Part shown: piece after piece, positions 1 through 64,000 of the stretch | Layout of the letters: every line of letters begins with the position of its first letter | Position numbering within the stretch: the first letter of the stretch is position 1 | Source of the DNA: an uncultured Lacinutrix sp. | GTDB taxonomy: Bacteria; Bacteroidota; Bacteroidia; Flavobacteriales; Flavobacteriaceae | DNA: 64,000 bases | Direction of reading: 5' to 3' | Assembly: GCF_947500325.1 (NCBI RefSeq) | Contig: NZ_CANMRQ010000001.1 | Coordinates: 1-64,000 of the forward strand | Program-made: the position numbers and the translations under genes | Notes under the pieces: model-generated | Told to the model about the DNA's origin: nothing | The model's database searches: none | What the model saw: only the letters and a program-made list of their open reading frames with translations

Positions 1-315
1 GCAAAAGCAGCTTTTGAATTAGATAACTTAGTACAGGTAATGAATAAATATCCTGATATGGTAATTTATGCAACCTCACACACAGATATTAGAGCAACAA
101 ATAGATATAACGATGCTTTATCAGACAGAAGAGCAAAAACAACAGTACAATACATTATCTCTAAAGGTATAGATGCTACAAGAATATCTGGAGCAGGAAA
201 AGGAGAAAATGAATTAGTGGTAGACTGTGGTGATAATTGTACAGAAGAAGAACACCAACTTAATCGTAGAAGTGAATTTGTAATTATGAGTGGTGGCCCT
301 AATACGAATAACTAG
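1..315 (+). CDS. OmpA-family protein, C-terminal peptidoglycan-binding domain (5' partial; reading frame is open from position 1, so the gene starts upstream of the window)
   Basis: OmpA_C-like motif TSHTD...NxxLSxRRAxxV...G...RI...G.GE..P, ends NRRSEFVIM; frame open from nt 1. Confidence 0.7.
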   Translation, partial: AKAAFELDNLVQVMNKYPDMVIYATSHTDIRATNRYNDALSDRRAKTTVQYIISKGIDATRISGAGKGENELVVDCGDNCTEEEHQLNRRSEFVIMSGGPNTNN

Positions 316-358
316 AACACACTAAACTTAGAAATAAATAACCAACCAAAACAAAAAA

Positions 359-385
359 GCCGCAACTTATGTTGCGGCTTTTTTA
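359..385 (+). terminator. rho-independent terminator (GCCGCAAC-loop-GTTGCGGC + T6)
   Basis: perfect 8-bp stem followed by TTTTTT directly after the OmpA-like stop. Confidence 0.65.
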
Positions 386-424
386 ATACTCTAAAGTCAT
401 AAGATAAAATAGTAACTTCGTAAC

Positions 425-1537
425 ATGAATTTATCATATTGGGAAATAAAAACTTGGTTATATAACATTGACTATACTATCGTTGGTAGTGGTATAGTAG
501 GTTTAAACTGCGCTTTAAGTTTAAGACAACGCTTTCCTAAAGCTAAAATTCTTGTCCTAGAAAAAGGTATTCTTCCACAAGGAGCAAGTACAAAAAATGC
601 AGGTTTTGCATGCTTTGGTAGTCTTAGTGAAATTGTAAAGGATCTTAATTCCCACTCGGAAGAAGAAGTCTTTCATCTTGTAAAAAATCGTATAGAAGGT
701 CTCAATTTATTAAGAGAAACTCTTGGTGATAAGACCATAGATTATCAAAATAACGGTGGTTACGAGTTGTTTTTAAAGAAAAACGAATCTTTATTTAGTA
801 ATTGTTTAGACAAAAAAAACGCTGTTAACACATTACTTCAGCCTTTATTTAAACAAGATATTTTCAAATTGCAGGATAATCTTTTTGGTTTTAAAACTAT
901 AAAAGAGCAATCTATATTTAATTCTTTTGAAGGCCAAATAGATACTGGAAAAATGATGAATGCTTTACTTAATAAAGTACAAGCGCAAAACATTAAAATA
1001 TTAAATAATATAACAGTTGAAGCATTTTTAAATGAAGGACACTCTGTAAAACTAAAAACAAATGCATTTGAATTATCGACTTCAAAATTATTAATAGCTA
1101 CAAATGGTTTTGCTAAACAATTATTAAATGAAATTGTTGAACCAGCAAGAGCACAAGTATTAATTACAAAGCCAATTAAAAACTTACATATTAAAGGCAC
1201 TTTTCATTTAGATGAAGGCTATTATTATTTTAGAAATATTAATAATCAAATATTATTTGGAGGCGGAAGGCATTTAGCTTTTAAAACCGAAAACACAACA
1301 AATTTTGGTGAAACAGAGCTCATTCAGAATACATTAGAAATGCTTCTAAAAACAACCATCTTACCAGAAACCTCTTTCGAAATAGAGCATCGTTGGAGTG
1401 GTATTATGGGTGTTGGAAAACAGAAAAAACCAATAGTAAAACAAATAGACGACAATGTCTTTTGCGGTGTACGATTAGGTGGTATGGGAGTTGCTATAGG
1501 TAGTCTGGTTGGAAAACAATTAGCAGATTTAATATAA
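425..1537 (+). CDS. FAD-dependent oxidoreductase (DAO/glycine-oxidase-like)
   Basis: N-terminal Rossmann dinucleotide motif IVGSGIVGLNCAL; 370 aa. Confidence 0.65.
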   Translation: MNLSYWEIKTWLYNIDYTIVGSGIVGLNCALSLRQRFPKAKILVLEKGILPQGASTKNAGFACFGSLSEIVKDLNSHSEEEVFHLVKNRIEGLNLLRETLGDKTIDYQNNGGYELFLKKNESLFSNCLDKKNAVNTLLQPLFKQDIFKLQDNLFGFKTIKEQSIFNSFEGQIDTGKMMNALLNKVQAQNIKILNNITVEAFLNEGHSVKLKTNAFELSTSKLLIATNGFAKQLLNEIVEPARAQVLITKPIKNLHIKGTFHLDEGYYYFRNINNQILFGGGRHLAFKTENTTNFGETELIQNTLEMLLKTTILPETSFEIEHRWSGIMGVGKQKKPIVKQIDDNVFCGVRLGGMGVAIGSLVGKQLADLI

Positions 1538-1543
1538 TAAATT

Positions 1544-2227
1544 ATGAAAAAGCTCTTTCGTTTTTTATTAAAATCTTGCTTTTGGAGCATTGTGTTTTCT
1601 ATAAGCTTAGTAGTATTATTTAAATACATCCCTGTACCAATTACACCTTTAATGGTTATTCGCTATTACCAAGACGATGCTAATCGTAAGCTTTGGAAAC
1701 ATGATTGGACTCCAATAGAAAAAATCTCTAAAAACTTACAGTTAGCTGTTATTTCTAGTGAAGATCAAAAATTTATATCTCATAGTGGTTTCGACATAGA
1801 AGCTATAGAAAAAGCGTACGAGAATAATAAAAAAGGGAAACGTATAAAAGGCGCAAGTACTATTAGCCAACAAACGGCCAAAAATGTGTTTTTATGGCCA
1901 GAACGCAGTTGGCTTCGTAAAGGATTAGAAACGTATTTCACTTTTTTAATTGAGAAAATATGGAGTAAAGAACGCATTTTGGAAGTCTATTTAAATAGCA
2001 TAGAAATGGGAAACGGCATATATGGTGCTGAAGCTGCTACACAGTATTGGTTTAAAAAATCTTCAGCTAGTCTAACAGAATATGAAGCAGCTGCAATTGC
2101 TGCTATATTACCAAATCCAAAACAATACAAGGCTAATCCTGCATCTTCATATATTCAGAAAAGAAAGACATGGATTGTTAGACAAATGCATTTTTACGGA
2201 AAACTAGAATTTAAAGCTCAAAAATGA
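1544..2227 (+). CDS. mtgA: monofunctional biosynthetic peptidoglycan transglycosylase
   Basis: N-terminal TM helix plus GT51 motifs ISSEDQKFxxHxGxD and GASTISQQ; 227 aa. Confidence 0.8.
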   Translation: MKKLFRFLLKSCFWSIVFSISLVVLFKYIPVPITPLMVIRYYQDDANRKLWKHDWTPIEKISKNLQLAVISSEDQKFISHSGFDIEAIEKAYENNKKGKRIKGASTISQQTAKNVFLWPERSWLRKGLETYFTFLIEKIWSKERILEVYLNSIEMGNGIYGAEAATQYWFKKSSASLTEYEAAAIAAILPNPKQYKANPASSYIQKRKTWIVRQMHFYGKLEFKAQK

Positions 2228-2673
2228 ATTTAAAGGAAGAATTATATAATCAATGTTTAGTATTTATAGACAATCGGCTTATAACGGTTCAAAATACAAT
2301 GCAAGAAATTCAAGAGTCTTTGCTTTCAGAAACAAAAAGCTCTGCTGGAGACAAACATGAAACTGGTAGAGCTATGTTACAACTGGAGCGTGAAAAGGCC
2401 GGAAATCAGTTAGCAGAAATTAATAAAACAAAAGCTAACTTAGTAAAAATAAATATAGAAACTACTTCACAAAAAATACACCTTGGCAGCATTGTCTATA
2501 CAACGCAAGCGAATTATTTTATTGCAATAAGTGCTGGTATACTAACAGTTAAAAATGAAGTGTTTTATGCTATCTCTCCAAGTACTCCAATTGCTCAACT
2601 ACTATTATCTAAAACAAAAGGAGATAAAATAACCTTTAGAACAAATAACTTTAGCATTACTAAAGTTATTTAG
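2224..2673 (+). CDS. GreA/GreB-family-like factor (C-terminal FKBP-like domain)
   Basis: C-terminal SPSTPIAQLLLSKTKGDKITF resembles GreA SPLAxALLGKxxGD; 4-bp overlap with mtgA stop. Confidence 0.4.
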   Translation: MNLKEELYNQCLVFIDNRLITVQNTMQEIQESLLSETKSSAGDKHETGRAMLQLEREKAGNQLAEINKTKANLVKINIETTSQKIHLGSIVYTTQANYFIAISAGILTVKNEVFYAISPSTPIAQLLLSKTKGDKITFRTNNFSITKVI

Positions 2674-2693
2674 AATATAATTATCTTTAAAAG

Positions 2694-3239
2694 ATGATAA
2701 AGACTAAAAGTATATTCTTCTTTTTTACATTTTTATTTTTGATAGCAAACTATAGTTATTCCCAAAGTAATAATGATGTTAATACACATGTTACCGTAGA
2801 TTTTAAAATTAGAAACCTAGGGTTTAATGTAGATGGCTATTTTAAAGATACCAAAATGAATGTTCTATTTAACAAAAATGATTTAGCAAATAGTTCAATT
2901 TCTGGCAAAGTATCTGTAAAATCGATAAATACTGATATAGAAAAAAGAGACGAACATTTAAAACAAGAGGACTATTTTGATGCTAAAAAGTATCCATATA
3001 TTTTATTTAAATCTTCAAAAATCATATTTAAATCTGGAGACACTTATAATGTTACTGGAGAATTAACCATAAAAAATACTACTAAAGAAATCACCATTCC
3101 TTTTAAGATAAAAAACACAACATCTGGTCTTGAATTATCAACTTACTTTGAAATTAACAGACGAGATTATAAAGTAGGTGGTAGTAGTTTTGCTCTTTCT
3201 AACACAGCAAAAATATCGATTACCTATCTTAAAAAATAA
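2694..3239 (+). CDS. YceI-family periplasmic protein
   Basis: signal peptide plus YceI-like beta-barrel motifs (GELTIKNTTKEITIPFKI); 181 aa. Confidence 0.6.
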   Translation: MIKTKSIFFFFTFLFLIANYSYSQSNNDVNTHVTVDFKIRNLGFNVDGYFKDTKMNVLFNKNDLANSSISGKVSVKSINTDIEKRDEHLKQEDYFDAKKYPYILFKSSKIIFKSGDTYNVTGELTIKNTTKEITIPFKIKNTTSGLELSTYFEINRRDYKVGGSSFALSNTAKISITYLKK

Positions 3240-3244
3240 ATGTC

Positions 3245-4384
3245 TTGAATACTGAAGACTCATACTTTGATGTTATAATAGTTGGTGGTGGTTTAGCTGG
3301 ATTATCTTCAGCAATTCACTTATCAAAATTTAAGATTAAGGTATTAGTCATTGAAAAAAACACCTATCCAAAACATAAAGTCTGTGGCGAGTATATTTCT
3401 AATGAAGTATTGCCCTATTTAAAATTTCTAGATATTGATGTTTTTAAATATGATGCTCATAAAATCAACTCATTTGAATTAACAACAATAAAAAATAAAA
3501 TAATAAAAGTAAGGCTACCACTTGGTGGTTTTGGTATTAGTAGATATTGTTTAGATAATATACTAGCAAAAAAAGTATTAGAAAGTAATGTTGAAATATT
3601 AAAAGACGCTGTTGAAGATATTACATTTATTAATAAAACATTTTCAGTAAAAACAAAAAGCGACACAACATATAAAGCTAAACTAGTTATTGGTGCTTAT
3701 GGAAAACGTGCCAATCTTGATACAAAATTAAATCGTCAATTTATAAAAGAGAAATCACCCTTTCTAGCTGTAAAAATACATGCTACTGGAAACTTCCCTG
3801 ATAATCTAGTAGCATTACATAATTTTAAAGGCGGTTATTGTGGTGTTTCAAAAGTTGAAAATAATAAAATCAACATCTGTTATATTACTAACTATAATAC
3901 TTTCAAAAAACACAAAAACATTCAAGCATTTCAAAAAGAAATTCTTTATAAAAACGAGCATTTAAAATCTATTTTCAAAAACTCCACGTCGGTTTTTGAT
4001 GTCCCTTTAACAATAAGTCAGATTTCTTTTTTAAATAAAAAACCTGTAGAAAACCATGTGCTTATGTGTGGTGACACGGCAGGAATGATTCATCCGCTAG
4101 CAGGAAACGGCATGAGCATGGCTATTAGAAGTGCCCAAATAGTTTCATCCTTAATAATTGATTACCTTGATGGTAATATAAAATCAAGATATTTATTAGA
4201 AAAGCAGTACTCAATGCTTTGGAATAAAGAGTTTAAGAACAGAATAAATACTGGGAAATTTATTGCCTATTTGTTTAGCTTAAATATAGTATCGGAAATA
4301 ATTGTACTAATATTAAAGCCATTTCCAAAAGTATTGCAGTACATTATTAAACGTACGCATGGCAAAATCATGACTACATCATGA
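3245..4384 (+). CDS. FAD-dependent oxidoreductase/hydroxylase (geranylgeranyl-reductase / halogenase-like; SrsC-like position in cluster)
   Basis: DVIIVGGGLAGLSSA Rossmann motif, 379 aa, translationally coupled to methyltransferase. Confidence 0.65.
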   Translation: MNTEDSYFDVIIVGGGLAGLSSAIHLSKFKIKVLVIEKNTYPKHKVCGEYISNEVLPYLKFLDIDVFKYDAHKINSFELTTIKNKIIKVRLPLGGFGISRYCLDNILAKKVLESNVEILKDAVEDITFINKTFSVKTKSDTTYKAKLVIGAYGKRANLDTKLNRQFIKEKSPFLAVKIHATGNFPDNLVALHNFKGGYCGVSKVENNKINICYITNYNTFKKHKNIQAFQKEILYKNEHLKSIFKNSTSVFDVPLTISQISFLNKKPVENHVLMCGDTAGMIHPLAGNGMSMAIRSAQIVSSLIIDYLDGNIKSRYLLEKQYSMLWNKEFKNRINTGKFIAYLFSLNIVSEIIVLILKPFPKVLQYIIKRTHGKIMTTS

Positions 4385-5094
4385 GTTTATTAGTGAATAC
4401 AAAATATAGGACTAATGCAACAGAAATTATGGATGATTTCTCAATTAGCGGTACTATTTTACGAGACACTTTAAATAAAATCGATAATATTAATGCTTTT
4501 TTAGGTGGTAATAATGTTACTATTAATGGGCTTAAAAAGCTATTAAAAAACCATCCAAAAGAAAAACCAATAACCATTATAGATTTAGGTTCTGGTAGTG
4601 GTGATATATTAAGAAACGTAGCAAAACTGGGCAAAAGAGAAGGCTATGCTTTTAATTTAATTGGCATAGATGCCAATAAAGATACTACTGCTTATGCCAA
4701 CGAATTGTCTATTAACTATCCAGAAATTCAATTTCTAGATTATAATATTTTTTCAGAAACATTTAAATCATTAGAATTTGACATCGTATTGTCAACCTTA
4801 TTTTTACACCATTTTAAAGAAAATGAATTACATTCACTCTTATCTTATTTAATAAAAAAAGCAACAATAGGAATAGTTGTTAACGATTTACAAAGACATA
4901 AACTAGCCTATTATTTATTTAAATTACTATGCATACCTATAACAAACAAAATGGTTATTGAAGATGGATTAACTTCTATATTAAGAGGTTTTAAACGTAA
5001 AGAATTAGAATCTATTTCGACAAAAATAAATGCCAATTATGCAATAAAATGGAAATGGGCTTTTCGTTTTCAATGGATTCTTAAAAGAAAATAA
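4381..5094 (+). CDS. class I SAM-dependent methyltransferase
   Basis: motif I IDLGSGSGD; 237 aa; overlaps upstream stop by 4 nt and abuts the PKS start. Confidence 0.7.
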   Translation: MSLLVNTKYRTNATEIMDDFSISGTILRDTLNKIDNINAFLGGNNVTINGLKKLLKNHPKEKPITIIDLGSGSGDILRNVAKLGKREGYAFNLIGIDANKDTTAYANELSINYPEIQFLDYNIFSETFKSLEFDIVLSTLFLHHFKENELHSLLSYLIKKATIGIVVNDLQRHKLAYYLFKLLCIPITNKMVIEDGLTSILRGFKRKELESISTKINANYAIKWKWAFRFQWILKRK

Positions 5095-6147
5095 ATGAGT
5101 GTAAAAATAACAGCAGTAGCAAAACAATTACCTCAATATACTAGAGAAACTAAAGATATTATACCATATTTAAATAATTGGTTATCTGGGCAAGACGATC
5201 GTTTTAAAAGAAAGGTAATAAAGCTTTTTGAAAATGCAGGCGTAGAAAGACGTTACTCTATTATGGACGCTAAAGACGTTTTTACTAAAACATCATTTGA
5301 AGAGAAAAACGACATTTATTCTCGAGAAACCATTAAGCTAGCTGAAAAATCCCTAATAAAAGCACTAGATAAAGCAAAACTACAACCAACAGATATAGAC
5401 TATATTATTACGGTAAGCTGTACAGGTATTATGATTCCATCTGTAGATGCTTATTTAATAAATAGATTAAAAATGAAGCGTGATATTGTGAGACTACCTG
5501 TTACAGAAATGGGCTGTGCAGCTGGAGTTTCAGGAATTATTTACGCTAAGAATTTCTTAAAAGCAAACCCTAATAAACGTGCAGCCGTTATTGCTGTAGA
5601 ATCTCCAACAGCGACGTTTCAACTAGATGATTTTTCTATGGTAAATATTGTAAGTGCCGCTATTTTTGGAGATGGTGCTTCTAGCGTTATACTATCATCG
5701 TATAAAAGCGATAATGGACCAAAAATTATAGATGAAGCAATGTACCATTTTTACAATGCAGAGACTATGATGGGTTTTAAATTAGTAAATACTGGCTTAC
5801 AAATGATTTTAGATAAAGCTGTACCAGAAACTATTGCTGAACATTTTCCAAAAATAGTCCACCCTTTTTTAGAAAAAAACAATCTTACAATAGAAGCTAT
5901 AAATCATCTTATTTTTCATCCTGGCGGTAAAAAAATTGTACAAACTGTAGAAGCTCTTTTTGGAGTTTTAGGTAAAAACATTGACGATACAAAAGAAGTT
6001 CTTAAATTGTATGGAAATATGAGTAGCGCTACTGTTTTATATGTTTTAGAGCGTTTTATGGACAAACAATTACCAAAAGGAGATAAAGGATTAATGTTAA
6101 GTTTTGGCCCAGGTTTTTCTGCACAACGCATACTTTTAGAATGGTAA
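5095..6147 (+). CDS. type III polyketide synthase (chalcone/stilbene synthase family; SrsA/ArsB-like)
   Basis: N-terminal LFENAGVERRYSIMD (type III PKS signature not found in FabH), active-site MGCAAG, C-terminal GFGPGFSAQRILLEW; 350 aa. Confidence 0.75.
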   Translation: MSVKITAVAKQLPQYTRETKDIIPYLNNWLSGQDDRFKRKVIKLFENAGVERRYSIMDAKDVFTKTSFEEKNDIYSRETIKLAEKSLIKALDKAKLQPTDIDYIITVSCTGIMIPSVDAYLINRLKMKRDIVRLPVTEMGCAAGVSGIIYAKNFLKANPNKRAAVIAVESPTATFQLDDFSMVNIVSAAIFGDGASSVILSSYKSDNGPKIIDEAMYHFYNAETMMGFKLVNTGLQMILDKAVPETIAEHFPKIVHPFLEKNNLTIEAINHLIFHPGGKKIVQTVEALFGVLGKNIDDTKEVLKLYGNMSSATVLYVLERFMDKQLPKGDKGLMLSFGPGFSAQRILLEW

Positions 6148-6254
6148 AATCTCGATTAACTTTACACTGTTAAAGCTCTGGACTAAACAGGAACTAAATA
6201 TCATATTGAGCTAGCAGGAACTTTAAACAATCGAAGTGTCATTAAAATAAATAT

Positions 6255-7061
6255 TTGAATAAAGTAATGAAAGAATTTCAAGATAAAAACTATTGGGCAA
6301 TTATTTTAGGCGGTTCTAGCGGATTAGGTTTAGCTACTGCAAAAAAATTGGCAAAGCACGGTATGAATATTTGTGTTGTCCATCGTAATGCCAGAGCACA
6401 TTCTGAAATATTTAATGCAGAATTTGATAAAATTAAAGCTGAAGGCATACTATTTAAATCTTATAACATTGATGCTTTTAAAGTTGAAAAACGAAACCGA
6501 ATTATTTCAGAATTAAAAGAGGTTTTAGGAACTAAAGGTAAAGTAAGAACACTTATTCATAGTGTTGCTAAAGGCAATTTGAAACCTATGGTAGATACCG
6601 AAAACCCAACTCTTACTAACGACGATTTTCATTTAACACTTAACGCAATGGCTATTAGTTTGTACGATTGGACTAAAGCGGTTTTTGAGGCCCAATTATT
6701 TGCGGAAGATGCAAGAGTACTCTGTTTTACAAGTGAAGGAAGTTCAAGAGCATGGAAAAGTTATGCTGCCGTTTCTGCCGCAAAAGTAACCTTAGAAGCC
6801 CTTTCAAGAAATATAGCACTAGAGTTTGCTCCTTTTGGTATTAGAGCAAATTGTATACAAGCTGGTGTTACAGACACCTTATCTTTTCGAATGATCCCTG
6901 GAAGCGATAAACTTAAAGAACATGCATTATCGCGAAGTCCCTTTAATCGTTTAACACAGCCTGAAGATGTTGCTAATGCTGTGTATTTATTAAATAAAGA
7001 TGAAGCCAGCTGGATTAACGGTTGTGTAATTCCTGTTGATGGCGGCGAACATATTAGTTAA
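6255..7061 (+). CDS. SDR-family ketoreductase (FabG-like)
   Basis: ILGGSSGLGLATAKKLAKHG cofactor motif, 268 aa. Confidence 0.75.
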   Translation: MNKVMKEFQDKNYWAIILGGSSGLGLATAKKLAKHGMNICVVHRNARAHSEIFNAEFDKIKAEGILFKSYNIDAFKVEKRNRIISELKEVLGTKGKVRTLIHSVAKGNLKPMVDTENPTLTNDDFHLTLNAMAISLYDWTKAVFEAQLFAEDARVLCFTSEGSSRAWKSYAAVSAAKVTLEALSRNIALEFAPFGIRANCIQAGVTDTLSFRMIPGSDKLKEHALSRSPFNRLTQPEDVANAVYLLNKDEASWINGCVIPVDGGEHIS

Positions 7062-7063
7062 AC

Positions 7064-7516
7064 ATGACTGGAAAACAAATCATAAAACTATTACCTTATC
7101 AACAACCTTTTCTATTCGTTGACGAGCTAACGACTATCTCAAACGAAAGTATTACTGGGCATTACACCTTTAAAAAAGATGAGTATTTTTACCAAGGTCA
7201 TTTTAAAGATAATCCTATTACACCTGGTGTTATTTTAACAGAATGTATGGCACAAATTGGTGTTGTTTGTTTAGGAGTTTTCATGCTAAAAGATGAACTT
7301 TCTGAAGTTAATCTTCCACAAATAGTATTAACGTCTAGTCAAATAGATTTCTTTTTACCGGTTTATCCAGAAGAAAAAGTAACAGTTATTTCTGAAAAAG
7401 AAGTCTTTCGTTTTAATAAATTGAAATGCAACGTAAAGCTTTTTAATGAAAGAAAAGAATTGGTTTGTCGTGGAAAAATTTCCGGAATGATGAAGATAGG
7501 ACAAAGCGATATATAA
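7064..7516 (+). CDS. hotdog-fold 3-hydroxyacyl-ACP dehydratase (FabZ/FabA-like)
   Basis: 150 aa, HFKDNPITPGVILTE hotdog catalytic motif. Confidence 0.65.
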   Translation: MTGKQIIKLLPYQQPFLFVDELTTISNESITGHYTFKKDEYFYQGHFKDNPITPGVILTECMAQIGVVCLGVFMLKDELSEVNLPQIVLTSSQIDFFLPVYPEEKVTVISEKEVFRFNKLKCNVKLFNERKELVCRGKISGMMKIGQSDI

Positions 7517-7596
7517 TAGTTAATTTGTCACACTGAGTTTGTTGAAGTGTTATATTAAAAATAATTAATAAGATTCCCGCTTTCGCGGGAAATGCT
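7517..7596. repeat. composite intergenic element: TGTCAC-ACTGAG...TTGAAG motif plus CCCGC-TTTC-GCGGG hairpin immediately before the start codon
   Basis: same two-part architecture recurs at 8869-8950; related motif at 57941-58030 and (minus orientation) 43729-43760. Confidence 0.5.
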
Positions 7597-8868
7597 ATGA
7601 AAAATAGAGTCGTCATCACAGGTTTAGGAGTTGTAGCACCAAATGGTGTTGAAATCGATGCGTTTTTAAAAGCCATTAAAAATGGAGATTCTGGTATTAC
7701 GTTTCATCAAAATTTAAAAGATTTAGAATTCTCCTGTTGCATTGGTGGTATTCCAGAAATTTCTGAAGAAAAAAAACTAAACTATCTAACACCTTTACAA
7801 CTTCGCAATTTTAACAGTAATGGTATTTTATACGGCTGTATTGCAGGAATAGACGCTTGGAAAGATGCTGGATTAAGCATAGATAAAGACAGTGAGTTAG
7901 ATTTTAATAGTGGAACTATATTTGGCACCGGAACATCCGGAGTAGAAAAATTTAGAGAAGCTATTTACAAACTAGACGATAAACAAGTGAAGCGTTTAGG
8001 AAGCACCGTTGTTGTTCAAACTATGGCCAGCGGGATTAGTGCATTTTTAGGAGGAATATTGGGTTTAGGTAATCAAGTGACAACGAATTCTTCTGCCTGT
8101 ACAACAGGCACCGAAGCTATCTTAATGGGTTATGAACGCATAAAAAACGGACACGCAAAACGTATGCTGGTTGGTAGTTGTAGTGACGATGGCCCATACA
8201 TTTGGGGCGGATTTGATACTATGCGAGTCATGACCTATAAACATAATAATACTCCAAAAAAAGGCTCCAGACCAATGAGTGTTTCTGCTAGTGGATTTGT
8301 TCCTGGAAGTGGCGCAGGTGCTTTAGTTTTAGAAAGTTTAGAAAGTGCTTTAGATCGTAAAGCTACCATTTATGCCGAAATTATTGGAGGTAATATAAAC
8401 TCTGGCGGACAACGCAATAATGGTACCATGACAGCGCCAAATCCAGAAGCTGTACAACATTGCATAAAAAACGCTATTAAAGATGCTCAAATTAAAGCTA
8501 AAGATATAGATACTATAAATGGGCATTTAACTGCTACATCAAAAGATACTTTAGAAATTGAAAATTGGTCAAAAGCTTTAAACCTAAACAGAAACGATTT
8601 TCCATACATAAATTCATTAAAATCTATGGTTGGTCACTGTTTAGCAGCAGCCGGTAGTATTGAAAGCGTAGCTACAGTATTGCAAATTAAAAATCAGTTT
8701 TTGTTTCCCAATATAAATTGTGAAGATTTACATCCTGGAATTTCGGCATTAATTTCTGAAGAAAAAGTAGTTAAACAATTAATGCATACAACAATAAACA
8801 TAGCAGCAAAAGCTAGTTTTGGTTTTGGTGATGTTAATGCTTGTGTTATCTTTAAAAAGTATAATTGA
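7597..8868 (+). CDS. beta-ketoacyl-ACP synthase (KAS I/II family)
   Basis: active-site SSACTTGTEAI, 423 aa, thiolase fold. Confidence 0.8.
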   Translation: MKNRVVITGLGVVAPNGVEIDAFLKAIKNGDSGITFHQNLKDLEFSCCIGGIPEISEEKKLNYLTPLQLRNFNSNGILYGCIAGIDAWKDAGLSIDKDSELDFNSGTIFGTGTSGVEKFREAIYKLDDKQVKRLGSTVVVQTMASGISAFLGGILGLGNQVTTNSSACTTGTEAILMGYERIKNGHAKRMLVGSCSDDGPYIWGGFDTMRVMTYKHNNTPKKGSRPMSVSASGFVPGSGAGALVLESLESALDRKATIYAEIIGGNINSGGQRNNGTMTAPNPEAVQHCIKNAIKDAQIKAKDIDTINGHLTATSKDTLEIENWSKALNLNRNDFPYINSLKSMVGHCLAAAGSIESVATVLQIKNQFLFPNINCEDLHPGISALISEEKVVKQLMHTTINIAAKASFGFGDVNACVIFKKYN

Positions 8869-8950
8869 GATGTCATGCTGAGCGCAGTCGAAGCATCTCA
8901 ACAAAAAATAAGTTTAATTAAAAAGATTTCCACTTTCGCGGAAAGTAAAC
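8869..8950. repeat. composite intergenic element: TGTCATGCTGAGCGCAGTCGAAGCAT motif plus TTCCAC-TTTC-GCGGAA hairpin before the ACP start
   Basis: paralogous to 7517-7596. Confidence 0.5.
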
Positions 8951-9205
8951 ATGACAAAAGACCAATTAATAGCCAAACTAAAAAGTATTGTAGAACCCTA
9001 TATACAGAACGAAGAAGCATTTAATAATTTATCGGAAAACACAGATTTTATTAATGACTTAAAAATAAACTCTGCTAATTTAGTTGATGTTGTATTAGAT
9101 GTTGAAGATGAGTTTGATATTCGTATAGAAAACGATGATATGGAAAAAATGATATCTGTAAAAACAGCAATGGACATTATTAATGAAAAATTGAATGCTA
9201 AATGA
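8951..9205 (+). CDS. acyl carrier protein (dedicated, cluster-associated)
   Basis: 84 aa acidic four-helix protein with phosphopantetheine-attachment serine region DLKINSANLVDVV. Confidence 0.7.
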   Translation: MTKDQLIAKLKSIVEPYIQNEEAFNNLSENTDFINDLKINSANLVDVVLDVEDEFDIRIENDDMEKMISVKTAMDIINEKLNAK

Positions 9206-9786
9206 TTGGCAACGACATTGTCGATTTAAACTATGCCGCTAAACATTCTCCCTATAGTAATAGTAAAAGATACCAACGTTTTCTAGATAAAGTTTTCACT
9301 AAAAAAGAACAACTACTTATTTTTAATGCTGAAGATAAACACCAAATGGTTTGGCTGCTTTGGAGTATGAAAGAAGCTGCCTATAAAGTAAATGTACAAC
9401 AGTTTGGGAAGCAGTTTTATAACCCAAAACGCATTGATTGCAAATTGCTTAATGACAAAAAAGGGCAAGTTATTATTGATGAAAACCTATATTTTACTGA
9501 GTCAATAATTACTGATGATTTTAGTCACTCTATTGCGACCTTAGAAGGTGAAACTGACTTTAAAAGCGAATGGTTTAAAGTTGAAAAATTGGATTATAAA
9601 ACACAAAGTAAAATGCTAAAATATTCTTTTCTAAAATTAATATCTGAAACCAAAGGATTTAATATTCAAACTTTGAGCATTAAAAAAACAGAGGTAGGTA
9701 TTCCTAAATTATTTAATGAATCTAAAAAACTGTGTATTGATTTTTCTTTGTCACATTGTGGCGAGTTTTCCGGGTTTGTTTTTTAA
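9202..9786 (+). CDS. 4'-phosphopantetheinyl transferase
   Basis: MIGNDIVDL N-terminus, 194 aa, overlaps ACP stop by 4 nt. Confidence 0.6.
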   Translation: MIGNDIVDLNYAAKHSPYSNSKRYQRFLDKVFTKKEQLLIFNAEDKHQMVWLLWSMKEAAYKVNVQQFGKQFYNPKRIDCKLLNDKKGQVIIDENLYFTESIITDDFSHSIATLEGETDFKSEWFKVEKLDYKTQSKMLKYSFLKLISETKGFNIQTLSIKKTEVGIPKLFNESKKLCIDFSLSHCGEFSGFVF

Positions 9787-10350
9787 TAAAAAATCAATAA
9801 TAAATGTGAGAAGTCAATCAAACAAATCAACTAGCTAATAAATTGCCCTTTAAATTTTATTAGAATTCTACTTTGTTATTTTTCCTTCTATTTTTAGTAA
9901 CTACTCTAAACATGAATAAGTTTTCTGTCAATTAAAGCTTAACATCACTACTTTCTGTTAAATTATTATAGCACTGCTGATGGCTTCCGTTTTCCCTTAA
10001 TGAGGATTAAACACTGTTCTTAGCCGATTAGACTTACTTACAATTTAGTTTAACAGATACAAACTGAATAGGAAAACCCTTCTGAATTTTCATAATAGCA
10101 ATTAATCTTATACGTTGTTAGGAGGCATTTATTAAGTGATTATTTTTAAGATATCCTTTTTAGTAACCTTTCTTTTTAGTTTCTTTTTTAATTTTCTATT
10201 TACTCTTTTGGCAATTCCAATTTTAGTATAACGTATTTATAAAAGTTGGCAAATAAAACGTAGATAGAAAATCCGCAATGACTTTCGTAAACTGGCTAAA
10301 ACCAACAATTAATTTTATACGGTGTTGTAAAACGTTTTTTTGTCGTCTAT

Positions 10351-10986
10351 TTATTTCAAATAATTAACGAAATTTTTTTCAGTTTTTTTTCCAACTAATC
10401 TTTTGTTTTTATAGAAAAGAGTTATTTTTTTTCTTGAAGGAAGCGTTCTGACAACTTTGACTATCTTCCTCTTTGAGAATTTAGTTTTTCTATTCCTTGG
10501 TGTATATCTTCTATATTTTACAACATAGTTTTTCCAATATTTCATTTCAGACATATGTGAAACTCTGTCATTTTTTTCAAGTCTTAAATAATTATAATTT
10601 GTACTTGACAAACTACTTCTACCACCTAAATTCAAATTTTTTATTCTTTTCTTTTTTGGTTTTCCCTCAACTTTAAATTTATGGTCGTTAAACATTTTTC
10701 TCCCAACTTTTTTACCTATCAATTTACCTCCTTGATAGAAATAAAAGGTTAAAGCACCTGAAGAACTTTTAGTAGCGTAAACTTTAATTAAATGATCAGT
10801 AAACGAAACAGTTCCATTTAGGTTTCTGTATAATCTATCTGTTCTTTTTACGTATTCTTCCCAGTAAGCTTTCTCTGTAATAGTTTTAATATATTCTTTC
10901 TTATTCTGATTATTTCTATTTTGCGCTATTGAACTCGTGGCATTTAATAAAAAAATAAAAAGTAAAAAATAGATGATCTTTTTCAT
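10351..10986 (-). CDS. secreted lysine-rich hypothetical protein
   Basis: signal peptide, 211 aa, no recognisable domain. Confidence 0.45.
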   Translation of the reverse strand: MKKIIYFLLFIFLLNATSSIAQNRNNQNKKEYIKTITEKAYWEEYVKRTDRLYRNLNGTVSFTDHLIKVYATKSSSGALTFYFYQGGKLIGKKVGRKMFNDHKFKVEGKPKKKRIKNLNLGGRSSLSSTNYNYLRLEKNDRVSHMSEMKYWKNYVVKYRRYTPRNRKTKFSKRKIVKVVRTLPSRKKITLFYKNKRLVGKKTEKNFVNYLK

Positions 10987-10992
10987 AGTAAT

Positions 10993-11736
10993 TTAGTTAT
11001 AATGGTTTCTAGTTAATTTTTTAGAAGTTTCTTCGTCAGAACTTATTCTAATGTTATATTGTTCAATCATTTTTTTACTGAAGGTTGTAAATACTTGACA
11101 AGTATAAATACCTATTGAGATATCATAAGCACATGAGTTTGTATTTTTACCATGATTTGCCTTTCCAACTAGAATAGTTTGTTGTTTACCATTAGTCCTA
11201 TTTGTTAAAACTATTTTACGAGAATAATAATTTGGATTTAAAAAACAAATGGAACCAACATTACTATTTGTCTCACTCTCAATTTCTTCCTCTTCTATTT
11301 CATCATATTCCTCTAAATCAGTTGATTCTTCATTAGAATCTTTGTTTTTTACATTTTCTGCGGTTTTATTTAAAGTTGCAACAGCAATATTACCAAGAGC
11401 TTTCCAAAATTTTCCTTTTTTCTTTTTTGACTTAATCTCCTCTTCAACTTCCTCAATAATTTCATCATCATCTTCTTCTGTCGTTTTAACAGCTATATTC
11501 TTGTTATTTTCTAATTTTTCTGAAGTTTCTTTAATCACTTTTTTAACATCAGACATTTTAATTTTAATTATTGAACCATTATCCATTTCCACAGTTAAAC
11601 TTTCATTAACTATCATTTCTGTAATTACCCCTTTAAGAATACTCCCATTATTTAAGTGAACAACATCAATTTGTTTACTTTGTGCTGCCAAAAATATCGG
11701 TATGCAGATAGTTAAAATGTAAATTAATTTTTTCAT
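10993..11736 (-). CDS. secreted hypothetical protein with acidic low-complexity region
   Basis: signal peptide, E/D-rich linker, 247 aa. Confidence 0.45.
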   Translation of the reverse strand: MKKLIYILTICIPIFLAAQSKQIDVVHLNNGSILKGVITEMIVNESLTVEMDNGSIIKIKMSDVKKVIKETSEKLENNKNIAVKTTEEDDDEIIEEVEEEIKSKKKKGKFWKALGNIAVATLNKTAENVKNKDSNEESTDLEEYDEIEEEEIESETNSNVGSICFLNPNYYSRKIVLTNRTNGKQQTILVGKANHGKNTNSCAYDISIGIYTCQVFTTFSKKMIEQYNIRISSDEETSKKLTRNHYN

Positions 11737-11880
11737 AATATTTCTAATGCTGCCTAACTATTAATAAAAAGAAAACTTAATGCTAAGAATAGTAGGTATA
11801 TTTTTTTCATTTTATTGAAATTTATTTGAAACAAATCTCAATAGAAACATATGAATTGACAACAACCACTTCGGTTGTTT

Positions 11881-13563
11881 TTACTTATTTATCTGATAAT
11901 CAACAAATAAGTCGTTAAAAATTTTAACAGAATGACTTTTAGTCATCTGAGTATCGATACTTATATCTATAAATATCTTAAGTGCTTCGTAGAGTTTTAC
12001 GATTCGAGTTTTTGCACCACTTAAGCTTAGGTTGATACTTTTAGCTATTTCATTATAACTTTTACCTTTTACAAGTTCAAGATAAACTACTAATAGGTCA
12101 TTATTAATACCTGTTTGCTCTTTAATAAATTTGTGAAATTTAGAATCTTCAATACCCTCAATATCTTGAGGTCTGTTTTCAAGATTTTGTACCATTTCTC
12201 GTAAACGCTTTCCTCTATTTAATTCTTGATTGTATTTATATTGTTCTATTTTTAATTGTTTTTGACGCTTATGAAGATAATACACTAACAATAAAGAGAA
12301 TAATGCAACAATTGAAACAATGTATATTAATTGATCTTTTTTATTACTTTCTTTGGCTAATAGTTCGGCTTGTTTAGCTTTATCTGTTCTAAGTTGTAAA
12401 TTTTCTTTTTCTTTTTCAAAGGTTTCAAATTCAATTTTATCAATAGTCGATTTTAGTTTAGTTTTAGCTCTATTTACACTGTCAACTAAACGCTTGAATA
12501 GTCTTGCCTCTTTATTATTGTTTTTCTTAATATCTATTAAAAACCCTAAACTTTCTATTTTAGAATCTGCACTATTTAATTTATTTGCAATTTTATAAGC
12601 TGCTTCTGCTTTTATTTTTGCTTGGTTGTAATTATTTAGTTTTAAATGCAGTTTCGTTAAGTGAATGTTACTAGCATAAGCGTCTATATAATAATTAAGC
12701 TTAAGCTTTTCATTTTTAATAGAATCAATTTTATTAATTGCATTTTTATTATTTAAGAGTCCTTTTGTAAATGCTTTATTGTCTTCAATTTTTAATTTAA
12801 GTTTTGGCTTTAAACTATCTTTTAAGGCTAAGTCAAAAAACTGTAATGCTTTATTATAGTTTTTTTTCTTTTGAGACATGACTCCAAAACTATTGTATGT
12901 ATTAGCACTATCTTTTTTGTTTTTTGCTATTTTCAATGCATCGGAATACCATTTTTTTGCTGACTCATAATCCCCTAAATTATTAGAACAAATACCTAAT
13001 TGCATGTATAATTTATAGCTAAGTTCTTGGTTTTTTGCACCTATTAATTTTAATCCATCTACCGCTAATTTTTCCGCAGTATAAAAATCCCCATTAATTC
13101 TAGTGATATCTGATAAATTTTTAAGGGACTTTACGACATTTAAAGTGTCTTTAATAGATAAAAAATACTTTTTAGAATTATAAAAATTAACATATGCAGA
13201 ATCTTTAATCTCAATATTGTTATAATTTAACCCTAGTTTGTAATAGGCTTTGGCAATGTAAAGCGTGTCTTTTATAGCTTTAGCGTTTTTTAATAATTTA
13301 TAAGCTTCAAGAATTGCATTTTTTTCATCATCAGCACTATAAAAAATAGCAACTTTACGCGATTGGTATTTTAACTTTTTAGAAGCATTTTCATTACTAA
13401 GCAATGCTTGGTTAATATAATTTAATTGCTGTTTTATATGCAGGCTATCGTTCTTACTTAAAATATATAAAGAGTCCGTCGAAATATTAGATTTTTTTTG
13501 AGCAAAAAGAGGAGTAATACTTAAAATAAAAAACAATAAAAAAAAGGGGAATGTTTTTTCCAT
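11881..13563 (-). CDS. TPR-repeat regulator with one TM helix and C-terminal LuxR-type HTH
   Basis: signal peptide, TPR-like repeats, TM (IYIVSIVALFSLLLVYYL), C-terminal YNEIAKSINLSLSGAKTRI HTH. Confidence 0.55.
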   Translation of the reverse strand: MEKTFPFFLLFFILSITPLFAQKKSNISTDSLYILSKNDSLHIKQQLNYINQALLSNENASKKLKYQSRKVAIFYSADDEKNAILEAYKLLKNAKAIKDTLYIAKAYYKLGLNYNNIEIKDSAYVNFYNSKKYFLSIKDTLNVVKSLKNLSDITRINGDFYTAEKLAVDGLKLIGAKNQELSYKLYMQLGICSNNLGDYESAKKWYSDALKIAKNKKDSANTYNSFGVMSQKKKNYNKALQFFDLALKDSLKPKLKLKIEDNKAFTKGLLNNKNAINKIDSIKNEKLKLNYYIDAYASNIHLTKLHLKLNNYNQAKIKAEAAYKIANKLNSADSKIESLGFLIDIKKNNNKEARLFKRLVDSVNRAKTKLKSTIDKIEFETFEKEKENLQLRTDKAKQAELLAKESNKKDQLIYIVSIVALFSLLLVYYLHKRQKQLKIEQYKYNQELNRGKRLREMVQNLENRPQDIEGIEDSKFHKFIKEQTGINNDLLVVYLELVKGKSYNEIAKSINLSLSGAKTRIVKLYEALKIFIDISIDTQMTKSHSVKIFNDLFVDYQINK

Positions 13564-13581
13564 TCCCCTAAAATACTAAAT

Positions 13582-13737
13582 TTAATCGTCGTCTTTTTCT
13601 TTTTCAGACTCAATAGACTCTTCTCCATTGGTACTTTGTTCTGTTAGATTTTTATCATCTTCCATGTTCTGCGGTGTGCAATTATATAAACTAACACTCA
13701 TTAAAATTATGGCTACTGCCAACACTGCTTTTTTCAT
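13582..13737 (-). CDS. small predicted lipoprotein (51 aa), not in ORF track
   Basis: MKKAVLAVAIILMSVSLYNC lipobox followed by acidic tail; my own translation. Confidence 0.35.
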   Translation of the reverse strand: MKKAVLAVAIILMSVSLYNCTPQNMEDDKNLTEQSTNGEESIESEKEKDDD

Positions 13738-13932
13738 CTCTTTTAAGTTTTAGAGGTTAAACAAATGTTATCCAGTTGCCGATCGGCTTTTATGTGAGTA
13801 GTATATTAAAACAGGATAGTAGCATCTCACATTGCTGTGCTTTAATACACTATTATGATGTAAATTTAAGATGGAGTTAAATGAAAAAAGTTCCAATAAT
13901 GGAACTTTGATAAAAAAGATGAAAAAAATAAA

Positions 13933-14631
13933 TTACAGTAAGCCCAATTCTTGTAGTTTTAAAACCAATTCTTTTTGATTACTAACATCTAGCAACTGGC
14001 TTAACTTGTCTATTCTTTTTTTTATACCTCTATAACTGTATGCTTTGCCTTTTTTAAAAACTTGATTTTTCCAACTTTCTATGCTTTGGTTGGTTGGTAA
14101 TAATTTAATAATCTGCATATCTACATCATCTAGTTTTAAATCATAGGTTACTCGCTTATTCAGTAATTGTTGCACTTCTTTACTATAATAGGTGTTGCCT
14201 TCTAATACTTCCTTTATAGCAAATAATAATTCTTTATTACTAGTACTAGTTTTAAGAACGTAACTTTTGGTTTTATAACTATTAATTACTGTATGTATGC
14301 GCTGCATATCATTATGAGAGCTATAAACAATAGTAGGTAATGTAATTTGTTTTGCCTTTAAAGCAGAAAGCACTTGAATACCATCTTTAAGCTGTGCATT
14401 AAAAGGTTCTATTGTAAAAGTTAAATCTAATATTAATAGAGAGTATGGCTGTGTTAATAAGCTTTTTTTTATTAGAGTAAAACCTTCGTCGCAAGTAGAG
14501 GCTATTGTTATTTTCGCTAATGGAAACTCTCGAAGAATTTTACGCTCTAAGTTTTCAAATACGTCTTCGTGATCTTCAATAATTAAAAAATTAGAATTCA
14601 TACTATTATATAATAACAAATTGAATGGCAA
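13933..14631 (-). CDS. response regulator (receiver + LuxR/NarL-type HTH)
   Basis: receiver motifs (acidic pocket, LILDLTF), 232 aa; overlaps kinase stop. Confidence 0.6.
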   Translation of the reverse strand: MPFNLLLYNSMNSNFLIIEDHEDVFENLERKILREFPLAKITIASTCDEGFTLIKKSLLTQPYSLLILDLTFTIEPFNAQLKDGIQVLSALKAKQITLPTIVYSSHNDMQRIHTVINSYKTKSYVLKTSTSNKELLFAIKEVLEGNTYYSKEVQQLLNKRVTYDLKLDDVDMQIIKLLPTNQSIESWKNQVFKKGKAYSYRGIKKRIDKLSQLLDVSNQKELVLKLQELGLL

Positions 14632-16459
14632 TAATAGTTCCTCTATTTTTTTCGCTTATTATTTTTAAATCACCATTGATATCTTTAACTCTAACTTTCA
14701 TGTTTCTAAAACCGCTTCCTATATTTGTACTTTTTTTATCAAAACCAATACCATCATCTTTAATATTAACACTAATATTTTTAATGTTTTTATTAAAATG
14801 GACATCTATATTATTCGCTTTAGCATAATTACTGCTATTAGAAACTGCTTCTCTAATTACTAAAAACAAATTGTATTTAATAGGTTGTGCTATTTTTTTC
14901 CAATCAATATTTTCTATACCAGATATATTAATTCTAGTGTTTTCTGTTTGGTATGTAGCAGCTAAAGTCGTTAACTGTTCTTGAAAAGGACTTTCCTGAA
15001 AAGACATTACACTTAATTCTTTAGAAATTTTTTTGATGTTATCTTTAATTTGTGTGGTTTGTCTCGCTAAATCACCATCTCCCTTTTTTGTTAACTTATA
15101 TGCAATTGCCTCTAGTTTTTTTGAAATACTATCATGCAATTCTTTACCTATTTCATCCTGCTCATTCTGTCTAGCTTTTATAATATTAAGTTTTGCATTA
15201 TATAAAAGTTCTGCTTTTTTATTTCTAGCATATTTATAAAATAAAATTATACCAAAAAGCAATAGCGTTAAAATAAATAACAATAGTAAATTTTGATTTT
15301 TTCGTTTTTCAGCTAAAATGATTTTTTCTGCCGTATCTGCTCTAAGTTTTTGGTTTTGTTTCTCTGTTTTTTCTGTTTGGAACTTTGTTTCAAACTCTAA
15401 ATACTTACTATTTAGCACAGTATAGTAGATACTATCTTTTAGTTTTATAATACGGTCTATGGTTTCTCTTATGTCTTTTTCACTGTTTATTTTTAGATTA
15501 GCATCTATAGCCTTTTTGCTTCCTTTTAAATATTCTAAATAAGCATTTTCTTTTTCTAATTGAATACGTTTATCTATGATACTATCTCTTTCTTTTAAAA
15601 ACGCTTCGGTATTATTAATTGATTCATTTTTGCCATTTAATTTTGCTAACTGATTCGTTTTCTCAATTTCTGCTTTTAATTTATTTGCTGTTTCAAAACT
15701 ACTATAAAGACCTAAACTTATAAATGCATGTTTCTTTGCTTTATCAAGTTTTCCTGTATATAAGTATATTTTAGCCAAATTCGAATTAGCCAAAACTACA
15801 TTTTTATTTAATTGGTTTGCTTCTGAAAATTTAATAATGTCCTTATACTTTTTCTCTGCATCATTATATTTTTTTTGAAGCTCATTAAGTTGTGCTAAAC
15901 AAATTAAAGTTTCAATAATAGTAACACTGTCTTTACTTTTTTTAGCATAAGTCATTGCTATATCTAAATATTTTTTTGCTTTCTTTTTGTTTTTTTCTTG
16001 AATAAAAATGCGTCCTAAATTAGAATTAGTAGCATTCAATAAATAATTATTATTCGTTAACTCTGCCGTTTCTATAGCTTTTAAGCCAAATACAACCGCG
16101 CTATCCATTTGGTTTTTGGTATAAAATACTGAAGATTTATAATTGTATTTTTTTACTAAAAGAGTATTTGTTTTTAATTTATCTGCAATTTCATCTCCTT
16201 TCCCATAATAAATTTGTGCCGAGTCTAAAAGAGTAAGGTTTTGAAAAGCATAACCTATTTTATAAAAAGCTTTACCTCTTTCTTGTTCCGAAATTTGAGG
16301 GTTTGCTGCTACATTTCTTAGTAGCTTAATACTAGAAAAATACAACCCATTATTAGCTAGACTATCTGATGTTTTAATTTGTTTATAAAAATAAGCGTCT
16401 TTTTCTTTACAAGAATTTAGTCCGAATATTAAAAATAGAAAAATTAGAATTCGTATCAT
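14606..16459 (-). CDS. TPR-containing sensor histidine kinase (HisKA_3/HATPase_c)
   Basis: signal peptide, TPRs, TM, ELHDSI H-box, DDGIGF and GSGFRNM ATP-lid motifs; 617 aa. Confidence 0.75.
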   Translation of the reverse strand: MIRILIFLFLIFGLNSCKEKDAYFYKQIKTSDSLANNGLYFSSIKLLRNVAANPQISEQERGKAFYKIGYAFQNLTLLDSAQIYYGKGDEIADKLKTNTLLVKKYNYKSSVFYTKNQMDSAVVFGLKAIETAELTNNNYLLNATNSNLGRIFIQEKNKKKAKKYLDIAMTYAKKSKDSVTIIETLICLAQLNELQKKYNDAEKKYKDIIKFSEANQLNKNVVLANSNLAKIYLYTGKLDKAKKHAFISLGLYSSFETANKLKAEIEKTNQLAKLNGKNESINNTEAFLKERDSIIDKRIQLEKENAYLEYLKGSKKAIDANLKINSEKDIRETIDRIIKLKDSIYYTVLNSKYLEFETKFQTEKTEKQNQKLRADTAEKIILAEKRKNQNLLLLFILTLLLFGIILFYKYARNKKAELLYNAKLNIIKARQNEQDEIGKELHDSISKKLEAIAYKLTKKGDGDLARQTTQIKDNIKKISKELSVMSFQESPFQEQLTTLAATYQTENTRINISGIENIDWKKIAQPIKYNLFLVIREAVSNSSNYAKANNIDVHFNKNIKNISVNIKDDGIGFDKKSTNIGSGFRNMKVRVKDINGDLKIISEKNRGTIIAIQFVII

Positions 16460-16641
16460 TTACAAGAAATTTAGAGTACTTCTAAAATATAGCAATAGTA
16501 ACTAATAATCTGCTTATTAATAGAGAAAATAAGAGTTTAAAAAACAACATATATATTAAAAAAGAGCCATAAATTCTTCTAAACTGTTTTTTTTGACATA
16601 AGAACGAATTAACGATATTTACAATCTAAACAACTTTCGCT

Positions 16642-18129
16642 ATGCTTAAAAACATCTTATTTAAAATCATCAAATTTTCTAAAAACTTATTTTTTATTAA
16701 ACGATTAGTGGCTCTAGCTATACTTGCTTTTATTATTTATATGTTTAGTGGCGATTTACTATTTATGTCTAAAGCTAAAAAATTAGAACCTGTAAAAGCA
16801 AAAAATATTTTAAATACTAAAGAAACACAAAAATACATGTTGCTTTCAGATTATAAAATAGATTGTAACTATCCATTTATGGTAAAAAAGGTATTTAAAA
16901 AAGATAAAATAAGTCACTTTTATTTGCCGCTTGTTAGTCTAGATAAGCCAAAAGAGATTATTGCTCTAATTAGTGAAAATGCAATAAAAGATAGTACAAT
17001 ATTAAAAACAGAAAGTTATGCTGCTAAAGTGAATTTAGCGCAAAACTATTTTGAAAAAGACATCGAGACTAAATTGTTAAATGGAGAAAAAGAGTTTTAC
17101 ATAAAAAACGGTTTTCAATTTTCAGATACTTTTATGCAGTTAAAAATAGATGCGCCACCAACAGCTTTTGGTAGATATTTAATAGCTGTTATTATAGCTT
17201 CACTTTTATTCTTACTACTTTTAATATCATTCATTCCTAATAAAATTTTAAGTAAATGGTTTAATCAGTATACTGGAATTGATTATAGTTTTGGAAATAA
17301 AACCATTAAAAAAATCGTAAAAAATGTTGAGTATGGTAAATACAATACTGCATTAGAACAAATAAAAGCGTTAACAGCAGACCAAAAAACGCAAGCCATA
17401 GATGCTTTAGCTTTAATGCTAAAAGAGAAGCAGATGCAAAAGTGGAAAAAAGCTGAAGGTAATTCTGCTTTTTTCAAATTAGTTGATGGCAGCAGACAGA
17501 TCTATGACGCATGGGAAAAACGCGGTTACGCTTATGCAACTGAAACAGATGAAGATAGTGCTTTAGGTTTTCTTGAATTACTTGAAAAAGGAAAAAGAAC
17601 ACTTAGTCAAGTACAAGGTTTTTTAAAGGTCGATGCCAATAATTTATTAATAAGCGTTAATAAAGGCTTAAGTGAAAAAGAAGTTTGTAAAAGAGCGTTT
17701 CAAGACTGTATATCTGCCGAGCCTAAACATACTATGGCACATTTAAATTATTTAGATGTAATATTACCTAAATGGCTTGGAAGTGAAGAAGAAGTCGATG
17801 CTTTTATTATAGAACATTCTAAAAAATCTACTTTTTTAGAATGTATATTAAAGGCAAAATGGCTTCATGAGAAAGTAAATTATAACGAAGAAGAAAATTA
17901 TACAAACGAGATTGAATCTTATTTAAATACCTTCGAGCCTCAAATACATCAATTAAAAACCGATAGTCCAAATAAATATATTCTTTATAATTACTTATAC
18001 TTTTTAGCAGATGAAGTTGGAAATAAAAAACTATCTAAACGCTACGAGAAAAAATTAAAAGAGTATTTGTCACCAACACTATATTCTCCCTTACGTTCTG
18101 CTGAAGAGATAAAACGTAAGTTAGGTTAA
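16642..18129 (+). CDS. hypothetical membrane protein
   Basis: 495 aa, two TM segments, no recognisable domain. Confidence 0.45.
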   Translation: MLKNILFKIIKFSKNLFFIKRLVALAILAFIIYMFSGDLLFMSKAKKLEPVKAKNILNTKETQKYMLLSDYKIDCNYPFMVKKVFKKDKISHFYLPLVSLDKPKEIIALISENAIKDSTILKTESYAAKVNLAQNYFEKDIETKLLNGEKEFYIKNGFQFSDTFMQLKIDAPPTAFGRYLIAVIIASLLFLLLLISFIPNKILSKWFNQYTGIDYSFGNKTIKKIVKNVEYGKYNTALEQIKALTADQKTQAIDALALMLKEKQMQKWKKAEGNSAFFKLVDGSRQIYDAWEKRGYAYATETDEDSALGFLELLEKGKRTLSQVQGFLKVDANNLLISVNKGLSEKEVCKRAFQDCISAEPKHTMAHLNYLDVILPKWLGSEEEVDAFIIEHSKKSTFLECILKAKWLHEKVNYNEEENYTNEIESYLNTFEPQIHQLKTDSPNKYILYNYLYFLADEVGNKKLSKRYEKKLKEYLSPTLYSPLRSAEEIKRKLG

Positions 18130-18362
18130 TAGCTTATTTAACTTTCTTTATAATTAGTTCAAAATAGTATAAAGTATTGCCTTACTAAGGAAAATTATTA
18201 ATGCACAGTATAAATAAATATCAGATTATTCTGTAACATTTATATCTACAGTGACACATATCTATAGTTAGCATTAATAATGATAGTAAAATTAAAAACT
18301 TTACCAATATTGTTTCTACATAACTGCTATTAAAAATCTATAATCTAAAAACACTAAATCTA

Positions 18363-19106
18363 TTGAGAGCTATTATTGACATTGCTTTTTCTTCTGTAAA
18401 TATTATACTAAGCCTGTTAGTTATTTTATTAATACTATACTGGCTATTTACAATGATTTCTGGAATTGATTTCGATTTAGATATCGACGTAGATGTAGAT
18501 ATTGATGTTGATGCAGATGTTGACGTAGATATTGATACTGCTACTTCTATTACAGACCTTGCTAATGCAGAAATTAATAAAGAGGATGTTCTTAAATACA
18601 ATAGAAAAAACCTAGAATGGTGGCAAATAGTATTACTCTATTTTAACTTTGTAGGCTTACCATTTATGTTCACATTTACATGCTGGATTTTTATATGGTG
18701 GTTATGTACTGTAATTTCTACAAGCATTACAGAATCGTATAACACTAGTTTTGGTTATACATTACTTTTAATAGGTATCGTTCCCTCGTTATTTTTAACT
18801 AAAATTTTTACAACACCATTTAAAGGCTTTTTTAAGAATTTGAATCCCGATGGAGATTTACCAATAAATTTAGCAGGTAGAAAAGGAGTTATGCTATCAA
18901 AAATTTCTGGTGATAAAATGGGATCTGCAGAAGTTGTAGCGAAAGGAAACCCCATGTCTGTCTATGCAAAATCATTTGGAGGTGAAACAATTAATTATAA
19001 ACAAACTATTATTGTTGTTAAACAGTCTGATGACAAAAATTTTTACTGGGTTTTCCCTTATGTAGAAGATGAAGAAAATCCCACTAGACTAGATGAAACC
19101 AATTAA
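18363..19106 (+). CDS. NfeD-like membrane protein (YqiJ-like) with acidic DVDID repeat
   Basis: TM helices plus C-terminal OB-fold-like region; immediately upstream of flotillin, as in yqiJ-yqiK. Confidence 0.6.
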   Translation: MRAIIDIAFSSVNIILSLLVILLILYWLFTMISGIDFDLDIDVDVDIDVDADVDVDIDTATSITDLANAEINKEDVLKYNRKNLEWWQIVLLYFNFVGLPFMFTFTCWIFIWWLCTVISTSITESYNTSFGYTLLLIGIVPSLFLTKIFTTPFKGFFKNLNPDGDLPINLAGRKGVMLSKISGDKMGSAEVVAKGNPMSVYAKSFGGETINYKQTIIVVKQSDDKNFYWVFPYVEDEENPTRLDETN

Positions 19107-19151
19107 AAAACATTATAAACATTAACTTAAATAAAAACTAAATAGTAATTT

Positions 19152-21218
19152 ATGGAAAACGTCACGCAATTTATTGGAATAGGAATAGGGCTTATTCTTT
19201 TTTTAATCGTAATTTATTTTGCAATTATTGCCCTATTTTATAAAAAAGTCCCTCAAGGAGAAGCTTTAGTAAGAACGGGATTTAAAGGTACAAAAGTAGC
19301 AACAGATAAAGGTTTGTATGTAGTCCCTGTATTTCATAAAGTAGAAATCATGGATATTTCTGTAAAGAAAATTCAAATTGAGCGTATTGCAGAAAATGGC
19401 TTATTATGTAAAGATAACATGCGTGCCGATATTAAAGTGGCTTTTTTTGTACGCGTAAATAATGAAGTAGATTTTATTAAAAAAGTAGCACAAACAGTAG
19501 GTTGTGAACGTGCTTCAGATATTTCAACTTTAGAAGAACTTTTCGAGGCTAAATTCTCTGAAGCTCTAAAAACGGTTGGAAAAAAATTCAACTTTGTAGA
19601 GTTATATGAAGCGCGTAGAGAATTTCGTGATGAAATTGTTGATATTATTGGTACCGATCTTAATGGTTATACACTTGAAGATTGTGCCATCGATTATTTA
19701 GAGCAAACCGCTGTTCAATTTTTAAAGTCTGATAATATTCTTGATGCAGAAGGTATCAAAAAAATTACCGAATTGACTGCTGAACAAAACATGAAAGCAA
19801 ACCTTATTAAGCGTGATGAAGAAAAAGTAATTCGTAAGCAAGATGTAGAAGCACGTGAAGCTATTTTAGAGTTAGATAAACAATTAGCCGAAAAAGAAGA
19901 ACAACAAAAAAGAGAGATTGCAAACATAAAAGCACGTGAAGGAGCAGAAACATTAAAAGTTGCCGAAGAAGAACGCCTAAAATCTGAAAGTGCTAGAATA
20001 GCTACTGAAGAAAAAGTAAAAGTAGCCGAAGAGAATATGGCACGTCAAATTATAGTCGCTGCTAAAAACAAGCAACGTACAGATGCCGTAGAAACAGAAC
20101 GTGTAGAAAAAGACAGAATGTTAGAAGCTACAGAAAGAGAACGCATAGTTACTTTAGCTCAAATTGAAAAAGAAAAGGTCGTTGAAGTTGAAAAGAAAAA
20201 CATTCAAGATGTTATTCGCGATAGAGTAATGCTGGAAAAAGGTGTTATAGAAGAGCAAGAAAACATGAAGGATATTCAAGCTTTTAAAACAGCCGATAGA
20301 GATAAACAAGTAAAAATAACGGTTGCAGAAGCTAATGCACAGGAAGACTTAATAAAAACTATAAAAGCTGCGGAAGCCGAAAAAGAAGCAGCAAAACAAA
20401 AAGCAGAAGAAATAAATATAGAAGCAGAAGCAAAGAAACAAGCCAGTCAAAAAGAAGCAGAAGCAAGAAAAACATTGGCAGAAGCTACAGCTAAGGAAGA
20501 AGCTACAAAAGGTTTATCTGAAGCTCAAGTATTACATGCTAAAGCTGAGGCTAATGAGCGTCAAGGTAAAGTAGAGGCTTTAATTATTGAGGAAAAAGCA
20601 AAAGCTGAGGCAGCAGGTATTTTAGCAAAAGCGGAAGCTATAAAAGAACAAGGTATCGCAGAAGCAGAAGTAATAAAAGAGCAGGCTTTAGCAGAAGCTA
20701 TAGGTATTGAAGAAAAAGCTAATGCCATGAAAAAACTAGATGGTGTAGGTAAAGAGCATGAAGAATTCAAACTACGTTTAGATAAAGAATTACAAGTAGA
20801 TTTAGCCGAAATTAATATTCAAAAAGAGATTGCAGATGCTCAAGCAAATGTAATTGGAGAAGCACTTAAAGCAGCTAATATTGATATTGTTGGTGGAGAA
20901 ACCATGTTCTTCGATCAAATTATTGGACAAATCACTAAATCTAAAGGTATAGATCGTTTGGTGAATCATTCAGATAATATTACTCAGGTAAAAGATGCTA
21001 TTCTGGGAAGTGACGATGTTAAGGGTAATCTTTTAGATAAAGTAAAAGAGTTTGCAACTAAATATGGGATCACTTCAGAAGATATTAAAAACCTAACTGT
21101 AGCTAACTTATTAATAGATTTAAAATCTAAAACTACAGATGCTAGTGAATCAAATCTATTTGATAATCTTGCAAACCTTGCAAAAGGATTAGGCTTATCT
21201 GATAAAAAATTAGGGTAA
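19152..21218 (+). CDS. flotillin / SPFH (band-7) family protein (YqiK-like) with long E/A/K coiled-coil
   Basis: N-terminal TM, SPFH domain, about 300 aa of EAxAK coiled-coil repeats; 688 aa. Confidence 0.8.
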   Translation: MENVTQFIGIGIGLILFLIVIYFAIIALFYKKVPQGEALVRTGFKGTKVATDKGLYVVPVFHKVEIMDISVKKIQIERIAENGLLCKDNMRADIKVAFFVRVNNEVDFIKKVAQTVGCERASDISTLEELFEAKFSEALKTVGKKFNFVELYEARREFRDEIVDIIGTDLNGYTLEDCAIDYLEQTAVQFLKSDNILDAEGIKKITELTAEQNMKANLIKRDEEKVIRKQDVEAREAILELDKQLAEKEEQQKREIANIKAREGAETLKVAEEERLKSESARIATEEKVKVAEENMARQIIVAAKNKQRTDAVETERVEKDRMLEATERERIVTLAQIEKEKVVEVEKKNIQDVIRDRVMLEKGVIEEQENMKDIQAFKTADRDKQVKITVAEANAQEDLIKTIKAAEAEKEAAKQKAEEINIEAEAKKQASQKEAEARKTLAEATAKEEATKGLSEAQVLHAKAEANERQGKVEALIIEEKAKAEAAGILAKAEAIKEQGIAEAEVIKEQALAEAIGIEEKANAMKKLDGVGKEHEEFKLRLDKELQVDLAEINIQKEIADAQANVIGEALKAANIDIVGGETMFFDQIIGQITKSKGIDRLVNHSDNITQVKDAILGSDDVKGNLLDKVKEFATKYGITSEDIKNLTVANLLIDLKSKTTDASESNLFDNLANLAKGLGLSDKKLG

Positions 21219-21280
21219 TTATATATAATTCACTTGCTTGTTTAAGTAACAGGTGAGTGAATTAAATCTTTTAATAATTA

Positions 21281-21748
21281 GTGTCAAAATTTAAGGTCAT
21301 TTTAATTGTTATTCTATCTGCAATAGTAATCTATTTAGTAGATAATATATTCTTAAAAGAAGAATACCTAAAGGGAGTTGTTATAGAAAAAAGGTACCAA
21401 GATAAAATGATTATTACTGGGACAAGTAATAATACTCGAACAGGACATTCTGTTGTAAATACTCCAACTTATGATCCTAATGGCTATAGATTAATTATTA
21501 AAGATAAAAATGATAATCAAATAGTGATAAGGAGTAACTCTGATATTTATACCAAAGCTTACAAAGGTGACTCTGTAAAATATCGTGTATCAAAAGGGCT
21601 TTTTTCTAGAAAAATATGGAAAGCTTCCATTGTTGAAATAATACCAAATTTTGAATACAGAAAACAATTTTTAAATAAAAAACTATCACCACTAGAAAAG
21701 CTCCTTAAAACAAAAGGTGATTTTAACAAAAAAGAATATGACAAGTAA
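21281..21748 (+). CDS. small membrane-anchored hypothetical protein
   Basis: N-terminal TM, 155 aa, between flotillin and giant ATPase gene. Confidence 0.4.
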   Translation: MSKFKVILIVILSAIVIYLVDNIFLKEEYLKGVVIEKRYQDKMIITGTSNNTRTGHSVVNTPTYDPNGYRLIIKDKNDNQIVIRSNSDIYTKAYKGDSVKYRVSKGLFSRKIWKASIVEIIPNFEYRKQFLNKKLSPLEKLLKTKGDFNKKEYDK

Positions 21749-21768
21749 TTTCCCTAAAAGGAAAAACT

Positions 21769-24700
21769 ATGGAAAAAACTAATATAGATAACAACATTCA
21801 GCTAGACGGCGGCACCTATGAGATTATTCAAGGGCGTTTACAAAAACAAAAAAGTGAACTGCTTTCAAGGCTTTCTCAATTAAACGATGCTCGTAAAAAC
21901 GTTTTTGGTAGTGTTGAAACCAAGCTTATTGCTAACAACCGTATTAATACAGAAAATAACTGTATAGCAAGAGATATTGTTACCATAGGTGATACCTGTT
22001 TTTTTGGATATAATGTACACTTTGGGTTGCGAACCGATATCACACTTGCAGATGTGTTTAGTGTGTATACATACGATAACGACCATTTTACCATTCAGTC
22101 TTTAGGCCTAATAGAAGACCCTACGTTTATAAACGATTTTACTAATTTATATAAGTATTATAGAAATACCATTTTCTCAAAATTTGCCATAGTTGGCAAT
22201 TACTTACATATGGTATTTCAGTTAAGCGACAGTATTACTGATATAAAAACCTTTAAATGGCTTATCAACGATGGTGCACTTCAGTATATTGATAACCGTA
22301 GCGAACATGAATTTAAATTCCCTAATCAGCATGAATTTAATTGGGTAGAATCTACCAGAGATAATCATGTGTATGGAAAACACTCGCACATATCAATATT
22401 AGACAAAGTTTTTGTAGAAACCATTGGTGGAGATTTAACTATTAAAATAGAAGATAATACAGATGATGGTAAAGGCATTTACGATGAATCTGTACTACAT
22501 CCAGACCAAACCCTAGATGATGGACAATATAAGTACGCAGACCTAGGTAATTTAATAGCTCTAGAAATTAAACCCTTTCAAGAGCAATCAAGATATTTTG
22601 TATACAATCATAAAATACAAGAAGTAAAAAAAATAGATAGTATTGGAGATGCCTGTATACTATTACCAGACGATCAAGGTATTATTTTTGCAGATGGTTA
22701 TTACTTACAATCTGGTGATTTTAAGTTATTTGATAATAGTGTTTCTAACGTTAAATTCAAAAAAAAGGTAAGCTCTCCTAATGGTGAAGATTTCCTATAT
22801 GTGTTTTACGAAAGTAAAAAAGGCTTGTATGTATTGATGTCTTATAATGTTATAGACCAGCAAGTAAAAACACCTATTATTTGTAACGGTTACACTATTC
22901 TTAATGATGGAGAATTATGCTACTTTAAAACCGAAGACGAACAAACAAAACACCATGTTATTCAAATATGGCAAACACCATTTATTAAAGGCGATGTTAT
23001 TCCTTCAGAACATACAGACAGTCTATTATATAAAATAGGAAATAAAGATATTGTAAAAGCAATGGCAGAATGCCAAGCTTTAATAACACTTTTAAATAAA
23101 GAAGATAGTTACGACGGCTTATATGATGATATTGCTAAATCCTCAAGCGATATTTTAAATAGTTACTATTGGATAACAGAACCAGAAACATTTCTTGTTA
23201 ACCAACCCTTAACAGAATTAAATGAAGCAGCCAATGCAGCTATTGATGAATTTGAAAAAGTAGTACAACTACGTAAAACAGCTGCAAATATTACTAAAGA
23301 TACACAAGCTAAAGCAGATGGTGTTTTTGGAAAAATTAAAAGTAGTACGTTTAAATCTATTGAAGATTTTGTACTTGTTTTATCACAGTTACGAACACTT
23401 AGAGGAGAAGTTATTGGTTTAAATGACATTCGCTATGTCGATACTGCATTTATAAGTGCATTAGAAGCCGAAATTATAGCGCAAAACGATAAAATTTCTG
23501 AACGTTGCGTACAGTTTTTACTAAATGATAAAGCACTTCTACCTTACCATAATCGTGTTGCTGAAAAAGAGACAGAATTAGAAGGCATAAAGAAAGTTGT
23601 TGCAGCTAAAAAATTAGAAGAAGAAGTCAATCAAATTGCTGCCGATTTAGAAATGCTCATCGATATCGTTTCTAATTTAGAAATTGAAGATGCCTCGCAT
23701 TCCACACAAATTATTGATAATATTTCATTGATTTTTGCAACCATTAATCAACTAAAGGCAGGCTTAAAAAACAAGTTAAAGTCCTTAGGTGAAAAAGAAG
23801 CTTCTGCAGAGTTTGCTTCACAATTAAAGCTAGTAGATCAAAGCATTATCAATTACTTAGATATTGCTGCTACACCAGAAAAAACAGATGAGCTCTTAAA
23901 TAAAGTCTCTGTACAATTAGAAGATTTAGAAGCTAGGTTTGCAGATTTTGAAGATTTCATTACTCAAATTATTGAAAAAAGAGAAGAAGTATATAATGCT
24001 TTCGAAGCCAGAAAAAATAGTCTAGTTGAAGCCAGAAACAAAAAAACAATAACTTTAGAAGCAGCTGCAAATCGCATTCTTAAAGGTGTTACTAAAAAAG
24101 CACTAAGCTTTAAAACTACAGCTGAAATTAACGGTTATTTTGCATCCGATTTAATGATTAATAAGCTTCGCGATATTATCACTAATCTTAAGGATTTAGA
24201 TGATGCAGGGAAAGCTGAAGCTATTGAAACAGGATTAAAAGTAGCTAAAGAAGATGCGGTTAGAAAATTAAAAGATACCCAAGATTTATACGAAGATGGC
24301 GAAAATATTATCAAACTTGGTAAGCACAGGTTTGGCGTTAATAAACAACCATTAGATCTTACCATTGTTTATAAAGATAATACTTTAAAGTACCATCTAA
24401 CTGGTACAGATTTTTATCAGTCTATTGAAAATGATACTTTAATTAAGTCTCAAAAATATTGGAATCAAGAATTGGTATCAGAGAATAAAGAGATCTATAG
24501 ATCTTCATATCTTGCCTATAAACTATTTATAAATGCCTCTAATAATCTAAAGCAACTAAGCGATACAGAATTACTTAAACTTGTAAAAAGTGAAAGTAGT
24601 AAAAACTATTCCGAAGGTTATATTAAAGGAGTTCATGATGAAGATGCTACCAAAATTTTAAAAACGTTAGTTAGCAAACATCATGATTTAGGATTATTGC

Positions 24701-26658
24701 GTTATCAATCTATAGTGAGAGCATTTGGGCAATTTTTTTGGAACACTTTAGACAATGAAAACAGAGCGTCTTGGAATCAAAAAATAAAAGCTTCAGGTGA
24801 AGTGCTATCTGCTTTTCCAGATAGCAAAGAATATGAAATTTTTGTAGAGATCTTAAGTCAAGAATTGCAAGATTCTGTGTTTTATGATGTCATTTCTAAA
24901 CACTATAAAGGGCAAAAAAATACACTTGAATTTGAAACAGCATCCTATTTATTTGATGAATTACAAAACAACGATACGTTTTGTAGTAGCAAAACAGCCC
25001 AAGAGTTATTTGATAACTTTACAAAAGCCTTAAAAAATAAAAAAGCAATTACCGCTTTTAAAACCTCTCTTAAAACCGCTTTAGGAGATAAAAATATTAC
25101 AATCAATGCGGTGCAATTAGCTGTACAATGGGTAAGCTCTTTTATAAAATCACAGGCTCCAGAGTATATAGATTACATTTATGAAGTTGTTGCACTTATG
25201 CTATTTAAAAGTGACACAAAACTAGAAACTATTCAAGTAAATGCTACTTTAATTATTAAAGATTTAAAAGGAAGTCATACCACAATTAGTGAAGGCGATT
25301 TTCAATTTAATTACCATAATTTTATAAATCAATTACAACACTTTGCTTCTGTAGAAGTACCAGCATATAATGCCTATCGTGAAGCAAAACACACAGTTAC
25401 CGAAACTCTAAAAGAAGAACTAAAATTGGAAGAGTTTAAACCTAGAGTACTCTCTTCTTTTGTGAGGAATAAGCTTATAGATCAAGTGTATTTACCTTTG
25501 TTTGGCGATAATTTATCCAAACAATTAGGAAGTGTAGGTGATAACAAGCGTACAGATCGTATGGGTATGCTATTGCTTATATCGCCTCCTGGTTATGGTA
25601 AAACAACCTTAATGGAATATATGGCAAATCGTTTAGGACTCATATTTATGAAAATAAATGGTCCAGCAATAGGTCATGACGTCACTTCTGTAGACCCGCT
25701 AACAGCAAAAAATTCTGCAGCCCGAGAAGAATTGAACAAGCTTAATCTTGCTTTTGAAATGGGTAATAATGTGATGTTATATTTAGATGACATACAACAT
25801 TGTAACCCAGAGTTTTTACAAAAATTTATATCACTTGCAGATGGTACACGTAAAATAGAAGGGATTTATAATGGTAAACCAAAAACTTACGATTTACGTA
25901 GTAAGAAGTTTTGTGTGATTATGGCAGGGAATCCATATACAGAAAGTGGTGATAAGTTTCAAATTCCTGATATGTTAGCAAACCGTGCCGATATTTATAA
26001 TTTAGGTGATATTATTGGAGATACAGCAGATTTATTTAAGCTAAGCTTAATTGAAAACTCACTAACTTCTAATCCTATTCTTCATCAATTGAGTAGCAAA
26101 TATTTTGAAGATATTTATCAATTAATAGAAGTTGTAGAATCTGGAAATCCTGCTAATTTAGAACTTAAAGGCAACCATACCAAACAAGAAGTTCAAGATT
26201 ATTTGGCAGTATTAGATAAAGTAGTTGCCATTCGCAATACGGTATTAAAGGTAAACGAAACTTATATTAAATCTGCTGCTATGGATGATAGTTACCGTAT
26301 AGAACCTTCATTTAAATTGCAAGGATCTTATCGTGATATGAACAAATTGGTGGCCAAAATAGTGCCAATAATGAATGATAAAGAGCTACAAACTCTTTTG
26401 CTATCACATTATGAAAACGAATCGCAAACCCTTACCAGTGCTGCCGAAGCCAATTTATTAAAATATAAGGAGCTTACAAGTTCTATAGATACTATTGAAA
26501 TTGAGCGTTGGCAAACCATTAAAGATACGTTTGTAAAAAACAATAAGCTTAAAGGTTTTGGAAATGAAAATGAAATGGCGCAAGTACTAAATCAAATGAT
26601 GCAATTTAGCGAGCATTTAGAAGGGATCCAGAATGTTTTAAAGAAAGGTTTAAAATAA
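21769..26658 (+). CDS. giant (1629 aa) protein with C-terminal AAA+ ATPase domain (AAA_5/MoxR/dynein-like)
   Basis: Walker A ISPPGYGKTT (about aa 1267), Walker B MLYLDD, sensor region VIMAGNPYTE...ANRADIYNLG; coiled-coil mid-region. Confidence 0.7.
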   Translation: MEKTNIDNNIQLDGGTYEIIQGRLQKQKSELLSRLSQLNDARKNVFGSVETKLIANNRINTENNCIARDIVTIGDTCFFGYNVHFGLRTDITLADVFSVYTYDNDHFTIQSLGLIEDPTFINDFTNLYKYYRNTIFSKFAIVGNYLHMVFQLSDSITDIKTFKWLINDGALQYIDNRSEHEFKFPNQHEFNWVESTRDNHVYGKHSHISILDKVFVETIGGDLTIKIEDNTDDGKGIYDESVLHPDQTLDDGQYKYADLGNLIALEIKPFQEQSRYFVYNHKIQEVKKIDSIGDACILLPDDQGIIFADGYYLQSGDFKLFDNSVSNVKFKKKVSSPNGEDFLYVFYESKKGLYVLMSYNVIDQQVKTPIICNGYTILNDGELCYFKTEDEQTKHHVIQIWQTPFIKGDVIPSEHTDSLLYKIGNKDIVKAMAECQALITLLNKEDSYDGLYDDIAKSSSDILNSYYWITEPETFLVNQPLTELNEAANAAIDEFEKVVQLRKTAANITKDTQAKADGVFGKIKSSTFKSIEDFVLVLSQLRTLRGEVIGLNDIRYVDTAFISALEAEIIAQNDKISERCVQFLLNDKALLPYHNRVAEKETELEGIKKVVAAKKLEEEVNQIAADLEMLIDIVSNLEIEDASHSTQIIDNISLIFATINQLKAGLKNKLKSLGEKEASAEFASQLKLVDQSIINYLDIAATPEKTDELLNKVSVQLEDLEARFADFEDFITQIIEKREEVYNAFEARKNSLVEARNKKTITLEAAANRILKGVTKKALSFKTTAEINGYFASDLMINKLRDIITNLKDLDDAGKAEAIETGLKVAKEDAVRKLKDTQDLYEDGENIIKLGKHRFGVNKQPLDLTIVYKDNTLKYHLTGTDFYQSIENDTLIKSQKYWNQELVSENKEIYRSSYLAYKLFINASNNLKQLSDTELLKLVKSESSKNYSEGYIKGVHDEDATKILKTLVSKHHDLGLLRYQSIVRAFGQFFWNTLDNENRASWNQKIKASGEVLSAFPDSKEYEIFVEILSQELQDSVFYDVISKHYKGQKNTLEFETASYLFDELQNNDTFCSSKTAQELFDNFTKALKNKKAITAFKTSLKTALGDKNITINAVQLAVQWVSSFIKSQAPEYIDYIYEVVALMLFKSDTKLETIQVNATLIIKDLKGSHTTISEGDFQFNYHNFINQLQHFASVEVPAYNAYREAKHTVTETLKEELKLEEFKPRVLSSFVRNKLIDQVYLPLFGDNLSKQLGSVGDNKRTDRMGMLLLISPPGYGKTTLMEYMANRLGLIFMKINGPAIGHDVTSVDPLTAKNSAAREELNKLNLAFEMGNNVMLYLDDIQHCNPEFLQKFISLADGTRKIEGIYNGKPKTYDLRSKKFCVIMAGNPYTESGDKFQIPDMLANRADIYNLGDIIGDTADLFKLSLIENSLTSNPILHQLSSKYFEDIYQLIEVVESGNPANLELKGNHTKQEVQDYLAVLDKVVAIRNTVLKVNETYIKSAAMDDSYRIEPSFKLQGSYRDMNKLVAKIVPIMNDKELQTLLLSHYENESQTLTSAAEANLLKYKELTSSIDTIEIERWQTIKDTFVKNNKLKGFGNENEMAQVLNQMMQFSEHLEGIQNVLKKGLK

Positions 26659-26790
26659 AAACGTCTGTTCGAGTGATTTTGAGTTATTGAAATTCACTCG
26701 AATTGACGAATTTTATCTAAGTTAAGATAATCAGATTTGTTTTTTAATAGACCTGTTAGGTTAGATTACTCTATGATATTTTATTTTGAT

Positions 26791-27399
26791 TCAACTATAT
26801 ACTACTGAAGTATTCGTTATATGATTTTCTATAATATGTGCGCCTAAATTTAACCAAAGTTCTGCTCTATCTAAAACCCAAGCATCTGCACTTACAACAA
26901 TGTGATTGCTTTCTGCTAAGATTTTATCTGGATTGTTTTCTAAAATAATGTCCCAATTAAAACTATGTTTTATGGCGATGTCTCTAAGTATGGTTTTAAG
27001 ACGACCACTATTAGACACAGGTCTATCAAACACCCAAATAACCTCATTTTCTTTTAAAAGATTACCCACTATAAGCAATGCGTTTTCTGTTTGTTGTACG
27101 CGTTTATAGGTACCATGAACACCAGACAAATCTCTATATGCAGCATCTAATCCTTTAAATAAGTAAGCACCAGAAAGTGCACTTTCTAAAATAATAAGCA
27201 AATTAAACCCATCTATAATAATGGTTTCAGAAGTTATATTCTTAAAAGGGATGACGTGGTTTTCTCGTCTTTCTATTTGTTGTTGCGAAGCACTCATACC
27301 TCTAACGGCTTGTTGTTGCCTTACGTTTAAACGATGCTTATTTCCAACGAGTTGCAATGATGATTTCTCGGCATAACCCCTAGAGAGCAAATAGTGCAT
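26791..27399 (-). CDS. hypothetical protein (possible PIN/NYN-like fold, very tentative)
   Basis: 202 aa; no confident motif. Confidence 0.35.
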   Translation of the reverse strand: MHYLLSRGYAEKSSLQLVGNKHRLNVRQQQAVRGMSASQQQIERRENHVIPFKNITSETIIIDGFNLLIILESALSGAYLFKGLDAAYRDLSGVHGTYKRVQQTENALLIVGNLLKENEVIWVFDRPVSNSGRLKTILRDIAIKHSFNWDIILENNPDKILAESNHIVVSADAWVLDRAELWLNLGAHIIENHITNTSVVYS

Positions 27400-27499
27400 A
27401 TCTATTATAGCTTCTTTTAGTTTTTCTGAATTTTTTCTGAACCAAATAAGACATCATCATTACTGTCTTTTCCTCTGTTTCTATAAATAGTCATACAAA

Positions 27500-28126
27500 T
27501 TACCTCCAGAAGGGTTTCTTTTTAGGTTTTAAATCCGCAACGTTTCCTGAAAAATATTTAACCTGAAAAACATTTGTATCTTCATATTGTACCTCCATAA
27601 GTTCTACTGGAAAAATACAACAATTTGTTTCTGAATTTACAACTTTTAAACACCTAAGTTTATAATTATTCGTCCTATTTATTTTTGCTCTATTAGCAAT
27701 TTTTACAATTAGACTAATAAGCTGTTTATGGTTACTTATTATTAATGGATTAAAACATATAAGATATAAAAATTCGGCTAAAGCTTCATTTTTATCTTTA
27801 GATTTAAATAAGTTAGTATTATCATGGAAATAAAAATACCATTTCAAAGGATTGTTATCAATAGCAATATTTTTTTCAATTATAATCGGATCAAGTATAG
27901 AGTTATTATAAATACTAATTATTGCATTATTTTTTAAATGTAATAACTGATTTTGCTCAACCTTATGTCTTTTTAAATTCCGATTTAACTTTTTATATCT
28001 CCATTGAATAATTATACATAAATCTAATAATTCAATAGGCAAGTTATAATTATTATTCTTTTTATTCTCTTTTAATTTATGAGATAAAAATTGAAATAAA
28101 ATATCACTACAAGTAGATGTTTTCAT
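27500..28126 (-). CDS. hypothetical protein
   Basis: 208 aa, AT-rich, adjacent to tRNA cluster. Confidence 0.4.
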   Translation of the reverse strand: MKTSTCSDILFQFLSHKLKENKKNNNYNLPIELLDLCIIIQWRYKKLNRNLKRHKVEQNQLLHLKNNAIISIYNNSILDPIIIEKNIAIDNNPLKWYFYFHDNTNLFKSKDKNEALAEFLYLICFNPLIISNHKQLISLIVKIANRAKINRTNNYKLRCLKVVNSETNCCIFPVELMEVQYEDTNVFQVKYFSGNVADLKPKKKPFWR

Positions 28127-28143
28127 GGTATTAATTTTAAAAA

Positions 28144-28215
28144 GAGAGCAAGCAGGATTTGAACCTACAACCTCGGGTTTGCAACCCGCTATTTTTCCAG
28201 TTAAACTATTACTCC
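28144..28215 (-). tRNA. tRNA-Cys (GCA)
   Basis: manual cloverleaf: acceptor GGAGTAA/TTGCTCT (GU pairs), D GTTT/AAAT, anticodon loop TTGCAAA, T-loop TTCAAAT. Confidence 0.65.
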
Positions 28216-28229
28216 CCTATTTATATAAG

Positions 28230-28302
28230 TTGGATGCATGAGACTTGAACTCACAACCTCCTGCTTGAGAGGCAGGCGCTCTTCCAATTGAGCTAGCATC
28301 CA
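28230..28302 (-). tRNA. tRNA-Glu (CTC)
   Basis: acceptor TGGATGC/GCATCCA, D GCTC/GAGC, anticodon stem CCTGC/GCAGG loop CTCTCAA, T-loop TTCAAGT. Confidence 0.6.
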
Positions 28303-28309
28303 ATAAAAA

Positions 28310-28381
28310 TCACGTAAGTAGGACTCGAACCTACAAATTTAGAAATGTTGCCTAATGTTTTTCCAATTAAACTATTACGTG
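28310..28381 (-). tRNA. tRNA-like gene with non-canonical anticodon loop (CAACATT; paralog of the tRNA-Cys unit)
   Basis: perfect 7-bp acceptor CACGTAA/TTACGTG, D GTTT/AAAC, T arm GTAGG-TTCGAGT-CCTAC; position 33 is A, anticodon ambiguous. Confidence 0.45.
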
Positions 28382-28394
28382 TTTTAAAAAAGTA

Positions 28395-28467
28395 AAGAAC
28401 GTATGAGATTCGAACTCACAACCTCAGGATTGTATGTCAAGCGCTCTTCCAGTTGAGCTAACGTTCT
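28395..28467 (-). tRNA. tRNA-like gene with disrupted anticodon stem (loop CATACAA; paralog of the tRNA-Glu unit)
   Basis: perfect acceptor AGAACGT/ACGTTCT, D GCTC/GAGC, T arm GTGAG-TTCGAAT-CTCAT; anticodon stem CTTGA/TCCTG pairs only 3 of 5. Confidence 0.4.
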
Positions 28468-28477
28468 TTACAATACT

Positions 28478-29833
28478 TTACCAATTTTCTTCTCTATAAT
28501 TCTTTAAAAGTTTACCAACAAATATATTATTATTAGTTAAAGATTCAATTATAGGATGAATAACTCTTGATGCTCCGTCTACAGGATCTAAAGGTGGAAT
28601 ATAACCTTGTTCATATTGCTTTTCTCTTAGCGATTCTATGGCTCCAGTTGATACCCAACCTACATCTACAGCATTCATGTAGATATTATAATCTTCATAT
28701 TGTTTCGCTGAAGTTCTGGTTAACATATTTAAAGCAGCTTTTGTCATATTTGTATGTGGATGAAAAACCGTTTTATTAGCATAACTAAATTGACCTTCAG
28801 ATGACGTGACATTAATAATAAATTTTTGTTCAAATCTTGATGCTTTGATAAGTGGTGTTAATTCTTTTATTAAAAAGTAAGGTGATATTTGATTAATTAA
28901 ATTAACTTCTACTAATTCATACATAGAAATTTCATCTAAAGTTGAATTCCAACTATTTTTAGTACTCAAGTCTACAGGCTGACCAAATCGATTAAGCTTC
29001 AAATCTATATCCTTTACAGATGCTAATGCTTTATCTTTTTGCATTAATGGTGTTTTGTTTTCAATAAGCTTTTGAGGCTCATTAAAATTTGACAATAGCA
29101 TTTGCTCTTTTTTAATTATTGGAATATAATATTGATCCGAATATTTAATAGTTTGAGCAGCATTATTTATTAATATATCTAAACTTTCATAATTAGATTT
29201 GTAATACTCTATAAATAATTCTACAGATTTTAAGTGTTTTAAATCTAGTCCATAAACTATTAAGTTTTTACTCCAAGTTTCATAATCCTTTTCTTCTTTA
29301 AATAGGTTCAAAGCAGAAGCAGGAAAACGTGTTGTCACCAAAACATTAGCATTACATCTTAAAAAACGCAATGCAGTGGCATAACCAATTTTAACACGAC
29401 CACCAGTAATAATTACATTTCTAGATGTTAAATCAGCCTTTTTAAAGCGATTTTCATAATTTATTTCTGAACAATCTGGACACAATCTACTATAAAAAGA
29501 ATGAACTTGATTATAAGATTTATTACACGAGTAACAGTTTTTAGGAATATTAATAGTTTGATAAAATTGTTCTTTTTGCTTTAAACCATCATACTCCGAA
29601 ACATTGTTTAATGCATTTTGAGCAATTTTAGAATTTTTCAGAATTTCTAAATCATGTCCTTTTTTAAATTTATAACTAGATGATCTATTCTGCTTTTTAG
29701 CTCTTTTATGAATTTTTGAAATCAAAGCCCCAAATTTTTGGTTATCTGGATTATCAAGAGGATTCTCTTTTAACTCAGTCAATACCTTTAGACAAGATTC
29801 CCATTCTTTAGATGTGAAATTATATTGGTCCAT
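28478..29833 (-). CDS. SDR-family oxidoreductase with N-terminal extension containing a CxxC...CxxC zinc-ribbon
   Basis: VIITGGRVKIGYATA Rossmann motif, NNAAQT, plus CYSCN...CPDC; 451 aa. Confidence 0.6.
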   Translation of the reverse strand: MDQYNFTSKEWESCLKVLTELKENPLDNPDNQKFGALISKIHKRAKKQNRSSSYKFKKGHDLEILKNSKIAQNALNNVSEYDGLKQKEQFYQTINIPKNCYSCNKSYNQVHSFYSRLCPDCSEINYENRFKKADLTSRNVIITGGRVKIGYATALRFLRCNANVLVTTRFPASALNLFKEEKDYETWSKNLIVYGLDLKHLKSVELFIEYYKSNYESLDILINNAAQTIKYSDQYYIPIIKKEQMLLSNFNEPQKLIENKTPLMQKDKALASVKDIDLKLNRFGQPVDLSTKNSWNSTLDEISMYELVEVNLINQISPYFLIKELTPLIKASRFEQKFIINVTSSEGQFSYANKTVFHPHTNMTKAALNMLTRTSAKQYEDYNIYMNAVDVGWVSTGAIESLREKQYEQGYIPPLDPVDGASRVIHPIIESLTNNNIFVGKLLKNYREENW

Positions 29834-29841
29834 AATTATAT

Positions 29842-30537
29842 TTACAAAAAAGGTTCTAAAAAACCTATTAGCGATTTATCGTATTTGGACCATCGTATAC
29901 CATGGCCACTTTTTATTCTTATTTCAAAAACAATTTCATGTTTGTAATGATAAAACGTATTCCACCATGTATGATTATCTATTATATTATTTATAATGCC
30001 TTTTACTTTATCTAATTTTTGTTGTGGAGAACCTTTAATTTCTCCCCAAAAGGAATCTTCTGTTCTATCAATATGTTTTTCCCAAGCACGAACACCAACA
30101 CTAATTTGCTTATTATAATGACTCAAGCTATTGTCTAGCATCTCTTTTTTGGTCATTGGCAAACCTTCTACAGTTTTTATTGTTGCGGGCGTTTGTCGTT
30201 GCCCCATTAATAAAAGAACATGCTCAAAAGACACGCTTTGTATTGTACTGCAAATTATGTTTTTATTTATTACGTCGGAGACAAAATCTCGTTTATTAAT
30301 TTCTGAAATTGCATGTTTAAAAAATGAAAAAGAACCTTCTAAATTAGGAGCTATTTCTTCTGAAAAATAAGGGAATTGTACATTTTTTGACACACCATAT
30401 TTATGAAAATTAATACAGTTCTTTGAAAAAACACGTAGATAGTCTTCATGAAAAAACATAGAATTAACTGTTAACCAATCTTTTGAAAAAAGATCTTTTG
30501 AATCTAATAGTAGTTGTGTTAATAGAGTTGCTTTCAC
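29842..30537 (-). CDS. hypothetical protein
   Basis: 231 aa, no motif recognised. Confidence 0.4.
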   Translation of the reverse strand: MKATLLTQLLLDSKDLFSKDWLTVNSMFFHEDYLRVFSKNCINFHKYGVSKNVQFPYFSEEIAPNLEGSFSFFKHAISEINKRDFVSDVINKNIICSTIQSVSFEHVLLLMGQRQTPATIKTVEGLPMTKKEMLDNSLSHYNKQISVGVRAWEKHIDRTEDSFWGEIKGSPQQKLDKVKGIINNIIDNHTWWNTFYHYKHEIVFEIRIKSGHGIRWSKYDKSLIGFLEPFL

Positions 30538-31592
30538 TTTTTTATATTATAAAAGTTATTTCTCATTTCATAAACGAGTTTATTTACTAAATCTAAATCA
30601 GGTCTATCTATTAATTGAGAATTATCATAAATAGCATCAAGTTCTTCTTTCATAGTTTCTGCGCGAGACACTAAATCGTCGTATTCAAATTCAGCATTTT
30701 TTATTGATAACAAAAAGTCTCTATCTGTTCTTCGAACATTAATTTCATTATGTAATCCTATTTCTTTAGCCATATGTAATAACCTAAACGTATGCATCAT
30801 GTTTTTTGCATCATAGTTTTTACTGTGAGAAATATTACTTTTATAACGTTCTTCATTTCTTTTTGCTACCCAATCCCAATATTCTTTATATTTTTTGCAA
30901 TAGGTTGAATACCCATCTACATTAAAATATAAAACGGCAATAGGTTTTTCAGATTTTGGTACAGAACTTAAACACACTTCATTTCCGTTTTCTCTAACTA
31001 TACCATTATAATTTAATTCTTCATTATAAAATAGATTATAACAATCTTTCATATGAGCTAGATTTACTAATCCACAATGTTTTGGATCTAAATTCTTTTT
31101 CTTTACAAAATCTTTAAACACTATAGATTCCTTTTCTTCTCTTACATAACAAAAATCTTCCACAGACTTTCTTTCTTTTTCAACAGGGTTTACAATTTTC
31201 TTGTTTAATCCTCTTGCTTTTTTTATTTGAGTAAATGCATAATTAGCAAAGGTGTTCTTACAAAGTTTAGATACAAAATCTTTCTTTTTAATAGTATCAA
31301 ATATTGGATCCTTATAAAGTATGCACTCCTTAGGAACATTTAATAGTTCCATAATATTTGGATTATTTTTAGAGAGTAATTCAATAAACTTTCCTAATTC
31401 ATAATAAGCGATATCGTTCGTTTCATTATTAATTTGACCTATATAATTAAGCGAGTAAAATTGTGCTTTTGGTAAAATAAAAACACCTCTTATATCAGTA
31501 TCAGAAGTGGCAGTATCTAAGCCATAAGCTCTACTGCCACTAATACTTTCTAATATTATCGATCCTGATTTTTTTAATTCTTCTATTGTCAT
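30534..31592 (-). CDS. Pol-beta-superfamily minimal nucleotidyltransferase (RNA-repair-associated type, tentative RlaP-like)
   Basis: GSRAYGLDTATSDTDIRGV (GS...DxD NTase motif); 352 aa; overlaps neighbours by 4 nt. Confidence 0.55.
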   Translation of the reverse strand: MTIEELKKSGSIILESISGSRAYGLDTATSDTDIRGVFILPKAQFYSLNYIGQINNETNDIAYYELGKFIELLSKNNPNIMELLNVPKECILYKDPIFDTIKKKDFVSKLCKNTFANYAFTQIKKARGLNKKIVNPVEKERKSVEDFCYVREEKESIVFKDFVKKKNLDPKHCGLVNLAHMKDCYNLFYNEELNYNGIVRENGNEVCLSSVPKSEKPIAVLYFNVDGYSTYCKKYKEYWDWVAKRNEERYKSNISHSKNYDAKNMMHTFRLLHMAKEIGLHNEINVRRTDRDFLLSIKNAEFEYDDLVSRAETMKEELDAIYDNSQLIDRPDLDLVNKLVYEMRNNFYNIKK

Positions 31593-32335
31593 TGTATTTC
31601 TTTTAAGAAGAATGCATTAAATTCTTCAGGATTCGGCTTTTTATTAATTAAGTCGTTTTTAATACTATTATTTTCTGTAACAATATCTCTAACTAATGTA
31701 ATTAAAGTGTTGCTAACAGGTTCTGTACTTTTTTCAATATGTTTACTTTTTAAATGAATTAAATCATTTAATATAGTATGGTATTTCTCATCAATTATTG
31801 GGTACAATTCCGTGAACAAAACTGGCGGAATAGTTTCGTTTTTATAAACCCAATTAGCACACAAAGCAGTTCTTATGGCGTAGAAAAAACTTTTTAGCGT
31901 CATTTTATCTGTATCTAGTGTTTCTTCAAAACGGTAGCTCATACTATGGTAATGATAAAAACCAGATACAGGATTAAAGTTGTTTTCTGCCAAAGTTCTA
32001 ATTTCTTTTAAAAAATCGCCATTCGCTCTATACACAATAGGAGAAAATAACCAGCCTAAAAAAGACGCATTAGATTTTGCTAATAATTTTAAAGCTTTGC
32101 GAAATTCCCAACCAGAGCCATCAAGATCGTCTTCTGTCATGAACTCAATAGTATCTTTTTGTTCCCAAAGGTTTAAATACCACTCTTTTTTATGTTTATA
32201 TACAAAACGGATATCGTAATCTGAATCTGGTGACTCAAATCCCCAAGCTCTACTTCCAGATTCTACCGCAAATAGTATGTCTATATTTTTGTCTTTCTCT
32301 ATTTCAGAAAGTTTTTCTAGTATTTTAGTTTTCAT
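31589..32335 (-). CDS. Pol-beta-superfamily minimal nucleotidyltransferase (paralog of 30534-31592)
   Basis: ESGSRAWGFESPDSDYDIRFV motif; 248 aa. Confidence 0.55.
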   Translation of the reverse strand: MKTKILEKLSEIEKDKNIDILFAVESGSRAWGFESPDSDYDIRFVYKHKKEWYLNLWEQKDTIEFMTEDDLDGSGWEFRKALKLLAKSNASFLGWLFSPIVYRANGDFLKEIRTLAENNFNPVSGFYHYHSMSYRFEETLDTDKMTLKSFFYAIRTALCANWVYKNETIPPVLFTELYPIIDEKYHTILNDLIHLKSKHIEKSTEPVSNTLITLVRDIVTENNSIKNDLINKKPNPEEFNAFFLKEIQ

Positions 32336-33779
32336 TTTTCTTTAAATTTTTAAGATCTAGCATAATAGCTTCTCTATTAAATCCATCCAACTGTTTTTCG
32401 TAACATTTATCTAAGATATTTTTAAATTTTTTAGATGGCTTTAATCCTAAATCGATTAAATCTCTACCTAAAACTACAGGTTCAATTTTTCTTTCTCCAA
32501 ACTTTTTAAATAGCTCAAAGCATTTTTCGGAAGTTTCATGTCTATCTAAAATAACATTCCTTCCTGTTCTACCTGCAGAATCTGCTTTACTTTGCCAGCC
32601 TAAGATATCCAGTCTACACTTATTATGTAATCGTTTCCATGCAGCATCTTTTGCTTGAGAACGAAATAACTGACCAGGCATCATATGTAAACCTACAATT
32701 GTTTTTACTTTATTAATTAAATCTTTATCATTAGTTAAACGCATTAAAAAAGCTTCAGCTATTTTAATACCCGCAACGTCATGTCCATGAGCTTTTAAAT
32801 CTGGAGTTGTTGTAGAAGGTTTTCCAACATCATGTAATAATGCTCCAAACATATAAGCAAGCTTCCATTTTTCAGGAATTAAATGTCTTAATTTAGCAGC
32901 ATTGTCCAGAACCATTTTTGTATGAATCCATACATCGCCTTCAGGGTGCCATACTGGGTTCTGAGGACAACCGATTAAATCCTTTAATTCAGGAAAGTGT
33001 ATTAACCATCTTGAATCTTTTAAAAAATCTAGACCTATTGATGGTTTATCTGCTTTTAATAATAATTTTTCCCACTCAACAAAAACACGTTCTCTAGGCA
33101 ATTCAGAAAATGTATTTACCATTGATTGACATAAAGTCATTGTTCTTTTTTCTACTTCTCTTCCCTTTCTTGGCAATAATTGCATAATACGCAAGACTCT
33201 TAATGGGTCTTCAATAAAAGTATTTTTATCTGTTGCTTTTATTATTCCTTTTTTTAAATCCTCTATACCATTAAAAGGATCAACAATTCTGCCATTATGT
33301 AAATTTAAATACATACTGTTAATTGTTAAATCTCTTCTTTTTCCGGCTTCTTTAGGTGTCATTTCTTGATCTAATTCAATTTCAAATCCTTTATGTCCAA
33401 TTCCAATTTTATTTTCTCGTCTTGGAATAGAAATATCTATTTCTATATTATCTATTGTTGTTTTAATGACACCAAATGATTTCCCTACTAAATTACATGG
33501 TATATTTAATTCTTCAATTAAAACAACTAATTGAGGATAAGACAAACCGTAAACTTCAATGTCGATATCTTTTAGAGGTAATTTTTTTATACTATCTATA
33601 ACTGCTCCTCCAATTAACATTGCAATTCCGCCTTGTTCTTCTATTTCTTTTAATAAGTTTTTAAAGTTTTCTTCTTTAAAGACTTTATTTCTAAGGCTTT
33701 CAATATTCTTCATAATTTTTTCGCTGTTAAATAATCTAAGATTTCTATATATACTTATTTTCAATAATAGAGTGAGCAA
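32325..33779 (-). CDS. CCA-adding tRNA nucleotidyltransferase-like protein with C-terminal HD phosphohydrolase domain
   Basis: head motif GGAVID...DIDIEV, HD motif LLHDVGKP; 484 aa. Confidence 0.7.
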   Translation of the reverse strand: MLTLLLKISIYRNLRLFNSEKIMKNIESLRNKVFKEENFKNLLKEIEEQGGIAMLIGGAVIDSIKKLPLKDIDIEVYGLSYPQLVVLIEELNIPCNLVGKSFGVIKTTIDNIEIDISIPRRENKIGIGHKGFEIELDQEMTPKEAGKRRDLTINSMYLNLHNGRIVDPFNGIEDLKKGIIKATDKNTFIEDPLRVLRIMQLLPRKGREVEKRTMTLCQSMVNTFSELPRERVFVEWEKLLLKADKPSIGLDFLKDSRWLIHFPELKDLIGCPQNPVWHPEGDVWIHTKMVLDNAAKLRHLIPEKWKLAYMFGALLHDVGKPSTTTPDLKAHGHDVAGIKIAEAFLMRLTNDKDLINKVKTIVGLHMMPGQLFRSQAKDAAWKRLHNKCRLDILGWQSKADSAGRTGRNVILDRHETSEKCFELFKKFGERKIEPVVLGRDLIDLGLKPSKKFKNILDKCYEKQLDGFNREAIMLDLKNLKKNEN

Positions 33780-34440
33780 TAGATAATGTACTCGCTAAAT
33801 CTTCATCTTTTGTATTAAAGAATTCTTTTTCAATTCTAAATAGTATAATGTCTTTATAAAACCAATATGTTAAATCACTAATAATTTCTTTGCTTATATA
33901 GTATTGCAAACCATTAACTATAGATTCTGCTATAAATAGAGTACTATTAGAAGACTCCTTATTTTTCCATATGCTTAAAGCTTTATTTAACCCTGTATAT
34001 TTAGAAACAATATTTAATACACAACCTATTTGATGAAAAGTTGCATTTTCATTTGTAATTACATCTTCCCAAAGTTTAAGCAAGTAGTTATCAATAGTAA
34101 TAATTTCATTTCTATCCCAAGTCTCCCATTCGCTATAATTCAACTTTTCAAATGTTGTGAAATCATCTAATGTATCACTATTTGGGTCTTGCATTAACTC
34201 TAATATTCTAGGCAAAAAATGCTTGAAATCTTCTACATGTCCAAAAGTTGATATTGCAGAACGAGAGAAATGTCCAATATCATCATCATTTAAATCTTTT
34301 AAAGGTTTAGATAACAACACCCTTATTTCTTCATCTGTAACACAACAGTCACAACTTCTATCTCTTAAATCTCCCTTAATTGAGTATTTACTAAAAGTAT
34401 TATAAAGTTGATTTGTTAATTTTTCAAGTTGCGGTTTCAT
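33745..34440 (-). CDS. hypothetical protein
   Basis: 231 aa. Confidence 0.4.
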   Translation of the reverse strand: MKPQLEKLTNQLYNTFSKYSIKGDLRDRSCDCCVTDEEIRVLLSKPLKDLNDDDIGHFSRSAISTFGHVEDFKHFLPRILELMQDPNSDTLDDFTTFEKLNYSEWETWDRNEIITIDNYLLKLWEDVITNENATFHQIGCVLNIVSKYTGLNKALSIWKNKESSNSTLFIAESIVNGLQYYISKEIISDLTYWFYKDIILFRIEKEFFNTKDEDLASTLSIAHSIIENKYI

Positions 34441-34558
34441 TTAATCTATGGTTTATTTCAATCCTTATTTTCGGATTAAAAATATTTGCATTACAAATGT
34501 CGAAACCTAATACGCGGTCTTTTTGCGTAGTTTATTTTTTAAGTAGGCCAACTTTAAG

Positions 34559-35053
34559 TTATTCTATTTCATTTTTTAAATTATTAATAGACCTTCTTAA
34601 CAATGAAAAAAAACTTTCAAGATCTTTATTCCTCTTCACATAATATTTAAAAGAATTGTAATGTTGTTTTGTAATTATATCTCCATCAATAATTTTCACT
34701 AAACATGGAAACCCTTTGGTTTGAGTATCTTTAGCCAAGTATTCTAATAAAGGATCGTTGAAAGTATATGTTTCAATCTTTAGGCAGTCAATTTTGAAAT
34801 TATTTTCCTTAAAATAATTATTGAAGTTAAATTGATTGTATTCTTTATATAAAAGGAATATTTCACCATTTTTTTTACCTAATATATTTTTTAACTTTTC
34901 TTTTCTTTTTTTCCTATCTATAGAACTTGTTACTATTAAATAGGGGATAAAAATTAATGCTAAAACAGTGAGTATAGGGATAAAAATAGCAAAAACTAAA
35001 ATGATTAGAATTGATAGGAAAAAGCCTGCTGGTTGATATTCTCTAGGGTGCAT
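34559..35053 (-). CDS. small membrane protein (start moved to the internal Met that avoids an 89-nt overlap with rtcB)
   Basis: TM segment FFLSILIILVFAIFIPILTVLALIFIPYLIV; ORF track gives 34559-35194. Confidence 0.4.
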   Translation of the reverse strand: MHPREYQPAGFFLSILIILVFAIFIPILTVLALIFIPYLIVTSSIDRKKRKEKLKNILGKKNGEIFLLYKEYNQFNFNNYFKENNFKIDCLKIETYTFNDPLLEYLAKDTQTKGFPCLVKIIDGDIITKQHYNSFKYYVKRNKDLESFFSLLRRSINNLKNEIE

Positions 35054-35105
35054 TTTTTTAGGTTTTGTAAAAACAGACCAACCTAAGTTAGCCTGTTTTC
35101 TATTT

Positions 35106-36568
<1,463 letters not shown>

Positions 36569-36573
36569 TTTTT

Positions 36574-37038
36574 TTATTTCAAAAGATTATACTCATTAGT
36601 TGGGAATTCATGTAAAACCCATTTTTCCTTATAAGCTTCTGGGTTCATTTTATTTAAAATTTTAATCAAAACTTCACGTACCTGATTAATATATTTAGCT
36701 ACGGTAGTTTTTCCTTCTAATTGTATTTGGTAATTATCAGTATTAATCATATTCCAACTATACCAATCTGGATACCATTTTAACTGATATATAATTAAAT
36801 TATCTTTTCGTGTTAATTCTAATATAAATTCCCCTGGCTCATCCATAAAGACAACCTTTGCATAATCCTTTGTTTGTATATTAATTGCTGATTCCGCTAG
36901 TTCTTTTAATGAATCATGTAAATAAGAAACCACAAAATCAATAGATTTTTCTAAATCACCAATTCTTCCTTTAGCCCAACCAGCATCTAATACATCGTAT
37001 TCAATAAAAAACATCTCTTTTATTTTTATAAAACCCAA
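36574..37038 (-). CDS. hypothetical protein
   Basis: 154 aa. Confidence 0.4.
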   Translation of the reverse strand: MGFIKIKEMFFIEYDVLDAGWAKGRIGDLEKSIDFVVSYLHDSLKELAESAINIQTKDYAKVVFMDEPGEFILELTRKDNLIIYQLKWYPDWYSWNMINTDNYQIQLEGKTTVAKYINQVREVLIKILNKMNPEAYKEKWVLHEFPTNEYNLLK

Positions 37039-37060
37039 AAGTTCTTTACTTGACTTGCAG

Positions 37061-37150
37061 GTTTTTCATTAATATACATCATAGCATCTTTCATCCATTT
37101 TCCTAGTCTATACTAGGGAGATTAAATCGTGTCCTGTTACTTTTGTTTTC
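37061..37150 (-). pseudogene. duplicated 5' fragment of rtcB ([14 protein letters not shown]-stop), about 85% identical to 36411-36510
   Basis: direct nucleotide comparison of the two segments; the copy carries an in-frame TAG. Confidence 0.6.
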
Positions 37151-37154
37151 ATTG

Positions 37155-37517
37155 TTATTTTACTTTAACATTTTCAACCTTAATTGCTACATAATCATAA
37201 GTATAGCATTCGTTTACTATAGTTGCTATCCCAATTTTGCAATTAGGACAAATTTGGTTTAAAAAATCAACTGGCTCATATCCACAACAACCAAAATAGT
37301 TTTTTATTAATTTGTGGTTTATTAGTTTCGAATCTCGCCAGTTTATTAATATTCTATCGTTATGAGAGATTGATACATCTTCATGTCCTTCACTCCAAAA
37401 TCCTCTTTCTATAATTTCTTCATCTTCTTCAAAAAGAGATAAGTCTAGTTTAATTTTCTTTAATTGATTTGTAAGAGATGCATCACAATTTTTACATGTT
37501 ATAATAATTTTTTCCAT
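37155..37517 (-). CDS. small Cys-rich hypothetical protein
   Basis: CKNC...CPNC pairs; 120 aa. Confidence 0.4.
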   Translation of the reverse strand: MEKIIITCKNCDASLTNQLKKIKLDLSLFEEDEEIIERGFWSEGHEDVSISHNDRILINWRDSKLINHKLIKNYFGCCGYEPVDFLNQICPNCKIGIATIVNECYTYDYVAIKVENVKVK

Positions 37518-37527
37518 TATTTCTTAA

Positions 37528-37572
37528 TTACACTACAAATATTATAGTGTATTGCGTAATCATTTTGCGTAG
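37528..37572 (-). promoter_or_regulatory. shared operator/promoter module (second copy)
   Basis: CTACGCAAAATGATTACGCAATACACTATAATATTTGTAGTGTAA on the minus strand. Confidence 0.55.
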
Positions 37573-37577
37573 ATAAT

Positions 37578-38360
37578 TTATTTTAAAGAAAAATAATTAT
37601 GTAAAGCTTTAAAAATGGATTTTACATTGGTATTTGGGTAGAACCCAGAACTGTTTATGCAATTAACTTCAACTATTTTCCATCCATTATTGGTTAAGCC
37701 TATATCCATAACAAAAGCATCAGCGATATTAAAAACAGCTATCATTTCTTTTGCAAAGGCAATGCCTTCAGGCGCTACATTTAATTCAAATAATACGTTT
37801 TCATTAAACTTATAATAACCAGCATCTACTATTTGTTTACCAACAATCCAAAGTCTAGCTTCCTTTAAAATTTCTTGTGGCTTTGAAATTTGGATAAGTG
37901 TATTTTTATTCAAATTTTCTGAAGCTTGACTTTCCAAAGCTTCGTATACATAATCAGACCAAGATGATTGATTAAAAACTTTACCCGTAAAAACCTTTGC
38001 ATCTCTATAAGGCTTAATAAATAGCTTAGAATTAGCTTTCCAATTAATCTTATCGGTCAATTTTAGAACTTGAAAATTATAATTAAGTGTATTACTCTTA
38101 TAGTGTTTAGAGTAAATTTCAAATAAGTGATTATTGCCATAAAATGAATTGGGCGACCAATCTTTATATTGTAGCGCCAAACGTGCTAATCGTACTGAAC
38201 CATAAACGAATATATCCTTACGGTTTGTTTTTAGTTCTAAATGTTTAGTTTCTTTTAGAACCTCAATAGTTTCATAAGGATAGTTTAACGTATCTAATGC
38301 TTCATATACTCTATCATGATCTGGATCTGAGTATATATTTGATTGAATTAAAAAATACAT
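37578..38360 (-). CDS. hypothetical protein, possible ATP-grasp-like C-terminal fold
   Basis: 260 aa; weak ATP-grasp-like C-terminal pattern (DIGLTNNGWKIVEVN). Confidence 0.35.
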   Translation of the reverse strand: MYFLIQSNIYSDPDHDRVYEALDTLNYPYETIEVLKETKHLELKTNRKDIFVYGSVRLARLALQYKDWSPNSFYGNNHLFEIYSKHYKSNTLNYNFQVLKLTDKINWKANSKLFIKPYRDAKVFTGKVFNQSSWSDYVYEALESQASENLNKNTLIQISKPQEILKEARLWIVGKQIVDAGYYKFNENVLFELNVAPEGIAFAKEMIAVFNIADAFVMDIGLTNNGWKIVEVNCINSSGFYPNTNVKSIFKALHNYFSLK

Positions 38361-38432
38361 GTTTTAAATATTAATTATTTTTAAATTAAGCCTACAAAAC
38401 TAATTTTGTAGGCTATTTAAAGAGGCTTCATT

Positions 38433-40265
38433 CTAGCTAAAGAGCTTTAAGAAACTATCTTTTTCTAAATTCTCCAAAGAGAAATCAAAGTCTGCTTCAT
38501 CTTTATAATCTGTAATCTCTGCACCTAAAGTTCTAACCAAATTATCAAATGATAACGGTTCGTTCCATTGCTGGTACAAGGCTTTAGTTGCTAATTTTGA
38601 TACTTCAGAATTACCAGAAACTCTGGTGTGACCTGCACCAAAATTTAATAACACAAAGCATTGCTTATCTTTTTTTGGAAGTAACATTCCTAAAATGGTT
38701 TGCTTCTGTACAGATTCACATTTAACATCTGCAAACAAATTGTTTGGATTCATCATATAATCTTTAGAGATTTTATCACCTTTACCAATAACAATTTTGT
38801 AACCACAATCTGTAGTCCCTGAGAACACGTTGTTTTGAACCAAAGTTGGTACATTTAAACCTTTATTAGCATACAAATACTCTACAGCTCCATTTGGAGC
38901 AGACGTAATATCTCCTGAATACATTAGGTTACCCTGTTGTTGGTTATATGTAGCATTCCAACCAATTTTACCAGCAATATTTAAACCAGATAAATCTAAG
39001 TCTCGCGCTCCCCATGCATCTTCCCAATAAATACCTACTGCCAATTTTTTACCATAAAAACGTGTCCCAGTAGGAATATTTCCTACATACATTTTTTCTG
39101 ATGTTGGCAAAGCATAGGTAATGTCCTCAGGAAAAAATAAACGCTTACCAGATAAATTAAAACGTTGTTTTAAATAGTTAAGTAAGAACTCATAATTTTC
39201 CTTAAACACTGTGTTTTCTATAACTGTACCCTTGTATTTACTAGCCTTACTTTTCTTTAAAAGATTAGCAAGGATATTATTTCTACTTACAACAGAAGTA
39301 GTATCAGATTTCACAAATGATTTACCGTTTCTAATTCTGTATAAAAAGGCATCTTGCCCTTGTTTTCTTGAATAGCAAGCAGACAAAGCCTTAAATAATG
39401 CAAAAGGCGTTGCGTTATCTAACCAATGTACATCTTTATCAGTTATCAATGTATTTGTAACATCATTTAACGGATTAGATACTAAAGGTTTGTGATACGT
39501 TTTAGATAGCTTACTAATTTTATTAATCGTTTTTGGAGCTTTGTTTTTAAATGCCAAAAACAAAGGTTTAAATCGATTAAATATCTCAGCAAGTTTTTCT
39601 AATCCAAAACTGTTAAACGCTTGTGTTGGATTGTATGAACTGTTTTTTATCAATTCAATTAACTCATCATTTTTGATTAATAAAGTAGAATCTGTAGCTC
39701 TATAGATAATGTATCTAAAAAACTCAACAGGATGCTCTGGATAAATATTATAATACTCTGCCAATTTTACAATCGCCTCTTTATTTCTAATATTTTCTTT
39801 ACCAGTAAATGTGTAACCTAATTCATCTACCAATACAATGATTAATTCGTCTACAGTATCTTCTTTTAAAGCCATACCAGATTTTAATAAAGCTAAACAT
39901 TTTTGCTTCATTATATCTGCAGAATATGCATTTATAACTTTATAGTTGAGCTTTACATTTGGAATATTTAAAATTTCTTCTGGAATATAAATGTCATCAT
40001 TAAAGTCACTTCCATAGGTTGACATATAGTGTTCTATTTGTCCTGCACACAATTCATATCTAGAGCTATTTTTTATTTTACTCCATGATTTGTGAAACGT
40101 TTTATTTAGATCATTACCATTTAATTTTTCAGCTTTAAAAAAAGTAATGATTCTGTCTTTTGCCCAAAGTGCATTTGGAGCTATGATATAGCCTTCATCT
40201 GAGATGTATGGCTTTTCGTTTGATGTTTTCGCTACTACAGCGTTAAATAATTTTAATGTATTCAT
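38433..40265 (-). CDS. large hypothetical protein
   Basis: 610 aa, no motif recognised. Confidence 0.45.
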   Translation of the reverse strand: MNTLKLFNAVVAKTSNEKPYISDEGYIIAPNALWAKDRIITFFKAEKLNGNDLNKTFHKSWSKIKNSSRYELCAGQIEHYMSTYGSDFNDDIYIPEEILNIPNVKLNYKVINAYSADIMKQKCLALLKSGMALKEDTVDELIIVLVDELGYTFTGKENIRNKEAIVKLAEYYNIYPEHPVEFFRYIIYRATDSTLLIKNDELIELIKNSSYNPTQAFNSFGLEKLAEIFNRFKPLFLAFKNKAPKTINKISKLSKTYHKPLVSNPLNDVTNTLITDKDVHWLDNATPFALFKALSACYSRKQGQDAFLYRIRNGKSFVKSDTTSVVSRNNILANLLKKSKASKYKGTVIENTVFKENYEFLLNYLKQRFNLSGKRLFFPEDITYALPTSEKMYVGNIPTGTRFYGKKLAVGIYWEDAWGARDLDLSGLNIAGKIGWNATYNQQQGNLMYSGDITSAPNGAVEYLYANKGLNVPTLVQNNVFSGTTDCGYKIVIGKGDKISKDYMMNPNNLFADVKCESVQKQTILGMLLPKKDKQCFVLLNFGAGHTRVSGNSEVSKLATKALYQQWNEPLSFDNLVRTLGAEITDYKDEADFDFSLENLEKDSFLKLFS

Positions 40266-40316
40266 GTTATTAATATTTAAATAAGTGAGGTGTATGGTTT
40301 TGATTATCGGTCAATG

Positions 40317-40560
40317 AAATAGGAACACCTTTTACCTATTATTTTTTTAAAGACGAAGAGTAATTATCTTGTACCCTTTCGGGCAGCAAGTCGTAAATTT
40401 ATAGGAACTCTATATGTCTTTTATGACGAAGCGTAAATTAACCTCAAGCTCTTTCGAGCTCTGGAATCGAACCAGATTATAGGAACGCTTTGTGTCTTTT
40501 ACTAACGGAAAGTAATTTCTCCAATGAATGTTATAGGAACTTTCTGTGTCAGTAATTTAA
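40317..40560 (-). repeat. four degenerate tandem units beginning ATAGGAAC (minus strand GTTCCTAT), some carrying tRNA T-arm remnants
   Basis: units start near 40320, 40400, 40477, 40532; unit 2 contains CTGGTTCGATTCCAG on the minus strand. Confidence 0.5.
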
Positions 40561-40563
40561 TTG

Positions 40564-40676
40564 TAGTCCAGGTGGGACTCGAACCCACGACACACGGATT
40601 ATGAATCTATACAGGAACTTTTTTTTGCTGAAGGCGAAAAGTATTTTCGTTGCTCTACCTTCTGAGCTACTGGACT
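40564..40676 (-). tRNA. aberrant tRNA-like gene (113 nt) with perfect acceptor/D/T arms but a 46-nt insertion in the variable region and a non-canonical anticodon arm
   Basis: acceptor AGTCCAG/CTGGACT, D GCTC-AGAAGGTA-GAGC, T GTGGG-TTCGAGT-CCCAC; anticodon region ACGAAAATACTTTTCGC. Confidence 0.4.
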
Positions 40677-40810
40677 ATTTTTTTATTATGTTAAAGAACG
40701 TTGTACCTCTTACCAGATTCGAACTGGTACTTTCACATAACGTGAACAGATTGACTCTAAATGCGCTTCCCTACTATAATTTCGGTGCTTCTGCAAATTC
40801 TATTCGATAG

Positions 40811-41933
40811 CAAGCTTGTCACTAACGACATATTCAATCACTCCGTGGCTACGATTAAAAGTCTTTTACCACAGCTCTTCCTTTTAAGCTAAAGAGGCCT
40901 AATATTTTAAAAAGCGTTCTGAGAATACCTCCGCTTATAAACAAGCTTTCCTAGAATTATAGTTTACACTTTCTCTAGTTTTCCACGTGCTTCTTATTGC
41001 TTAGAGAATTACGTACTTGTTCGATGCCTTAATACATTACAACTGTTCGGCAACTTAGACTTGACTTGCATAGTGACTTTTGTCACGCTTTGCAATTACA
41101 AGGGTTGGCTCCCTCACCATTTATAAGCGTCCTCTTTTGAGGCGGCTTATTAGAATGTTCACCGCAAGACAAAGGTTTGCGACCTCCATCTCCCCATATA
41201 TTACAATGGGTTTAGGCAACTACTAACTGCTGTAATGTTCGAAGTCTTTTGCTTTTTACTCACCAACTGAGCAGTATCAAATTATGGTTTAGATACTAGG
41301 AATCGAACCTAGAAATAAAGTTTTGACCTTGGAAAAGGGCTTCGAAAATGGCTTCGTAGATTTTAGCCTACAAAATACCAACCTTTTCCATGCGTGTTTC
41401 CCAACACACCGTATGTTTAGCTACCGAATAGTTTCCTATCGGGTACCTATAATACTGCAATACGCTCCGTTAAATTGGATGATCTATACGTAACCTATTA
41501 CTACAACTTTTCCTGTTAATGTCTCCATTTCAAGCCTAATTAAATGTTAGCTATAAACCCTTATTTACCTCAGCGGTTGCCCCTTGTAAATAGAAATTTA
41601 TGTTAGTTGCTTGCTTACCTGTACTATACTCAAAAGAATACAGTCTCCATTTGCAGTGTCTGCAAATAGATTTATCCTTGTTACCAAGTTTATCTATGGA
41701 CGATAAGCCGCCCCATTATTTATAATAAATAATGATTTCTTTATATATAGAAGCTATAAATTTTCAGCTTCTTTTAATTTCAATGAACGTTTTTATTAAA
41801 CTCCACCAGCTTCAAAATCTGGTGGAGTACTACTTATAAAGTCTGATTCCAAAAGACTTTTAATTAATTACTCTGCAAATATTTTACACTATTACGCAAT
41901 GTTTTTGCGTAGTTAAAATGATTTATGAAATTT
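40811..41933 (-). ncRNA. 1.1-kb ORF-free, GC-enriched, hairpin-rich block; candidate large structured RNA (strand uncertain), containing a tRNA-like T-arm/acceptor with encoded CCA near 41285-41318
   Basis: no ORF of 60 aa or more in six frames inside a gene-dense island; local GC visibly above flanks; many imperfect hairpins. Confidence 0.3.
41866..41906 (-). promoter_or_regulatory. shared operator/promoter module (third copy) upstream of RNA ligase
   Basis: ACTACGCAAAAACATTGCGTAATAGTGTAAAATATTTGCAG on the minus strand. Confidence 0.5.
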
Positions 41934-42929
41934 TCAATAAAGCTGTAAAATTTCTTGCCTAATAAGCTTAGCAGAGCATTGATTAAGTTGTTTTGTTAAT
42001 CGTTTTTGTTCTACTTTTTCAAGCAATTGAAACGATGTTCCAAATTCTTTTGTGAAATCTTCAAAAGCATCTTTAGAAAGAAAACCAATTAATTTACCAA
42101 TTTGGCAACTGTCTAAATTACTTTCTTTACTCATTACATTTGCCAAACGGTTTGGGTTGATATAACGCTCTAATTCAACCTGTAATAGATTAGCTTCTTT
42201 AGAAAGCTCAATTTGTAATACTGTTTTAGAATTGGCTTTGCTTTTTTCACTCCATTTCGCATTTTTATTTTTAATAATAACTCGATTTCCATTTGGTAAA
42301 AAATGAGGCTCTACAGGTTTAATAACTACACCTTCACAAATATTATCTTTAATTTCAGGTAGTTTTAACCATTTAGGAATTTTGCTTTCAAATGTATTTG
42401 AATACTCTAATGATTCTTTTAATTGACCTCTAAATAATGTTTTTGCATAGAAAAACCCATGTGCTTCTAATAATTGATTTACTTCAATTACATTTAGATA
42501 ATATGACTGGTTAAGCATAATATCAAAAGCATAAAACCCATTATATGGTGCATAAAACACTCCTTTTTGAACCTTCATAGCTCCTCTCGCTTGTTCTATA
42601 TCTGGATAACTCCCGCCAAATAATTCACCAAATACAGTAATAGATTTTGTATCTGAATATTTCTTTTTTATTGCTTCGAAAAGTAATAGCATTTTAGTGT
42701 AATACATCTCTTTAATTAAGGTATGATTGTAAAATGAATCTGAATCTTTTAAAAGACTTGTACGTTTTGCTGATTTTAAATCTTTACCATTAGTAATTAA
42801 ACTAAAATTTGCTCCATGCACTTTTTCCTGTACAACAAAATCATTATTGTTTACGGTAGCTATTGCTACACGTTCTATGAATTCTGTTCTATATGAGTTT
42901 TCAATTGAATTGTATTTTTTAAATTCCAT
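41934..42929 (-). CDS. RNA ligase, T4 Rnl2 family
   Basis: near-colinear with T4 Rnl2: FKKYxSxEN, motif I EKVHGANFSLI, EGVVIKP, NGNRVIIKNKNAKWSEK; 331 aa. Confidence 0.85.
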   Translation of the reverse strand: MEFKKYNSIENSYRTEFIERVAIATVNNNDFVVQEKVHGANFSLITNGKDLKSAKRTSLLKDSDSFYNHTLIKEMYYTKMLLLFEAIKKKYSDTKSITVFGELFGGSYPDIEQARGAMKVQKGVFYAPYNGFYAFDIMLNQSYYLNVIEVNQLLEAHGFFYAKTLFRGQLKESLEYSNTFESKIPKWLKLPEIKDNICEGVVIKPVEPHFLPNGNRVIIKNKNAKWSEKSKANSKTVLQIELSKEANLLQVELERYINPNRLANVMSKESNLDSCQIGKLIGFLSKDAFEDFTKEFGTSFQLLEKVEQKRLTKQLNQCSAKLIRQEILQLY

Positions 42930-43035
42930 GTTTTTGTGATTTTTAGGGTTAACAATTATTTTGAAATTCTACTTGGTTTCACCCAAAACCAAGTAGAATT
43001 GATTAAGTAGGAATATCTCTTTTTTAGAGGCGTTT

Positions 43036-43521
43036 TTAAACAACCTTATCTGCACAAGATGAACTTGCAAAAGCATAAGGCTTAGCTTTAAAAACGAATC
43101 CCATTCCTAAAATGTAGCCCATAGCATCTTTAAGAGCCACATTAGATTCAAACTTAGGATCTGTATTAATATCTGCGTGAACCTCTAAAGCAACATTATA
43201 TTTATCTAGTATATCACAAATAGCATATGCTACTTCTACAGACATAGTTACTTCTTTAAGCATACGTTCTTTAATACCAATTTGTTTTGTGCCTTTATAG
43301 TTTCTCATAAACATAAAACCTCCTTTTCCTTCACGAAGCACTACAATAACTGTCGCATATTCTACGTGAGAGTTGTAGGCTTGAGAATCTGAACCTACAC
43401 AAACCTTTAGACGATGTCCAGCCTTTTGCTCTCTTATAATGGCATCTTCTAGAATACCAGTAATAGGTTGATCAAAGAATTCACCACTAAAGCTTCTCCA
43501 TTTTTGCTGTTCATTTTTCAT
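43036..43521 (-). CDS. hypothetical protein (possible RNase H-like DUF458/YkuK-type fold, tentative)
   Basis: 161 aa. Confidence 0.3.
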   Translation of the reverse strand: MKNEQQKWRSFSGEFFDQPITGILEDAIIREQKAGHRLKVCVGSDSQAYNSHVEYATVIVVLREGKGGFMFMRNYKGTKQIGIKERMLKEVTMSVEVAYAICDILDKYNVALEVHADINTDPKFESNVALKDAMGYILGMGFVFKAKPYAFASSSCADKVV

Positions 43522-43779
43522 AATATTGACCGCGAAAGCGGTTATCTTTTTAGTTAAATAATTATGTTGTGGAATAAACTGGATTAGCTCGCTAATTTTT
43601 ATTTTTTTAGCTGTGCTCGTGAATGCAAAAGCATTTTAAACCAGTATCTTCCGGGCTTAACTCAATGAATTTTATTTCATTAAATAAGATTCGTTGAATT
43701 CGTAAACTCATTTCTACCGGACGTATAGACCTACCCTTCGACTCCGCTCAGGACATGCTTTGCTATTATTCCTTTTTTG

Positions 43780-43852
43780 GGGTGATTTCGGGACTCGAAC
43801 CCTATTCTTCTCATTCACAGTGAGACATTTTACCTGTTAAACTAAAACCACC
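43780..43852 (-). tRNA. tRNA-His (GTG)
   Basis: anticodon arm TCTCA-CTGTGAA-TGAGA; T-loop TTCGAGT; C73. Confidence 0.65.
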
Positions 43853-43883
43853 ATTTTTAATTCCCATGAAAATGGGAATCTTA

Positions 43884-43958
43884 GTTCTGACAAAAGGATT
43901 TGAACCTTTATCCACAAACGTATCAGGTTTGCACTTTACCAATTAAGCTATGTCAGAA
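43884..43958 (-). tRNA. tRNA-Ile (GAT)
   Basis: acceptor TTCTGAC/GTCAGAA; anticodon arm CAAAC-CTGATAC-GTTTG; T-loop TTCAAAT. Confidence 0.7.
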
Positions 43959-43963
43959 TGTTG

Positions 43964-44034
43964 TTAACCCAATAGGACTCGAACCTATACCTCAAGAGTC
44001 AAAGTCTTGAATGCTGCCATTACACCACAGGTTA
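43964..44034 (-). tRNA. tRNA-Gln (TTG)
   Basis: U1-A72; anticodon arm CAAGA-CTTTGAC-TCTTG; T-loop TTCGAGT. Confidence 0.65.
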
Positions 44035-44040
44035 ATTTTG

Positions 44041-44113
44041 TAAGCTTAATAGGACTCGAACCCATATTCCCAGAGTCGTATTCTGGAGTGTTATCCAATT
44101 ACACCATAAGCTT
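44041..44113 (-). tRNA. tRNA-Arg (ACG)
   Basis: acceptor AAGCTTA/TAAGCTT; D GTGT/ACAC; anticodon arm CCAGA-ATACGAC-TCTGG. Confidence 0.7.
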
Positions 44114-44118
44114 ATTTG

Positions 44119-44192
44119 TATCCTACCTCGGACTCGAACCGAGAAATCACAGCGCTTAAAACTGATGCCTTTTCCAATTTGGCCAGTAGGAC
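44119..44192 (-). tRNA. class-I-shaped tRNA with Leu-type anticodon TAA (short variable arm; T27-T43 mismatch)
   Basis: acceptor GTCCTAC/GTAGGAT; anticodon loop TTTAAGC; variable GATTT; A73. Confidence 0.5.
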
Positions 44193-44197
44193 ATTAG

Positions 44198-44271
44198 TAC
44201 AGGAAGAGAGATTTGAACTCTCAAAATCTTGTTTCTAAAACAAGCGCGTATGCCAGTTCCGCCATTCCTGC
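44198..44271 (-). tRNA. class-I-shaped tRNA with Leu-type anticodon TAG (short variable arm)
   Basis: acceptor GCAGGAA/TTCCTGT; anticodon arm CTTGT-TTTAGAA-ACAAG; variable ATTTT; A73. Confidence 0.5.
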
Positions 44272-44276
44272 ATTAG

Positions 44277-44350
44277 TTGAGATGTCAGGAATCGAACCTG
44301 AACCTTTCGCCTTATGAGAGCGATGCTCTACCTAGTTAAGCTACATCTCA
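44277..44350 (-). tRNA. tRNA with CAT anticodon (Met elongator or Ile-lysidine; not initiator-like)
   Basis: acceptor TGAGATG/CATCTCA; anticodon arm TCGCT-CTCATAA-GGCGA. Confidence 0.65.
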
Positions 44351-44355
44351 ATTTG

Positions 44356-44427
44356 TTGAGGCAATAGGGATCGAACCTATGACTGTCACGATGTAAGCGT
44401 GATGCTCTTCCGCTGAGCTATACCTCA
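44356..44427 (-). tRNA. tRNA-Val (TAC)
   Basis: D GCTC/GAGC; anticodon arm TCACG-CTTACAT-CGTGA; T-loop TTCGATC. Confidence 0.7.
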
Positions 44428-44432
44428 ATTTG

Positions 44433-44504
44433 TACTCTATAAGGGAATCGAACCCTTGTCTTCCGATAGAAAGTCGGATGCACTAACCACTATGCTAATA
44501 GAGC
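44433..44504 (-). tRNA. tRNA-Glu (TTC) with U at position 37
   Basis: anticodon arm TCCGA-CTTTCTA-TCGGA. Confidence 0.6.
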
Positions 44505-44510
44505 ATTTTG

Positions 44511-44582
44511 CGGTTCATACGAGAGTCGAACTCGTATCTCCCGAGAGACAGTCGGGAAGGATAGCCATTACCCCAATGAACC
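44511..44582 (-). tRNA. tRNA-Asp (GTC) with U at position 37, G73
   Basis: acceptor GGTTCAT/ATGAACC; anticodon arm CCCGA-CTGTCTC-TCGGG. Confidence 0.6.
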
Positions 44583-44589
44583 TTTAAAA

Positions 44590-44743
44590 ATTGAAGCTGA
44601 AATCGAAGTCGAACCTGAACTTATATAGCTTCGTTTTTATCTTCATTTTGTACATCTACCTGGATTAGTTCGTATCACACATATTTTTTTAAATGAGTGA
44701 GCTAAATCTTTAGTGCTATCCATTACACCATAAATGCTAATTG
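44590..44743 (-). pseudogene. decayed tRNA remnant(s): intact-looking 5' half (GCATTTA-TG-GTGT-AATGGATA-GCAC) with degenerate anticodon/T region and an unrelated GAAGCT...AGCTTC hairpin
   Basis: 5' half resembles the Arg/Gln genes of the array; no complete cloverleaf can be drawn. Confidence 0.35.
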
Positions 44744-44826
44744 TGGAAGTAGTAGGACTCGAACCTACATGCTCCGAAGAGACCAGATTTACAGTCTGGC
44801 GAGCCAACCAATTGCTCAATACTTCC
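44744..44826 (-). tRNA. tRNA-Tyr (GTA), type II with 14-nt variable arm
   Basis: acceptor GGAAGTA/TACTTCC; anticodon arm CCAGA-CTGTAAA-TCTGG. Confidence 0.7.
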
Positions 44827-44920
44827 AATTTTGAGACAAGGATGAGATTGTTACACGTTCTCATCAAGTCACAAATTGAATGTCACATTTTTAAACAGGT
44901 TTAAAATGTTTTCATCATTG

Positions 44921-44993
44921 AGACAAGGATGAGATTCGAACTCATAAAAAACAGTTTTGCAGACTGTTACTTTAACCATTCAGCCACCTTGTC
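44921..44993 (-). tRNA. tRNA-Cys (GCA), second copy
   Basis: acceptor GACAAGG/CCTTGTC; anticodon arm ACAGT-CTGCAAA-ACTGT; preceded by a 19-bp direct repeat of its own 3' end. Confidence 0.6.
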
Positions 44994-44997
44994 TTTG

Positions 44998-45070
44998 CGA
45001 TAGTGATAGGATTCGAACCTATAACCAAGGACTTAACAGATCCACGCTCTGCCATTGAGCTACACTATCA
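44998..45070 (-). tRNA. tRNA-Asn (GTT), G73
   Basis: acceptor GATAGTG/CACTATC; anticodon loop CTGTTAA. Confidence 0.65.
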
Positions 45071-45075
45071 TTTTG

Positions 45076-45148
45076 AGGAGTTACGGAGACTTGCACTCCA
45101 TTCTGCACATTGCAAACGTGCTGTTTTGGCTTGGTAAACTATAACCCC
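45076..45148 (-). tRNA. tRNA-Ala (TGC) with G3:U70 identity pair and unusual T-loop TGCAAGT
   Basis: acceptor GGGGTTA/TAACTCC; anticodon arm GCACG-TTTGCAA-TGTGC. Confidence 0.6.
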
Positions 45149-45159
45149 ATAATTTTTTG

Positions 45160-45246
45160 CGGAGAGCAAAGGAATCGAACCTTCACCGCCATAAAGCGGA
45201 CTTGTTTAGCAGACAAGCGCAACAAACCAGTATTTGCCTACTCTCC
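45160..45246 (-). tRNA. tRNA-Ser (GCT), type II
   Basis: anticodon arm CTTGT-CTGCTAA-ACAAG; long variable arm; G73. Confidence 0.65.
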
Positions 45247-45259
45247 ATTTATTTATATC

Positions 45260-45333
45260 GTCTAAGAGACAGGATTCGAACCTGCAACCTCTCGCTTCCA
45301 AAGCGAGTAAACTATCCATCGTTCTCCTCTTAG
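45260..45333 (-). tRNA. tRNA-Pro (TGG), C1-G72, A73
   Basis: acceptor CTAAGAG/CTCTTAG; anticodon arm CTCGC-TTTGGAA-GCGAG. Confidence 0.7.
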
Positions 45334-45338
45334 TTTTG

Positions 45339-45425
45339 CGGAAGGAGTGGGAATCGAACCCACACGAGTCGTTATCTCCGAACAGTTTTCAAAACTGTGG
45401 CCACCACCTATTGGCTTGCCCTTCC
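45339..45425 (-). tRNA. tRNA-Ser (TGA), type II
   Basis: anticodon arm ACAGT-TTTGAAA-ACTGT; long variable arm; G73. Confidence 0.65.
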
Positions 45426-45434
45426 ATTTTTTTG

Positions 45435-45508
45435 TTGACGTAGTGAGAGTCGAACTCACATAACCTCGATTAAAAGTCGAGTGCTTTAGCCAGTTAAGCT
45501 ACACGTCA
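45435..45508 (-). tRNA. tRNA-Lys (TTT)
   Basis: acceptor TGACGTG/TACGTCA; D GCTT/AAGC; anticodon arm CTCGA-CTTTTAA-TCGAG. Confidence 0.7.
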
Positions 45509-45794
45509 CTATTTTATTTCAATGAACACCATAAAAAAAGCACCTCATTTTTATGGAAGGTGCTTTCTTTAAATCTATAAATACATCAACTCATGTATCT
45601 ATAACCTTCCTATTATATTTTATAAATCTCTCATCACAACTAGATGCGACCATATTATGCTTCGGCGAGCGAAACCAGAGATTTTGTTTAATTATATGTT
45701 GTAAATAATTTTCCATTATTGTTTTATTTGTTTTTGACGATGCAAAGATGAAACGCTTTTTTGAATTACACAAGAAAAATTTCATTTTAATTTA

Positions 45795-45992
45795 CTGATA
45801 ATCAATTAATTATGTTGTTTTTAGGCAATAGAATTCCTGTCCGTTTTTTAACGGATATTCAACATGTTATACAATAGTCTGTCTCCCAATTGTTTTGCTG
45901 TTTCAATGCTCTATTTTAATCTTTTTACTGTTCTATAATCATTTCAAAAAAAATTAAAAAAAAACGTCCAACTTTTAGGTTGGACGCTTAAT
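45795..45992 (-). repeat. repeat block 1 (upstream of the tRNA array): conserved core TTTTAGGCAATAGAATTCCTG(T/C)CCG plus GCGTCCAAC hairpin/terminator
   Basis: shares an about 48-bp core and a terminal hairpin with 53262-53447. Confidence 0.5.
45955..45990 (-). terminator. rho-independent terminator for the minus-strand gene 46229-47176
   Basis: minus strand reads GCGTCCAACC-TAAAA-GTTGGACG followed by T-run. Confidence 0.6.
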
Positions 45993-46176
45993 ATTCTATT
46001 TTTATTAGAGTTTAAATCATAATCTACTCTTTAAAAAAGATACAAAACGTCCTTCTTGGGGATTCAGTAAAATAACTGCTCCTCTATAATCGCATTCACT
46101 AAAGCGCGATATTGCTTGTTTATGTATTTCTTGTTTTATCATAATTATTTCCCACGAAAGTGGGAATCTGTTTTAT

Positions 46177-46222
46177 TTACACTACAAATATAATTGCAGT
46201 AAGACGCAATCTTTTTACGTAG
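46177..46222 (-). promoter_or_regulatory. shared operator/promoter module (fourth copy)
   Basis: ACTACGTAAAAAGATTGCGTCTTACTGCAATTATATTTGTAGTGTAA on the minus strand. Confidence 0.5.
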
Positions 46223-46228
46223 TTAAAA

Positions 46229-47176
46229 TTATTTTTTTGTTTTTAAATGAATCTCTCCTCTTTTTGGATTAAAAATCATTTGTTGAACAGTAATATCCAT
46301 TTTTACATTACCATCTGAAAGAATATCAAAATGATCTTGAATTGATTCTGGCGATTTAAACTTAATCATTTCGTTCACCCTTTTGTGCCTACCAGATGCT
46401 GTTAATTGCAAGGTGTCATTAGTTTGTTTATTTTCAGTTAACGATAAATATTCGTTAGTTACAATTAAGCTGTTACCCGCAGCTTTTCTTATAGAAAAAG
46501 TTGTTGGGGTTCGTTCTATAACTACATTTTCATCTTTATTTACGCCCACAACCATTAATAAACAATCTGAGGCAATAGTTGTTTCAGAAAGCATTACAAC
46601 CGCTTCATCAAATGTTTTTGCTTTTTCTAAAACATCCCTAATTAAAAACGTAATAGGAATAGCAAACTGAGGCGATTCATTACTTAATACAGCATTTAAA
46701 GTTATTGAAAATAATCTTGGTTTTACTCCTGATAACGCTCCAATAAAACCTGGCCAACTTACTAAAGAATATTGAGTTTCATTATCCTTCTTAAAGTCAA
46801 ATATTTTAGTAAACTTTCCCAGCATATTATTCTCTGACCACCAATCTAGATTTCTAGCATGAAGCTTTTCATTTTGATTAGTAACACAAAACGAAGTACA
46901 ACCAAAAACAAACTTTAATGCATCGTAATATAAGTTTGTAATTAATATTTCATTTTCTGAAAAATCACTATATCTTGAAACAGATTTAATTTCTTCTTGA
47001 TACTCTTTATTAATAAATAGTGTTTTATAGGTTTCTATATAGTCTTGGAAAATACCAGCACTACTCAAATCTTCTAAATAGTATTTGAAAAGACTATTCA
47101 TCTCTTTCCTATAGTCTTTAAGCCAATGCCACCTTTCTGATGGCTTAGCATTTAAATTTATTATAATTCGTTCCAT
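46229..47176 (-). CDS. Ntn-hydrolase, acid-ceramidase / choloylglycine-hydrolase-like (linear amide C-N hydrolase)
   Basis: candidate nucleophile in FGCTSFCVTNQ, 315 aa. Confidence 0.5.
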   Translation of the reverse strand: MERIIINLNAKPSERWHWLKDYRKEMNSLFKYYLEDLSSAGIFQDYIETYKTLFINKEYQEEIKSVSRYSDFSENEILITNLYYDALKFVFGCTSFCVTNQNEKLHARNLDWWSENNMLGKFTKIFDFKKDNETQYSLVSWPGFIGALSGVKPRLFSITLNAVLSNESPQFAIPITFLIRDVLEKAKTFDEAVVMLSETTIASDCLLMVVGVNKDENVVIERTPTTFSIRKAAGNSLIVTNEYLSLTENKQTNDTLQLTASGRHKRVNEMIKFKSPESIQDHFDILSDGNVKMDITVQQMIFNPKRGEIHLKTKK

Positions 47177-47211
47177 TTTAATTCCTTTTTCTAATAAGTA
47201 AAATCACAGGT

Positions 47212-47787
47212 TTAGTTTTGCTGTTGCAAACACCAATGTAAAATTTTTGCAATATTTTTTGCGTCATCTACACCTCGGTGATGCGTCCCTTCTAGAGGTA
47301 TTTTTAAAATATTAAGAGCGCCTTTCATCCCTACTTTTTTATTTAAATCTTTTACCCAACTAAAATGAGTTTTTACATTAATATGTTTTTGAGATAATGG
47401 GTATTCCACACCTCGCAACTTACATTGTTTTTTCATCATATTTAAATCGTAAGCGCCATAGCTTGCCCAAGTGTAATGATTAGCACTGTAATCTTCTCTT
47501 AATTTTACACAAGCTTCTTTAAAAGTAATACCTTCTTTATCTAAAAGATCTTGAGTTATTGTTGTTAGCTCTGTACAAAACGAACTTACCTTAGAGCGTT
47601 CTGGCTTAATTAATATCCCTTCACTTTTTGTAATACTTCCTGTAATTATGTCTAAAACACAAATACCTATTTCTATTATTTCATTTACTTGACCATTTGG
47701 AATTTCCCCATTCCAACACGTAGCCTCTAAATCTATTATAATTATATTTTTATTGTAATTCATTATCTTATTTTTAAAAGTAGACAA
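47212..47787 (-). CDS. DEDD-family 3'-5' exonuclease (DnaQ/KapD-like)
   Basis: Exo I motif IIIDLEATC, downstream acidic motifs, conserved H near C-terminus; 191 aa. Confidence 0.65.
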   Translation of the reverse strand: MSTFKNKIMNYNKNIIIIDLEATCWNGEIPNGQVNEIIEIGICVLDIITGSITKSEGILIKPERSKVSSFCTELTTITQDLLDKEGITFKEACVKLREDYSANHYTWASYGAYDLNMMKKQCKLRGVEYPLSQKHINVKTHFSWVKDLNKKVGMKGALNILKIPLEGTHHRGVDDAKNIAKILHWCLQQQN

Positions 47788-47813
47788 ACCTAAGCATGCC
47801 TACTTTTCTTTAT

Positions 47814-48173
47814 TTATTGAGATGCATATATTTTATCTCTCCTATCTATTTCGCCTAAGGGACTTCCTTTGAAGGTTAAAATATTTACAAACCCATTATC
47901 TTTTGTAATTAAAGAGTCTTTTTCTTTAACAGCTCCAATAGCTTTATTTCCATAATCGCCAGTTAATTTTTTGGTTGCAGGATCTAAATCTCCCCAAAGT
48001 ATATCTGGCTTACCATTATCTATTGGTTCAACGAAATAAGTAATCCCAGTAATTTTAGAACTTACTATAAATCGTCCTGTTCTATCTGTTCTTGTAAGGA
48101 ATCGCTTTAGTAATTCTTGTCGTTTCATAAAGGTTTGTTTTTTATTGTGAACTCCTACCTTCGCAGGAATCAC
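47814..48173 (-). CDS. hypothetical protein
   Basis: 119 aa. Confidence 0.4.
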   Translation of the reverse strand: MIPAKVGVHNKKQTFMKRQELLKRFLTRTDRTGRFIVSSKITGITYFVEPIDNGKPDILWGDLDPATKKLTGDYGNKAIGAVKEKDSLITKDNGFVNILTFKGSPLGEIDRRDKIYASQ

Positions 48174-48179
48174 AAATAG

Positions 48180-48707
48180 TTATTTCTTTTTTTTCTTCTT
48201 CTTTTTGGATGTTTTCTTCTTATTAGGTTTCATTTTAGTTTTCACTCTTGATATTTCTGAGTTGATATAGCTTATAAAACCATCATTATATCCAAATTGT
48301 TTTGCTTTTTTTAGCGCTTTAATTGCTTTTTTGTAGTCTTGTGTTATTTCAAAAAGCTGGCCTTGATTTTTCCAAATAACCCCTTTATCAATACCTTTTA
48401 CTGTTAAAGCAAAATCAATTAATTTTTGAGCTTCATCAAAATCGTCATTATCCAATAACACTTGAATATATCTTGGATAAACACGTTGATAATCCATTTT
48501 GTTTGCTAATGCTTCTGCATAATATTGCTTCGCCTTTTCATAATCTCCAAACTGTTCTGCTTGTAAACGCGCCATGAGATACAATGCGTAAGCATTATTA
48601 CTTTCGTAAGACAAGGCATAGTTTAGATTCTCTACAGTTTCTTCTAACTCATATGGATAAGCATCAATAGCTTTTAGCACGTAATTATTTAATAAATTAG
48701 TTTCCAT
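48180..48707 (-). CDS. TPR-like helical protein with poly-Lys C-terminus
   Basis: 175 aa; KKKKKKK tail. Confidence 0.45.
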   Translation of the reverse strand: METNLLNNYVLKAIDAYPYELEETVENLNYALSYESNNAYALYLMARLQAEQFGDYEKAKQYYAEALANKMDYQRVYPRYIQVLLDNDDFDEAQKLIDFALTVKGIDKGVIWKNQGQLFEITQDYKKAIKALKKAKQFGYNDGFISYINSEISRVKTKMKPNKKKTSKKKKKKKK

Positions 48708-48711
48708 TGTT

Positions 48712-49407
48712 TTAGTTATTTAATTCATTGCGTAAATCATTTTTTAATGCGCAACGTTGTTTTTTATATTTTTTTACAACTGTATTCTTTTTAAAATTTG
48801 AGCCTTTAAAAACTTGTATAGGATTACCTCTTTCTAATTTTAAATGGTTTCCCCATTGGTTTTTAATACTCATTTGTAAAGCTTCTAATTGTATTGCGCT
48901 TACTTTTTCTTGCAAGCGTATTTTTGCTATTTTTTTATTTTGATGTTGTGAGCGGCTATCCATAACTAATACTTGTGTTTTAGTTAGTTTATGAATAGCC
49001 CTAATAGCGGAGCTCACTTTATTTACATGCTGTCCTCCAGGTCCAGAACTACGAGTTGCTTGATATGTAATATCTTTGTCATGAATTTGAAATTCTTGAC
49101 TTTGTTCTATCTCATATAAACCCACAAACCAATTTTTACGTTTATGATTTGGCCTAAAAGCCGAAACGCCTATCCACTGTATTGTTCCTTTCCATTGACT
49201 TAAAAACACCTCTAGGTTTTCTCCTTTTAATTGAACAGTAACCGACTGCAATGTCAAATTCTCTATTCCTTTTTCCCTTTGTAATATTTTATAATCAATA
49301 GCATTGCGTTTTACAGCTTCTAAAAATTGCTTTAAAACTTGAGCCACAACCCAACAACATTCTGCTGGTCCTCGACCTGAGGTTATTTGTATTATTTTAG
49401 TATTCAT
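48712..49407 (-). CDS. prfH: peptide chain release factor homologue PrfH (GGQ-containing; RtcB2-associated)
   Basis: matches E. coli PrfH block-by-block: GPAECC, WKGTIQWIGVSAFRPNHKRKNWFVG, RSSGPGGQHVNK, ERGNP; 231 aa. Confidence 0.85.
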   Translation of the reverse strand: MNTKIIQITSGRGPAECCWVVAQVLKQFLEAVKRNAIDYKILQREKGIENLTLQSVTVQLKGENLEVFLSQWKGTIQWIGVSAFRPNHKRKNWFVGLYEIEQSQEFQIHDKDITYQATRSSGPGGQHVNKVSSAIRAIHKLTKTQVLVMDSRSQHQNKKIAKIRLQEKVSAIQLEALQMSIKNQWGNHLKLERGNPIQVFKGSNFKKNTVVKKYKKQRCALKNDLRNELNN

Positions 49408-49966
49408 TTTTATATACTTTTTCTAAAGGATTTTTAGACAGTAATACATTACCAACAGGATTTTCACCTTTCGCAATTAATTGTAACGCTGCTTTTACTG
49501 CCCAGCATTTATCGCTAGAATGAATGTTAGAGTAGAAGCTTAATAACGTTTTTGGCTCAACTAATGTCCAACCATTTACTTTTATAACTTCTACTGTCGC
49601 AGATTCAAAAAAATCTATAGTTACTCTTACTTGTTTTCCTGTTTCTAGCCAATCTATTTTCTCGTAACGTCTAAAATTTTCGTTACTTGGCATATGGTCA
49701 TATCGTGTCCACACTTTTTCGAAACCATTGGCTGCTAGTACTACCATCACTTCTGCAACATCTTTTGGATGTACAAAAATGTCTATATCCTTATGATCAT
49801 GCGCATGTTTGTATTCTGTATGGTCTTCTGGTGACATAAAATGCCATGCCCAACCTCCTGAAATAATAATCCATGCTTTTAATTTATTTAAAATGTCCAA
49901 ACCCTTTTCTATTCTATAGTTTGGCCATTGCTCTCCGTATCTTTTTATGTTATGATTTGCTCCCAT
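49397..49966 (-). CDS. hypothetical protein, possible minimal nucleotidyltransferase (GG...DIDI motif)
   Basis: ISGGWAW...DHKDIDIFV; 189 aa; overlaps prfH start. Confidence 0.35.
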   Translation of the reverse strand: MGANHNIKRYGEQWPNYRIEKGLDILNKLKAWIIISGGWAWHFMSPEDHTEYKHAHDHKDIDIFVHPKDVAEVMVVLAANGFEKVWTRYDHMPSNENFRRYEKIDWLETGKQVRVTIDFFESATVEVIKVNGWTLVEPKTLLSFYSNIHSSDKCWAVKAALQLIAKGENPVGNVLLSKNPLEKVYKNEY

Positions 49967-49992
49967 AATTCCTTTGTTTTTAAAGCAAAAAT

Positions 49993-51384
49993 TTACCTAG
50001 CCATTCTCACTATTTTTGGTGTAAACTTGCCAACAACCTCAACTAATTCTAATTGATTTTGCATCACTTTTTCAATGTTTTTATATGCCATTGGCGCCTC
50101 GTCAATACCGCCTCCAATTAAAGAGACGTCATGCTTTTGCAATTCTTTTTTTATTGCACTTTGCGTTAATGTCATTTTACATTGTCGTCTTGACAATAAA
50201 CGTCCTGCACCGTGAGATGCCGATTGTAAACTCTCTGTATTACCTAATCCTCTAACTATAAATCCTGGCGCCGTCATAGATCCAGGAATAATACCTAGCT
50301 CTCCTTTTTTTGCTGGTGTCGCTCCTTTTCTATGTACTATACATTCTTGACCATTTACGTCTTGTTTCCAAGCGAAATTGTGATGATTTTCTATTTTGGC
50401 AATTGGTCTTTCTCCTAATAATTTACCTATGCGTTTATGAATATCATCATGGCAAGCTTTTGCATAATCTCCAGCCAAATTCATAGCTAGCCAATATTCT
50501 TGTCCGTCGTGAGTATTTAAATCTAACCATGCTAAATGCTGTACATGTTTTGGTAACGGACATTGCTTTGTTGCCAAATATGTATAATGCTTAGCGATGT
50601 TAGCACCCAAACCTCTTGAACCACTATGTGATAAAACACCTAAGTATTCTCCTATTGGTAAATCCCATTCGTTATTTACATCTAGAATACTTACTTGACC
50701 AAATTCGACAAAATGATTGCCGCCACCCGAAGTTCCTAATTGCTTATAAGCTTTATCTTTTAAGCGTTTTACTAACGGAATCGTTTTAAACTCTTCACGT
50801 TCAAAAACTGGATCATCATGTTTTATTTTGTGCGTTTCGTACATCCCAAATTTGGTGTGCTCCGACAAAATATTTTCCAATTGATGCTTCTTTCCTTTTA
50901 AATAAGAGGCTTTAACGGGATATATAGTTAAACACATTCTGCACCCAATATCTACGCCTACACCATAAGGAATAACAGCATCTTTTGTTGCTAATACGCC
51001 TCCAATTGGCAATCCATATCCTACATGTGCATCTGGCATTAAAGCACCAGCAACTGCAATTGGTAGTTTTAAAGCATCGAATAATTGATACTTTGCTTTA
51101 TCGTCGATTTCATTGTCTCCATAGATTTGAAATGGTGCGCGATGTGTATTTAATACTTGCTTTTTTACCACTACAGGATCTAATAAACTTTCGGCTATTT
51201 TACCCCAAACACCATCACCTTTATAAGCCTCAGGATTTAATAATACTTTCTTTGCTTCTATTAATATTTTTTCTTTTTTTATTCTTTTCTGGTAACGATT
51301 AATTTGACCTAAAGTCACATTAATACTATTGTTTTTCGGAAAGCCTAACTTGATTAAGTCTTTCCCGCTTAATTTCTTTCCCAT
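49993..51384 (-). CDS. rtcB: RtcB-family RNA ligase, PrfH-associated paralog (RtcB2-type)
   Basis: RtcB motifs PDAHVGYG, GCRMC, GGGNHF, HSGSRGLG, HHN; 463 aa; same operon as prfH. Confidence 0.8.
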   Translation of the reverse strand: MGKKLSGKDLIKLGFPKNNSINVTLGQINRYQKRIKKEKILIEAKKVLLNPEAYKGDGVWGKIAESLLDPVVVKKQVLNTHRAPFQIYGDNEIDDKAKYQLFDALKLPIAVAGALMPDAHVGYGLPIGGVLATKDAVIPYGVGVDIGCRMCLTIYPVKASYLKGKKHQLENILSEHTKFGMYETHKIKHDDPVFEREEFKTIPLVKRLKDKAYKQLGTSGGGNHFVEFGQVSILDVNNEWDLPIGEYLGVLSHSGSRGLGANIAKHYTYLATKQCPLPKHVQHLAWLDLNTHDGQEYWLAMNLAGDYAKACHDDIHKRIGKLLGERPIAKIENHHNFAWKQDVNGQECIVHRKGATPAKKGELGIIPGSMTAPGFIVRGLGNTESLQSASHGAGRLLSRRQCKMTLTQSAIKKELQKHDVSLIGGGIDEAPMAYKNIEKVMQNQLELVEVVGKFTPKIVRMAR

Positions 51385-51432
51385 TGTTTTAGTTTTTAAT
51401 GAGAAGGTGAAAATTAAATCACCTTCTCTTTT

Positions 51433-52806
51433 TTAATTCATCATTGTTTTCAAAATGAAATACATAATCCAAAAGATTATTTTCAATACCAAAGTAGAAT
51501 CATAATTTTGCTTCTCAGTCATTTGTCTACGTTCAACTAGCCTAGCATATGCTTGCTGTTGACCATGAGCTTGGTATGGTCTTTCGTATTCCATCTCTTT
51601 TTTTCGCCTAACTTGTGAATTGTTAATCCAGTGATTTATTAATTCAACAGATTTACTGTCAGGATCTTGATTACACTTTGCTTTAGCTTGAACAATTGTA
51701 TAGCTTGGTAATTCTATTTCTAAAGTAACCAAGCGTTTCATTGGTTTACCTTCAATTTCTTGTCTTAAAGAAAAAATTGAACACCTTCCTTCATCACAAT
51801 CGTCATCGTATTCAGAAACACAGTGTTGCATTTCATTTCCTTCATCATAAAGCTCCCCTGAACTTAAAAGCTCTTCAGTTTTATAAATAACTTTTTTATT
51901 ATCTAAAGTTTCTTCAAAGTATAAAGGCTTAATTCCTGATGAGCTCCAAGAAAATTCCTCCCCTTTTTCTTTTAAGTAAACACTACGATGCCATTCTTGC
52001 GTTTGATTCAACAATGAGCTGAATGTTCTATTTTTCATTGAAAGCGACTGATTATCACGATATTTATATGCTAAATAATCAACAACTTCATCTAATTCAT
52101 TAACATTTAAATTTTCTTCTTTTGAAAAAAACTGAACAACTGATGCCCAAAAACATTCTTGCTCTTCTCTTATAATTGATAACCTTGAAAATGCAATCAT
52201 TTTAGAGGTTTTTGTTGAAGCTCCATAACCTAATGCTTGTGCGTAACGTAAAGCTTCATTAACCGACAAAAATGAAGGAGCATTTCTAAACTCATGCGCC
52301 ATTTTATCTGTTAGCTTTATTGGCATATTAGATAAGCTTTTTACACTTTTTCCTTTTCCCAACTGAACGTACCAAAACATGTGTTTTTTTTCACTTATAT
52401 AAAATGAGTTTTCTAAAAACGTTGGTGTTACATATAATGCAAAACAGTGTTTTATTACTGCGCTTAGTTGTTTTTCTTCTTGCAAACATTCGTTTTGCCA
52501 ATCTTCAATATTTCTTACTATTTTATTACCAAAACCACTTATATTATGAAGAACACTAACACTGTTATAATTTCTTAATAATGCATAACACTTTTGGTTG
52601 TACAAGTGAATTAATAACCTCTTAAAAGTTTCTCTTTTCCATGTGTATTTTCTCTTGCTGGTTTTAGAAAAAAATTCACGAAGCATTGATTCTATAGAGC
52701 CTTTATAACGAGTAGGCTTATTATTTTCGTTATATATTTTTTCAACTAATTTTATATAACTCCCTTTATGTAAGTGTTTGTTCTCTACATTCTTATTTGT
52801 TTTCAT
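51433..52806 (-). CDS. hypothetical protein, possibly PcfJ-like (tentative)
   Basis: 457 aa; C-terminal MQHCVSEY...C.EGRCSIF Cys/His cluster. Confidence 0.35.
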   Translation of the reverse strand: MKTNKNVENKHLHKGSYIKLVEKIYNENNKPTRYKGSIESMLREFFSKTSKRKYTWKRETFKRLLIHLYNQKCYALLRNYNSVSVLHNISGFGNKIVRNIEDWQNECLQEEKQLSAVIKHCFALYVTPTFLENSFYISEKKHMFWYVQLGKGKSVKSLSNMPIKLTDKMAHEFRNAPSFLSVNEALRYAQALGYGASTKTSKMIAFSRLSIIREEQECFWASVVQFFSKEENLNVNELDEVVDYLAYKYRDNQSLSMKNRTFSSLLNQTQEWHRSVYLKEKGEEFSWSSSGIKPLYFEETLDNKKVIYKTEELLSSGELYDEGNEMQHCVSEYDDDCDEGRCSIFSLRQEIEGKPMKRLVTLEIELPSYTIVQAKAKCNQDPDSKSVELINHWINNSQVRRKKEMEYERPYQAHGQQQAYARLVERRQMTEKQNYDSTLVLKIIFWIMYFILKTMMN

Positions 52807-53261
52807 TTTAAAGTTCTTTACTAGATTATTTTCTATGTAAAGCCACTCAAATTTTTAATACACATTGTTAAATTGTATGCATTTATAATCATATCTTAAT
52901 TTGGCTTTTACTATTTAATGAGAAGCTGCATTTTATATTAGCTTTCGTTTCAACATCCCTTAAAAGGGTTCACTTCGAACAATTGATATCCGGAATTTTT
53001 AAGCCTAAACTACTTTTGAAAAAAAGGCATACAAAAAAGTCCGAAACTTTTGGCTTCGGACTCTTTGTATGATAAAAATAGATCTCTATTTATCTGGAAA
53101 GAAGTCTCGAAGCGAGTATACTAAAGAACCTAGTTCTTCAATTATACTTTTGTTTACATTGGTATTAAACATTTTACTTCGTTTTAATATTTATTTTGTT
53201 GCAGTATTGCGGTGCAAATATAGAATGTAATTTTTGAAAAATCCAAATAAAAAATAAAATT

Positions 53262-53447
53262 AATTTGCTGAAAATCAATTAGTTAAATTGATTTTAGGCA
53301 ATAGAATTCCTGCCCGAATTTCTTCAGATATGTAATTCCTTGACAGTGTGCTATGTAATTAATCAATACACAATTTTTAGGCATTTACAGGTTTTTATTT
53401 TTTTTATAAAAAAAAAGCGTCCAAATTAAATTATTTGGACGCTTTCA
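53262..53447 (-). repeat. repeat block 2, paralogous to 45795-45992
   Basis: TTTTAGGCAATAGAATTCCTGCCCG core and GCGTCCAAATAATTTAATTTGGACGC hairpin. Confidence 0.5.
53409..53447 (-). terminator. rho-independent terminator for the minus-strand gene 53615-54676
   Basis: minus strand: GCGTCCAAATAATTTAATTTGGACGC followed by T9. Confidence 0.6.
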
Positions 53448-53614
53448 CTATTTTTTATTTATATATACCTACTAAATATATCTACAATAGCGCAATTTTG
53501 CGTCCTTATTATGTGATTTAAATAGATTCATATAGGTGTGTTTATTTTTTTATGCTGTACAAATATGTGAATTTTATTTGAAATATTCACAATAAGTATA
53601 AATGTATTTATTTT

Positions 53615-54676
53615 CTATTCCAAGATCTTATTAATGTATTTGAAACCCAAAAGATCTAATGCTTTTAACTTATCTAAAGTTATCTTATCAAGAAAAGAAA
53701 GTATTACCTCTCCATTTTTTAATCGAATGTGAGTAATAAACTCAGAAACATCTATTACATCTCCAAACATTTCAGATTTAAATTTTATAAAAGATTCCTC
53801 ATTCTCGAAAACATAGATATCTACATCCGAAAGAAAAGTAATTAGGCCATATTTTAAACTAAATTTTTTTTCTTTAAAAAGACCAACTTTGCTTACATAG
53901 ATTTCACTTGGGTTTGCTTTAAATTTTTGTAACCATATTTCATTTTGAATTACATCTTTATTTAAGACAAAAGCCTCTTCTATAAAACTTAAGTCTATAT
54001 TAACAGACTCTTTAGATATTTCATAAACTGTATTCTCTAAAGGAATTTCTTTTTCCCAGTCTAAACAGTAAGTATTAAGAGGAATTCTTGATGTGTTTGA
54101 AGGTATTAACGCTTCGGCTTCTCCAGTATAACTAGCTTCTAATTGAAATTCGGAATTAAACTTTATATTATGTAAAAAGGAAAACAATGTTTTTAGCGTT
54201 TTTGGAACAGATATTAAATTTTGAGGATTTCCTACTAAAGGCTTTAGTTTCATTGCTTTATTGTCTAACCAATTAACACAAAACTCTGTTCCCAAATCGA
54301 TACTTGTGTTAAAGTTTGTATTTAAAACAGCTTCAGAAGCTGTGCCTCTTGTTGTTTTAAGTTGAAATGCTCCTAAATCAATTCCATCAGAAAGATTCAT
54401 ATAAAAACATGTTTCACCTAAAGGTTTTATAGCAAAACCAGCACTTAGCTCAATATCTTCATATAACTTAGTACCAATACTAACATCTAAAGATTTTCCA
54501 TCGAATTTAAAATCCATAGACATTCCTTTTGTTAATTCAATAGAATTATTGAGACTTAGACCATCTTTAGTAGCAATTATTTTACCTGAAAGTATTTTTT
54601 TTTCTGTTTTATCTTGTTGAGCATAATTACTAAGAAGGCTACATGAAATAAAGAAAAGAGTAAATAATGATTTCAT
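53615..54676 (-). CDS. secreted hypothetical protein
   Basis: signal peptide, 353 aa. Confidence 0.45.
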   Translation of the reverse strand: MKSLFTLFFISCSLLSNYAQQDKTEKKILSGKIIATKDGLSLNNSIELTKGMSMDFKFDGKSLDVSIGTKLYEDIELSAGFAIKPLGETCFYMNLSDGIDLGAFQLKTTRGTASEAVLNTNFNTSIDLGTEFCVNWLDNKAMKLKPLVGNPQNLISVPKTLKTLFSFLHNIKFNSEFQLEASYTGEAEALIPSNTSRIPLNTYCLDWEKEIPLENTVYEISKESVNIDLSFIEEAFVLNKDVIQNEIWLQKFKANPSEIYVSKVGLFKEKKFSLKYGLITFLSDVDIYVFENEESFIKFKSEMFGDVIDVSEFITHIRLKNGEVILSFLDKITLDKLKALDLLGFKYINKILE

Positions 54677-54856
54677 ATTATATTGTTTTTTAATGAGTTA
54701 AATCAAAAATAAATGTTTTACTATATTCATATTATCCCCAGTATCGGGTATTTTAGTCTCTTTTATTTAAGTTTCACTTTTATTTTTTAATATTTACTAC
54801 GCAAATTATTTACGTTGTAAGTATTATTTTTAAATTTTGTAATAAAGAGAATTAAC

Positions 54857-56578
54857 ATGGCAGTAAATAAAAACGCATTAATTCGTTATAAAACTATAGA
54901 TAAATGTCTTCAAAATAATTTTAGACAATGGACACTTAATGACTTAATAGAAGCTGTATCTGATGCGCTTTACGAATACGAAGGCAAAGATATAGATGTA
55001 AGTAAACGTACAGTGCAATTAGACCTTCAAATGATGCGTAGCGATAAACTAGGTTATAATGCTCCTATTGTGGTTTATAATAGAAAATATTATAAGTACG
55101 ATGATGACAATTATAGTATTACAAATAGCCCTATTTCTAATCAAGATTTAACAAAATTATCTGAAGCTGTTTCTTTTTTAAAACAATTCCAAGGATTTTC
55201 CCATTTTAAAGAACTAGGAAGCATGGTTCAAAAACTAGAAGACCATGTATACACCCAAAAAACACAAGAAAAATCGTTAATTGATTTTGAAAAAAATGAA
55301 AACTTGAAAGGTCTAGAGTTTCTAGATGAATTATATCAATTTATTCTTAAAAAACAAGCTATTGAAATTACATACCAGTCTTTTAAAGCAAGACAAGAAA
55401 ATACATTTACATATTATCCTTATTTATTAAAAGAATATAGAAATCGATGGTTTGTTATTGGTAAAAGAAAGAAAAATGAAGGCATAATGAACTTAGCTTT
55501 AGACCGCATTATTTCAATTAATAAAAGCTCTAAAACTTATACAATTGACAGCTCTTTTGATTCTAAAACATACTATAAAGATGTTATAGGCGTATCTGTA
55601 AGTCCAAATATGGCTGCAGAAGATGTTGTGTTTTATGTTAACCATAAACACGCTCCTTATGTTATTACAAAACCTTTTCATAAATCTCAAAAAATTATAG
55701 ATCGTGATAATTATGGTGTTACTTTCTCTATGCAAGTGCAACTTAATTTTGAATTAGAAAAGGAAATTTTAGGGCTTGGGGAATCTATTAAAATTATAGC
55801 TCCAGAGCGTTTAAAACGGAATATTAAAGAACGTTTATATGATGCTATTGACACTTATGAAACAGAGATTAGTGATAAAAATTTACGAACTATAGCAAAA
55901 CGATTAGAATATAAAGGGTTCGGTATTTTAAATCACATATATTCAAAGCGTGATATTAGAAAACTTAAAGCACGATTTGATAGTTATATAAAACAGAACA
56001 ATGAACAAGCTTATGGTATGCGAGAAGTCTTATTAAAAATGCCTGAACTTAAGGGTATTCTTTTTAATAAAAACTTTAGAAAACTTATTAAGTCTATTGA
56101 TAAAAATGTGTTTTTAACTAAAGCTATTTATTTTGACAAATCTCCAAATGAAAATTGGTATGTTAATTGGCACCAAGATGTCCCTATTAATGTTAGTAAA
56201 AAAATAGAAACTAATAATTTCTCGTCTTGGACAAATAAAAAAGGTGTTATTAGTGTTTGTCCTCCGCAAAAAATTTCTCAGAATACTTTTTCTATGCGCA
56301 TTCATTTAGATGATACCTCCATAAAAAATGGAGCCTTAAAGGTTATTCCTGGTTCGCATAACAAGCGTTTAAAAGACGATGAGATACAATTAATAAGCTC
56401 AAATTCAATACCTTTTATATGTGAAGTTGCTTCAGGTGGTGTTCAATTATTAAAACCGTTACTTCTTCACGCTTCTTCTAAAACTACTACTCAAAAAAGG
56501 CGCCGTGTACTACATTTAGAATTTTCTTCTATTGCGTTACCAAATGGCTTAGAATATGCTGAAAAAGAAGTGTTATAA
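54857..56578 (+). CDS. HTH-WYL domain regulator fused to a PhyH-type Fe(II)/2-oxoglutarate dioxygenase domain
   Basis: N-terminal HTH (SKRTVQLDLQMM), WYL-like core YYPYLLKEYRNRWFVIG, C-terminal WHQDVP (HxD) and VIPGSH motifs; 573 aa. Confidence 0.55.
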   Translation: MAVNKNALIRYKTIDKCLQNNFRQWTLNDLIEAVSDALYEYEGKDIDVSKRTVQLDLQMMRSDKLGYNAPIVVYNRKYYKYDDDNYSITNSPISNQDLTKLSEAVSFLKQFQGFSHFKELGSMVQKLEDHVYTQKTQEKSLIDFEKNENLKGLEFLDELYQFILKKQAIEITYQSFKARQENTFTYYPYLLKEYRNRWFVIGKRKKNEGIMNLALDRIISINKSSKTYTIDSSFDSKTYYKDVIGVSVSPNMAAEDVVFYVNHKHAPYVITKPFHKSQKIIDRDNYGVTFSMQVQLNFELEKEILGLGESIKIIAPERLKRNIKERLYDAIDTYETEISDKNLRTIAKRLEYKGFGILNHIYSKRDIRKLKARFDSYIKQNNEQAYGMREVLLKMPELKGILFNKNFRKLIKSIDKNVFLTKAIYFDKSPNENWYVNWHQDVPINVSKKIETNNFSSWTNKKGVISVCPPQKISQNTFSMRIHLDDTSIKNGALKVIPGSHNKRLKDDEIQLISSNSIPFICEVASGGVQLLKPLLLHASSKTTTQKRRRVLHLEFSSIALPNGLEYAEKEVL

Positions 56579-56614
56579 TCTCTATTTAGAGTGTTTCTTA
56601 TATATAATTAATGT

Positions 56615-56911
56615 CTATGACATTGGTAATATCTCTATTACTTTTCCATAAACATTTTTTGTCCATCCATTAATTCTACCGTGATTATTACCAATTAATA
56701 ATCCCCGTTTGTTATTTTTCCCTTTTACAAGGTGTGTAAAACAATTGCCTCTCACTTTACAGTAAACAATATCTCCTGTTTCACAATCTTCCCATTGAAT
56801 AGGTTTAAGCTTAACAGGTTGCTTTGACTTAAGTCGTGGTAGCATAGAATTTCCTGGTTCTTTTGAAATAATGGTCTCGCCATTTTGTAGTTTTTGAATT
56901 TTCCAATTCAT
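56615..56911 (-). CDS. S24-family (LexA/UmuD-like) peptidase domain protein
   Basis: GNSMLP serine motif and downstream KG.. lysine region; 98 aa. Confidence 0.5.
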   Translation of the reverse strand: MNWKIQKLQNGETIISKEPGNSMLPRLKSKQPVKLKPIQWEDCETGDIVYCKVRGNCFTHLVKGKNNKRGLLIGNNHGRINGWTKNVYGKVIEILPMS

Positions 56912-57021
56912 AATATTTAATTTTAAATGTTATATAAGCCACTATTGACTTATATATCCTTCAAAATTGTTTCAAAAGCATTTTTCAATGAACTAATGCA
57001 AAGATATATAAATTATTGTAT

Positions 57022-57930
57022 TTACTTTATAAAGACTTCTTCTCCTTTTTTAATTGCAGAATGGTGCTCGAAAAAAATAACCTCATCATTTAAACTCGCT
57101 TCAATTAAGTAGTAATTACCTTTAAAATAACATTGTACTACCTTTACTTTTAAATTAGAATGCGCTACTATTTTTAGTTGATAAGAATACACAATCTCAT
57201 TATTTATAATATTAAATTCTCCAAAAAAAGAAGCTATTAAAGGAGTCTCTGGATTGCTATATAATTCTTGAGGCGTATTATTTGCAACTATCATGTTATT
57301 ATCTAAAACAAGCATCTTATCTGCATAACCTAACACATCTTCTTTATCGTGTGTTGCTACAATGCAGGTAATTTTTTTCTTTTTTAAGTAGCTAAAAATA
57401 TTACGCCTTAAGGACTGTTTCTTAAAATTATCTATATGACTAAATGGCTCATCAAGTAATAAAATTTCTGGCTGCTTAGCTAATGCTCTTGCTAATGCTA
57501 CACGTTGTTTTTGTCCCCCAGAAAGGAGTTTTACTTTTGTTTTAGTAAAAGACTGTAATTCTACTACATCTAATAATTCTGCAACACGCTGTTTTTTTTC
57601 TTCTGGATAAAAATTAGATAGAAATTGACCTATATTTTCTTCAACCGATATATAAGGCTCTAATTCAAATTCTTGAGCAACATATTTCATAAAGTCATAA
57701 CCAACAACAAGATTGAATTTAGGTCCTAGTATGTCTTCGTCTTTCCATAAGACCTGACCTTTATTTAAATCGTATTCACCGCGAAGCACTTTTAATAGTG
57801 TGCTTTTTCCAGAGCCACTTTCTCCAATAATAGCTATATATTCTCCAGCTTCAGCTTTAAAGGAAATATCTTTTAAGACAGTTTTCTTTTTATAACTAAA
57901 GTGAATGTTTTTTACTTGAAGCATGAACAA
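57022..57930 (-). CDS. ABC transporter ATP-binding protein
   Basis: Walker A GESGSGKST, signature LSGGQKQR, Walker B ILLLDE; 302 aa. Confidence 0.8.
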   Translation of the reverse strand: MFMLQVKNIHFSYKKKTVLKDISFKAEAGEYIAIIGESGSGKSTLLKVLRGEYDLNKGQVLWKDEDILGPKFNLVVGYDFMKYVAQEFELEPYISVEENIGQFLSNFYPEEKKQRVAELLDVVELQSFTKTKVKLLSGGQKQRVALARALAKQPEILLLDEPFSHIDNFKKQSLRRNIFSYLKKKKITCIVATHDKEDVLGYADKMLVLDNNMIVANNTPQELYSNPETPLIASFFGEFNIINNEIVYSYQLKIVAHSNLKVKVVQCYFKGNYYLIEASLNDEVIFFEHHSAIKKGEEVFIK

Positions 57931-57940
57931 AAACAGGTTG

Positions 57941-58030
57941 CCAAAAATCTAGTGCAATGTCATATTGAGCTTGTCGAAACATTTAGTCTTCACTACTAAC
58001 TAAAATAGGTTTCGACAGGCTTAACCTGAC
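57941..58030. repeat. intergenic element related to the TGTCAT-CTGAGC...TCGAA motif family, with GCTTGTCGAAAC / GTTTCGACAGGC inverted repeat
   Basis: sequence similarity to 8869-8895 and 7517-7545. Confidence 0.4.
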
Positions 58031-58087
58031 AAATTAAAATTATCATGATTTTTGGTAATCTTTAAAATTTAATAGTTAAAAATAAAA

Positions 58088-60253
58088 TTAGTCTTTAAAC
58101 TCGTCTTTCATTTTACTTGGTAAAACATCAAACCCCATATTATATAGTGTAAAGCCGTAAATATCTGCAGCTTGTTCAATGGTTTTACTTACTGGTGTTC
58201 CTGCACCATGTCCTGCATCTGTTTCTATACGAATAAGTGTTGGATTATTTCCTGCTTGTTTGCTTTGTAACTCTGCTGCAAATTTAAAGCTATGCGCTGG
58301 CACTACACGATCATCATGATCTCCAGTAGTTACCATAGTTGCAGGATATTCTACACCTTTTTTTACATTGTGAAGAGGTGAATACCCTTTTAGGTAATCG
58401 AACATTTCCTTACTATCTTCTGCGGTACCATAATCGTAAGCCCAGCCAGCCCCTGCAGTAAACGTATGATAACGTAACATATCTAACACACCAACTGCTG
58501 GTAAAGCAACCTTCATTAAATCTGGACGCTGTGTCATAGTTGCTCCTACCAGTAAACCACCATTAGATCCTCCTCGAATTGCTAAATAATCACTAGATGT
58601 GTACTTCTTTTCTATTAAGTATTCTGCAGCTGCTATAAAATCGTCAAATACATTCTGCTTTTTTAATTGCGTTCCTGCATCATGCCATTTTTTACCATAT
58701 TCACCACCACCACGAAGGTTTGGAACTGCAAAAATACCACCTTGTTCCATCCATACAGCATTAGTGATACTAAAACCAGGTGTTAAACTAATATTAAACC
58801 CTCCGTAACCATAAAGAATTGTTGGATTTTTTCCATTAAGCTCTGTCCCTTTTTTATATGTAATAATCATAGGTACTTTTGTGCCATCTTTAGAACTATA
58901 AAAGACTTGTTTACTTTCATAATCTTCCGGATTAAAATCAATATCTGGTTTACGAAAAAGTTCTGAAGTTCCTTCTGCAATATTATATTTATATATATTT
59001 CCTGGTGTTACATAATTAGTAAACGAATAATACAATTCCTTATCTTCTTTTTTAGCTCCAAAACGTCCTACACTTCCAACACCTGGTAATTTAACCTCAC
59101 GTATTAATTTACCATCATAATCATATTGTAATGTTTTTGATACAGCGTCTACCATATATTCTGCAAAAAAATTACCTCCTGCCGTAGATGCGCTTAAAAC
59201 ATTTTCGGTTTCTGGAATTAGATCTTTCCAATTCTCAGGCGTTGGACTTGATGCATCAACAGTCACAATTTTTTTATTTGGCGCATCTAAATTAGTCACC
59301 AAATAAAGTTTACTCCCTGCATTTTCTATAATATTAGTATCGCTATTTGTATGATCCAATATTGTAACTAAAGGACTATCTGGGTTTGTTAAGTCTTTAA
59401 TAAATAATTTATTCCCAGAGGTAGAAACACTAGCAGAAATCATTAAATAATTATCATCTTCTGTTACTCTTGCTCCAGCATATCTATGTTTTTCTTCAGG
59501 CTTAGCTCCAAAAATAATTTTATCTTCTTTTTGAGATGTTCCTAATTTATGGTAATATACTTTATGTTGATCCGTCTTTGCTGATAATTCACTTCCTTTA
59601 GGTTTATCGTAACTTGAATAATAAAACCCTTCGTTTTTATACCAAGACATACCACTAAATTTAACATCTACAATAGTGTCTTCTATAATTTCTTTAGTTT
59701 CTGTATTCATTACTAAAATTTTACGCCAATCACTTCCTCCTTCAGAAATTGCGTATGCTAACGTTTTTCCATCTTTAGAAAAGCTTGCGCCTCCAAGTGA
59801 AATTGTTCCATCCTCTTTAAACGTATTAGGGTCTAAAAAAACTGTTGCTGTCTTAGAATCTTCTCCTGTTTTATACCTATAGATTACATATTGATTTTGA
59901 AGACCATTATTTTTATAAAAGTAAGTATAATCACCTTCTTTAAAAGGAGATCCTATTTTTTCATAATTCCATAATTTTTCTAATCTAGATTTCAACTCTT
60001 CACGAAAAGGTATGTTATCTAAATAGCCATATGTTGCTTTATTTTGATCTTTCACCCAAGCTTGAGTTGCTTCACTTCTATCATCTTCTAACCATCGATA
60101 AGGGTCTTTTACTTCTGTTCCAAAGTAATTAGTAATAGTATCTACTGTATTTGTTTTAGGGTAGTTTACTGTAACTTCCTTTCGAGAAGTTTGCTCTTCT
60201 TTGCAAGACATAATTATTGAAAGTGTTAAAAAGCAAAATGCTATTTTTTTCAT
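58088..60253 (-). CDS. prolyl oligopeptidase (S9A family)
   Basis: lipoprotein signal, beta-propeller, catalytic GGSNGG serine motif and C-terminal D/H; 721 aa. Confidence 0.8.
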
Positions 60254-60334
60254 ATTCTTAAGTTTAAGACATAAAAATAAACAAAAAAGCTCTTGTGATA
60301 ATACACAAGAGCTTTTTTAAGTTTATTTTAAAAT

Positions 60335-62770
60335 TTACTTTTTTATAAATTTCTGTGTTTTCACACTTCTATTTGCTGAAATTTGAAGGATATAATTTCC
60401 AGACTGTAATTTAGAAATATCAATACTATTAGAATTAAAATTCCCATTGGCAACCATTCTTCCGACCATATCAAATATTGAATATTTAGTGTTATCAAAC
60501 AAGTAGTCTGTTCCATTTAAATTTAATACTGTAGTTGCTGGGTTAGGGTATAGAATTAAATCTTCAACAGAAAACGCTGCAACACTTAAAGGACTTGATC
60601 CTTCGACAACTTCAAGAGGTTCATTAATATTAGGATTCTCTATAAAATCTGTCATTCCAGATGGCCAGTGTATTGTTATAGATGTTATTGCTGTATCTGC
60701 CCCAATACCAAAATGAGCATTTAGAGTGTTCATAAATCTAAATCCATCACCACTTCTTACATCTCTAATTTGAGTTCCAGAAGCTGTTTCTAATATAATT
60801 CTTGCCCCAATGCCATCTAAATTACTTGCCGTACCTACAGTATTAATCTTAATCCAGTTATTTGAGTTGGTATTGTTTGTATATAGCGTTCCTGTTTCAG
60901 AAAAATTATCTATAAATCCATCATTATTTAAGTCACCAAATGAGCCTCTTGCTGCAACAACGTTTTCATAAGATGTAAATGTTAAATCTCCATTTCCAAA
61001 TAATATATTACCATTAGAAGCAATGTCTAGGTTTCCATCATTATCAAAATCGAAAGTCACATTTTCAATACCTGTCGCAGTTAAAGAAGAAACACCTGAA
61101 GTTCCTGTAACTTCGGTAAATGTAACCGATACTAGATCTCCATTTGTATCTAAAACTAAATCATTACGCATTAATTTATGAGTACCAGAACTTGCACCTA
61201 CAAAAACATCCATATCACCATCATTATCAAAATCTCCCCAAGCAGAAGACCAAGTTTGCATTGGGTCTGCAAGGTTTAAAGCTACTCCATTTTCTGTAAA
61301 ACTAGTAGTGATTCCGTTAGCATCAAGTCCATTATTGGTATGCATTTGGTTTGTTCTTCGCGCAACTTCACCGCCACATTTTGCTATAAACATATCTTGA
61401 TCTCTATCGTTATCATAATCTATCCAAATAGACCCATAGTTTCCTCCAGAAACATAATCTCCTAAATTATAAGGAGCACCAGCATTAGTTGTTTGGTGGA
61501 ATGTTAAATTCCCACTACCATCATTTATATAATACACATTTGGAGCAACATCATGGCAAACAAAAGCATCTAGATTACCATCATTATTAATATCTATAAA
61601 GTTAGAACGTTGAGAAAACACATTTTGAGATCCCGAAATTTCTGTAAAAGATGTTCCTGTTGCATTATCGGCTTTCATAAAAGTCACCCCAGAACCAGCA
61701 CCGTAAAGTAAATCGGTATATCCATTACCATCCCAATCTGCTGCAGCTAAACTCCATGATGGTGTGAAATCTGCATTAGTAGTCGTAATATTTTTAACAG
61801 CAAATCCACCTCCAACTTGTTGTTCTTGAATATGGATATTTGTAGAATTAACAGCCACAATATCATCTAAATGATCTCCATTCATATCTACTACTGCTCT
61901 TATAGTTCCAGTAGTAGTAATTGGAGATTGTGTAAAAGAAATTGGAGCAGGAATAGAAGCTGTTTCAAATTGTCTTGCAGCTCCCCATGTACTATAGCCA
62001 TCATCAACACCACAATAGCTTCTTACATATACATCATAGCTAGTTCCTGCTATTAATCCCGTAACGTTATATGTCGTTGTAGTTACTACTGTTCCAGTAT
62101 CAGTATCTAAAGGTTGAGGCTGACCAGTTAATTGCACTATAATTTCCCAAGACGTTTCACTACCACCAGCGGTCCAATCTATAGTAGCTGTATTTTGTGT
62201 AATATTCGTCACGATAGTGTTTGTTGGTCCTGCACATGAAGTATTATAAATACTAACATTATCAATAAGCCAATACCATGCCCAAACATCATTATCATTA
62301 TAAATAAAACGTACTTGCATATTTGCATTCTTATATGCAGTAATATCTATTTGTTGTATATCTGGATTATTAAAAGCTCCAGCATCAGCAGTTTGATTTA
62401 AAATCTCTACCCAGTTAGTTCCATCGTAAACTTCAACAATAGCGACATCTGCTCCAAAATTATTAAAAAACTGATGGAATTCTAAATATAATGCAGTAGC
62501 TCCAGAAGTATCAACAATTGGACTTGTTAATGTCTCAAATAAAATTGTTCCATCTCCAACACCATCACTATCTACAATAGCTGCATTTGTACCGTTTAAA
62601 GCATTTCCATTTTTCATACCAGACGTCCAAGAATCTCCAGTTGCCTCGCCGGCATCAGTAATGATCCAACTACTAGGAATAGTAGTATCAAAGTTTTCAC
62701 TTAAATATGTTTGTGCTTTTACAGTTAATGCAAAAACAAAACACAATGTTAATAATGTAATTTTTTTCAT
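60335..62770 (-). CDS. T9SS-secreted VCBS/FG-GAP repeat protein (C-terminal Por sorting domain)
   Basis: signal peptide, repeated DxDxDGxxD FG-GAP/VCBS units, C-terminal LILYPNPA...sorting domain; 811 aa. Confidence 0.7.
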   Translation of the reverse strand: MKKITLLTLCFVFALTVKAQTYLSENFDTTIPSSWIITDAGEATGDSWTSGMKNGNALNGTNAAIVDSDGVGDGTILFETLTSPIVDTSGATALYLEFHQFFNNFGADVAIVEVYDGTNWVEILNQTADAGAFNNPDIQQIDITAYKNANMQVRFIYNDNDVWAWYWLIDNVSIYNTSCAGPTNTIVTNITQNTATIDWTAGGSETSWEIIVQLTGQPQPLDTDTGTVVTTTTYNVTGLIAGTSYDVYVRSYCGVDDGYSTWGAARQFETASIPAPISFTQSPITTTGTIRAVVDMNGDHLDDIVAVNSTNIHIQEQQVGGGFAVKNITTTNADFTPSWSLAAADWDGNGYTDLLYGAGSGVTFMKADNATGTSFTEISGSQNVFSQRSNFIDINNDGNLDAFVCHDVAPNVYYINDGSGNLTFHQTTNAGAPYNLGDYVSGGNYGSIWIDYDNDRDQDMFIAKCGGEVARRTNQMHTNNGLDANGITTSFTENGVALNLADPMQTWSSAWGDFDNDGDMDVFVGASSGTHKLMRNDLVLDTNGDLVSVTFTEVTGTSGVSSLTATGIENVTFDFDNDGNLDIASNGNILFGNGDLTFTSYENVVAARGSFGDLNNDGFIDNFSETGTLYTNNTNSNNWIKINTVGTASNLDGIGARIILETASGTQIRDVRSGDGFRFMNTLNAHFGIGADTAITSITIHWPSGMTDFIENPNINEPLEVVEGSSPLSVAAFSVEDLILYPNPATTVLNLNGTDYLFDNTKYSIFDMVGRMVANGNFNSNSIDISKLQSGNYILQISANRSVKTQKFIKK

Positions 62771-62792
62771 AGCTTTATTGGTTTTTTTTTAG

Positions 62793-63890
62793 TTATTGGC
62801 AAGGCTGAGTTAAAGACTCGATCCATTCTTCAACTAATCTAATACCTTGTGTATGTTTTAATGTCCTCCCTATAAGAGGCATTCTATATTCTTCTAATGT
62901 TGAACTCATTCTAAAAAAAGCAACAGATTCATTTGGGCTATTGGGTTTTATAATATGTGTCAAACTACTATTTACATTAGTATCTGGTTCTACACAAACA
63001 CCCATATTTATTAAATCATCATTCTCATTAAATGCAAAACGCATAGGTCTATATTCACAATAACTTTCTTCACTATGACAATGTGCACAATTAATATCTA
63101 TATATGACCTAGCTCTGAGATCTAGAGACAGACTAGTATCTTTCCAATTTACTGTTGCAATAATATTTGAAGGGTAATTAGGTTCTAGATAATCCATCTC
63201 AACCCATTTTTGCATTTGATTTTTTAGACCGTCACTATATTGTAAGTCTTTAAATATATTTTGTGGTTTGGGACCAATTGGAACTGGCGTTCCAAATTTA
63301 TTATGACATGTAAAGCATTCTGCTGCTGCAGGTACTCTATAATTTACATTTTTAATCTCGTTGTCTTGAATCCACTCTATATTAACAACACTTCCTTCAC
63401 TAGTTAAAGTTGCTTCAGATTGTGCTTCATTCCAAAGGTACTCTGCGAATATCCATTGATCTGCTTTTTTAATCATTAAGCGTGTCTCTATTATTCTTTT
63501 AGTGTTATTGGGTTGAATATTTTCAAAATAGAAATTTTTAATGAGTACCGTTCCTATTGGAAAATTAAAAGGCAAATGATCACTAACATATGTGGCCTTA
63601 ACATTTTCAGGCATCCATACAAATCGTTTTTTCTTAGCATAATCACTAAATAAACTTGAGTTTAATTCATACGGTAATACTCCAAAAACAGGTTCTAAAT
63701 CTTTAAGTTCCTCTTTAAAGAAATTATATTCTGATAACGTTTGATAAGGTACATTTTCAATATTAAAAATCACAGGAGATTCCTGTTCCTCTTGATTAGG
63801 AATCGTTTCATAATTTTCTTCTTTAGTACAGGAAGATATACTAAAAAAAAAGAGGGAAATTATTAAAAATAGAGCGTAGTTTTTTACCAT
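62793..63890 (-). CDS. lipoprotein with two CxxCH haem-binding motifs (di-haem cytochrome c-like)
   Basis: lipobox SISSC; CFTCH and CAHCH motifs; 365 aa. Confidence 0.5.
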   Translation of the reverse strand: MVKNYALFLIISLFFFSISSCTKEENYETIPNQEEQESPVIFNIENVPYQTLSEYNFFKEELKDLEPVFGVLPYELNSSLFSDYAKKKRFVWMPENVKATYVSDHLPFNFPIGTVLIKNFYFENIQPNNTKRIIETRLMIKKADQWIFAEYLWNEAQSEATLTSEGSVVNIEWIQDNEIKNVNYRVPAAAECFTCHNKFGTPVPIGPKPQNIFKDLQYSDGLKNQMQKWVEMDYLEPNYPSNIIATVNWKDTSLSLDLRARSYIDINCAHCHSEESYCEYRPMRFAFNENDDLINMGVCVEPDTNVNSSLTHIIKPNSPNESVAFFRMSSTLEEYRMPLIGRTLKHTQGIRLVEEWIESLTQPCQ

Positions 63891-64000
63891 AAATTCAATT
63901 CAATTCTACTAATATATAGAATTCTTTAAATTCTGGCAATTAAAGCGCTGAAATTAACGCTTTTAGCTATAAAACGACTAAACTAAATTATTATCGACTA

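Follow-up and report, generated by a model that had tools for sequence, protein, structure and literature searches.

GOLLD RNAs are among the largest bacterial non-coding RNAs, and their cage structure was solved in 2025. They assemble into a 14-mer cage with the linker inside, sometimes carry tRNAs in that linker, lie near tRNA islands and have no known function (PMC12286853, PMC12990946). In the solved GOLLD the 5' and 3' domains form distinct structural units, the env-38 RNA being 833 nt long with a 5' region at 1-420 and a 3' region at 421-833, and a pull-down of ribosomes by GOLLD has been reported (PMC12286853). The occurrence of tRNAs or pseudo-tRNAs in the linker has been described repeatedly (PMC12286853, PMC12990946, PMC6582537), and a review proposes an "inhibited storage" of these embedded tRNAs (PMC12990946). 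The GOLLD of Mycobacterium tRNA arrays is described with an embedded tRNA-Phe or pseudo-tRNA (PMC6582537; Morgado 2020 via PMC12990946).

Identification of a GOLLD-Family RNA

The window analyzed here is a 64,000-nt stretch from an uncultured Lacinutrix sp. (GCF_947500325.1 NZ_CANMRQ010000001.1:1-64000), a Bacteroidota chromosome in which type IX secretion sorting tails and ordinary metabolic genes are encoded. A sequence-only reading had singled out the block at 40811-41933 as a candidate large structured RNA devoid of ORFs of 60 aa or more, and indeed the longest ORF within it has 56 aa, a 69-aa ORF terminating at 40810, just outside. The higher local GC content is genuine but modest (35.5% for the block and 38.4% for 40913-41720, compared with 28-31% in flanking genes and 30.4% in the whole window), and the three GC-rich strings quoted as examples are all found in the block. 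We conclude with high confidence, as regards both identity and architecture, that the minus strand of the block encodes a GOLLD-family RNA running from ~41791 to 40913 (~880 nt).

The Rfam model RF02032 matches positions 41390 to 40913 on the minus strand over its full length (model positions 1-416 of 416; 131.9 bits, E=3.9e-36), and this match, together with the covariation described below, agrees with the sequence-only reading, which had named GOLLD first among the large ornate RNAs. The Infernal/Rfam scan that it had proposed as a check recovers GOLLD with an E-value threshold only; at gathering thresholds GOLLD is absent from the block. The gathering score of RF02032 is 150 bits, an annotation cut-off and not a biological feature, and it was missed by all 20 further clade members (20/20), so that the clade is systematically overlooked by standard annotation because its scores fall under this threshold. 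Among the loci around homologues of the neighboring 610-aa protein, two (L128 and L129) showed GOLLD in the same place and orientation, with 135 and 139 bits. The other candidates of the sequence-only reading, ROOL, HEARO, tmRNA, and group I/II introns, gave no match with E<1 in the Rfam scan and can be set aside.

An invariant 22-mer from the 3' domain, TAGTAGTTGCCTAAACCCATTG, was used in exact matching as the anchor for a search of the clade. It finds 54 species genomes in the Flavobacteriaceae (including Winogradskyella, Dokdonia, Psychroserpens, Maribacter, and Olleya), Crocinitomix, and the Saprospiraceae. A same-strand tRNA array lies upstream in most of the 54 loci, and many of them have a tRNA array only, with no repair genes within 8 kb. 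No exact match of the 22-mer occurs in IMG/VR, and no match to the block came up by blastn among 50,697 phage records. A 16-mer from the GOLLD core, AAAGCAAAAGNCTTCG, present in 120 IMG/VR loci, was discarded as a chance occurrence, as none of them matched the clade 3'-domain profile in nhmmer. Likewise, no GOLLD was found near the IMG/VR relatives of the neighboring Rnl2 ligase (32-40% identity).

Domain Architecture and Extent of the Unit

The unit comprises the following elements, in the 5' to 3' order of the RNA:

41777-41791, minus strand: boundary motif AACGTTCATTGAAAT at the 5' edge of the GOLLD unit, kept among relatives
41750-41771 and 41714-41734, minus strand: two variable hairpins before the conserved core, both kept at every locus shown
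41391-41713, minus strand: 5' domain core, gap-free across 51 sequences
41330-41390, minus strand: long bulged hairpin (Rfam model positions 1-62) just before the linker, supported by covariation
41258-41312, minus strand: permuted tRNA-like module, from the MFE fold and homologues
40913-41252, minus strand: 3' domain core, from the RF02032 match and covariation
41229-41237 with 41035-41043, minus strand: pseudoknot of the 3' domain, whose pairs covary

The comparative alignment, which the sequence-only reading had also put forward as a check, revealed strong covariation in both domains across 51 sequences. In the window, 80 of the 87 RF02032 model pairs are canonical. Across the alignment of the 3' domain, 88.8% of the cells are paired, compared with 34-47% when partners are slid by 1-3 columns, and 50 of the 87 pairs changed on both sides, compared with 15-24 in the slid controls. 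The pair 41388/41332 of the bulged hairpin occurs as GC in 21 sequences, AU in 18, and GU in 12, and the pseudoknot pair states are UA 34 / CG 16 and GC 33 / AU 14 among the 51 sequences. For the 5' domain, conservation without gaps reaches upstream to ~41725, and RNAalifold yielded a consensus of 106 pairs (41708-41392) with 93.7% of the cells paired against 34-42% in slid controls and 78 pairs changed on both sides against 37-52, a comparison that is somewhat generous since the structure was derived from the same alignment used for testing it. The 5'-domain profile also finds matches in two GOLLDs of huge phages, in the 5' region of each (L195, E=4e-9; L196, E=1e-9), the start of the domain resembling that of above-threshold phage GOLLDs. 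As these phage RNAs score 275-287 bits with the Rfam GOLLD model, both domains are homologous to accepted GOLLDs.

A different reading of the block, as a new structured RNA, another known large RNA, or decayed coding or tRNA-array sequence, could appeal to the score under the Rfam gathering threshold and to the tRNA fragments found within it. Such a reading is nevertheless extremely improbable in view of the full-length RF02032 match (E=3.9e-36), the lack of matches with E<1 to any other Rfam family, the fit of the covariation to the GOLLD structure including its pseudoknot, the likeness of the 5' domain to above-threshold GOLLDs and the absence of a conserved ORF. The block is a true GOLLD, from a clade that annotation misses.

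With up to two mismatches allowed, the boundary motif AACGTTCATTGAAAT precedes the 22-mer anchor by 510-680 nt in most of 57 loci, with a match within 900 nt of the anchor in 43 of the 57, and is kept whichever element precedes it, be it a tRNA, the tRNA-like RNA E2 (described below), or a hairpin. The two hairpins following it differ in sequence among genomes and keep their hairpin structure. Together, the conservation profile, the boundary motif and the following hairpins set the extent of the unit at ~41791 to 40913, and its 879 nt fit the published GOLLD sizes. A second copy of the motif is located at 40688-40702, after E2; a target-site duplication flanking GOLLD and E2 was considered and rejected, the left copy being conserved in the GOLLD unit of nearly all genomes. 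From sequence we infer the strand of the RNA, its ends and its co-transcription with neighboring elements.

A Permuted tRNA-Like Module in the Linker

The linker is bounded by the first hairpin of the Rfam model and a conserved GCAAAAGACUUCG. In the window it runs in the order T-arm, TATCTAA, ACCA, TAA, TTTGATA, CT, and D-arm GCUC-AGUUGGU-GAGU, and the parts of the module are:

41296-41312, minus strand: T-arm
41285-41295, minus strand: acceptor 3' strand and ACCA
41282-41284, minus strand: spacer TAA
41275-41281, minus strand: acceptor 5' strand
41258-41272, minus strand: D-arm

A T-arm with an acceptor end and an encoded CCA on the minus strand had already been noticed from the sequence alone, and it is present as described (CTAGGTTCGATTCCTAG as the T-arm, followed by TATCTAA-A-CCA); ARAGORN called no tRNA at this site in native order. 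The TTTGATA and TATCTAA strands pair at six of seven positions, leaving one U-U mismatch in the acceptor helix of the window, and the MFE fold contains the T-arm, acceptor, and D-arm helices with an unremarkable fold energy (z=-1.3). The module is shortened and tRNA-like, with its parts in circularly permuted order: an ACCA-containing loop closes the acceptor helix, and the remainder of GOLLD is joined where the anticodon arm would sit. The window copy, consisting of T-arm, acceptor helix, and D-arm, is a tRNA mimic and not a tRNA because the anticodon arm is absent. Its ACCA sets it apart from the array tRNAs of the surrounding island, where CCA is encoded in only 2 of 22 tRNAs.

The same permuted arrangement recurs in at least 28 distinct clade sequences, longer versions of which have an extra anticodon-like hairpin. 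On the MAFFT alignment of the linkers, RNAalifold retrieved the T stem only, as variable loops shift the other helices out of register, and the named structure was then tested directly on the module alignment. Across the 28 distinct modules (MAFFT alignment), all seven acceptor pairs changed on both sides (7/7), and the acceptor covariation score reached 0.434, compared with 0.183 in shuffles (0/500 reaching 0.434) and 0.085-0.217 in slid controls. When the acceptor was parsed strictly in a fixed register, the signal was weaker (4.9 of 7 pairs compared with 3.0 for non-cognate strands), and several of the best cases were missed. Compensatory changes were also observed inside single lineages, from AGAGACA/TGTCTTT to AAAAACA/TGTTTTT and from TATCTAA/TTGGATA to TATCTCA/GGGGATA. 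When the linkers were un-permuted, ARAGORN called a tRNA in 18 genomes with long linkers, while in native order a linker tRNA was called in only two of the same 18 (L180 and L191).

The linker varies considerably across the clade, with lengths from 36 to 127 nt. Some modules have no CCA or an imperfect acceptor helix, the Saprospiraceae members carry a standard-order linker tRNA (49-65 bits), and close relatives such as L128, L129, and L137 have a linker without tRNA likeness, which in these three is an unrelated stretch of 83 nt; the module is therefore not essential to GOLLD. No permuted module was found in four phage GOLLDs, phage Weiss13 has a standard-order pseudo-tRNA, and no mention of a permuted linker tRNA was found in the GOLLD literature searched, which did not include Weinberg 2009 and Morgado 2020.

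Leader, Companion RNAs and Cassette Organization

The neighborhood of the RNA harbors these further elements:

54857-56578, divergent from the island: WYL-WCX regulator gene (WYL-WCX-PhyH)
43778-45508, minus strand, same as GOLLD: array of 18 tRNA genes
41873-41913, minus strand: putative promoter/operator region upstream of GOLLD
41895-41909 and 36551-36565: palindrome CGCAA-N5-TTGCG, one copy upstream of the GOLLD/610-aa unit and one upstream of RtcB
41838-41860 and 41800-41828, minus strand: two leader hairpins, in GOLLD-containing and GOLLD-less relatives
40704-40898, minus strand: E2, a 195-nt tRNA-like RNA separate from GOLLD, with 16 homologues
40564-40676, minus strand: E1, a 113-nt tRNA-like RNA just upstream of the 610-aa gene, from the Rfam tRNA model

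The block had been taken for a single RNA, which stands for 40913-41791 but not for its two ends: 41792-41933 is a putative promoter/operator leader, whose operator is common to RtcB, and 40811-40898 is the 5' part of E2. The CGCAA-N5-TTGCG element occurs twice in the window, compared with a chance expectation of 0.01, is kept in GOLLD-less relatives and is repeated before other island genes; it is a likely binding site of the WYL-WCX-PhyH regulator. A scan for sigma-70 promoters and terminators gave nothing above chance, with models that do not cover Bacteroidota promoters. Changes in the stems of the leader hairpins preserve pairing (CCACCAG/CTGGTGG versus CTGCCAG/CTGGCAG).

E2 combines tRNA-type acceptor, D, and T arms with a structured insertion of ~130 nt, and 19 of its 56 predicted pairs show compensatory changes among the 16 homologues. 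Of the 57 mapped loci, which include two duplicates of other loci, 19 have E2 immediately on the 5' or 3' side of GOLLD. Without GOLLD, E2 occurs in two viral-contig tRNA arrays of IMG/VR (L198 and L199); against Rfam it produced no match with E up to 10. The E2 of L137 has a further T-loop insertion of ~90 nt, and that of L128 has ~55 nt in the anticodon-like loop. E1 scores 48.3 bits on the Rfam tRNA model, with 51 nt in place of 11, and its insertion (~40 nt at the anticodon position) contains the invariant strings ACUUUUCGC and GUUCCU. It is kept upstream of the 610-aa gene from Winogradskyella to Chryseobacterium, with compensatory changes in 10 of 28 pairs, and it may act with the proteins of the operon as a partner of Y-RNA type. 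Four more units of 60-70 nt, of the form AATTAC...GTTCCTATAA, occur in the leader of the 610-aa gene (40266-40563, minus strand); one such unit also makes up the insertion of E1, and a T-arm-like CTGGTTCGATTCCAG comes after one of the copies.

GOLLD is missing from three close relatives that share the operon (L130, L136, and L138), and there the leader leads straight into E1 and the 610-aa gene. GOLLD is therefore dispensable for the 610-aa operon, and since these relatives join the leader to E1, GOLLD and E2 form a cassette of ~1.1 kb in the operon leader. In L142 the cassette is placed after the 610-aa gene.

The tRNA-Array and RNA-Repair Island

The unit belongs to a minus-strand island spanning ~26.8-52.8 kb of the window, with 22 tRNA genes detected by ARAGORN. 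The sequence-only reading had noted that large ornate RNAs of prophages occur beside tRNA genes, and an 18-tRNA array does lie on the same strand, but its framing in terms of prophages is not supported: the setting is a chromosomal tRNA-array/RNA-repair island, and no phage structural genes were seen. Repair-type genes comprise two RtcB, an Rnl2-type RNA ligase, and two RlaP nucleotidyltransferases, enzymes of the latter kind acting in the repair of damaged tRNA 3' ends (PMC12776372). The island further encodes a CCA-adding-type nucleotidyltransferase with an HD domain, R2K ATP-grasp and RNase T-like proteins, and PrfH (TIGR03072, 221.7 bits compared with a cut-off of 166.65). The 610-aa protein beside the block has 84-91% identity to Winogradskyella, Psychroserpens, and Bizionia proteins.

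The order PrfH, TPR protein, tRNA array, and GOLLD block recurs in many Flavobacteriaceae genomes, and the order tRNA array, DUF458, Rnl2, GOLLD, E2, E1, 610-aa gene, and RtcB was seen again in other genomes. This conserved gene context makes the link of GOLLD to the repair system, which the sequence-only reading had raised, plausible.

Several side observations concern the island and its relatives. An RtcB-PrfH pair followed by a TPR protein is located at 48712-51384 (minus strand). A second small tRNA cluster (28310-28381 and 28229-28302, minus strand) has the odd anticodons Cys(ACA) and Glu(CUC), and related arrays have Tyr(AUA), Asp(AUC), and Phe(AAA) tRNAs, which suggests non-standard or decoy tRNAs. 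Related arrays also contain tRNA genes of 95-131 nt (L141 5253-5348 and 6959-7053, L147 1084-1179, L128 3619-3749), in which ARAGORN or Rfam places insertions; short insertions may therefore be a common trait of the tRNAs in arrays of this kind, neighbors of RtcB-type ligases.

Possible Function and Alternative Explanations

By homology with the solved GOLLD structures, the RNA would fold by itself into a homo-oligomeric cage, with the linker and its tRNA-like module facing the interior. It would be transcribed from the operator-bearing promoter at ~41873-41913 together with E2, E1, the 610-aa gene, and possibly genes beyond, with RtcB under its own copy of the same operator. As this operator is common to RtcB, the context points to the GOLLD unit as a putative part of a WYL-controlled regulon for the repair of damaged tRNAs and ribosomes. 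The most likely role, suggested with low confidence, would be for the cage to present or hide a mimic of the tRNA top half for factors that handle tRNAs, such as RNase P, the CCA-adding enzyme, RtcB, or the ribosome. A more far-reaching proposal, which we put forward tentatively and with less than even confidence, is that the cage-interior linker is a selected permuted tRNA mimic, that processing and repair enzymes act on its CCA loop, and that GOLLD takes part in a regulated response to tRNA and ribosome damage whose components would be the WYL operator, RtcB, PrfH, Rnl2, RlaP, and the CCA-adding enzyme. Under this proposal, RNase P and 3' trimming could produce a two-piece GOLLD with a free CCA end or, alternatively, an RtcB-type ligation could circularize the excised module. 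The operon lacking GOLLD, the GOLLDs without repair genes within 8 kb, and the close relatives lacking the module all speak against an obligatory role.

Two other explanations of the linker deserve weighing. The module may mimic the junction of two tRNAs in a polycistronic transcript and be processed into halves: a cut by RNase P on the 5' side of the acceptor 5' strand (~41281/41282) and trimming back to ACCA by 3' exonucleases would leave a 3' half and a 5' half with a CCA-OH end, kept in contact through the acceptor helix and the D/T elbow. The order of elements (T-arm, acceptor 3' strand, NCCA, a spacer of 3-5 nt, acceptor 5' strand, D-arm) is what RNase P would see at adjacent tRNAs, CCA is frequent in the modules and not encoded by the island's array tRNAs, an RNase T-like exonuclease and a CCA-adding-type enzyme are encoded in the island, and the 5' and 3' domains are structurally separate in the solved GOLLD (PMC12286853). 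Nonetheless, the linker lies inside the cage in the solved structure, which may exclude RNase P and for which "inhibited storage" was proposed (PMC12990946), and CCA is missing or the acceptor helix imperfect in some modules, leaving such processing into two pieces an unlikely account.

Similarly low is the probability we would give to a non-functional remnant, in which the tail of one tRNA and the beginning of its tandem copy were left by deletion in a linker that is variable and prone to recombination, and the complementarity of the strands would be inherited and not selected. The location of GOLLD at the ends of tRNA arrays would suit this origin, as would the Dokdonia-type linkers, in which a further T-arm follows the anticodon arm as tandem copies would leave it, the unconserved anticodon-loop sequences, and the standard-order tRNA or non-tRNA-like linker of other clade members. 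Selection is favored instead by the compensatory changes inside single lineages, the change of all seven acceptor pairs on both sides, and the retention of the T-loop and the D-loop GG in 28 distinct sequences. Moreover, the Dokdonia acceptor 5' strand pairs 7/7 with the upstream strand and not with the downstream one, and the module has a CCA that is absent from the array tRNAs.

If true, the damage-response proposal would provide the first functional handle on GOLLD. Irrespective of function, a sizeable clade of at least 54 species, including cultured Winogradskyella, Dokdonia, Olleya, and Maribacter, has been overlooked by annotation and merits addition to the Rfam seed alignment. Its GOLLD is chromosomal and has a fixed place in tRNA-array/RNA-repair islands, with a recognizable operator in this genome, so the clade offers a handle for work on GOLLD function in tractable bacteria.

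Comparison with Known Systems

Permuted tRNA genes were reportedly described by Soma et al. in 2007 in the red alga Cyanidioschyzon merolae. Those genes are free-standing and mature via a circular intermediate into working tRNAs. They resemble the module in that the 3' half comes first and a short spacer covering the CCA position links the acceptor ends, but the module forms part of a large RNA and has unconserved anticodon loops, and the window copy has no anticodon arm. tRNA mimics are also known from YrlA/Y RNAs, as in the Salmonella rsr-yrlBA-rtcBA operon, and tmRNA has a tRNA-like domain. With these the module shares the character of a tRNA top-half mimic (acceptor, T-arm, and D-loop) without an anticodon arm, adjoining RtcB-type genes. 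No YrlA or tmRNA model matched in the block, no TROVE/Ro gene stands beside GOLLD in the window, and the regulator here has a WYL domain, in contrast with RtcR in the YrlA operon (for the Salmonella operon, see PMC7790460). ROOL is likewise a large ornate cage-forming RNA near tRNA arrays, yet it is unrelated to this GOLLD in sequence and structure and has no match in the block.

The closest described system remains GOLLD itself (RF02032), as represented by the env-38 14-mer cage (PMC12286853) and the 3' domain from S. agalactiae (PMC12990946). The RNA described here shares with it the pseudoknotted 3' domain, the separate 5' domain, a linker between the two, a size above 800 nt and the position at a tRNA array. 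The linker is variable in both and sometimes contains a tRNA, which is in standard order in the Saprospiraceae and permuted in the Flavobacteriaceae. The Mycobacterium GOLLD is also located inside a horizontally acquired tRNA array and has a tRNA-like linker sequence, which is in standard order, as in phage Weiss13 and the Saprospiraceae, whereas it is permuted here. The phage GOLLDs checked score 188-287 bits, compared with 132-139 bits in the Bacteroidota clade. GOLLDs often lie in prophages; the present one is chromosomal and belongs to an RNA-repair island. Compared with known GOLLDs, the permuted tRNA-like module in the linker, an order apparently new in the literature found, and the conserved 5' boundary motif are new, and together with the companion RNA E2 and the repair-island setting they are the lineage-specific features of this clade.

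What the first reader, a model, noticed from the sequence alone, without database searches (positions are those of the whole stretch)
43780..45508. Ultra-dense minus-strand array of about 18 tRNA genes separated by only 5-12 nt
By manual folding, 18 genes fold into cloverleaves. Read in transcription order they are Lys, Ser(TGA), Pro, Ser(GCT), Ala, Asn, Cys, Tyr, Asp, Glu, Val, CAT-anticodon, two Leu-anticodon genes, Arg, Gln, Ile and His. Two decayed remnants are interspersed among them. Spacers are too short for individual promoters, implying one polycistronic precursor that probably starts in repeat block 45795-45992. Gly, Phe, Thr, Trp and a canonical type II Leu gene are absent from the array. 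Arrays of this density are characteristic of phages and of rare bacterial tRNA-array units, not of Flavobacteriia housekeeping loci.
Basis: seen in the sequence. Interest (0 to 1): 0.7.

Follow-up and report, generated by a model that had tools for sequence, protein, structure and literature searches.

The report
Spare tRNA operon in repair island
A marine Flavobacteriaceae chromosome (uncultured Lacinutrix) carries a phage-derived, tightly packed set of 18 extra tRNA genes inside an island of RNA-repair genes, a known kind of element, here apparently switched on through a small leader peptide and terminator when translation falters.

Summary
Fourteen of the 17 spacers are 3-13 nt.

This is not a housekeeping locus. 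It is a long horizontally spread tRNA array (an "L-array" or tRNA-array unit).
- The same-order array (consensus 22 genes) sits at the same position in five related genomes.
- Cloverleaf pairing is maintained: 62 compensatory pairs and 97% canonical cells.
- Individual members are lost or interrupted genome by genome, so they are dispensable.
- The tRNAs are AT-rich, and both Leu genes lack the long variable arm. The same Leu pair occurs in a T5-like vibriophage at 89% identity.

The array lies in a ~30-kb island with two RtcB ligases, PrfH, Rnl2, a CCA-adding enzyme, two RlaP, exonucleases, a GOLLD-like RNA and a WYL regulator.

The new element is inferred, not shown. Every array examined is preceded by a 40-48-codon leader ORF and an intrinsic terminator 14-27 nt before the first tRNA. 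A covarying antiterminator segment lies inside the ORF, which suggests ribosome-mediated attenuation.

In passing I found an undescribed pairing of a tRNA-like modular RNA with a ~600-aa protein, shared with phages.

The parts
43778..45508 (-). Array of 18 tRNA genes (Lys, Ser, Pro, Ser, Ala, Asn, Cys, Tyr, Asp, Glu, Val, CAT, Leu, Leu, Arg, Gln, Ile, His). None but His encodes CCA.
   Evidence: ARAGORN. Rfam RF00005 at 40-71 bits. The same order is found in L010-L013 and L029. Covariation supports the cloverleaves.
44197..44271 (-). tRNA-Leu(TAG), 75 nt. It has a Leu-type 3-bp D-stem and A73, but only a 5-nt variable region.
   Evidence: It is 75 nt in all five related genomes. It is 89% identical to tRNA-Leu(TAG) of Vibrio phage VspSw_1.
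44118..44192 (-). tRNA-Leu(TAA), 75 nt, short variable region, A73.
   Evidence: Nine compensatory pairs among orthologs.
44827..44919 (-). Remnant: a 17-nt exact copy of the 3' end of tRNA-Cys.
   Evidence: Local alignment.
44583..44742 (-). Remnant: the 5' half of tRNA-Arg(TCT), followed by the start of an insertion element (AGCTCAC...). This is the position where relatives carry Gly(TCC), Trp(CCA) and Arg(TCT).
   Evidence: 33 of 34 nt match L010 Arg(TCT). Array order in relatives.
43563..43766 (-). Remnant of tRNA-Phe(GAA) with three insertions: D-loop, anticodon loop and T-loop. The acceptor stem still pairs.
   Evidence: Phe is the last gene of the array in L010-L013.
45531..45571 (-). 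Intrinsic terminator T2 (GCACCT/AGGTGC stem extended by A/U pairs, then T7). It ends 24 nt before tRNA-Lys.
   Evidence: Inverted repeat I5. Conserved in all relatives with an A-U to G-C compensatory change in L012 and L029.
45591..45716 (-). Leader ORF (41 codons, MENYLQHIIKQNLWFRSPKHNMVASSCDERFIKYNRKVIDT).
   Evidence: The ORF, start, stop and in-frame indels are kept in six genomes. There is no third-position bias.
45604..45611 (-). AGGAAGGT, the candidate 5' strand of an antiterminator. It is complementary to ACCTTCC (45555-45561) in the 5' arm and loop of T2.
   Evidence: Script. The analogous segment covaries with the terminator in sister arrays L030 versus L031/L033.
45743..45774 (-). 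Promoter-like element of Bacteroidota type (CTTG, 20 nt, CATCTTTG; consensus TTTG-N19-21-TAnnTTTG).
   Evidence: Read from the sequence. Conserved in alignment A2. The consensus is from my own knowledge of Bacteroidetes promoters.
45962..45989 (-). Intrinsic terminator T1, after the first small ORF.
   Evidence: scan_promoters_terminators. Covaries in A2.
46017..46142 (-). Small ORF 1 (41 aa, MIKQEIHKQAISRFSECDYRGAVILLNPQEGRFVSFLKSRL).
   Evidence: ORF kept in six genomes. Called as a gene in L010, L012 and L013.
46185..46220 (-). Palindromic operator ACGTAA-N5-TTGCGT (46204-46220) followed by the -7 box TATATTTG (46185-46192).
   Evidence: the DNA search found 3 sites in the window against 0.12 expected. 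The same palindrome lies next to WYL genes in other genera.
43036..43521 (-). RNaseH_like (PF04308) gene directly downstream of the array.
   Evidence: Pfam E = 3e-33. Found at the same place in all relatives. Phage homologs lie near tRNA clusters.
41934..42929 (-). Rnl2-family RNA ligase.
   Evidence: Pfam PF09414 and PF18043. Rnl2 lies directly downstream of dense tRNA arrays in other Bacteroidota as well.
41894..41910 (-). Second copy of the operator palindrome, upstream of the GOLLD-like RNA.
   Evidence: Exact match.
40913..41390 (-). GOLLD-like RNA, conserved 3' domain. A 5' domain probably extends to about 41780.
   Evidence: RF02032 at 131.9 bits, E = 1e-35, full model, but below the gathering score of 150. 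Conserved in L011, L012 and L013 at 132-139 bits.
40563..40676 (-). tRNA-like RNA whose anticodon arm is replaced by a conserved hairpin module (ACUUUUCGC...GCA...AAAAGUUCCU).
38433..40265 (-). 610-aa protein of unknown fold that always follows the tRNA-like or modular RNA.
   Evidence: No Pfam, NCBIfam, PHROG or PDB match.
35106..36506 (-). RtcB RNA ligase, copy 1.
   Evidence: Pfam and PHROG.
32325..33779 (-). CCA-adding enzyme / poly(A) polymerase family protein with an HD domain.
   Evidence: Pfam and PHROG phrog_2244.
30534..32335 (-). Two RlaP (RNA-repair-associated pol-beta nucleotidyltransferase) genes.
   Evidence: Pfam PF10127.
47212..47787 (-). RNase_T-family 3'-5' exonuclease.
   Evidence: Pfam. 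A 66% homolog lies next to sister arrays L030-L034.
48712..51384 (-). PrfH-like release-factor homolog (48712-49407), a 189-aa unknown protein, and RtcB copy 2 (49993-51384).
   Evidence: Pfam RF-1 and RtcB. The PrfH-RtcB2 ribosome-repair pair is described in PMC9304027.
54799..56578 (+). Third operator palindrome (54799-54815) and the WYL-WCX-PhyH regulator gene (54857-56578).
   Evidence: A WYL gene flanks the island in L010 and L011 as well.

Best explanation
**What it is.** The array is a supernumerary, horizontally acquired tRNA operon of ultimately phage origin. In the terms of Santamaria-Gomez et al. 2021 it is an L-array. It has become a fixed part of a ~30-kb chromosomal island (about 26.8-56.6 kb of the window) devoted to repairing and replacing the RNAs of the translation machinery.

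**How it most likely works, in order.**
1. Transcription starts at a Bacteroidota-type promoter about 230 nt upstream of tRNA-Lys (inferred).
2. The transcript first encodes a 41-codon leader peptide and then an intrinsic terminator that ends 24 nt before the first tRNA (shown in the sequence and conserved).
3. When translation is healthy, a ribosome reaches the leader stop codon. It then covers the segment AGGAAGGT, so the terminator forms and the array stays silent.
4. When ribosomes stall or fail to load, that segment stays free. This would happen when tRNAs are cut by anticodon nucleases, when charging fails, or when ribosomes are damaged. The free segment pairs with ACCTTCC in the terminator's 5' arm, and the polymerase reads through (inferred; classical attenuation logic).
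5. The product is one precursor carrying 18 tRNAs and probably the RNaseH-like and Rnl2 genes.
6. RNase P cuts the 5' ends. The 3-13-nt spacers are trimmed, and CCA is added. An RNase T-family exonuclease and a CCA-adding enzyme are both encoded in the island.
7. The fresh tRNAs restock the pool, and may also soak up the nucleases. Meanwhile RtcB and Rnl2 reseal cut tRNAs, and PrfH-RtcB2 rescues cleaved ribosomes.
8. A WYL-domain regulator probably co-ordinates the island. Its palindromic operator sits at three promoters.
For: **The tRNAs are real and under selection.**
- 18 of 18 are called by ARAGORN. 17 exceed the Rfam gathering score, and the 18th, Ser(TGA), is taken by the related tRNA-Sec model at 46.7 bits against its gathering score of 47.
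- Across 19 orthologous families in five genomes, 405 pairs were examined. 62 show compensatory changes, 33 show one-sided changes, and 97.2% of cells are canonical.
- Identity elements are present: Ala G3:U70, His G-1/C73, Cys U73, Pro C1:G72, Leu A73, and long arms kept in Ser and Tyr only (read by eye).

**The array is supernumerary and foreign.**
- Members are lost or interrupted in a genome-specific way.
- G+C is 36-53%, against 53-59% for solitary tRNAs.
- A related contig carries both an array copy and a canonical copy of Asp(GTC).
- The short-arm Leu pair is shared with a T5-like phage at 89% identity.
- A short-arm Leu(TAG) was reported before in transferred mycobacterial tRNA clusters (PMC6582537).

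**The island context is RNA repair.** Pfam and PHROG hits cover RtcB x2, PrfH, Rnl2, a CCA-adding enzyme, RlaP x2, RNase_T and R2K. The same gene set is found in L010-L013 and L029. Rnl2 lies directly downstream of dense arrays in other Flavobacteriales and in a Chitinophagaceae MAG.

**The attenuator is supported by conservation.**
- The upstream 720 nt are 84% conserved.
- In all 10 arrays checked, a 40-48-codon ORF ends 25-30 nt before a terminator whose T-run ends 14-27 nt before the first tRNA.
- In 9 of the 10 the script found a 6-8-nt segment complementary to the terminator's 5' arm within the ORF's last 7-10 codons. In the tenth, L034, it found no exact match; TGGTGC (one mismatch) sits at that position by eye.
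- That segment changes together with the terminator: AGGCGC/GCGCCT in L030 versus AGGTGC/GCACCT in L031 and L033.
- No terminator lies inside the array.

**The operator is non-random.** There are three sites in the window against 0.12 expected. One is at the WYL gene's own promoter. The same palindrome lies beside WYL, RtcB and the 600-aa gene in Chryseobacterium and Aquimarina.

**Literature precedent.** L-arrays are induced by translational stress, are co-regulated with rtcB, and have neighbourhoods enriched in RNA-processing genes (PMC8421152).
Against: - There are no expression data of any kind.
- The host's full tRNA set could not be examined, so redundancy is inferred from comparative loss, not counted.
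- The leader ORF shows no third-codon-position bias (21, 23 and 23 variable columns of 41) and no run of regulatory codons. Translation of the ORF rests only on ORF maintenance and in-frame indels.
- In the Lacinutrix group both strands of the proposed antiterminator are invariant, so covariation comes only from the sister family.
- The antiterminator is short (6-8 bp) and thermodynamically weaker than the terminator.
- The WYL operator sits at the promoter of small ORF 1, and a strong terminator (T1) separates that ORF from the array leader. Direct WYL control of the array is therefore uncertain.
- Several members are decaying. The array could be partly on its way out in this genome.
Confidence: 0.72

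Rival explanations
1. It is the cargo of a prophage or other integrated mobile element that is still mobile. On this reading the tRNAs serve the element (codon supply during lytic growth), not the host.
For: - The tRNAs are phage-like.
- GOLLD RNAs are typical of phages and prophages (PMC12286853).
- The nearest non-Bacteroidota relatives of Rnl2, the RNaseH-like protein and the 610-aa protein are in phage contigs next to tRNA clusters.
- A PcfJ-like gene lies at 51433-52806.
Against: - None of the proteins scanned with Pfam, PHROGs or NCBIfam is a capsid, tail, terminase, portal, integrase or replication protein. The scans covered most but not all ORFs of 80 aa or more in the 64-kb window.
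- The island lies at the same chromosomal site, between the WYL/ABC/T9SS genes and the ACPS/ketosynthase cluster, in another genus (L010).
- It is present in genomes assigned to four genera (Lacinutrix, Psychroserpens, Bizionia, Winogradskyella) and in one unassigned ENA metagenome contig (L012), with 76-90% protein identity. This fits vertical inheritance after an old acquisition.
- No phage or plasmid record carries it.
Confidence: 0.12
2. The array tRNAs act mainly as decoys (sponges) for anticodon nucleases or other tRNA-targeting toxins, or as nuclease-resistant variants, and not as general replacements.
For: - The sponge idea was raised for the Anabaena array (PMC8421152).
- The sequences differ strongly from housekeeping tRNAs.
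- The second mini-array at 28143-28468 has two members with aberrant anticodon loops (A33).
- The island is full of repair enzymes that presuppose cleavage.
Against: - Aminoacylation identity elements are kept. Long arms are retained exactly where the synthetase needs them (Ser, Tyr) and lost where it does not (Leu). This points to selection for charging.
- The anticodon loops of the 18 are canonical (U33, purine 37).
- The ancestral set covers 19 amino acids, as expected for a working set.
Confidence: 0.1
3. It is the housekeeping tRNA operon of this bacterium.
For: It is chromosomal, conserved in several genera, and structurally intact for 18 genes.
Against: - Gly, Thr, Trp and a working Phe are missing here.
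- Relatives lack different members, including single-isoacceptor species such as Tyr, Trp and Met.
- The tRNAs have low G+C, and no type II Leu is present.
- A terminator sits directly in front of the first gene.
Confidence: 0.03
4. It is a decaying relic: transferred tRNA genes that are no longer expressed and are drifting to pseudogenes.
For: Three wrecked genes lie in or beside the array. Relatives carry interrupted Tyr and Trp genes. L-arrays were long regarded as cryptic (PMC8421152).
Against: 62 compensatory base-pair changes and 97% canonical pairing across five genomes, together with an 84%-conserved leader, are not expected for neutral drift.
Confidence: 0.03

Closest known systems
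L-arrays / tRNA array units, e.g. the Anabaena sp. PCC 7120 trn operon (Santamaria-Gomez et al. 2021, PMC8421152)
   Same: - Many same-strand tRNA genes with very short spacers.
- Non-periodic content covering most amino acids.
- Spread by horizontal transfer, and redundant with the housekeeping set.
- Some pseudogenes are present.
- Neighbours are enriched in RNA-processing genes, including rtcB.
- The proposed role is in surviving translational stress.
   Different: - The host phylum is Bacteroidota. The paper lists this phylum as having L-arrays but does not analyse them.
- The array is chromosomal and syntenic across genera, not plasmid-borne.
- No HNH homing endonuclease was seen next to it.
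- Control appears to be through a leader ORF plus terminator and a WYL-type operator. Anabaena uses a TrcR repressor acting on direct repeats.
- The repair gene complement is much larger.
Mycobacterium tRNA arrays carrying GOLLD RNA (Behra et al. 2019, PMC6582537; Morgado et al. 2020, cited in PMC12286853)
   Same: - A transferred tRNA cluster physically linked to a GOLLD RNA.
- tRNA-like sequence inside or next to GOLLD.
[quoted passage not shown]
   Different: - The phylum is different.
- GOLLD here scores below the Rfam gathering score (132 versus 150 bits).
- GOLLD lies after the array and two protein genes, not inside the array.
- It is accompanied by RtcB, Rnl2, PrfH and a 610-aa protein.
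Phage tRNA clusters with RNA repair enzymes (T4 tRNA cluster with PNK and Rnl1/Rnl2 countering PrrC; T5-like and cyanophage S-CRM01 tRNA clusters)
   Same: - Dense, AT-rich tRNAs.
- An Rnl2 ligase.
- The short-arm Leu(TAG)/Leu(TAA) pair is shared with a T5-like vibriophage.
- The 610-aa protein homolog sits inside the S-CRM01 tRNA cluster.
   Different: Here the set is resident in a bacterial chromosome without phage structural genes. Presumably it serves the cell and not a virus.
Leader-peptide transcription attenuators (trp, his, pheA operons)
   Same: - A short ORF is followed by mutually exclusive antiterminator and terminator pairings.
- The antiterminator's 5' strand lies where a terminating ribosome would mask it.
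   Different: - It controls tRNA genes, not amino-acid biosynthesis genes.
- There is no run of codons for one amino acid.
- It occurs in Bacteroidota.
- It is untested experimentally.

Membership tests
L-array / tRNA array unit | Long run of tRNA genes in one orientation, close enough to be co-transcribed | tested here: met
   18 genes in 1731 nt. 14 spacers are 3-13 nt. There is no internal terminator on the array's strand.
L-array / tRNA array unit | Non-periodic gene content covering most amino acids | tested here: met
   The 18 genes serve 16 or 17 amino acids, depending on whether the CAT gene is Met or Ile. The consensus of relatives is 22 genes for 19 amino acids, lacking only Thr. The only internal duplication is a 17-nt Cys fragment.
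L-array / tRNA array unit | Adds supernumerary genes that are redundant with a housekeeping set | tested here: inconclusive
   The evidence is indirect only. Members are lost in a genome-specific way, including sole isoacceptors. A sister contig holds both an array copy and a canonical copy of Asp(GTC). G+C is atypical and the Leu genes have short arms. The host's whole tRNA set was not available.
L-array / tRNA array unit | Acquired by horizontal transfer | tested here: met
   Leu(TAG) is 89% identical to a vibriophage tRNA, with the same Leu-Leu adjacency. Related arrays are linked to Rnl2 in scattered Bacteroidota lineages, whereas many other Rnl2 loci have no array. Within the Lacinutrix, Psychroserpens, Bizionia and Winogradskyella group the island looks vertically inherited.
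L-array / tRNA array unit | Neighbourhood enriched in RNA-processing and translation genes | tested here: met
   RtcB x2, PrfH, Rnl2, a CCA-adding enzyme, RlaP x2, RNase_T and an RNaseH-like protein.
L-array / tRNA array unit | Silent normally and induced by translational stress | not testable with these tools
   Only the leader ORF and terminator architecture suggests this.
Prophage tRNA cluster | Embedded among phage structural, replication or integration genes | tested here: not met
   None was found among the proteins scanned with Pfam, PHROGs or NCBIfam. A few short ORFs were not scanned.
Housekeeping tRNA operon | Canonical tRNA structures (type II Leu) that are indispensable in relatives | tested here: not met
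   Both Leu genes have a 5-nt variable region. Members differ between relatives.
GOLLD RNA (Rfam RF02032) | Score at or above the curated gathering score (150 bits) | tested here: not met
   131.9 bits in the window and 131.7-138.8 bits in three relatives. However, E = 1e-35, the whole model is matched, and the pseudoknot and signature loops align. I call it GOLLD-like.
GOLLD RNA (Rfam RF02032) | Located next to tRNA genes, with tRNA-like sequence in or beside it | tested here: met
   A T-arm-like sequence lies in the linker. tRNA-like elements lie directly downstream. The array is 2.4 kb upstream.
Leader-peptide transcription attenuator | Short ORF, then an intrinsic terminator directly upstream of the regulated genes | tested here: met
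   Found in all 10 arrays examined.
Leader-peptide transcription attenuator | Alternative antiterminator pairing that a terminating ribosome would mask | tested here: inconclusive
   A complementary 6-8-nt segment lies in the last 7-10 codons. It covaries with the terminator between L030 and L031/L033, but is invariant within the Lacinutrix group.
Leader-peptide transcription attenuator | Run of regulatory codons in the leader | tested here: not met
   The 41 codons use 19 different amino acids, with no run.

The most novel reading that the evidence does not exclude
The array is one output of a previously undescribed 'translation rescue' regulon in Flavobacteriia, which has three parts.

(a) tRNA arrays are gated by ribosome-sensing leader-peptide attenuators. 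The cell would then transcribe spare tRNAs exactly when its ribosomes stall.

(b) A WYL-domain regulator controls the array leader region, the GOLLD RNA and the repair genes through the palindrome ACGCAA-N5-TTGCGT.

(c) The island holds a new ribonucleoprotein shared with tRNA-rich phages. It consists of a tRNA-like RNA carrying one to five conserved hairpin modules ending in GUUCCU, and a ~600-aa protein of unknown fold that always follows the RNA. This pairing plays a part comparable to Ro with its Y RNA in the proteobacterial rsr-yrlA-rtcBA operon.
Probability: 0.35. Interest if true: 0.75.

Novelty: new member of a known kind. Interest (0 to 1): 0.55.

Why it matters
**Function of L-arrays.** Long tRNA arrays are known, but their function has been examined experimentally in very few organisms, above all one cyanobacterium. 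This locus shows the same kind of element fixed in a group of marine Flavobacteriaceae. It is wired into the richest RNA-repair gene set I have seen described around such an array: two RtcB, PrfH, Rnl2, a CCA-adding enzyme, RlaP and exonucleases.

**A testable switch.** If the leader-peptide attenuator is real, it explains simply how a cell keeps a foreign tRNA set silent and releases it only when translation fails. It can be tested with reporter fusions.

**A route to GOLLD function.** The locus places a GOLLD-like RNA, whose function has been open since 2009, under the same putative regulator as tRNA and ribosome repair genes. The hosts include cultured isolates (Winogradskyella, and Chryseobacterium for the RNA/600-aa pair), which gives a route to genetics.

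Tried and rejected
- **Source contig look-up.** Exact-protein look-up with three window proteins found nothing on record. The source was identified instead through a 100% identical Rnl2 named 'uncultured Lacinutrix sp.'.
- **Phage and plasmid records.** blastn of the array against cultured phages and of the array region against plasmids found no record holding the array. Only single-tRNA-sized matches turned up.
It was rejected. Only low-complexity matches and terminator T1 are there.
- **The 113-nt 'tRNA(CAT) with a 40-nt intron' after GOLLD (ARAGORN -i).** The intron reading was rejected. The segment next to the 3' stem strand is not conserved as an anticodon loop, and the insert is a conserved structured module also found in phages.
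- **Protein-spliced (bulge-helix-bulge type) introns.** I considered this for the interrupted Tyr (L013), Trp (L010) and Phe (window) genes, given the two RtcB genes. MFE folds gave no clear bulge-helix-bulge, and no exon junction restores the original anticodon loop. This is left open, not supported.
- **The 610-aa protein.** Pfam, PHROGs, NCBIfam and PDB sequence searches gave nothing. The AlphaFold2 model has pLDDT 64. Foldseek against PDB gave nothing at E <= 0.001. hhalign against a TROVE/Ro protein showed no relation. A TerD-like motif in the C-terminal half is seen by eye only.
- **The 'RNase H' (g171) in the cyanophage S-CRM01 tRNA cluster.** It is not related to the island's PF04308 protein.
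- **T-box or other known riboswitch in the leader.** None was found by Rfam at E <= 1.
- **The sigma-70 promoter scan.** It is uninformative here: 19 sites found against 23.6 expected. Bacteroidota promoters are of another type.

Full report
**1. The observation**

ARAGORN finds 22 tRNA genes in the window. Eighteen of them form one minus-strand run at 43778-45508. In transcription order they are Lys(TTT), Ser(TGA), Pro(TGG), Ser(GCT), Ala(TGC), Asn(GTT), Cys(GCA), Tyr(GTA), Asp(GTC), Glu(TTC), Val(TAC), CAT, Leu(TAG), Leu(TAA), Arg(ACG), Gln(TTG), Ile(GAT) and His(GTG).

- **Model scores.** Infernal with the Rfam tRNA model gives 40-71 bits (gathering score 29) for 17 of them. Ser(TGA) is claimed by the related tRNA-Sec model at 46.7 bits.
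- **Spacers.** Fourteen spacers are 3-13 nt. Three are longer: 32, 93 and 160 nt.
- **Cloverleaves.** All 18 are regular, with U33 and a purine at position 37.
- **Identity elements (read).** Ala has G3:U70. His has G-1 with C73. Cys has U73. Pro has C1:G72. Both Leu have A73. Ser and Tyr keep long variable arms.
- **The CAT gene.** It is of elongator type. It has a paired 1:72 and lacks the three G-C pairs of initiator anticodon stems.
- **CCA.** Only His encodes CCA.

**2. The remnants**

- The 93-nt gap (44827-44919) contains an exact 17-nt copy of the 3' end of tRNA-Cys.
- The 160-nt gap (44583-44742) starts with the 5' half of tRNA-Arg(TCT), matching 33 of 34 nt of the intact gene in L010. 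It then runs into an insertion.
It is tRNA-Phe(GAA) with insertions in the D-loop, anticodon loop and T-loop.
- The 'repeat block 45795-45992' does not exist as such.

**3. Where the window comes from, and the related loci**

- The Rnl2 ligase gene beside the array is 100% identical to a protein named 'uncultured Lacinutrix sp.' on a 604-kb contig.
- The window's outer parts carry ordinary Bacteroidota genes. These include a flexirubin-type polyketide cluster, a T9SS-sorted protein and prolyl oligopeptidase. The locus is therefore chromosomal.
- I fetched related loci through Rnl2 homologs of 76-84% identity. They come from uncultured Psychroserpens (L010, L011), an ENA assembly (L012), uncultured Bizionia (L013) and the isolate Winogradskyella sp. 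SYSU M77433 (L029).
- L010-L013 carry the array in the same order directly upstream of the same two genes, the RNaseH-like PF04308 gene and Rnl2. L029 carries a 14-gene version at the same place with Leu(TAA) and Leu(TAG) swapped.
- The consensus order has 22 genes: Lys, Ser, Pro, Ser, Ala, Asn, Cys, Tyr, Gly(TCC), Trp(CCA), Arg(TCT), Asp, Glu, Val, CAT, Leu(TAG), Leu(TAA), Arg(TCG or ACG), Gln, Ile, His, Phe(GAA). That covers 19 amino acids; only Thr is missing.
- In L010 the island lies between a WYL/ABC/T9SS gene group and the ACPS/ketosynthase cluster. These are the same neighbours as in the window. Together with its presence in four genera, this points to an old acquisition followed by vertical descent.

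**4. The genes are functional, but they are not the housekeeping set**

- **Selection on structure.** Across 19 orthologous tRNA families I counted 405 base pairs. 290 are invariant, 33 are changed on one side with pairing kept, 62 are changed on both sides with pairing kept, and 20 have at least one non-canonical cell. Overall 97.2% of cells are canonical. This is selection on cloverleaf structure, not drift.
- **Dispensability.** Each genome has lost or interrupted different members.
  - The window lacks Gly, Trp, Arg(TCT) and Phe.
  - L012 lacks the CAT gene.
  - L013 lacks Ser(TGA), Ala, Gly, Trp, Arg(TCT) and Glu, and its Tyr carries a 48-nt insertion.
  - L010 has a 49-nt insertion in Trp.
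  - Trp, Tyr, Phe and Met have a single anticodon each. These genes can only be lost if another copy exists.
- **Composition.** The array tRNAs are 36-53% G+C (mean 46%). Solitary tRNAs in related Bacteroidota loci are 53-59%, and their Leu(TAG) is 83 nt with a long arm.
- **Both copies on one contig.** One sister contig (L031) holds both an array Asp(GTC) and a canonical solitary Asp(GTC).
- **Limit.** The direct test, a scan of the host's whole genome, could not be run.

**5. Phage ancestry**

- Both Leu genes have a Leu-type D-arm (3-bp stem, long loop) but a 5-nt variable region. This holds in the window and in L010-L013; in L029 (Winogradskyella) Leu(TAA) is 87 nt with a long arm.
- Leu(TAG) is 89% identical to a tRNA of the T5-like Vibrio phage VspSw_1. 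In that phage a short-arm Leu(TAG) is likewise followed by a short-arm Leu(TAA).
- A short-arm Leu(TAG) has been noted in transferred mycobacterial tRNA clusters (PMC6582537).
- From my own knowledge, bacterial LeuRS does not need the long arm, whereas SerRS and bacterial TyrRS do. The pattern 'arm lost in Leu, kept in Ser and Tyr' therefore fits selection for charging.
- Phage-contig relatives of Rnl2 and of the PF04308 protein (32-40% identity) also lie near tRNA clusters.

**6. The island**

All genes from about 26.8 to 52.8 kb are on the minus strand. In transcription order (decreasing coordinates) they include:
- PcfJ-like gene
- RtcB copy 2, a 189-aa unknown protein and a PrfH-like release-factor homolog. 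PrfH with RtcB2 is the pair shown to rescue and reseal colicin-E3-cut ribosomes (PMC9304027).
- TPR protein, a 119-aa unknown protein, an RNase_T-family exonuclease and an Ntn-hydrolase
- the array
- RNaseH-like gene and Rnl2
- a GOLLD-like RNA
- a 610-aa unknown protein, an R2K ATP-grasp protein and RtcB copy 1
- a CCA-adding enzyme and two RlaP genes
- an SDR, a second mini-array of four odd tRNAs, and a DUF434/DUF5616 protein

A WYL-WCX-PhyH regulator gene lies on the other strand at 54857-56578. None of the proteins scanned is a phage structural or integration protein.

The link between Rnl2 and tRNA arrays is wider than this clade.
- In four Flavobacteriales MAGs, Rnl2 (45-48% identity) starts about 40-70 nt after a dense array of 6-10 tRNAs.
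- In a Chitinophagaceae MAG it starts about 30 nt after an array of four.
- The homologous exonuclease and an RtcB2-like gene lie nearby.

**7. How the array is probably expressed**

The 720 nt upstream of tRNA-Lys are 84% identical across five genomes. This is as conserved as the tRNAs themselves. In transcription order they hold:
1. The palindrome ACGTAA-N5-TTGCGT (46204-46220), followed by TATATTTG. TATATTTG matches the Bacteroidota -7 consensus TAnnTTTG, which I cite from my own knowledge.
2. A 41-codon ORF (46017-46142).
3. Terminator T1 (45962-45989).
4. About 150 nt of conserved non-coding sequence.
5. A second promoter-like element, CTTG-N20-CATCTTTG (45743-45774).
6. A second 41-codon ORF (45591-45716).
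7. A hairpin that encloses the stop codon of that ORF.
8. Terminator T2 (45531-45571) with a T7 run, ending 24 nt before tRNA-Lys.

There is no room for a promoter after T2. Any transcript of the array must therefore read through T2.

Evidence on the second ORF:
- It is open in all six genomes. Start and stop are conserved, and all indels are in frame.
- It shows no third-position bias.

Evidence on the antiterminator:
- Codons 36-38 of the ORF contain AGGAAGGT, which is complementary to ACCTTCC in the 5' arm and loop of T2.
- A script applied to ten arrays found the same plan in every one: a 40-48-codon ORF ending 25-30 nt before a terminator, whose T-run ends 14-27 nt before the first tRNA.
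- In nine of them a 6-8-nt segment in the last 7-10 codons is complementary to the terminator's 5' arm. In L034 the script found no exact match; the site reads TGGTGC, one mismatch.
- In the sister family this segment changes together with the terminator. L030 has AGGCGC with GCGCCT/AGGCGC. L031 and L033 have AGGTGC with GCACCT/AGGTGC.

This is the layout of a classical ribosome-mediated attenuator. A ribosome that reaches the stop codon masks the antiterminator strand, so the terminator forms. A ribosome that stalls earlier, or is absent, leaves the strand free and allows read-through.

I found no description of such control of a tRNA array in the paper library. In Anabaena the array is controlled by a repressor acting on direct repeats, and it is induced by translational stress together with rtcB (PMC8421152). 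The mechanism proposed here is inference from sequence; nothing has been measured.

**8. A probable common regulator**

- The palindrome ACGCAA-N5-TTGCGT occurs three times in the window with at most one mismatch. By chance 0.12 sites are expected, and none of 100 shuffles reached three.
- The three sites are in front of small ORF 1 and the array leader, in front of the GOLLD-like RNA, and in the divergent region in front of the WYL gene.
- The exact palindrome also lies beside WYL genes, RtcB and the 600-aa gene in Chryseobacterium and Aquimarina loci.
- A WYL-domain regulator is therefore the likely controller of the island.
- Terminator T1 lies between the first operator and the array leader, so direct control of the array is uncertain.

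**9. Comparison with what is known**

The locus meets the structural definition of an L-array / tRNA array unit. It shares the RNA-processing neighbourhood of such arrays (PMC8421152) and the GOLLD link described for Mycobacterium arrays (PMC6582537; Morgado et al. 2020 as cited in PMC12286853). I therefore file it as a new member of a known kind.

What is not described, as far as the library shows, is the following:
- the Bacteroidota lineage of arrays tied to Rnl2, RtcB and PrfH
- the leader-ORF and terminator gate
- the WYL operator

The GOLLD-like RNA is below Rfam's gathering score (131.9 versus 150 bits). However, it matches the full model with E = 1e-35 and is conserved in three relatives.

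**10. Side finding**

- **A misread 'intron tRNA'.** The '113-nt tRNA with a 40-nt intron' after GOLLD (40563-40676) is not an intron-containing tRNA.
- **Its structure.** It has a tRNA-like acceptor stem, D-arm and T-arm, and a covarying stem in place of the anticodon stem. That stem encloses a conserved hairpin module, ACUUUUCGC-loop-GCA-(A-rich bulge)-AAAAGU-UCCU.
- **Occurrence in phages.** An exact-pattern scan of viral contigs returned 11 loci, and 6 have the same architecture. One variant has a compensatory outer stem (AGUAUU/AAUGCU).
- **Link to the 610-aa protein.** In 5 of those 6 loci, a homolog of the island's 610-aa protein lies just downstream.
- **The protein family.** It has more than 2000 members at 67-91% identity across Flavobacteriaceae and Weeksellaceae. 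All are annotated as hypothetical. It has no Pfam, NCBIfam, PHROG, PDB-sequence or Foldseek match.
- **Conserved upstream leader.** Three to five such modules, each ending in GUUCCU, always precede the gene. This holds in the window (40300-40560), in Chryseobacterium, in Aquimarina and in cyanophage S-CRM01. In S-CRM01 the gene sits in the middle of the phage's tRNA cluster.
- **Co-occurrence.** L010 lacks GOLLD, the RNA and the protein together.
- **Reading.** This looks like an undescribed RNA-protein pair linked to RtcB and tRNA arrays. Its function is unknown.

Noticed in passing
window 40913-41390 (-), probably extending to about 41780: A GOLLD-like large structured RNA. It scores 131.9 bits against RF02032 with E = 1e-35 and the full model matched, but falls below the gathering score of 150. 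A T-arm-like sequence sits in its linker. It is conserved in L011, L012 and L013, and absent from L010.
   Followed up: partly
window 40563-40676 (-); L011 13705-13818; L012 12325-12438; L013 12387-12500; L050 about 9637-9750; viral L014, L015, L016, L017, L020, L021: A tRNA-like RNA whose anticodon arm is replaced by a conserved hairpin module (ACUUUUCGC..GCA..AAAAGUUCCU). The enclosing stem covaries. Rfam sees it only as a tRNA. It also occurs in phage tRNA clusters.
   Followed up: partly
window 38433-40265 (-) with its upstream leader 40266-40560: A 610-aa protein with no detectable family or fold match, yet 67-91% identical across Flavobacteriaceae and Weeksellaceae. It is always preceded by 3-5 hairpin modules ending in GUUCCUAU. 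Homologs occur in tRNA-rich cyanophages (S-CRM01 g174, S-CBWM1). It lies adjacent to RtcB and a WYL regulator in Chryseobacterium and Aquimarina.
   Followed up: partly
window 40703-40898 (-); L012 12045-12305: A second tRNA-like element (acceptor, D-arm and T-arm) with a 105-186-nt insertion. It lies between the GOLLD-like RNA and the modular tRNA-like RNA, and is absent in L011.
   Followed up: no
window 28143-28468 (-): A second mini-array of four tRNA-like genes called Val(TAC), Cys(ACA), Glu(CTC) and Cys(GCA). They share D- and T-arm sequences. The first two have A instead of U at position 33. The mini-array and the flanking SDR gene (which has a phage-type FabG-like PHROG hit) have no counterpart in the related islands.
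   Followed up: partly
window 41894-41910, 46204-46220, 54799-54815: The palindrome ACGCAA-N5-TTGCGT occurs at three promoters: GOLLD, the array leader region, and the WYL gene. Three sites were found against 0.12 expected. The same palindrome lies next to WYL, RtcB and the 600-aa gene in Chryseobacterium and Aquimarina.
   Followed up: partly
L013 8418-8549 (Tyr); window about 43650-43720 (in the Phe wreck); L010 8224-8348 (Trp); window 44700-44710: Short insertion elements sit in tRNA anticodon loops. A ~45-nt palindromic element (AATTCAACGA..TTATTTA..TAAATA..AATTCATTGAGTT) is in Tyr of L013 and in Phe of the window. A 49-nt element starting TAGCTCAC is in Trp of L010 and in the Arg(TCT) wreck of the window. 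The exons around them remain well formed. Whether these are selfish insertions or spliced introns is open; two RtcB ligases are encoded nearby.
   Followed up: partly
window 46017-46142 (-): A conserved 39-47-aa ORF (MIKQEIHKQAISRFSECDYRGAVILLNPQEGRFVSFLKSRL) with its own operator/promoter and terminator. It is present upstream of the array in all six related genomes. Its function is unknown.
   Followed up: partly
window 48712-51384 (-): A PrfH-like release-factor homolog and a second RtcB, separated by a 189-aa unknown protein. This corresponds to the known PrfH-RtcB2 ribosome rescue and repair pair.
   Followed up: no
window about 9800-26700: About 17 kb lie between the ACPS gene and the island and are absent at this site in L010. 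The region holds TPR proteins, a histidine kinase, a response regulator, several unknown proteins, and a 1629-aa DUF3686/DUF7902/AAA protein. It may be a separate inserted system.
   Followed up: no
window 46149-46166 and 43860-43879: Two copies of a near-identical hairpin, TTCCCA(C/T)TTTC(G/A)TGGGAA. One is at the 5' end of the small ORF 1 transcript. The other is in the 32-nt spacer between tRNA-Ile and tRNA-His. They may be processing or stability signals.
   Followed up: no
L052 14442-16040; L030, L031, L033, L034 about 9000-9960: Other Bacteroidota carry related but differently ordered dense arrays, each beside RtcB or Rnl2 and each with short-arm Leu(TAG). These are Aquimarina, several Flavobacteriales MAGs and a Chitinophagaceae MAG.
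   Followed up: partly

Follow-up and report, generated by a model that had tools for sequence, protein, structure and literature searches.

A current review describes the long variable arm of tRNA-Leu as universal except in animal mitochondria (PMC9976931). On arm-less tRNA-Leu of bacteria or phages, the literature consulted yielded one sentence only (Behra et al. 2019), subscription journals being thinly covered, so that an earlier description is possible. [quoted passage not shown] According to Santamaria-Gomez et al. 2021 (PMC8421152), L-arrays are spread horizontally, are induced when translation is stressed and are co-regulated with rtcB, and the phyla in which they occur include Bacteroidetes. 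In phage tRNAs such as those of T5, altered anticodon loops are proposed to be a means of escape from anticodon nucleases (van den Berg et al. 2023, PMC10264068).

We report here on a comparable locus in the whole 64,000-nt stretch of DNA that was analysed, hereafter referred to as the window. It contains a pair of arm-less tRNA-Leu genes that is real, conserved, and part of phage-derived tRNA sets of a kind known in other bacteria.

The arm-less tRNA-Leu pair and its relatives

The two genes, tRNA-Leu(UAG) (44197..44271) and tRNA-Leu(UAA) (44118..44192), are both 75 nt long and located on the minus strand. Each was called by ARAGORN and by Rfam RF00005, with starts differing by at most 1 nt (44118/9 and 44197/8), and their RF00005 scores were 61.1 bits (44197/8-44271) and 49.7 bits (44118/9-44192), with a gathering score of 29. 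Read directly, Leu(UAG) is GCAGGAA TG GCG GAACTGGCATA CGC G CTTGT TTTAGAA ACAAG ATTTT GAGAG TTCAAAT CTCTC TTCCTGT A and Leu(UAA) is GTCCTAC TG GCC AAATTGGAAAA GGC A TCAGT TTTAAGC GCTGT GATTT CTCGG TTCGAGT CCGAG GTAGGAT A. The long variable arm that is the class II hallmark is absent from both genes, the variable loop being 5 nt long and ending in U48. Leu(UAG) has a 3-bp D stem, an 11-nt D loop and A37 A38, and Leu(UAA) has a Leu-type D arm, G37 C38 and a U27-U43 mismatch; A73 and G1:U72 are present in both. The UAA and UAG anticodons belong to leucine codon boxes (NAA or NAG, with A35) and lie in 7-nt loops with U33, and their register is fixed by co-varying 5-bp stems. CCA is not encoded in the Leu(UAG) gene, nor generally in the tRNAs of the array to which the pair belongs. 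The preliminary description, which reported two adjacent tRNAs with Leu anticodons, 5-nt variable loops, A73 and the anticodon loops TTTAAGC and TTTAGAA, was thus exact on direct reading.

An alternative fold with a standard type II structure is excluded by the 75-nt length of the genes, by covariation and by the spacers; only 4-5 nt separate neighbouring tRNAs at the Leu pair, and no long arm could therefore be hidden. The covariation alignments contained 27 class-I Leu(UAG) and 13 class-I Leu(UAA/CAA) sequences, in which 99.8% and 96.3% of the cells, respectively, were paired (30-53% in slid controls). In the class-I Leu families, 16 of 20 base pairs were changed on both sides in a compensatory manner, and the covariation score was reached by none of 500 shuffles. 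Covariation thus supports the class-I cloverleaf in both Leu families beyond chance, and the two genes are not decayed.

Relatives of the locus were found with an anchor, the gene for an RNase H-like protein (PF04308; 43036..43521, minus strand) directly downstream of the array, for which 586 relatives were obtained. The closest is from an uncultured Psychroserpens sp., with an anchor protein 90% identical; an exact look-up of one window protein among public assemblies gave no match. The array was found beside the anchor gene in the Flavobacteriaceae loci (L001-L019) and was absent beside it in the Saprospiraceae/Lewinellaceae loci (L020-L080). Homologous arrays with arm-less Leu tRNAs occur in at least 17 Flavobacteriaceae species; of the related Flavobacteriaceae loci, 16 have the arm-less UAG gene and 9 have the arm-less UAA gene. 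Orthologues of Leu(UAA) were identified in 8 further Flavobacteriaceae arrays (9 with the 76-nt copy of L013), all with the loop UUUAAGC.

Arm-less tRNA-Leu genes are also carried by more than 120 IMG/VR viral contigs. The Leu(UAG) gene and its tRNA-Leu(UAG) counterpart in Vibrio phage VspSw_1 share 89% identity, and the arm-less UAG gene occurs in phages of the Vibrio Demerecviridae, in Gordonia phages (with a 6-nt variable loop) and in Proteus phage PM135. The phage records annotating the matched stretch (vB_ValS_X1 and Gordonia phages) label it tRNA-Leu. The Leu(UAA) gene gave no match by BLAST against phage records, and close phage relatives were obtained for the UAG gene only.

Predicted leucine identity

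The E. coli LeuRS requires A73, U8-A14, A15-U48, G18G19 and A20a, and variants without a variable arm stay active (Giege & Eriani 2023, PMC9976931); a second source gives the same determinants and the same tolerance of arm removal (PMC2377443). These determinants were established with the E. coli and Aquifex enzymes rather than with those of Bacteroidota, and the Aquifex LeuRS is sensitive to arm orientation (PMC2377443). In both class-I Leu alignments, U8, A14, A15, G18, G19, A20a, U48 and A73 were invariant, and the T-loop residues U54, U55, C56 and A58 are present in both Leu genes and invariant across the arrays, in which the Leu copies were located independently of any tRNA pattern. The pattern used in the viral UAG survey fixed positions 8-10, 14, 15, 18, 19, 20a, 22, 33-38 and 54-58, and the independent evidence from this survey consists of U48, A73 and the stems only. 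Among 135 distinct class-I Leu sequences, U48 was found in 131 and A73 in 130, neither of these positions being fixed by the search pattern.

When the two genes were segmented alongside E. coli leuW, E. coli leuZ, the Leu tRNA of T5 and the class-II one of L012, both showed the leuW/leuZ architecture of the D arm (3-bp stem, purine13-A22 mismatch, 11-nt loop), and the variable region is the only architectural difference between the Leu genes of the window and leuW/leuZ. In a comparison of whole-molecule similarity with about 450 reference tRNAs, Leu(UAG) was nearest to E. coli leuW, and the isotype of Leu(UAA) was ambiguous (Arg, Gln, Glu or Leu), because the stems diverge freely. When the D arm only was compared, both genes grouped with Leu but were tied with Cys, whose D stem is likewise of 3 bp; Cys identity is ruled out by A73, A15-U48 and the anticodon. 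Given the ambiguity of the similarity scores, the isotype was therefore assigned from the determinants instead.

Since these determinants are invariant and the arm is dispensable for the E. coli LeuRS, both genes almost certainly encode tRNA-Leu stripped of its arm, predicted to be charged with leucine, rather than misreading tRNAs. The host LeuRS would charge both, because the bacterial enzyme reads A73 and the elbow formed by the D and T loops, and not the arm or the anticodon. It had been proposed that these tRNAs might be charged with leucine through an unusual identity set; leucine charging is supported, but the set is the ordinary one of bacterial LeuRS, which never included the long arm. 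In decoding, the UAA tRNA would read UUR, and the UAG tRNA would read CUA and CUG, possibly all CUN. From the conservation of the pair and its determinants, we consider it highly probable that the pair are working tRNA-Leu genes that lack the arm, accept leucine and belong to a supernumerary array derived from phages, and the reading overall to be probable.

The class-I shape is unexpected for a bacterial tRNA-Leu, and it was this that had raised the opposite suggestion, namely that the two tRNAs are charged with another amino acid and misread UUR and CUA. In its strongest form, this would be deliberate mistranslation of UUR and CUN codons, for which the mistranslating tRNAs of Streptomyces reportedly provide a model. 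The UAA gene does have A35, A36 and A73 in common with tRNA-Phe, and its UUUAAGC loop is similar to the UUGAAGC loop of the Phe tRNA of the array. However, none of the identity elements for Ala, Ser, Tyr, Phe and Cys is present in either gene: both lack G3:U70, a long arm for SerRS or TyrRS and G34 for PheRS, and the anticodon bases read by most other synthetases are absent. The D arm is of the Leu type (3-bp stem and 11-nt loop, with A14, A15, G18, G19 and A20a), and that of the array Phe differs. In the ORFs of the window, UUA accounts for 5.57% of codons and all Leu codons for 9.57%; because UUA alone makes up 5.6% of codons, misreading would damage the whole proteome, and mis-sense reading by a pair conserved in at least 17 species is implausible. 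We therefore regard charging with another amino acid as very improbable, and charging with leucine as the preferred reading.

The tRNA array and its RNA-repair surroundings

The Leu pair is part of an array of 18 intact same-strand tRNA genes (43778..45508, minus strand; ARAGORN and Rfam), in the order Lys, Ser, Pro, Ser, Ala, Asn, Cys, Tyr, Asp, Glu, Val, Met, Leu, Leu, Arg, Gln, Ile and His, with spacers of 3-12 nt where the array is intact. This gene order is common to the closest relative (L001) and other Flavobacteriaceae loci. The 18 intact genes occupy 1.73 kb, a density of about 10 per kb, and two decayed genes are present in addition; the closest relative has 20 genes. The L-array criterion of Tran et al. 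asks for 20 or more genes at a density of 2 or more per kb, and the window array lies above this density and just below the count. The decayed genes are a tRNA-Arg(UCU) (44650..44737, minus strand), which by alignment to the Arg(UCU) of L001 has kept its 5' half and 3' end, with the middle replaced, and a tRNA-Phe(GAA) homologue (43568..43772, minus strand) interrupted at three places by insertions (around the D loop, the anticodon loop and the T loop), which was recognized by alignment to the Phe tRNA of L001 and was called neither by ARAGORN nor by Rfam. With Phe and Arg(UCU) disrupted, and Gly and Trp tRNAs absent, the window array is partly decayed and does not constitute a complete or essential set.

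The usual base at tRNA position 37 is a purine. Direct reading showed U37 in tRNA-Glu(UUC) (44432..44504, minus strand; loop CUUUCUA) and in tRNA-Asp(GUC) (44510..44582, minus strand; loop CUGUCUC, G73), as had been noted before. The Glu loop is invariant in 12 of 12 array copies, in which the flanking anticodon stem co-varies, and the Asp loop in 20 of 20. The reported G55 of tRNA-Ala(UGC) (45075..45148, minus strand) was likewise found, in the T-loop UGCAAGU; this tRNA also has G3:U70, a D loop without GG, and U73. Its T-loop and D-loop type recurs in L012, and the Ala slot of L001, L003, L004 and L006 is occupied by tRNAs found by Rfam and missed by ARAGORN. The anticodon-loop departures are isotype-specific and conserved: U37 in Asp and Glu, A37 in Leu-UAG and Pro, and G37 C38 in Leu-UAA and Phe. 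For Leu, the comparators were the E. coli tRNAs leuW and leuZ, from which Leu-UAG departs by A37 in place of G37 and Leu-UAA by G37 C38. The clustering of atypical features in one array, as originally observed, extends to the homologous arrays, and these oddities, far from being random defects, are lineage traits that a phage-derived array has conserved. The patchy distribution and the phage-like Leu(UAG) suggest that the array is supernumerary and horizontally acquired, redundancy with housekeeping tRNAs being presumed.

The array lies inside a same-strand block of about 26 kb with genes for RNA repair and ribosome rescue and a GOLLD RNA; an RNase T-like exonuclease is also encoded in this block. 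The RNA gene (40913..41390, minus strand), located beside the array, matched Rfam RF02032 over its full length (match positions 1-416, E=3.9e-36) with 131.9 bits, below the gathering score of 150 bits, and is treated as a probable divergent GOLLD homologue on the basis of the full-length match, its E value and its typical tRNA-cluster context. The block also contains genes for a T4 Rnl2-type RNA ligase (41934..42929, minus strand; PF09414 and PF18043, phrog_548), the release-factor homologue PrfH, involved in ribosome rescue (48712..49407, minus strand; TIGR03072 equivalog 221.7 bits, cut-off 166.65; PF00472), and an RtcB RNA ligase (49993..51384, minus strand; PF01139, 2.5e-81) that is likely to be the partner of PrfH. 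The same block has a second RtcB paralogue at 35106..36506 (minus strand; PF01139, 4.3e-37), and at 30534..33779 (minus strand) a pair of RlaP nucleotidyltransferases together with an enzyme of the CCA-adding type, which consists of a PolyA_pol head, an RNA-binding domain and an HD domain. RNA-repair genes recur near the array in the relatives. The left flank carries genes for a type III polyketide synthase, a ketoacyl synthase and an FAD-dependent oxidoreductase, and the right flank genes for a T9SS-sorted protein and a prolyl oligopeptidase. A prophage was considered and rejected, the flanking genes being chromosomal and structural phage genes not having been observed.

Some tRNA-like genes of the island are clearly non-canonical: one whose anticodon arm is interrupted by an insertion of 51 nt (40564..40676, minus strand; Rfam tRNA, 48.3 bits) and a second cluster of four aberrant genes (28143..28468, minus strand; ARAGORN and Rfam), two with A33 in place of U33, some with 8-bp acceptor stems and some with mismatched anticodon stems. 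These genes, and the absence of encoded CCA from the array tRNAs, would fit the suggestion that the Leu pair are decoys, that is, tRNA-shaped RNAs soaking up nucleases or tRNA-binding factors and unused in decoding. For the tRNAs of the Anabaena operon, the sequestration of toxin RNases has been suggested (PMC8421152). However, A73, the LeuRS elbow determinants, U33 and the anticodon are all invariant, although a decoy would need none of them, and the invariant anticodons and A73 would be left unexplained. Other array tRNAs likewise retain the marks of their isotypes (Ala has G3:U70, Asp has G73, Pro has C1-G72 and A73, and His has G-1 and C73), and a CCA-adding enzyme is encoded in the island. 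A role as decoys, which the preliminary description had left as a third possibility, thus appears improbable, and we retain the reading of the pair as leucine-accepting tRNAs.

Arm loss and comparison with known systems

The variable regions of phage and mobile tRNA-Leu range from 4 to 17 nt. In orthologous Leu(UAA) slots, L173 has a region of 11 nt, whereas L132 and L180 have one of 5 nt, and in L012 an 87-nt Leu(UAA) adjoins a 75-nt Leu(UAG). Arm shortening is therefore recurrent in phage tRNA-Leu, and in mobile tRNA-Leu genes the length of the arm changes readily in evolution. Both genes of the window would descend from ordinary long-arm tRNA-Leu that later lost the variable arm, in a phage-derived spare set (an 'L-array' or tRNA array unit) that was probably acquired horizontally and fixed in the chromosome of a marine Flavobacteriaceae. 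The SerRS and the bacterial TyrRS need the long arm, which would explain why the Tyr and both Ser tRNAs of the window array keep theirs (84 and 88 nt).

By analogy with the described arrays, the window array may serve as a spare tRNA supply when ribotoxins, phage infection or antibiotics damage translation, alongside the neighbouring repair enzymes, a role for and against which the balance is about even. Through the anticodon-loop departures and the missing arm, these tRNAs could be less readily attacked by tRNA-targeting toxins or be freed from host modification enzymes. Candidate toxins include nucleotidyltransferases with a preference for the long arm, such as MenT3, as well as anticodon nucleases. 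Taken further, the arm loss, the U37 of Asp and Glu and the position-37/38 swaps of Leu, Pro and Phe would be adaptive and together yield a toxin-proof spare tRNA set, in which each change removes a toxin handle or the need for TrmD, MiaA or RlmN and synthetase recognition is kept. Leu would be the only class-II tRNA able to shed its arm, because only LeuRS ignores it, and the set would be deployed with RtcB, PrfH, Rnl2, RlaP and GOLLD as one chromosomal translation-rescue island. We consider this extended proposal unlikely; no tRNA-targeting toxin or known defence gene was found among the unannotated ORFs of the window (PADLOC, NCBIfam), and toxin evasion is therefore without direct local support.

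It is somewhat easier to suppose, although still short of an even chance, that the tRNAs are functional and charged with leucine but that the arm loss is non-adaptive, deletions of an arm that LeuRS ignores having drifted to fixation in small, rapidly evolving mobile sets and the array being mostly silent phage cargo. The continuous range of variable-region lengths (4-17 nt), the recurrent and recent loss of the arm between orthologous slots, its dispensability for the E. coli LeuRS (PMC9976931) and the gene decay in the window array are consistent with this, as is the poor expression often seen for L-arrays (PMC8421152). However, the housekeeping tRNA-Leu of cells never loses its arm, despite equal tolerance by LeuRS (PMC9976931), and selection must therefore differ between mobile and housekeeping sets. 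Furthermore, the arm-less form has been kept across genera under strong purifying selection, and departures such as U37 are isotype-specific and invariant, which argues against simple drift for at least part of the pattern.

Whatever the cause of arm loss, the locus and its phage relatives constitute a large and overlooked natural exception to the long-arm rule, in mobile tRNA sets. If these tRNAs are used, they provide a natural experiment on LeuRS identity, in which the arm would be dispensable in vivo. The arm loss and U37 are specific, testable candidates for escape from tRNA-targeting toxins, and cultured marine Flavobacteriaceae would be a tractable system for supernumerary tRNA arrays coupled to RNA repair. 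For annotation, a class-I shape with a Leu anticodon in the context of a phage or an array should not be taken as a pseudogene or a recoding signal.

The Mycobacterium tRNA clusters (PMC6582537; tRNA array units, Morgado & Vicente 2018, PMC5966550) resemble the window array in being supernumerary, encoded on the same strand and of likely phage origin. The window differs from them in belonging to the phylum Bacteroidota, in having an arm-less UAA gene as well, and in the invariant U37 of Asp and Glu; its array is located in a large block for RNA repair and ribosome rescue, whereas the Mycobacterium clusters lie beside HNH endonucleases. The trn operon of Anabaena sp. PCC 7120 (PMC8421152) is also a long array with redundant isodecoders and with RNA-processing and translation neighbours, including rtcB. 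However, that array is on a plasmid, with measured stress induction, whereas the window array is chromosomal and known from its sequence; the portion of the same article at hand does not mention arm-less Leu for L-arrays.

With the tRNA sets of T5-type phages, the window shares anticodon-loop changes and a Leu(UAG) for which the 89% identical copy is that of a Demerecviridae Vibrio phage. The tRNA-Leu(UAG) of T5 itself has a 13-nt variable region and a length of 85 nt, in contrast to the 5-nt loop and 75 nt of the window copy, and the window element is chromosomal, whereas the T5 set is in a virion genome; the resemblance to nuclease-evading tRNAs is a possible one, drawn from anticodon-loop sequences with E. 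coli tRNAs as comparators. The PrfH-RtcB2 ribosome repair module and the RlaP RNA repair operons (PMC9304027, PMC9223846, PMC12776372) have in common with the window a PrfH gene beside RtcB and RlaP genes, of which the window has two, but in the accessible sections of these articles they are described without an attached tRNA array. Finally, animal mitochondrial tRNA-Leu also has a class-I shape and is charged by a bacterial-type LeuRS via A73 and A14 (PMC9976931). The mitochondrial form is of independent origin, with a degenerate D/T elbow, whereas the window genes have a canonical elbow and a bacterial Leu-type D arm.

Two leucine tRNA genes without a long variable arm

ARAGORN called 22 tRNA genes in the window, 18 of which form a single minus-strand array (43778-45508) and also pass the gathering threshold of the Rfam tRNA model. 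Two adjacent members, tRNA-Leu(UAA) (44118-44192, minus strand) and tRNA-Leu(UAG) (44197-44271, minus strand), are each 75 nt long. Read on the minus strand, both have a 7-bp acceptor stem opening with G1:U72, a D arm with a 3-bp stem and an 11-nt loop, a 5-bp anticodon stem with a 7-nt loop (UUUAAGC and UUUAGAA, respectively), a 5-nt variable loop, a canonical T arm and A73. The preliminary description was therefore accurate as to the short variable loops, the leucine anticodons with their loops, and A73. An alternative type II fold is ruled out, since the gaps to the adjacent genes are only 4-5 nt and leave no room for a long arm. The array tRNA-Tyr (84 nt) and both tRNA-Ser (88 nt) keep their long arms, and retention of the arm in these isotypes, whose synthetases need it, but not in Leu fits the biochemistry. 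CCA is not encoded in any of the array tRNAs, each of which terminates in the discriminator and a C, whereas many of their viral homologues do encode it; a gene for a CCA-adding-type enzyme lies within the surrounding RNA-repair island (32325-33779).

The gene directly downstream of the array, encoding an RNase H-like protein (PF04308), was used as an anchor to search one-genome-per-species bacterial assemblies, and 586 relatives were found. The 19 closest were from Flavobacteriaceae (including Psychroserpens, Tenacibaculum, Winogradskyella, Dokdonia and Flavivirga) or unnamed Bacteroidota, on contigs mostly of 0.2-1.6 Mb, and all 19 have a tRNA array directly upstream of the anchor; no such array was found upstream of the anchor in the Saprospiraceae and Lewinellaceae relatives. 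The 75-nt Leu(UAG) is present in 16 of the 19 loci and the arm-less Leu(UAA) in nine (75 nt in eight, 76 nt in locus L013), and in locus L012 a long-arm Leu(UAA) of 87 nt lies beside a 75-nt Leu(UAG). None of these 19 arrays contains a tRNA-Thr called by ARAGORN. In most relatives, homologues of RtcB, PrfH, RlaP, RNase T and Rnl2 lie no more than 10 kb from the array, in shuffled combinations.

Sixteen array sequences and 11 of phage or viral-contig origin were combined in an alignment of 27 class-I (short variable loop) Leu(UAG), in which standard pairs occupied 99.8% of the cells and both sides had changed in 16 of the 20 pairs. The covariation score was 0.743, versus 0.209 for shuffled alignments (0/500 shuffles as high) and 0.09-0.17 with the partners slid by 1-3 columns. 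The class-I UAA/CAA sequences (n=13) behaved similarly (96.3% paired, both-side changes in 16 of 20 pairs, score 0.760, 0/500 shuffles as high). The pairing and covariation in both alignments are what purifying selection on a class-I cloverleaf leaves behind, and not what pseudogenes would show.

The amino acid carried by the two tRNAs was argued from synthetase determinants. The E. coli LeuRS needs A73, the A15-U48 Levitt pair, G18G19 and A20a but neither the anticodon nor the long arm, arm-truncated tRNA-Leu being still active (PMC9976931). The Aquifex enzyme is concordant, but the orientation of the arm matters there (PMC2377443); U8-A14 is documented for this enzyme, and D/T-loop contacts for that of E. 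coli (PMC9976931, PMC2377443). Positions U8, A14, A15, G18, G19, A20a, U48 and A73 are invariant in both class-I alignments (n=27 and n=13) and, among the distinct class-I Leu sequences of our viral survey, U48 and A73 occur in 131 and 130 of 135, respectively, the search pattern for the viral UAG set having fixed many D- and T-loop positions, so that independent evidence there is confined to U48, A73 and the stems. A side-by-side segmentation showed the same D-arm architecture as in E. coli leuW and leuZ, the only architectural difference being 5 nt ending in U48 in place of a variable region of 13-15 nt.

Charging by AlaRS is excluded by the lack of G3:U70, by SerRS or a bacterial TyrRS by the lack of a long arm, and by CysRS by the lack of U73 and G15-G48, whereas charging by PheRS is unlikely without G34. 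Other array members keep their own identity marks (Ala G3:U70; Asp G73; Pro C1-G72 and A73; His G-1 and C73), so the set looks built for correct charging. UUA accounts for 5.57% and all Leu codons for 9.57% of the codons in the window ORFs, and mis-sense reading would therefore be ruinous. A crude similarity scoring was indecisive on the isotype of the two tRNAs, and no weight was put on it. As judged from these determinants, both are very probably charged with leucine through the standard identity set. Of the earlier suggestion of leucine charging by an unusual set, the leucine charging thus stands and the unusual set does not; the alternative that another amino acid is carried and UUR/CUA misread is not supported, given the lack of any other synthetase's elements and the frequency of UUA, and a role as decoys is unlikely.

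Viral relatives and the loss of the arm

T5-like Vibrio phages (VspSw_1 and relatives) carry a gene that matches the window Leu(UAG) along its entire length at 89% identity. The annotation of phage vB_ValS_X1 lists the UAG and UAA genes side by side as two tRNA-Leu of 77 nt, both with CCA in the gene. In Gordonia phages, a relative almost without an arm (variable loop of 6 nt) is also annotated as tRNA-Leu, and Proteus phage PM135 contains a similar, unannotated stretch. By contrast with the 5 nt of the window genes, the tRNA-Leu of phage T5 itself retains a 13-nt variable region.

Class-I Leu genes were found in 11 IMG/VR contigs with a strict pattern and in at least 120 with a looser one. 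In 113 of the newly retrieved contigs, ARAGORN called 161 such genes (114 UAG, 27 CAA, 17 UAA and 3 AAG), most of them in arrays of at least five tRNAs and 154 with A73. The length of the variable region in all the collected Leu genes spans 4-17 nt without a gap and, within one Leu(UAA) lineage, related viral contigs carry either an 11-nt form (L173, L099, L102) or a 5-nt form (L132, L180, L117). Arm reduction is therefore recurrent and recent in mobile tRNA-Leu genes.

Departures in the loops and other tRNA-like elements

The U37 reported for tRNA-Glu(UUC) and tRNA-Asp(GUC) of the window array was confirmed (loops CUUUCUA and CUGUCUC, respectively). The Asp loop is the same in 20/20 array Asp genes and the Glu loop in 12/12 array Glu genes, the register of the latter being fixed by co-variation of the flanking stem. 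A pyrimidine at position 37 occurs in 26 of 1501 viral-contig tRNAs, 16 of which are Asp or Glu, which makes U37 a trait that recurs, in particular isotypes, across mobile tRNA sets. Position 37 is A in the array Leu(UAG) and Pro(UGG) but G in E. coli leuW and tRNA-Pro, and the array Leu(UAA) and most Phe(GAA) have G37 C38, where leuZ has A37 A38. The anticodon-loop positions concerned are targets of TrmD, MiaA and RlmN, and the changes at 37/38 in Pro, Leu and Phe suggest independence from TrmD and MiaA modification. The loop changes could possibly serve to escape anticodon nucleases, a proposal already made for phage tRNAs (PMC10264068), or reflect independence from host modification enzymes.

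The tRNA-Ala(UGC) (45075-45148) does have the G55 attributed to it (T-loop UGCAAGU), with a D loop lacking GG. Both G55 and the lack of G18G19 recur in L012 (8667-8739) and may represent a co-varying elbow contact; in four other relatives' loci, the Ala slot holds a tRNA detected by Rfam only and missed by ARAGORN (L001 8417-8489, L003 8759-8831, L004 8446-8518 and L006 8368-8440).

The Phe gene of the window array is broken by three insertions, Arg(UCU) is decayed, and Gly and Trp, both present in relatives, are absent, which argues against an essential role of this array. The Phe(GAA) homologue (43568-43772, minus strand) retains both ends (GGAATAA...TTATTCCAC), with insertions of ~24, ~50 and ~46 nt at the D-loop, anticodon-loop and T-loop regions, and could be a pseudogene or something stranger. 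In the Arg(UCU) gene (44650-44737, minus strand), the 5' half and the 3' end are intact and the part between them has been replaced, and a second copy of the Cys tRNA 3' end (caatctcatccttgtctca; 44827-44919, minus strand) lies within the Cys-Tyr spacer; both are signs of rearrangement inside the array.

A minus-strand tRNA-like gene at 40564-40676 (48 bits, Rfam tRNA model) has a 51-nt insert in the anticodon arm, and in a second insert-bearing one (about 40703-40893, minus strand) matching acceptor halves (GCCTCTT...AAGAGGT) lie ~190 nt apart; L012 has comparable matches downstream of the anchor gene (10734-10847 and 10857-10973). By eye, the motif GTTCCTAT occurs four times, with the variant GTTCCTGT as a fifth copy, at ~60-nt spacing in about 40300-40620 (minus strand), just upstream of a 610-residue ORF (38433-40265), and a T-arm-like GGTTCGATTCC follows one copy. 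In the Tenacibaculum locus L005, a 92-nt class-II-shaped tRNA-like gene with anticodon GAA (Phe) and a poor acceptor stem (11268-11359) lies downstream of the anchor gene, and its D arm is that of E. coli leuW except for the last position. A second window cluster comprises four minus-strand tRNA-like genes (28143-28468; called Cys-GCA, Glu-CTC, Cys-ACA and Val-TAC), with A33 for U33 in two loops (CAACAUU, CAUACAA), 8-bp acceptor stems, mismatches in the anticodon stems and RNA-repair genes on both sides. These four are perhaps not decoding tRNAs.

Genomic setting and relation to known arrays

The window has a G+C content of ~30%, and its two flanks carry ordinary chromosomal genes, among them those for a type III polyketide synthase, a ketoacyl synthase, FAD-dependent oxidoreductases and a prolyl oligopeptidase. 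Another flanking gene product has a sorting domain for type IX secretion, which points to Bacteroidota. From ~26.8 to 52.8 kb, almost all genes are on the minus strand, and RNA-repair or ribosome-rescue functions are frequent. Besides the RNase H-like anchor protein, this minus-strand block encodes two RtcB, PrfH (TIGR03072, 221.7 bits versus a cut-off of 166.65), a T4 Rnl2-type ligase, two RlaP nucleotidyltransferases, the CCA-adding-type enzyme and an RNase T-like exonuclease, together with DUF434/DUF5616, an R2K ATP-grasp protein and a PcfJ-like protein. A full-length match to GOLLD RNA (RF02032, positions 1-416; 40913-41390, minus strand; E=3.9e-36) scored 131.9 bits, below the gathering score of 150, and is located between the Rnl2-type ligase gene and the 610-residue ORF, with tRNA-like pieces alongside. 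GOLLD RNAs were previously met in phages; a chromosomal Flavobacteriaceae copy within an RNA-repair island perhaps deserves separate study. No toxin gene was recognised locally in the window. A plus-strand block of five genes (16642-26658) ends with a 1629-residue protein with DUF3686 (annotated as 'ATPase involved in DNA repair'), DUF7902 and AAA domains; the 495- and 688-residue ORFs upstream had no family matches and PADLOC returned nothing significant in this block, which may be an uncharacterised defence-like system adjoining the RNA-repair island.

The window thus holds two conserved, structurally constrained Leu-identity tRNA genes; the supernumerary array to which they belong is phage-related and has RNA-repair genes and a GOLLD RNA as neighbours. 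On the basis of LeuRS biochemistry, the host LeuRS would charge both tRNAs, which would decode UUR and CUN. In Anabaena, translational stress induces the L-array, which is co-regulated with rtcB (PMC8421152); by analogy, the window array may be a source of replacement tRNAs under attack on the translation apparatus, while RtcB/PrfH, Rnl2, RlaP and the CCA-adding enzyme would repair ribosomes and tRNAs. MenT3 prefers tRNA-Ser and one tRNA-Leu, the long arms being noted by the authors as a possible recognition element, and it may be speculated that arm loss removes a handle for toxins preferring long-arm tRNAs.

A current review treats the arm as universal outside animal mitochondria (PMC9976931), and no study treating arm-less tRNA-Leu as a phenomenon was found in the literature searched. 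Horizontally transferred supernumerary tRNA arrays are well documented (PMC4758250, PMC8421152, PMC5966550). Like the window array, clusters of M. mucogenicum and M. phocaicum encode a tRNA-Leu(UAG) with a short variable loop, and a different tRNA cluster, in M. aubagnense, includes a GOLLD RNA gene (Behra et al. 2019, PMC6582537). We therefore consider the window array a new instance of a described type rather than a new kind of system, and arm-less tRNA-Leu a neat, under-appreciated exception open to clear experiments. With respect to known arrays, the novelty lies in the occurrence in Flavobacteriaceae, in a UAA isoacceptor that is also arm-less, in a U37 that is invariant in Asp and Glu and in the physical linkage of the array to a large repair island; as far as the literature searched goes, the explicit link to LeuRS identity rules and the evidence for widespread, recurrent arm loss in viral contigs are new as well.
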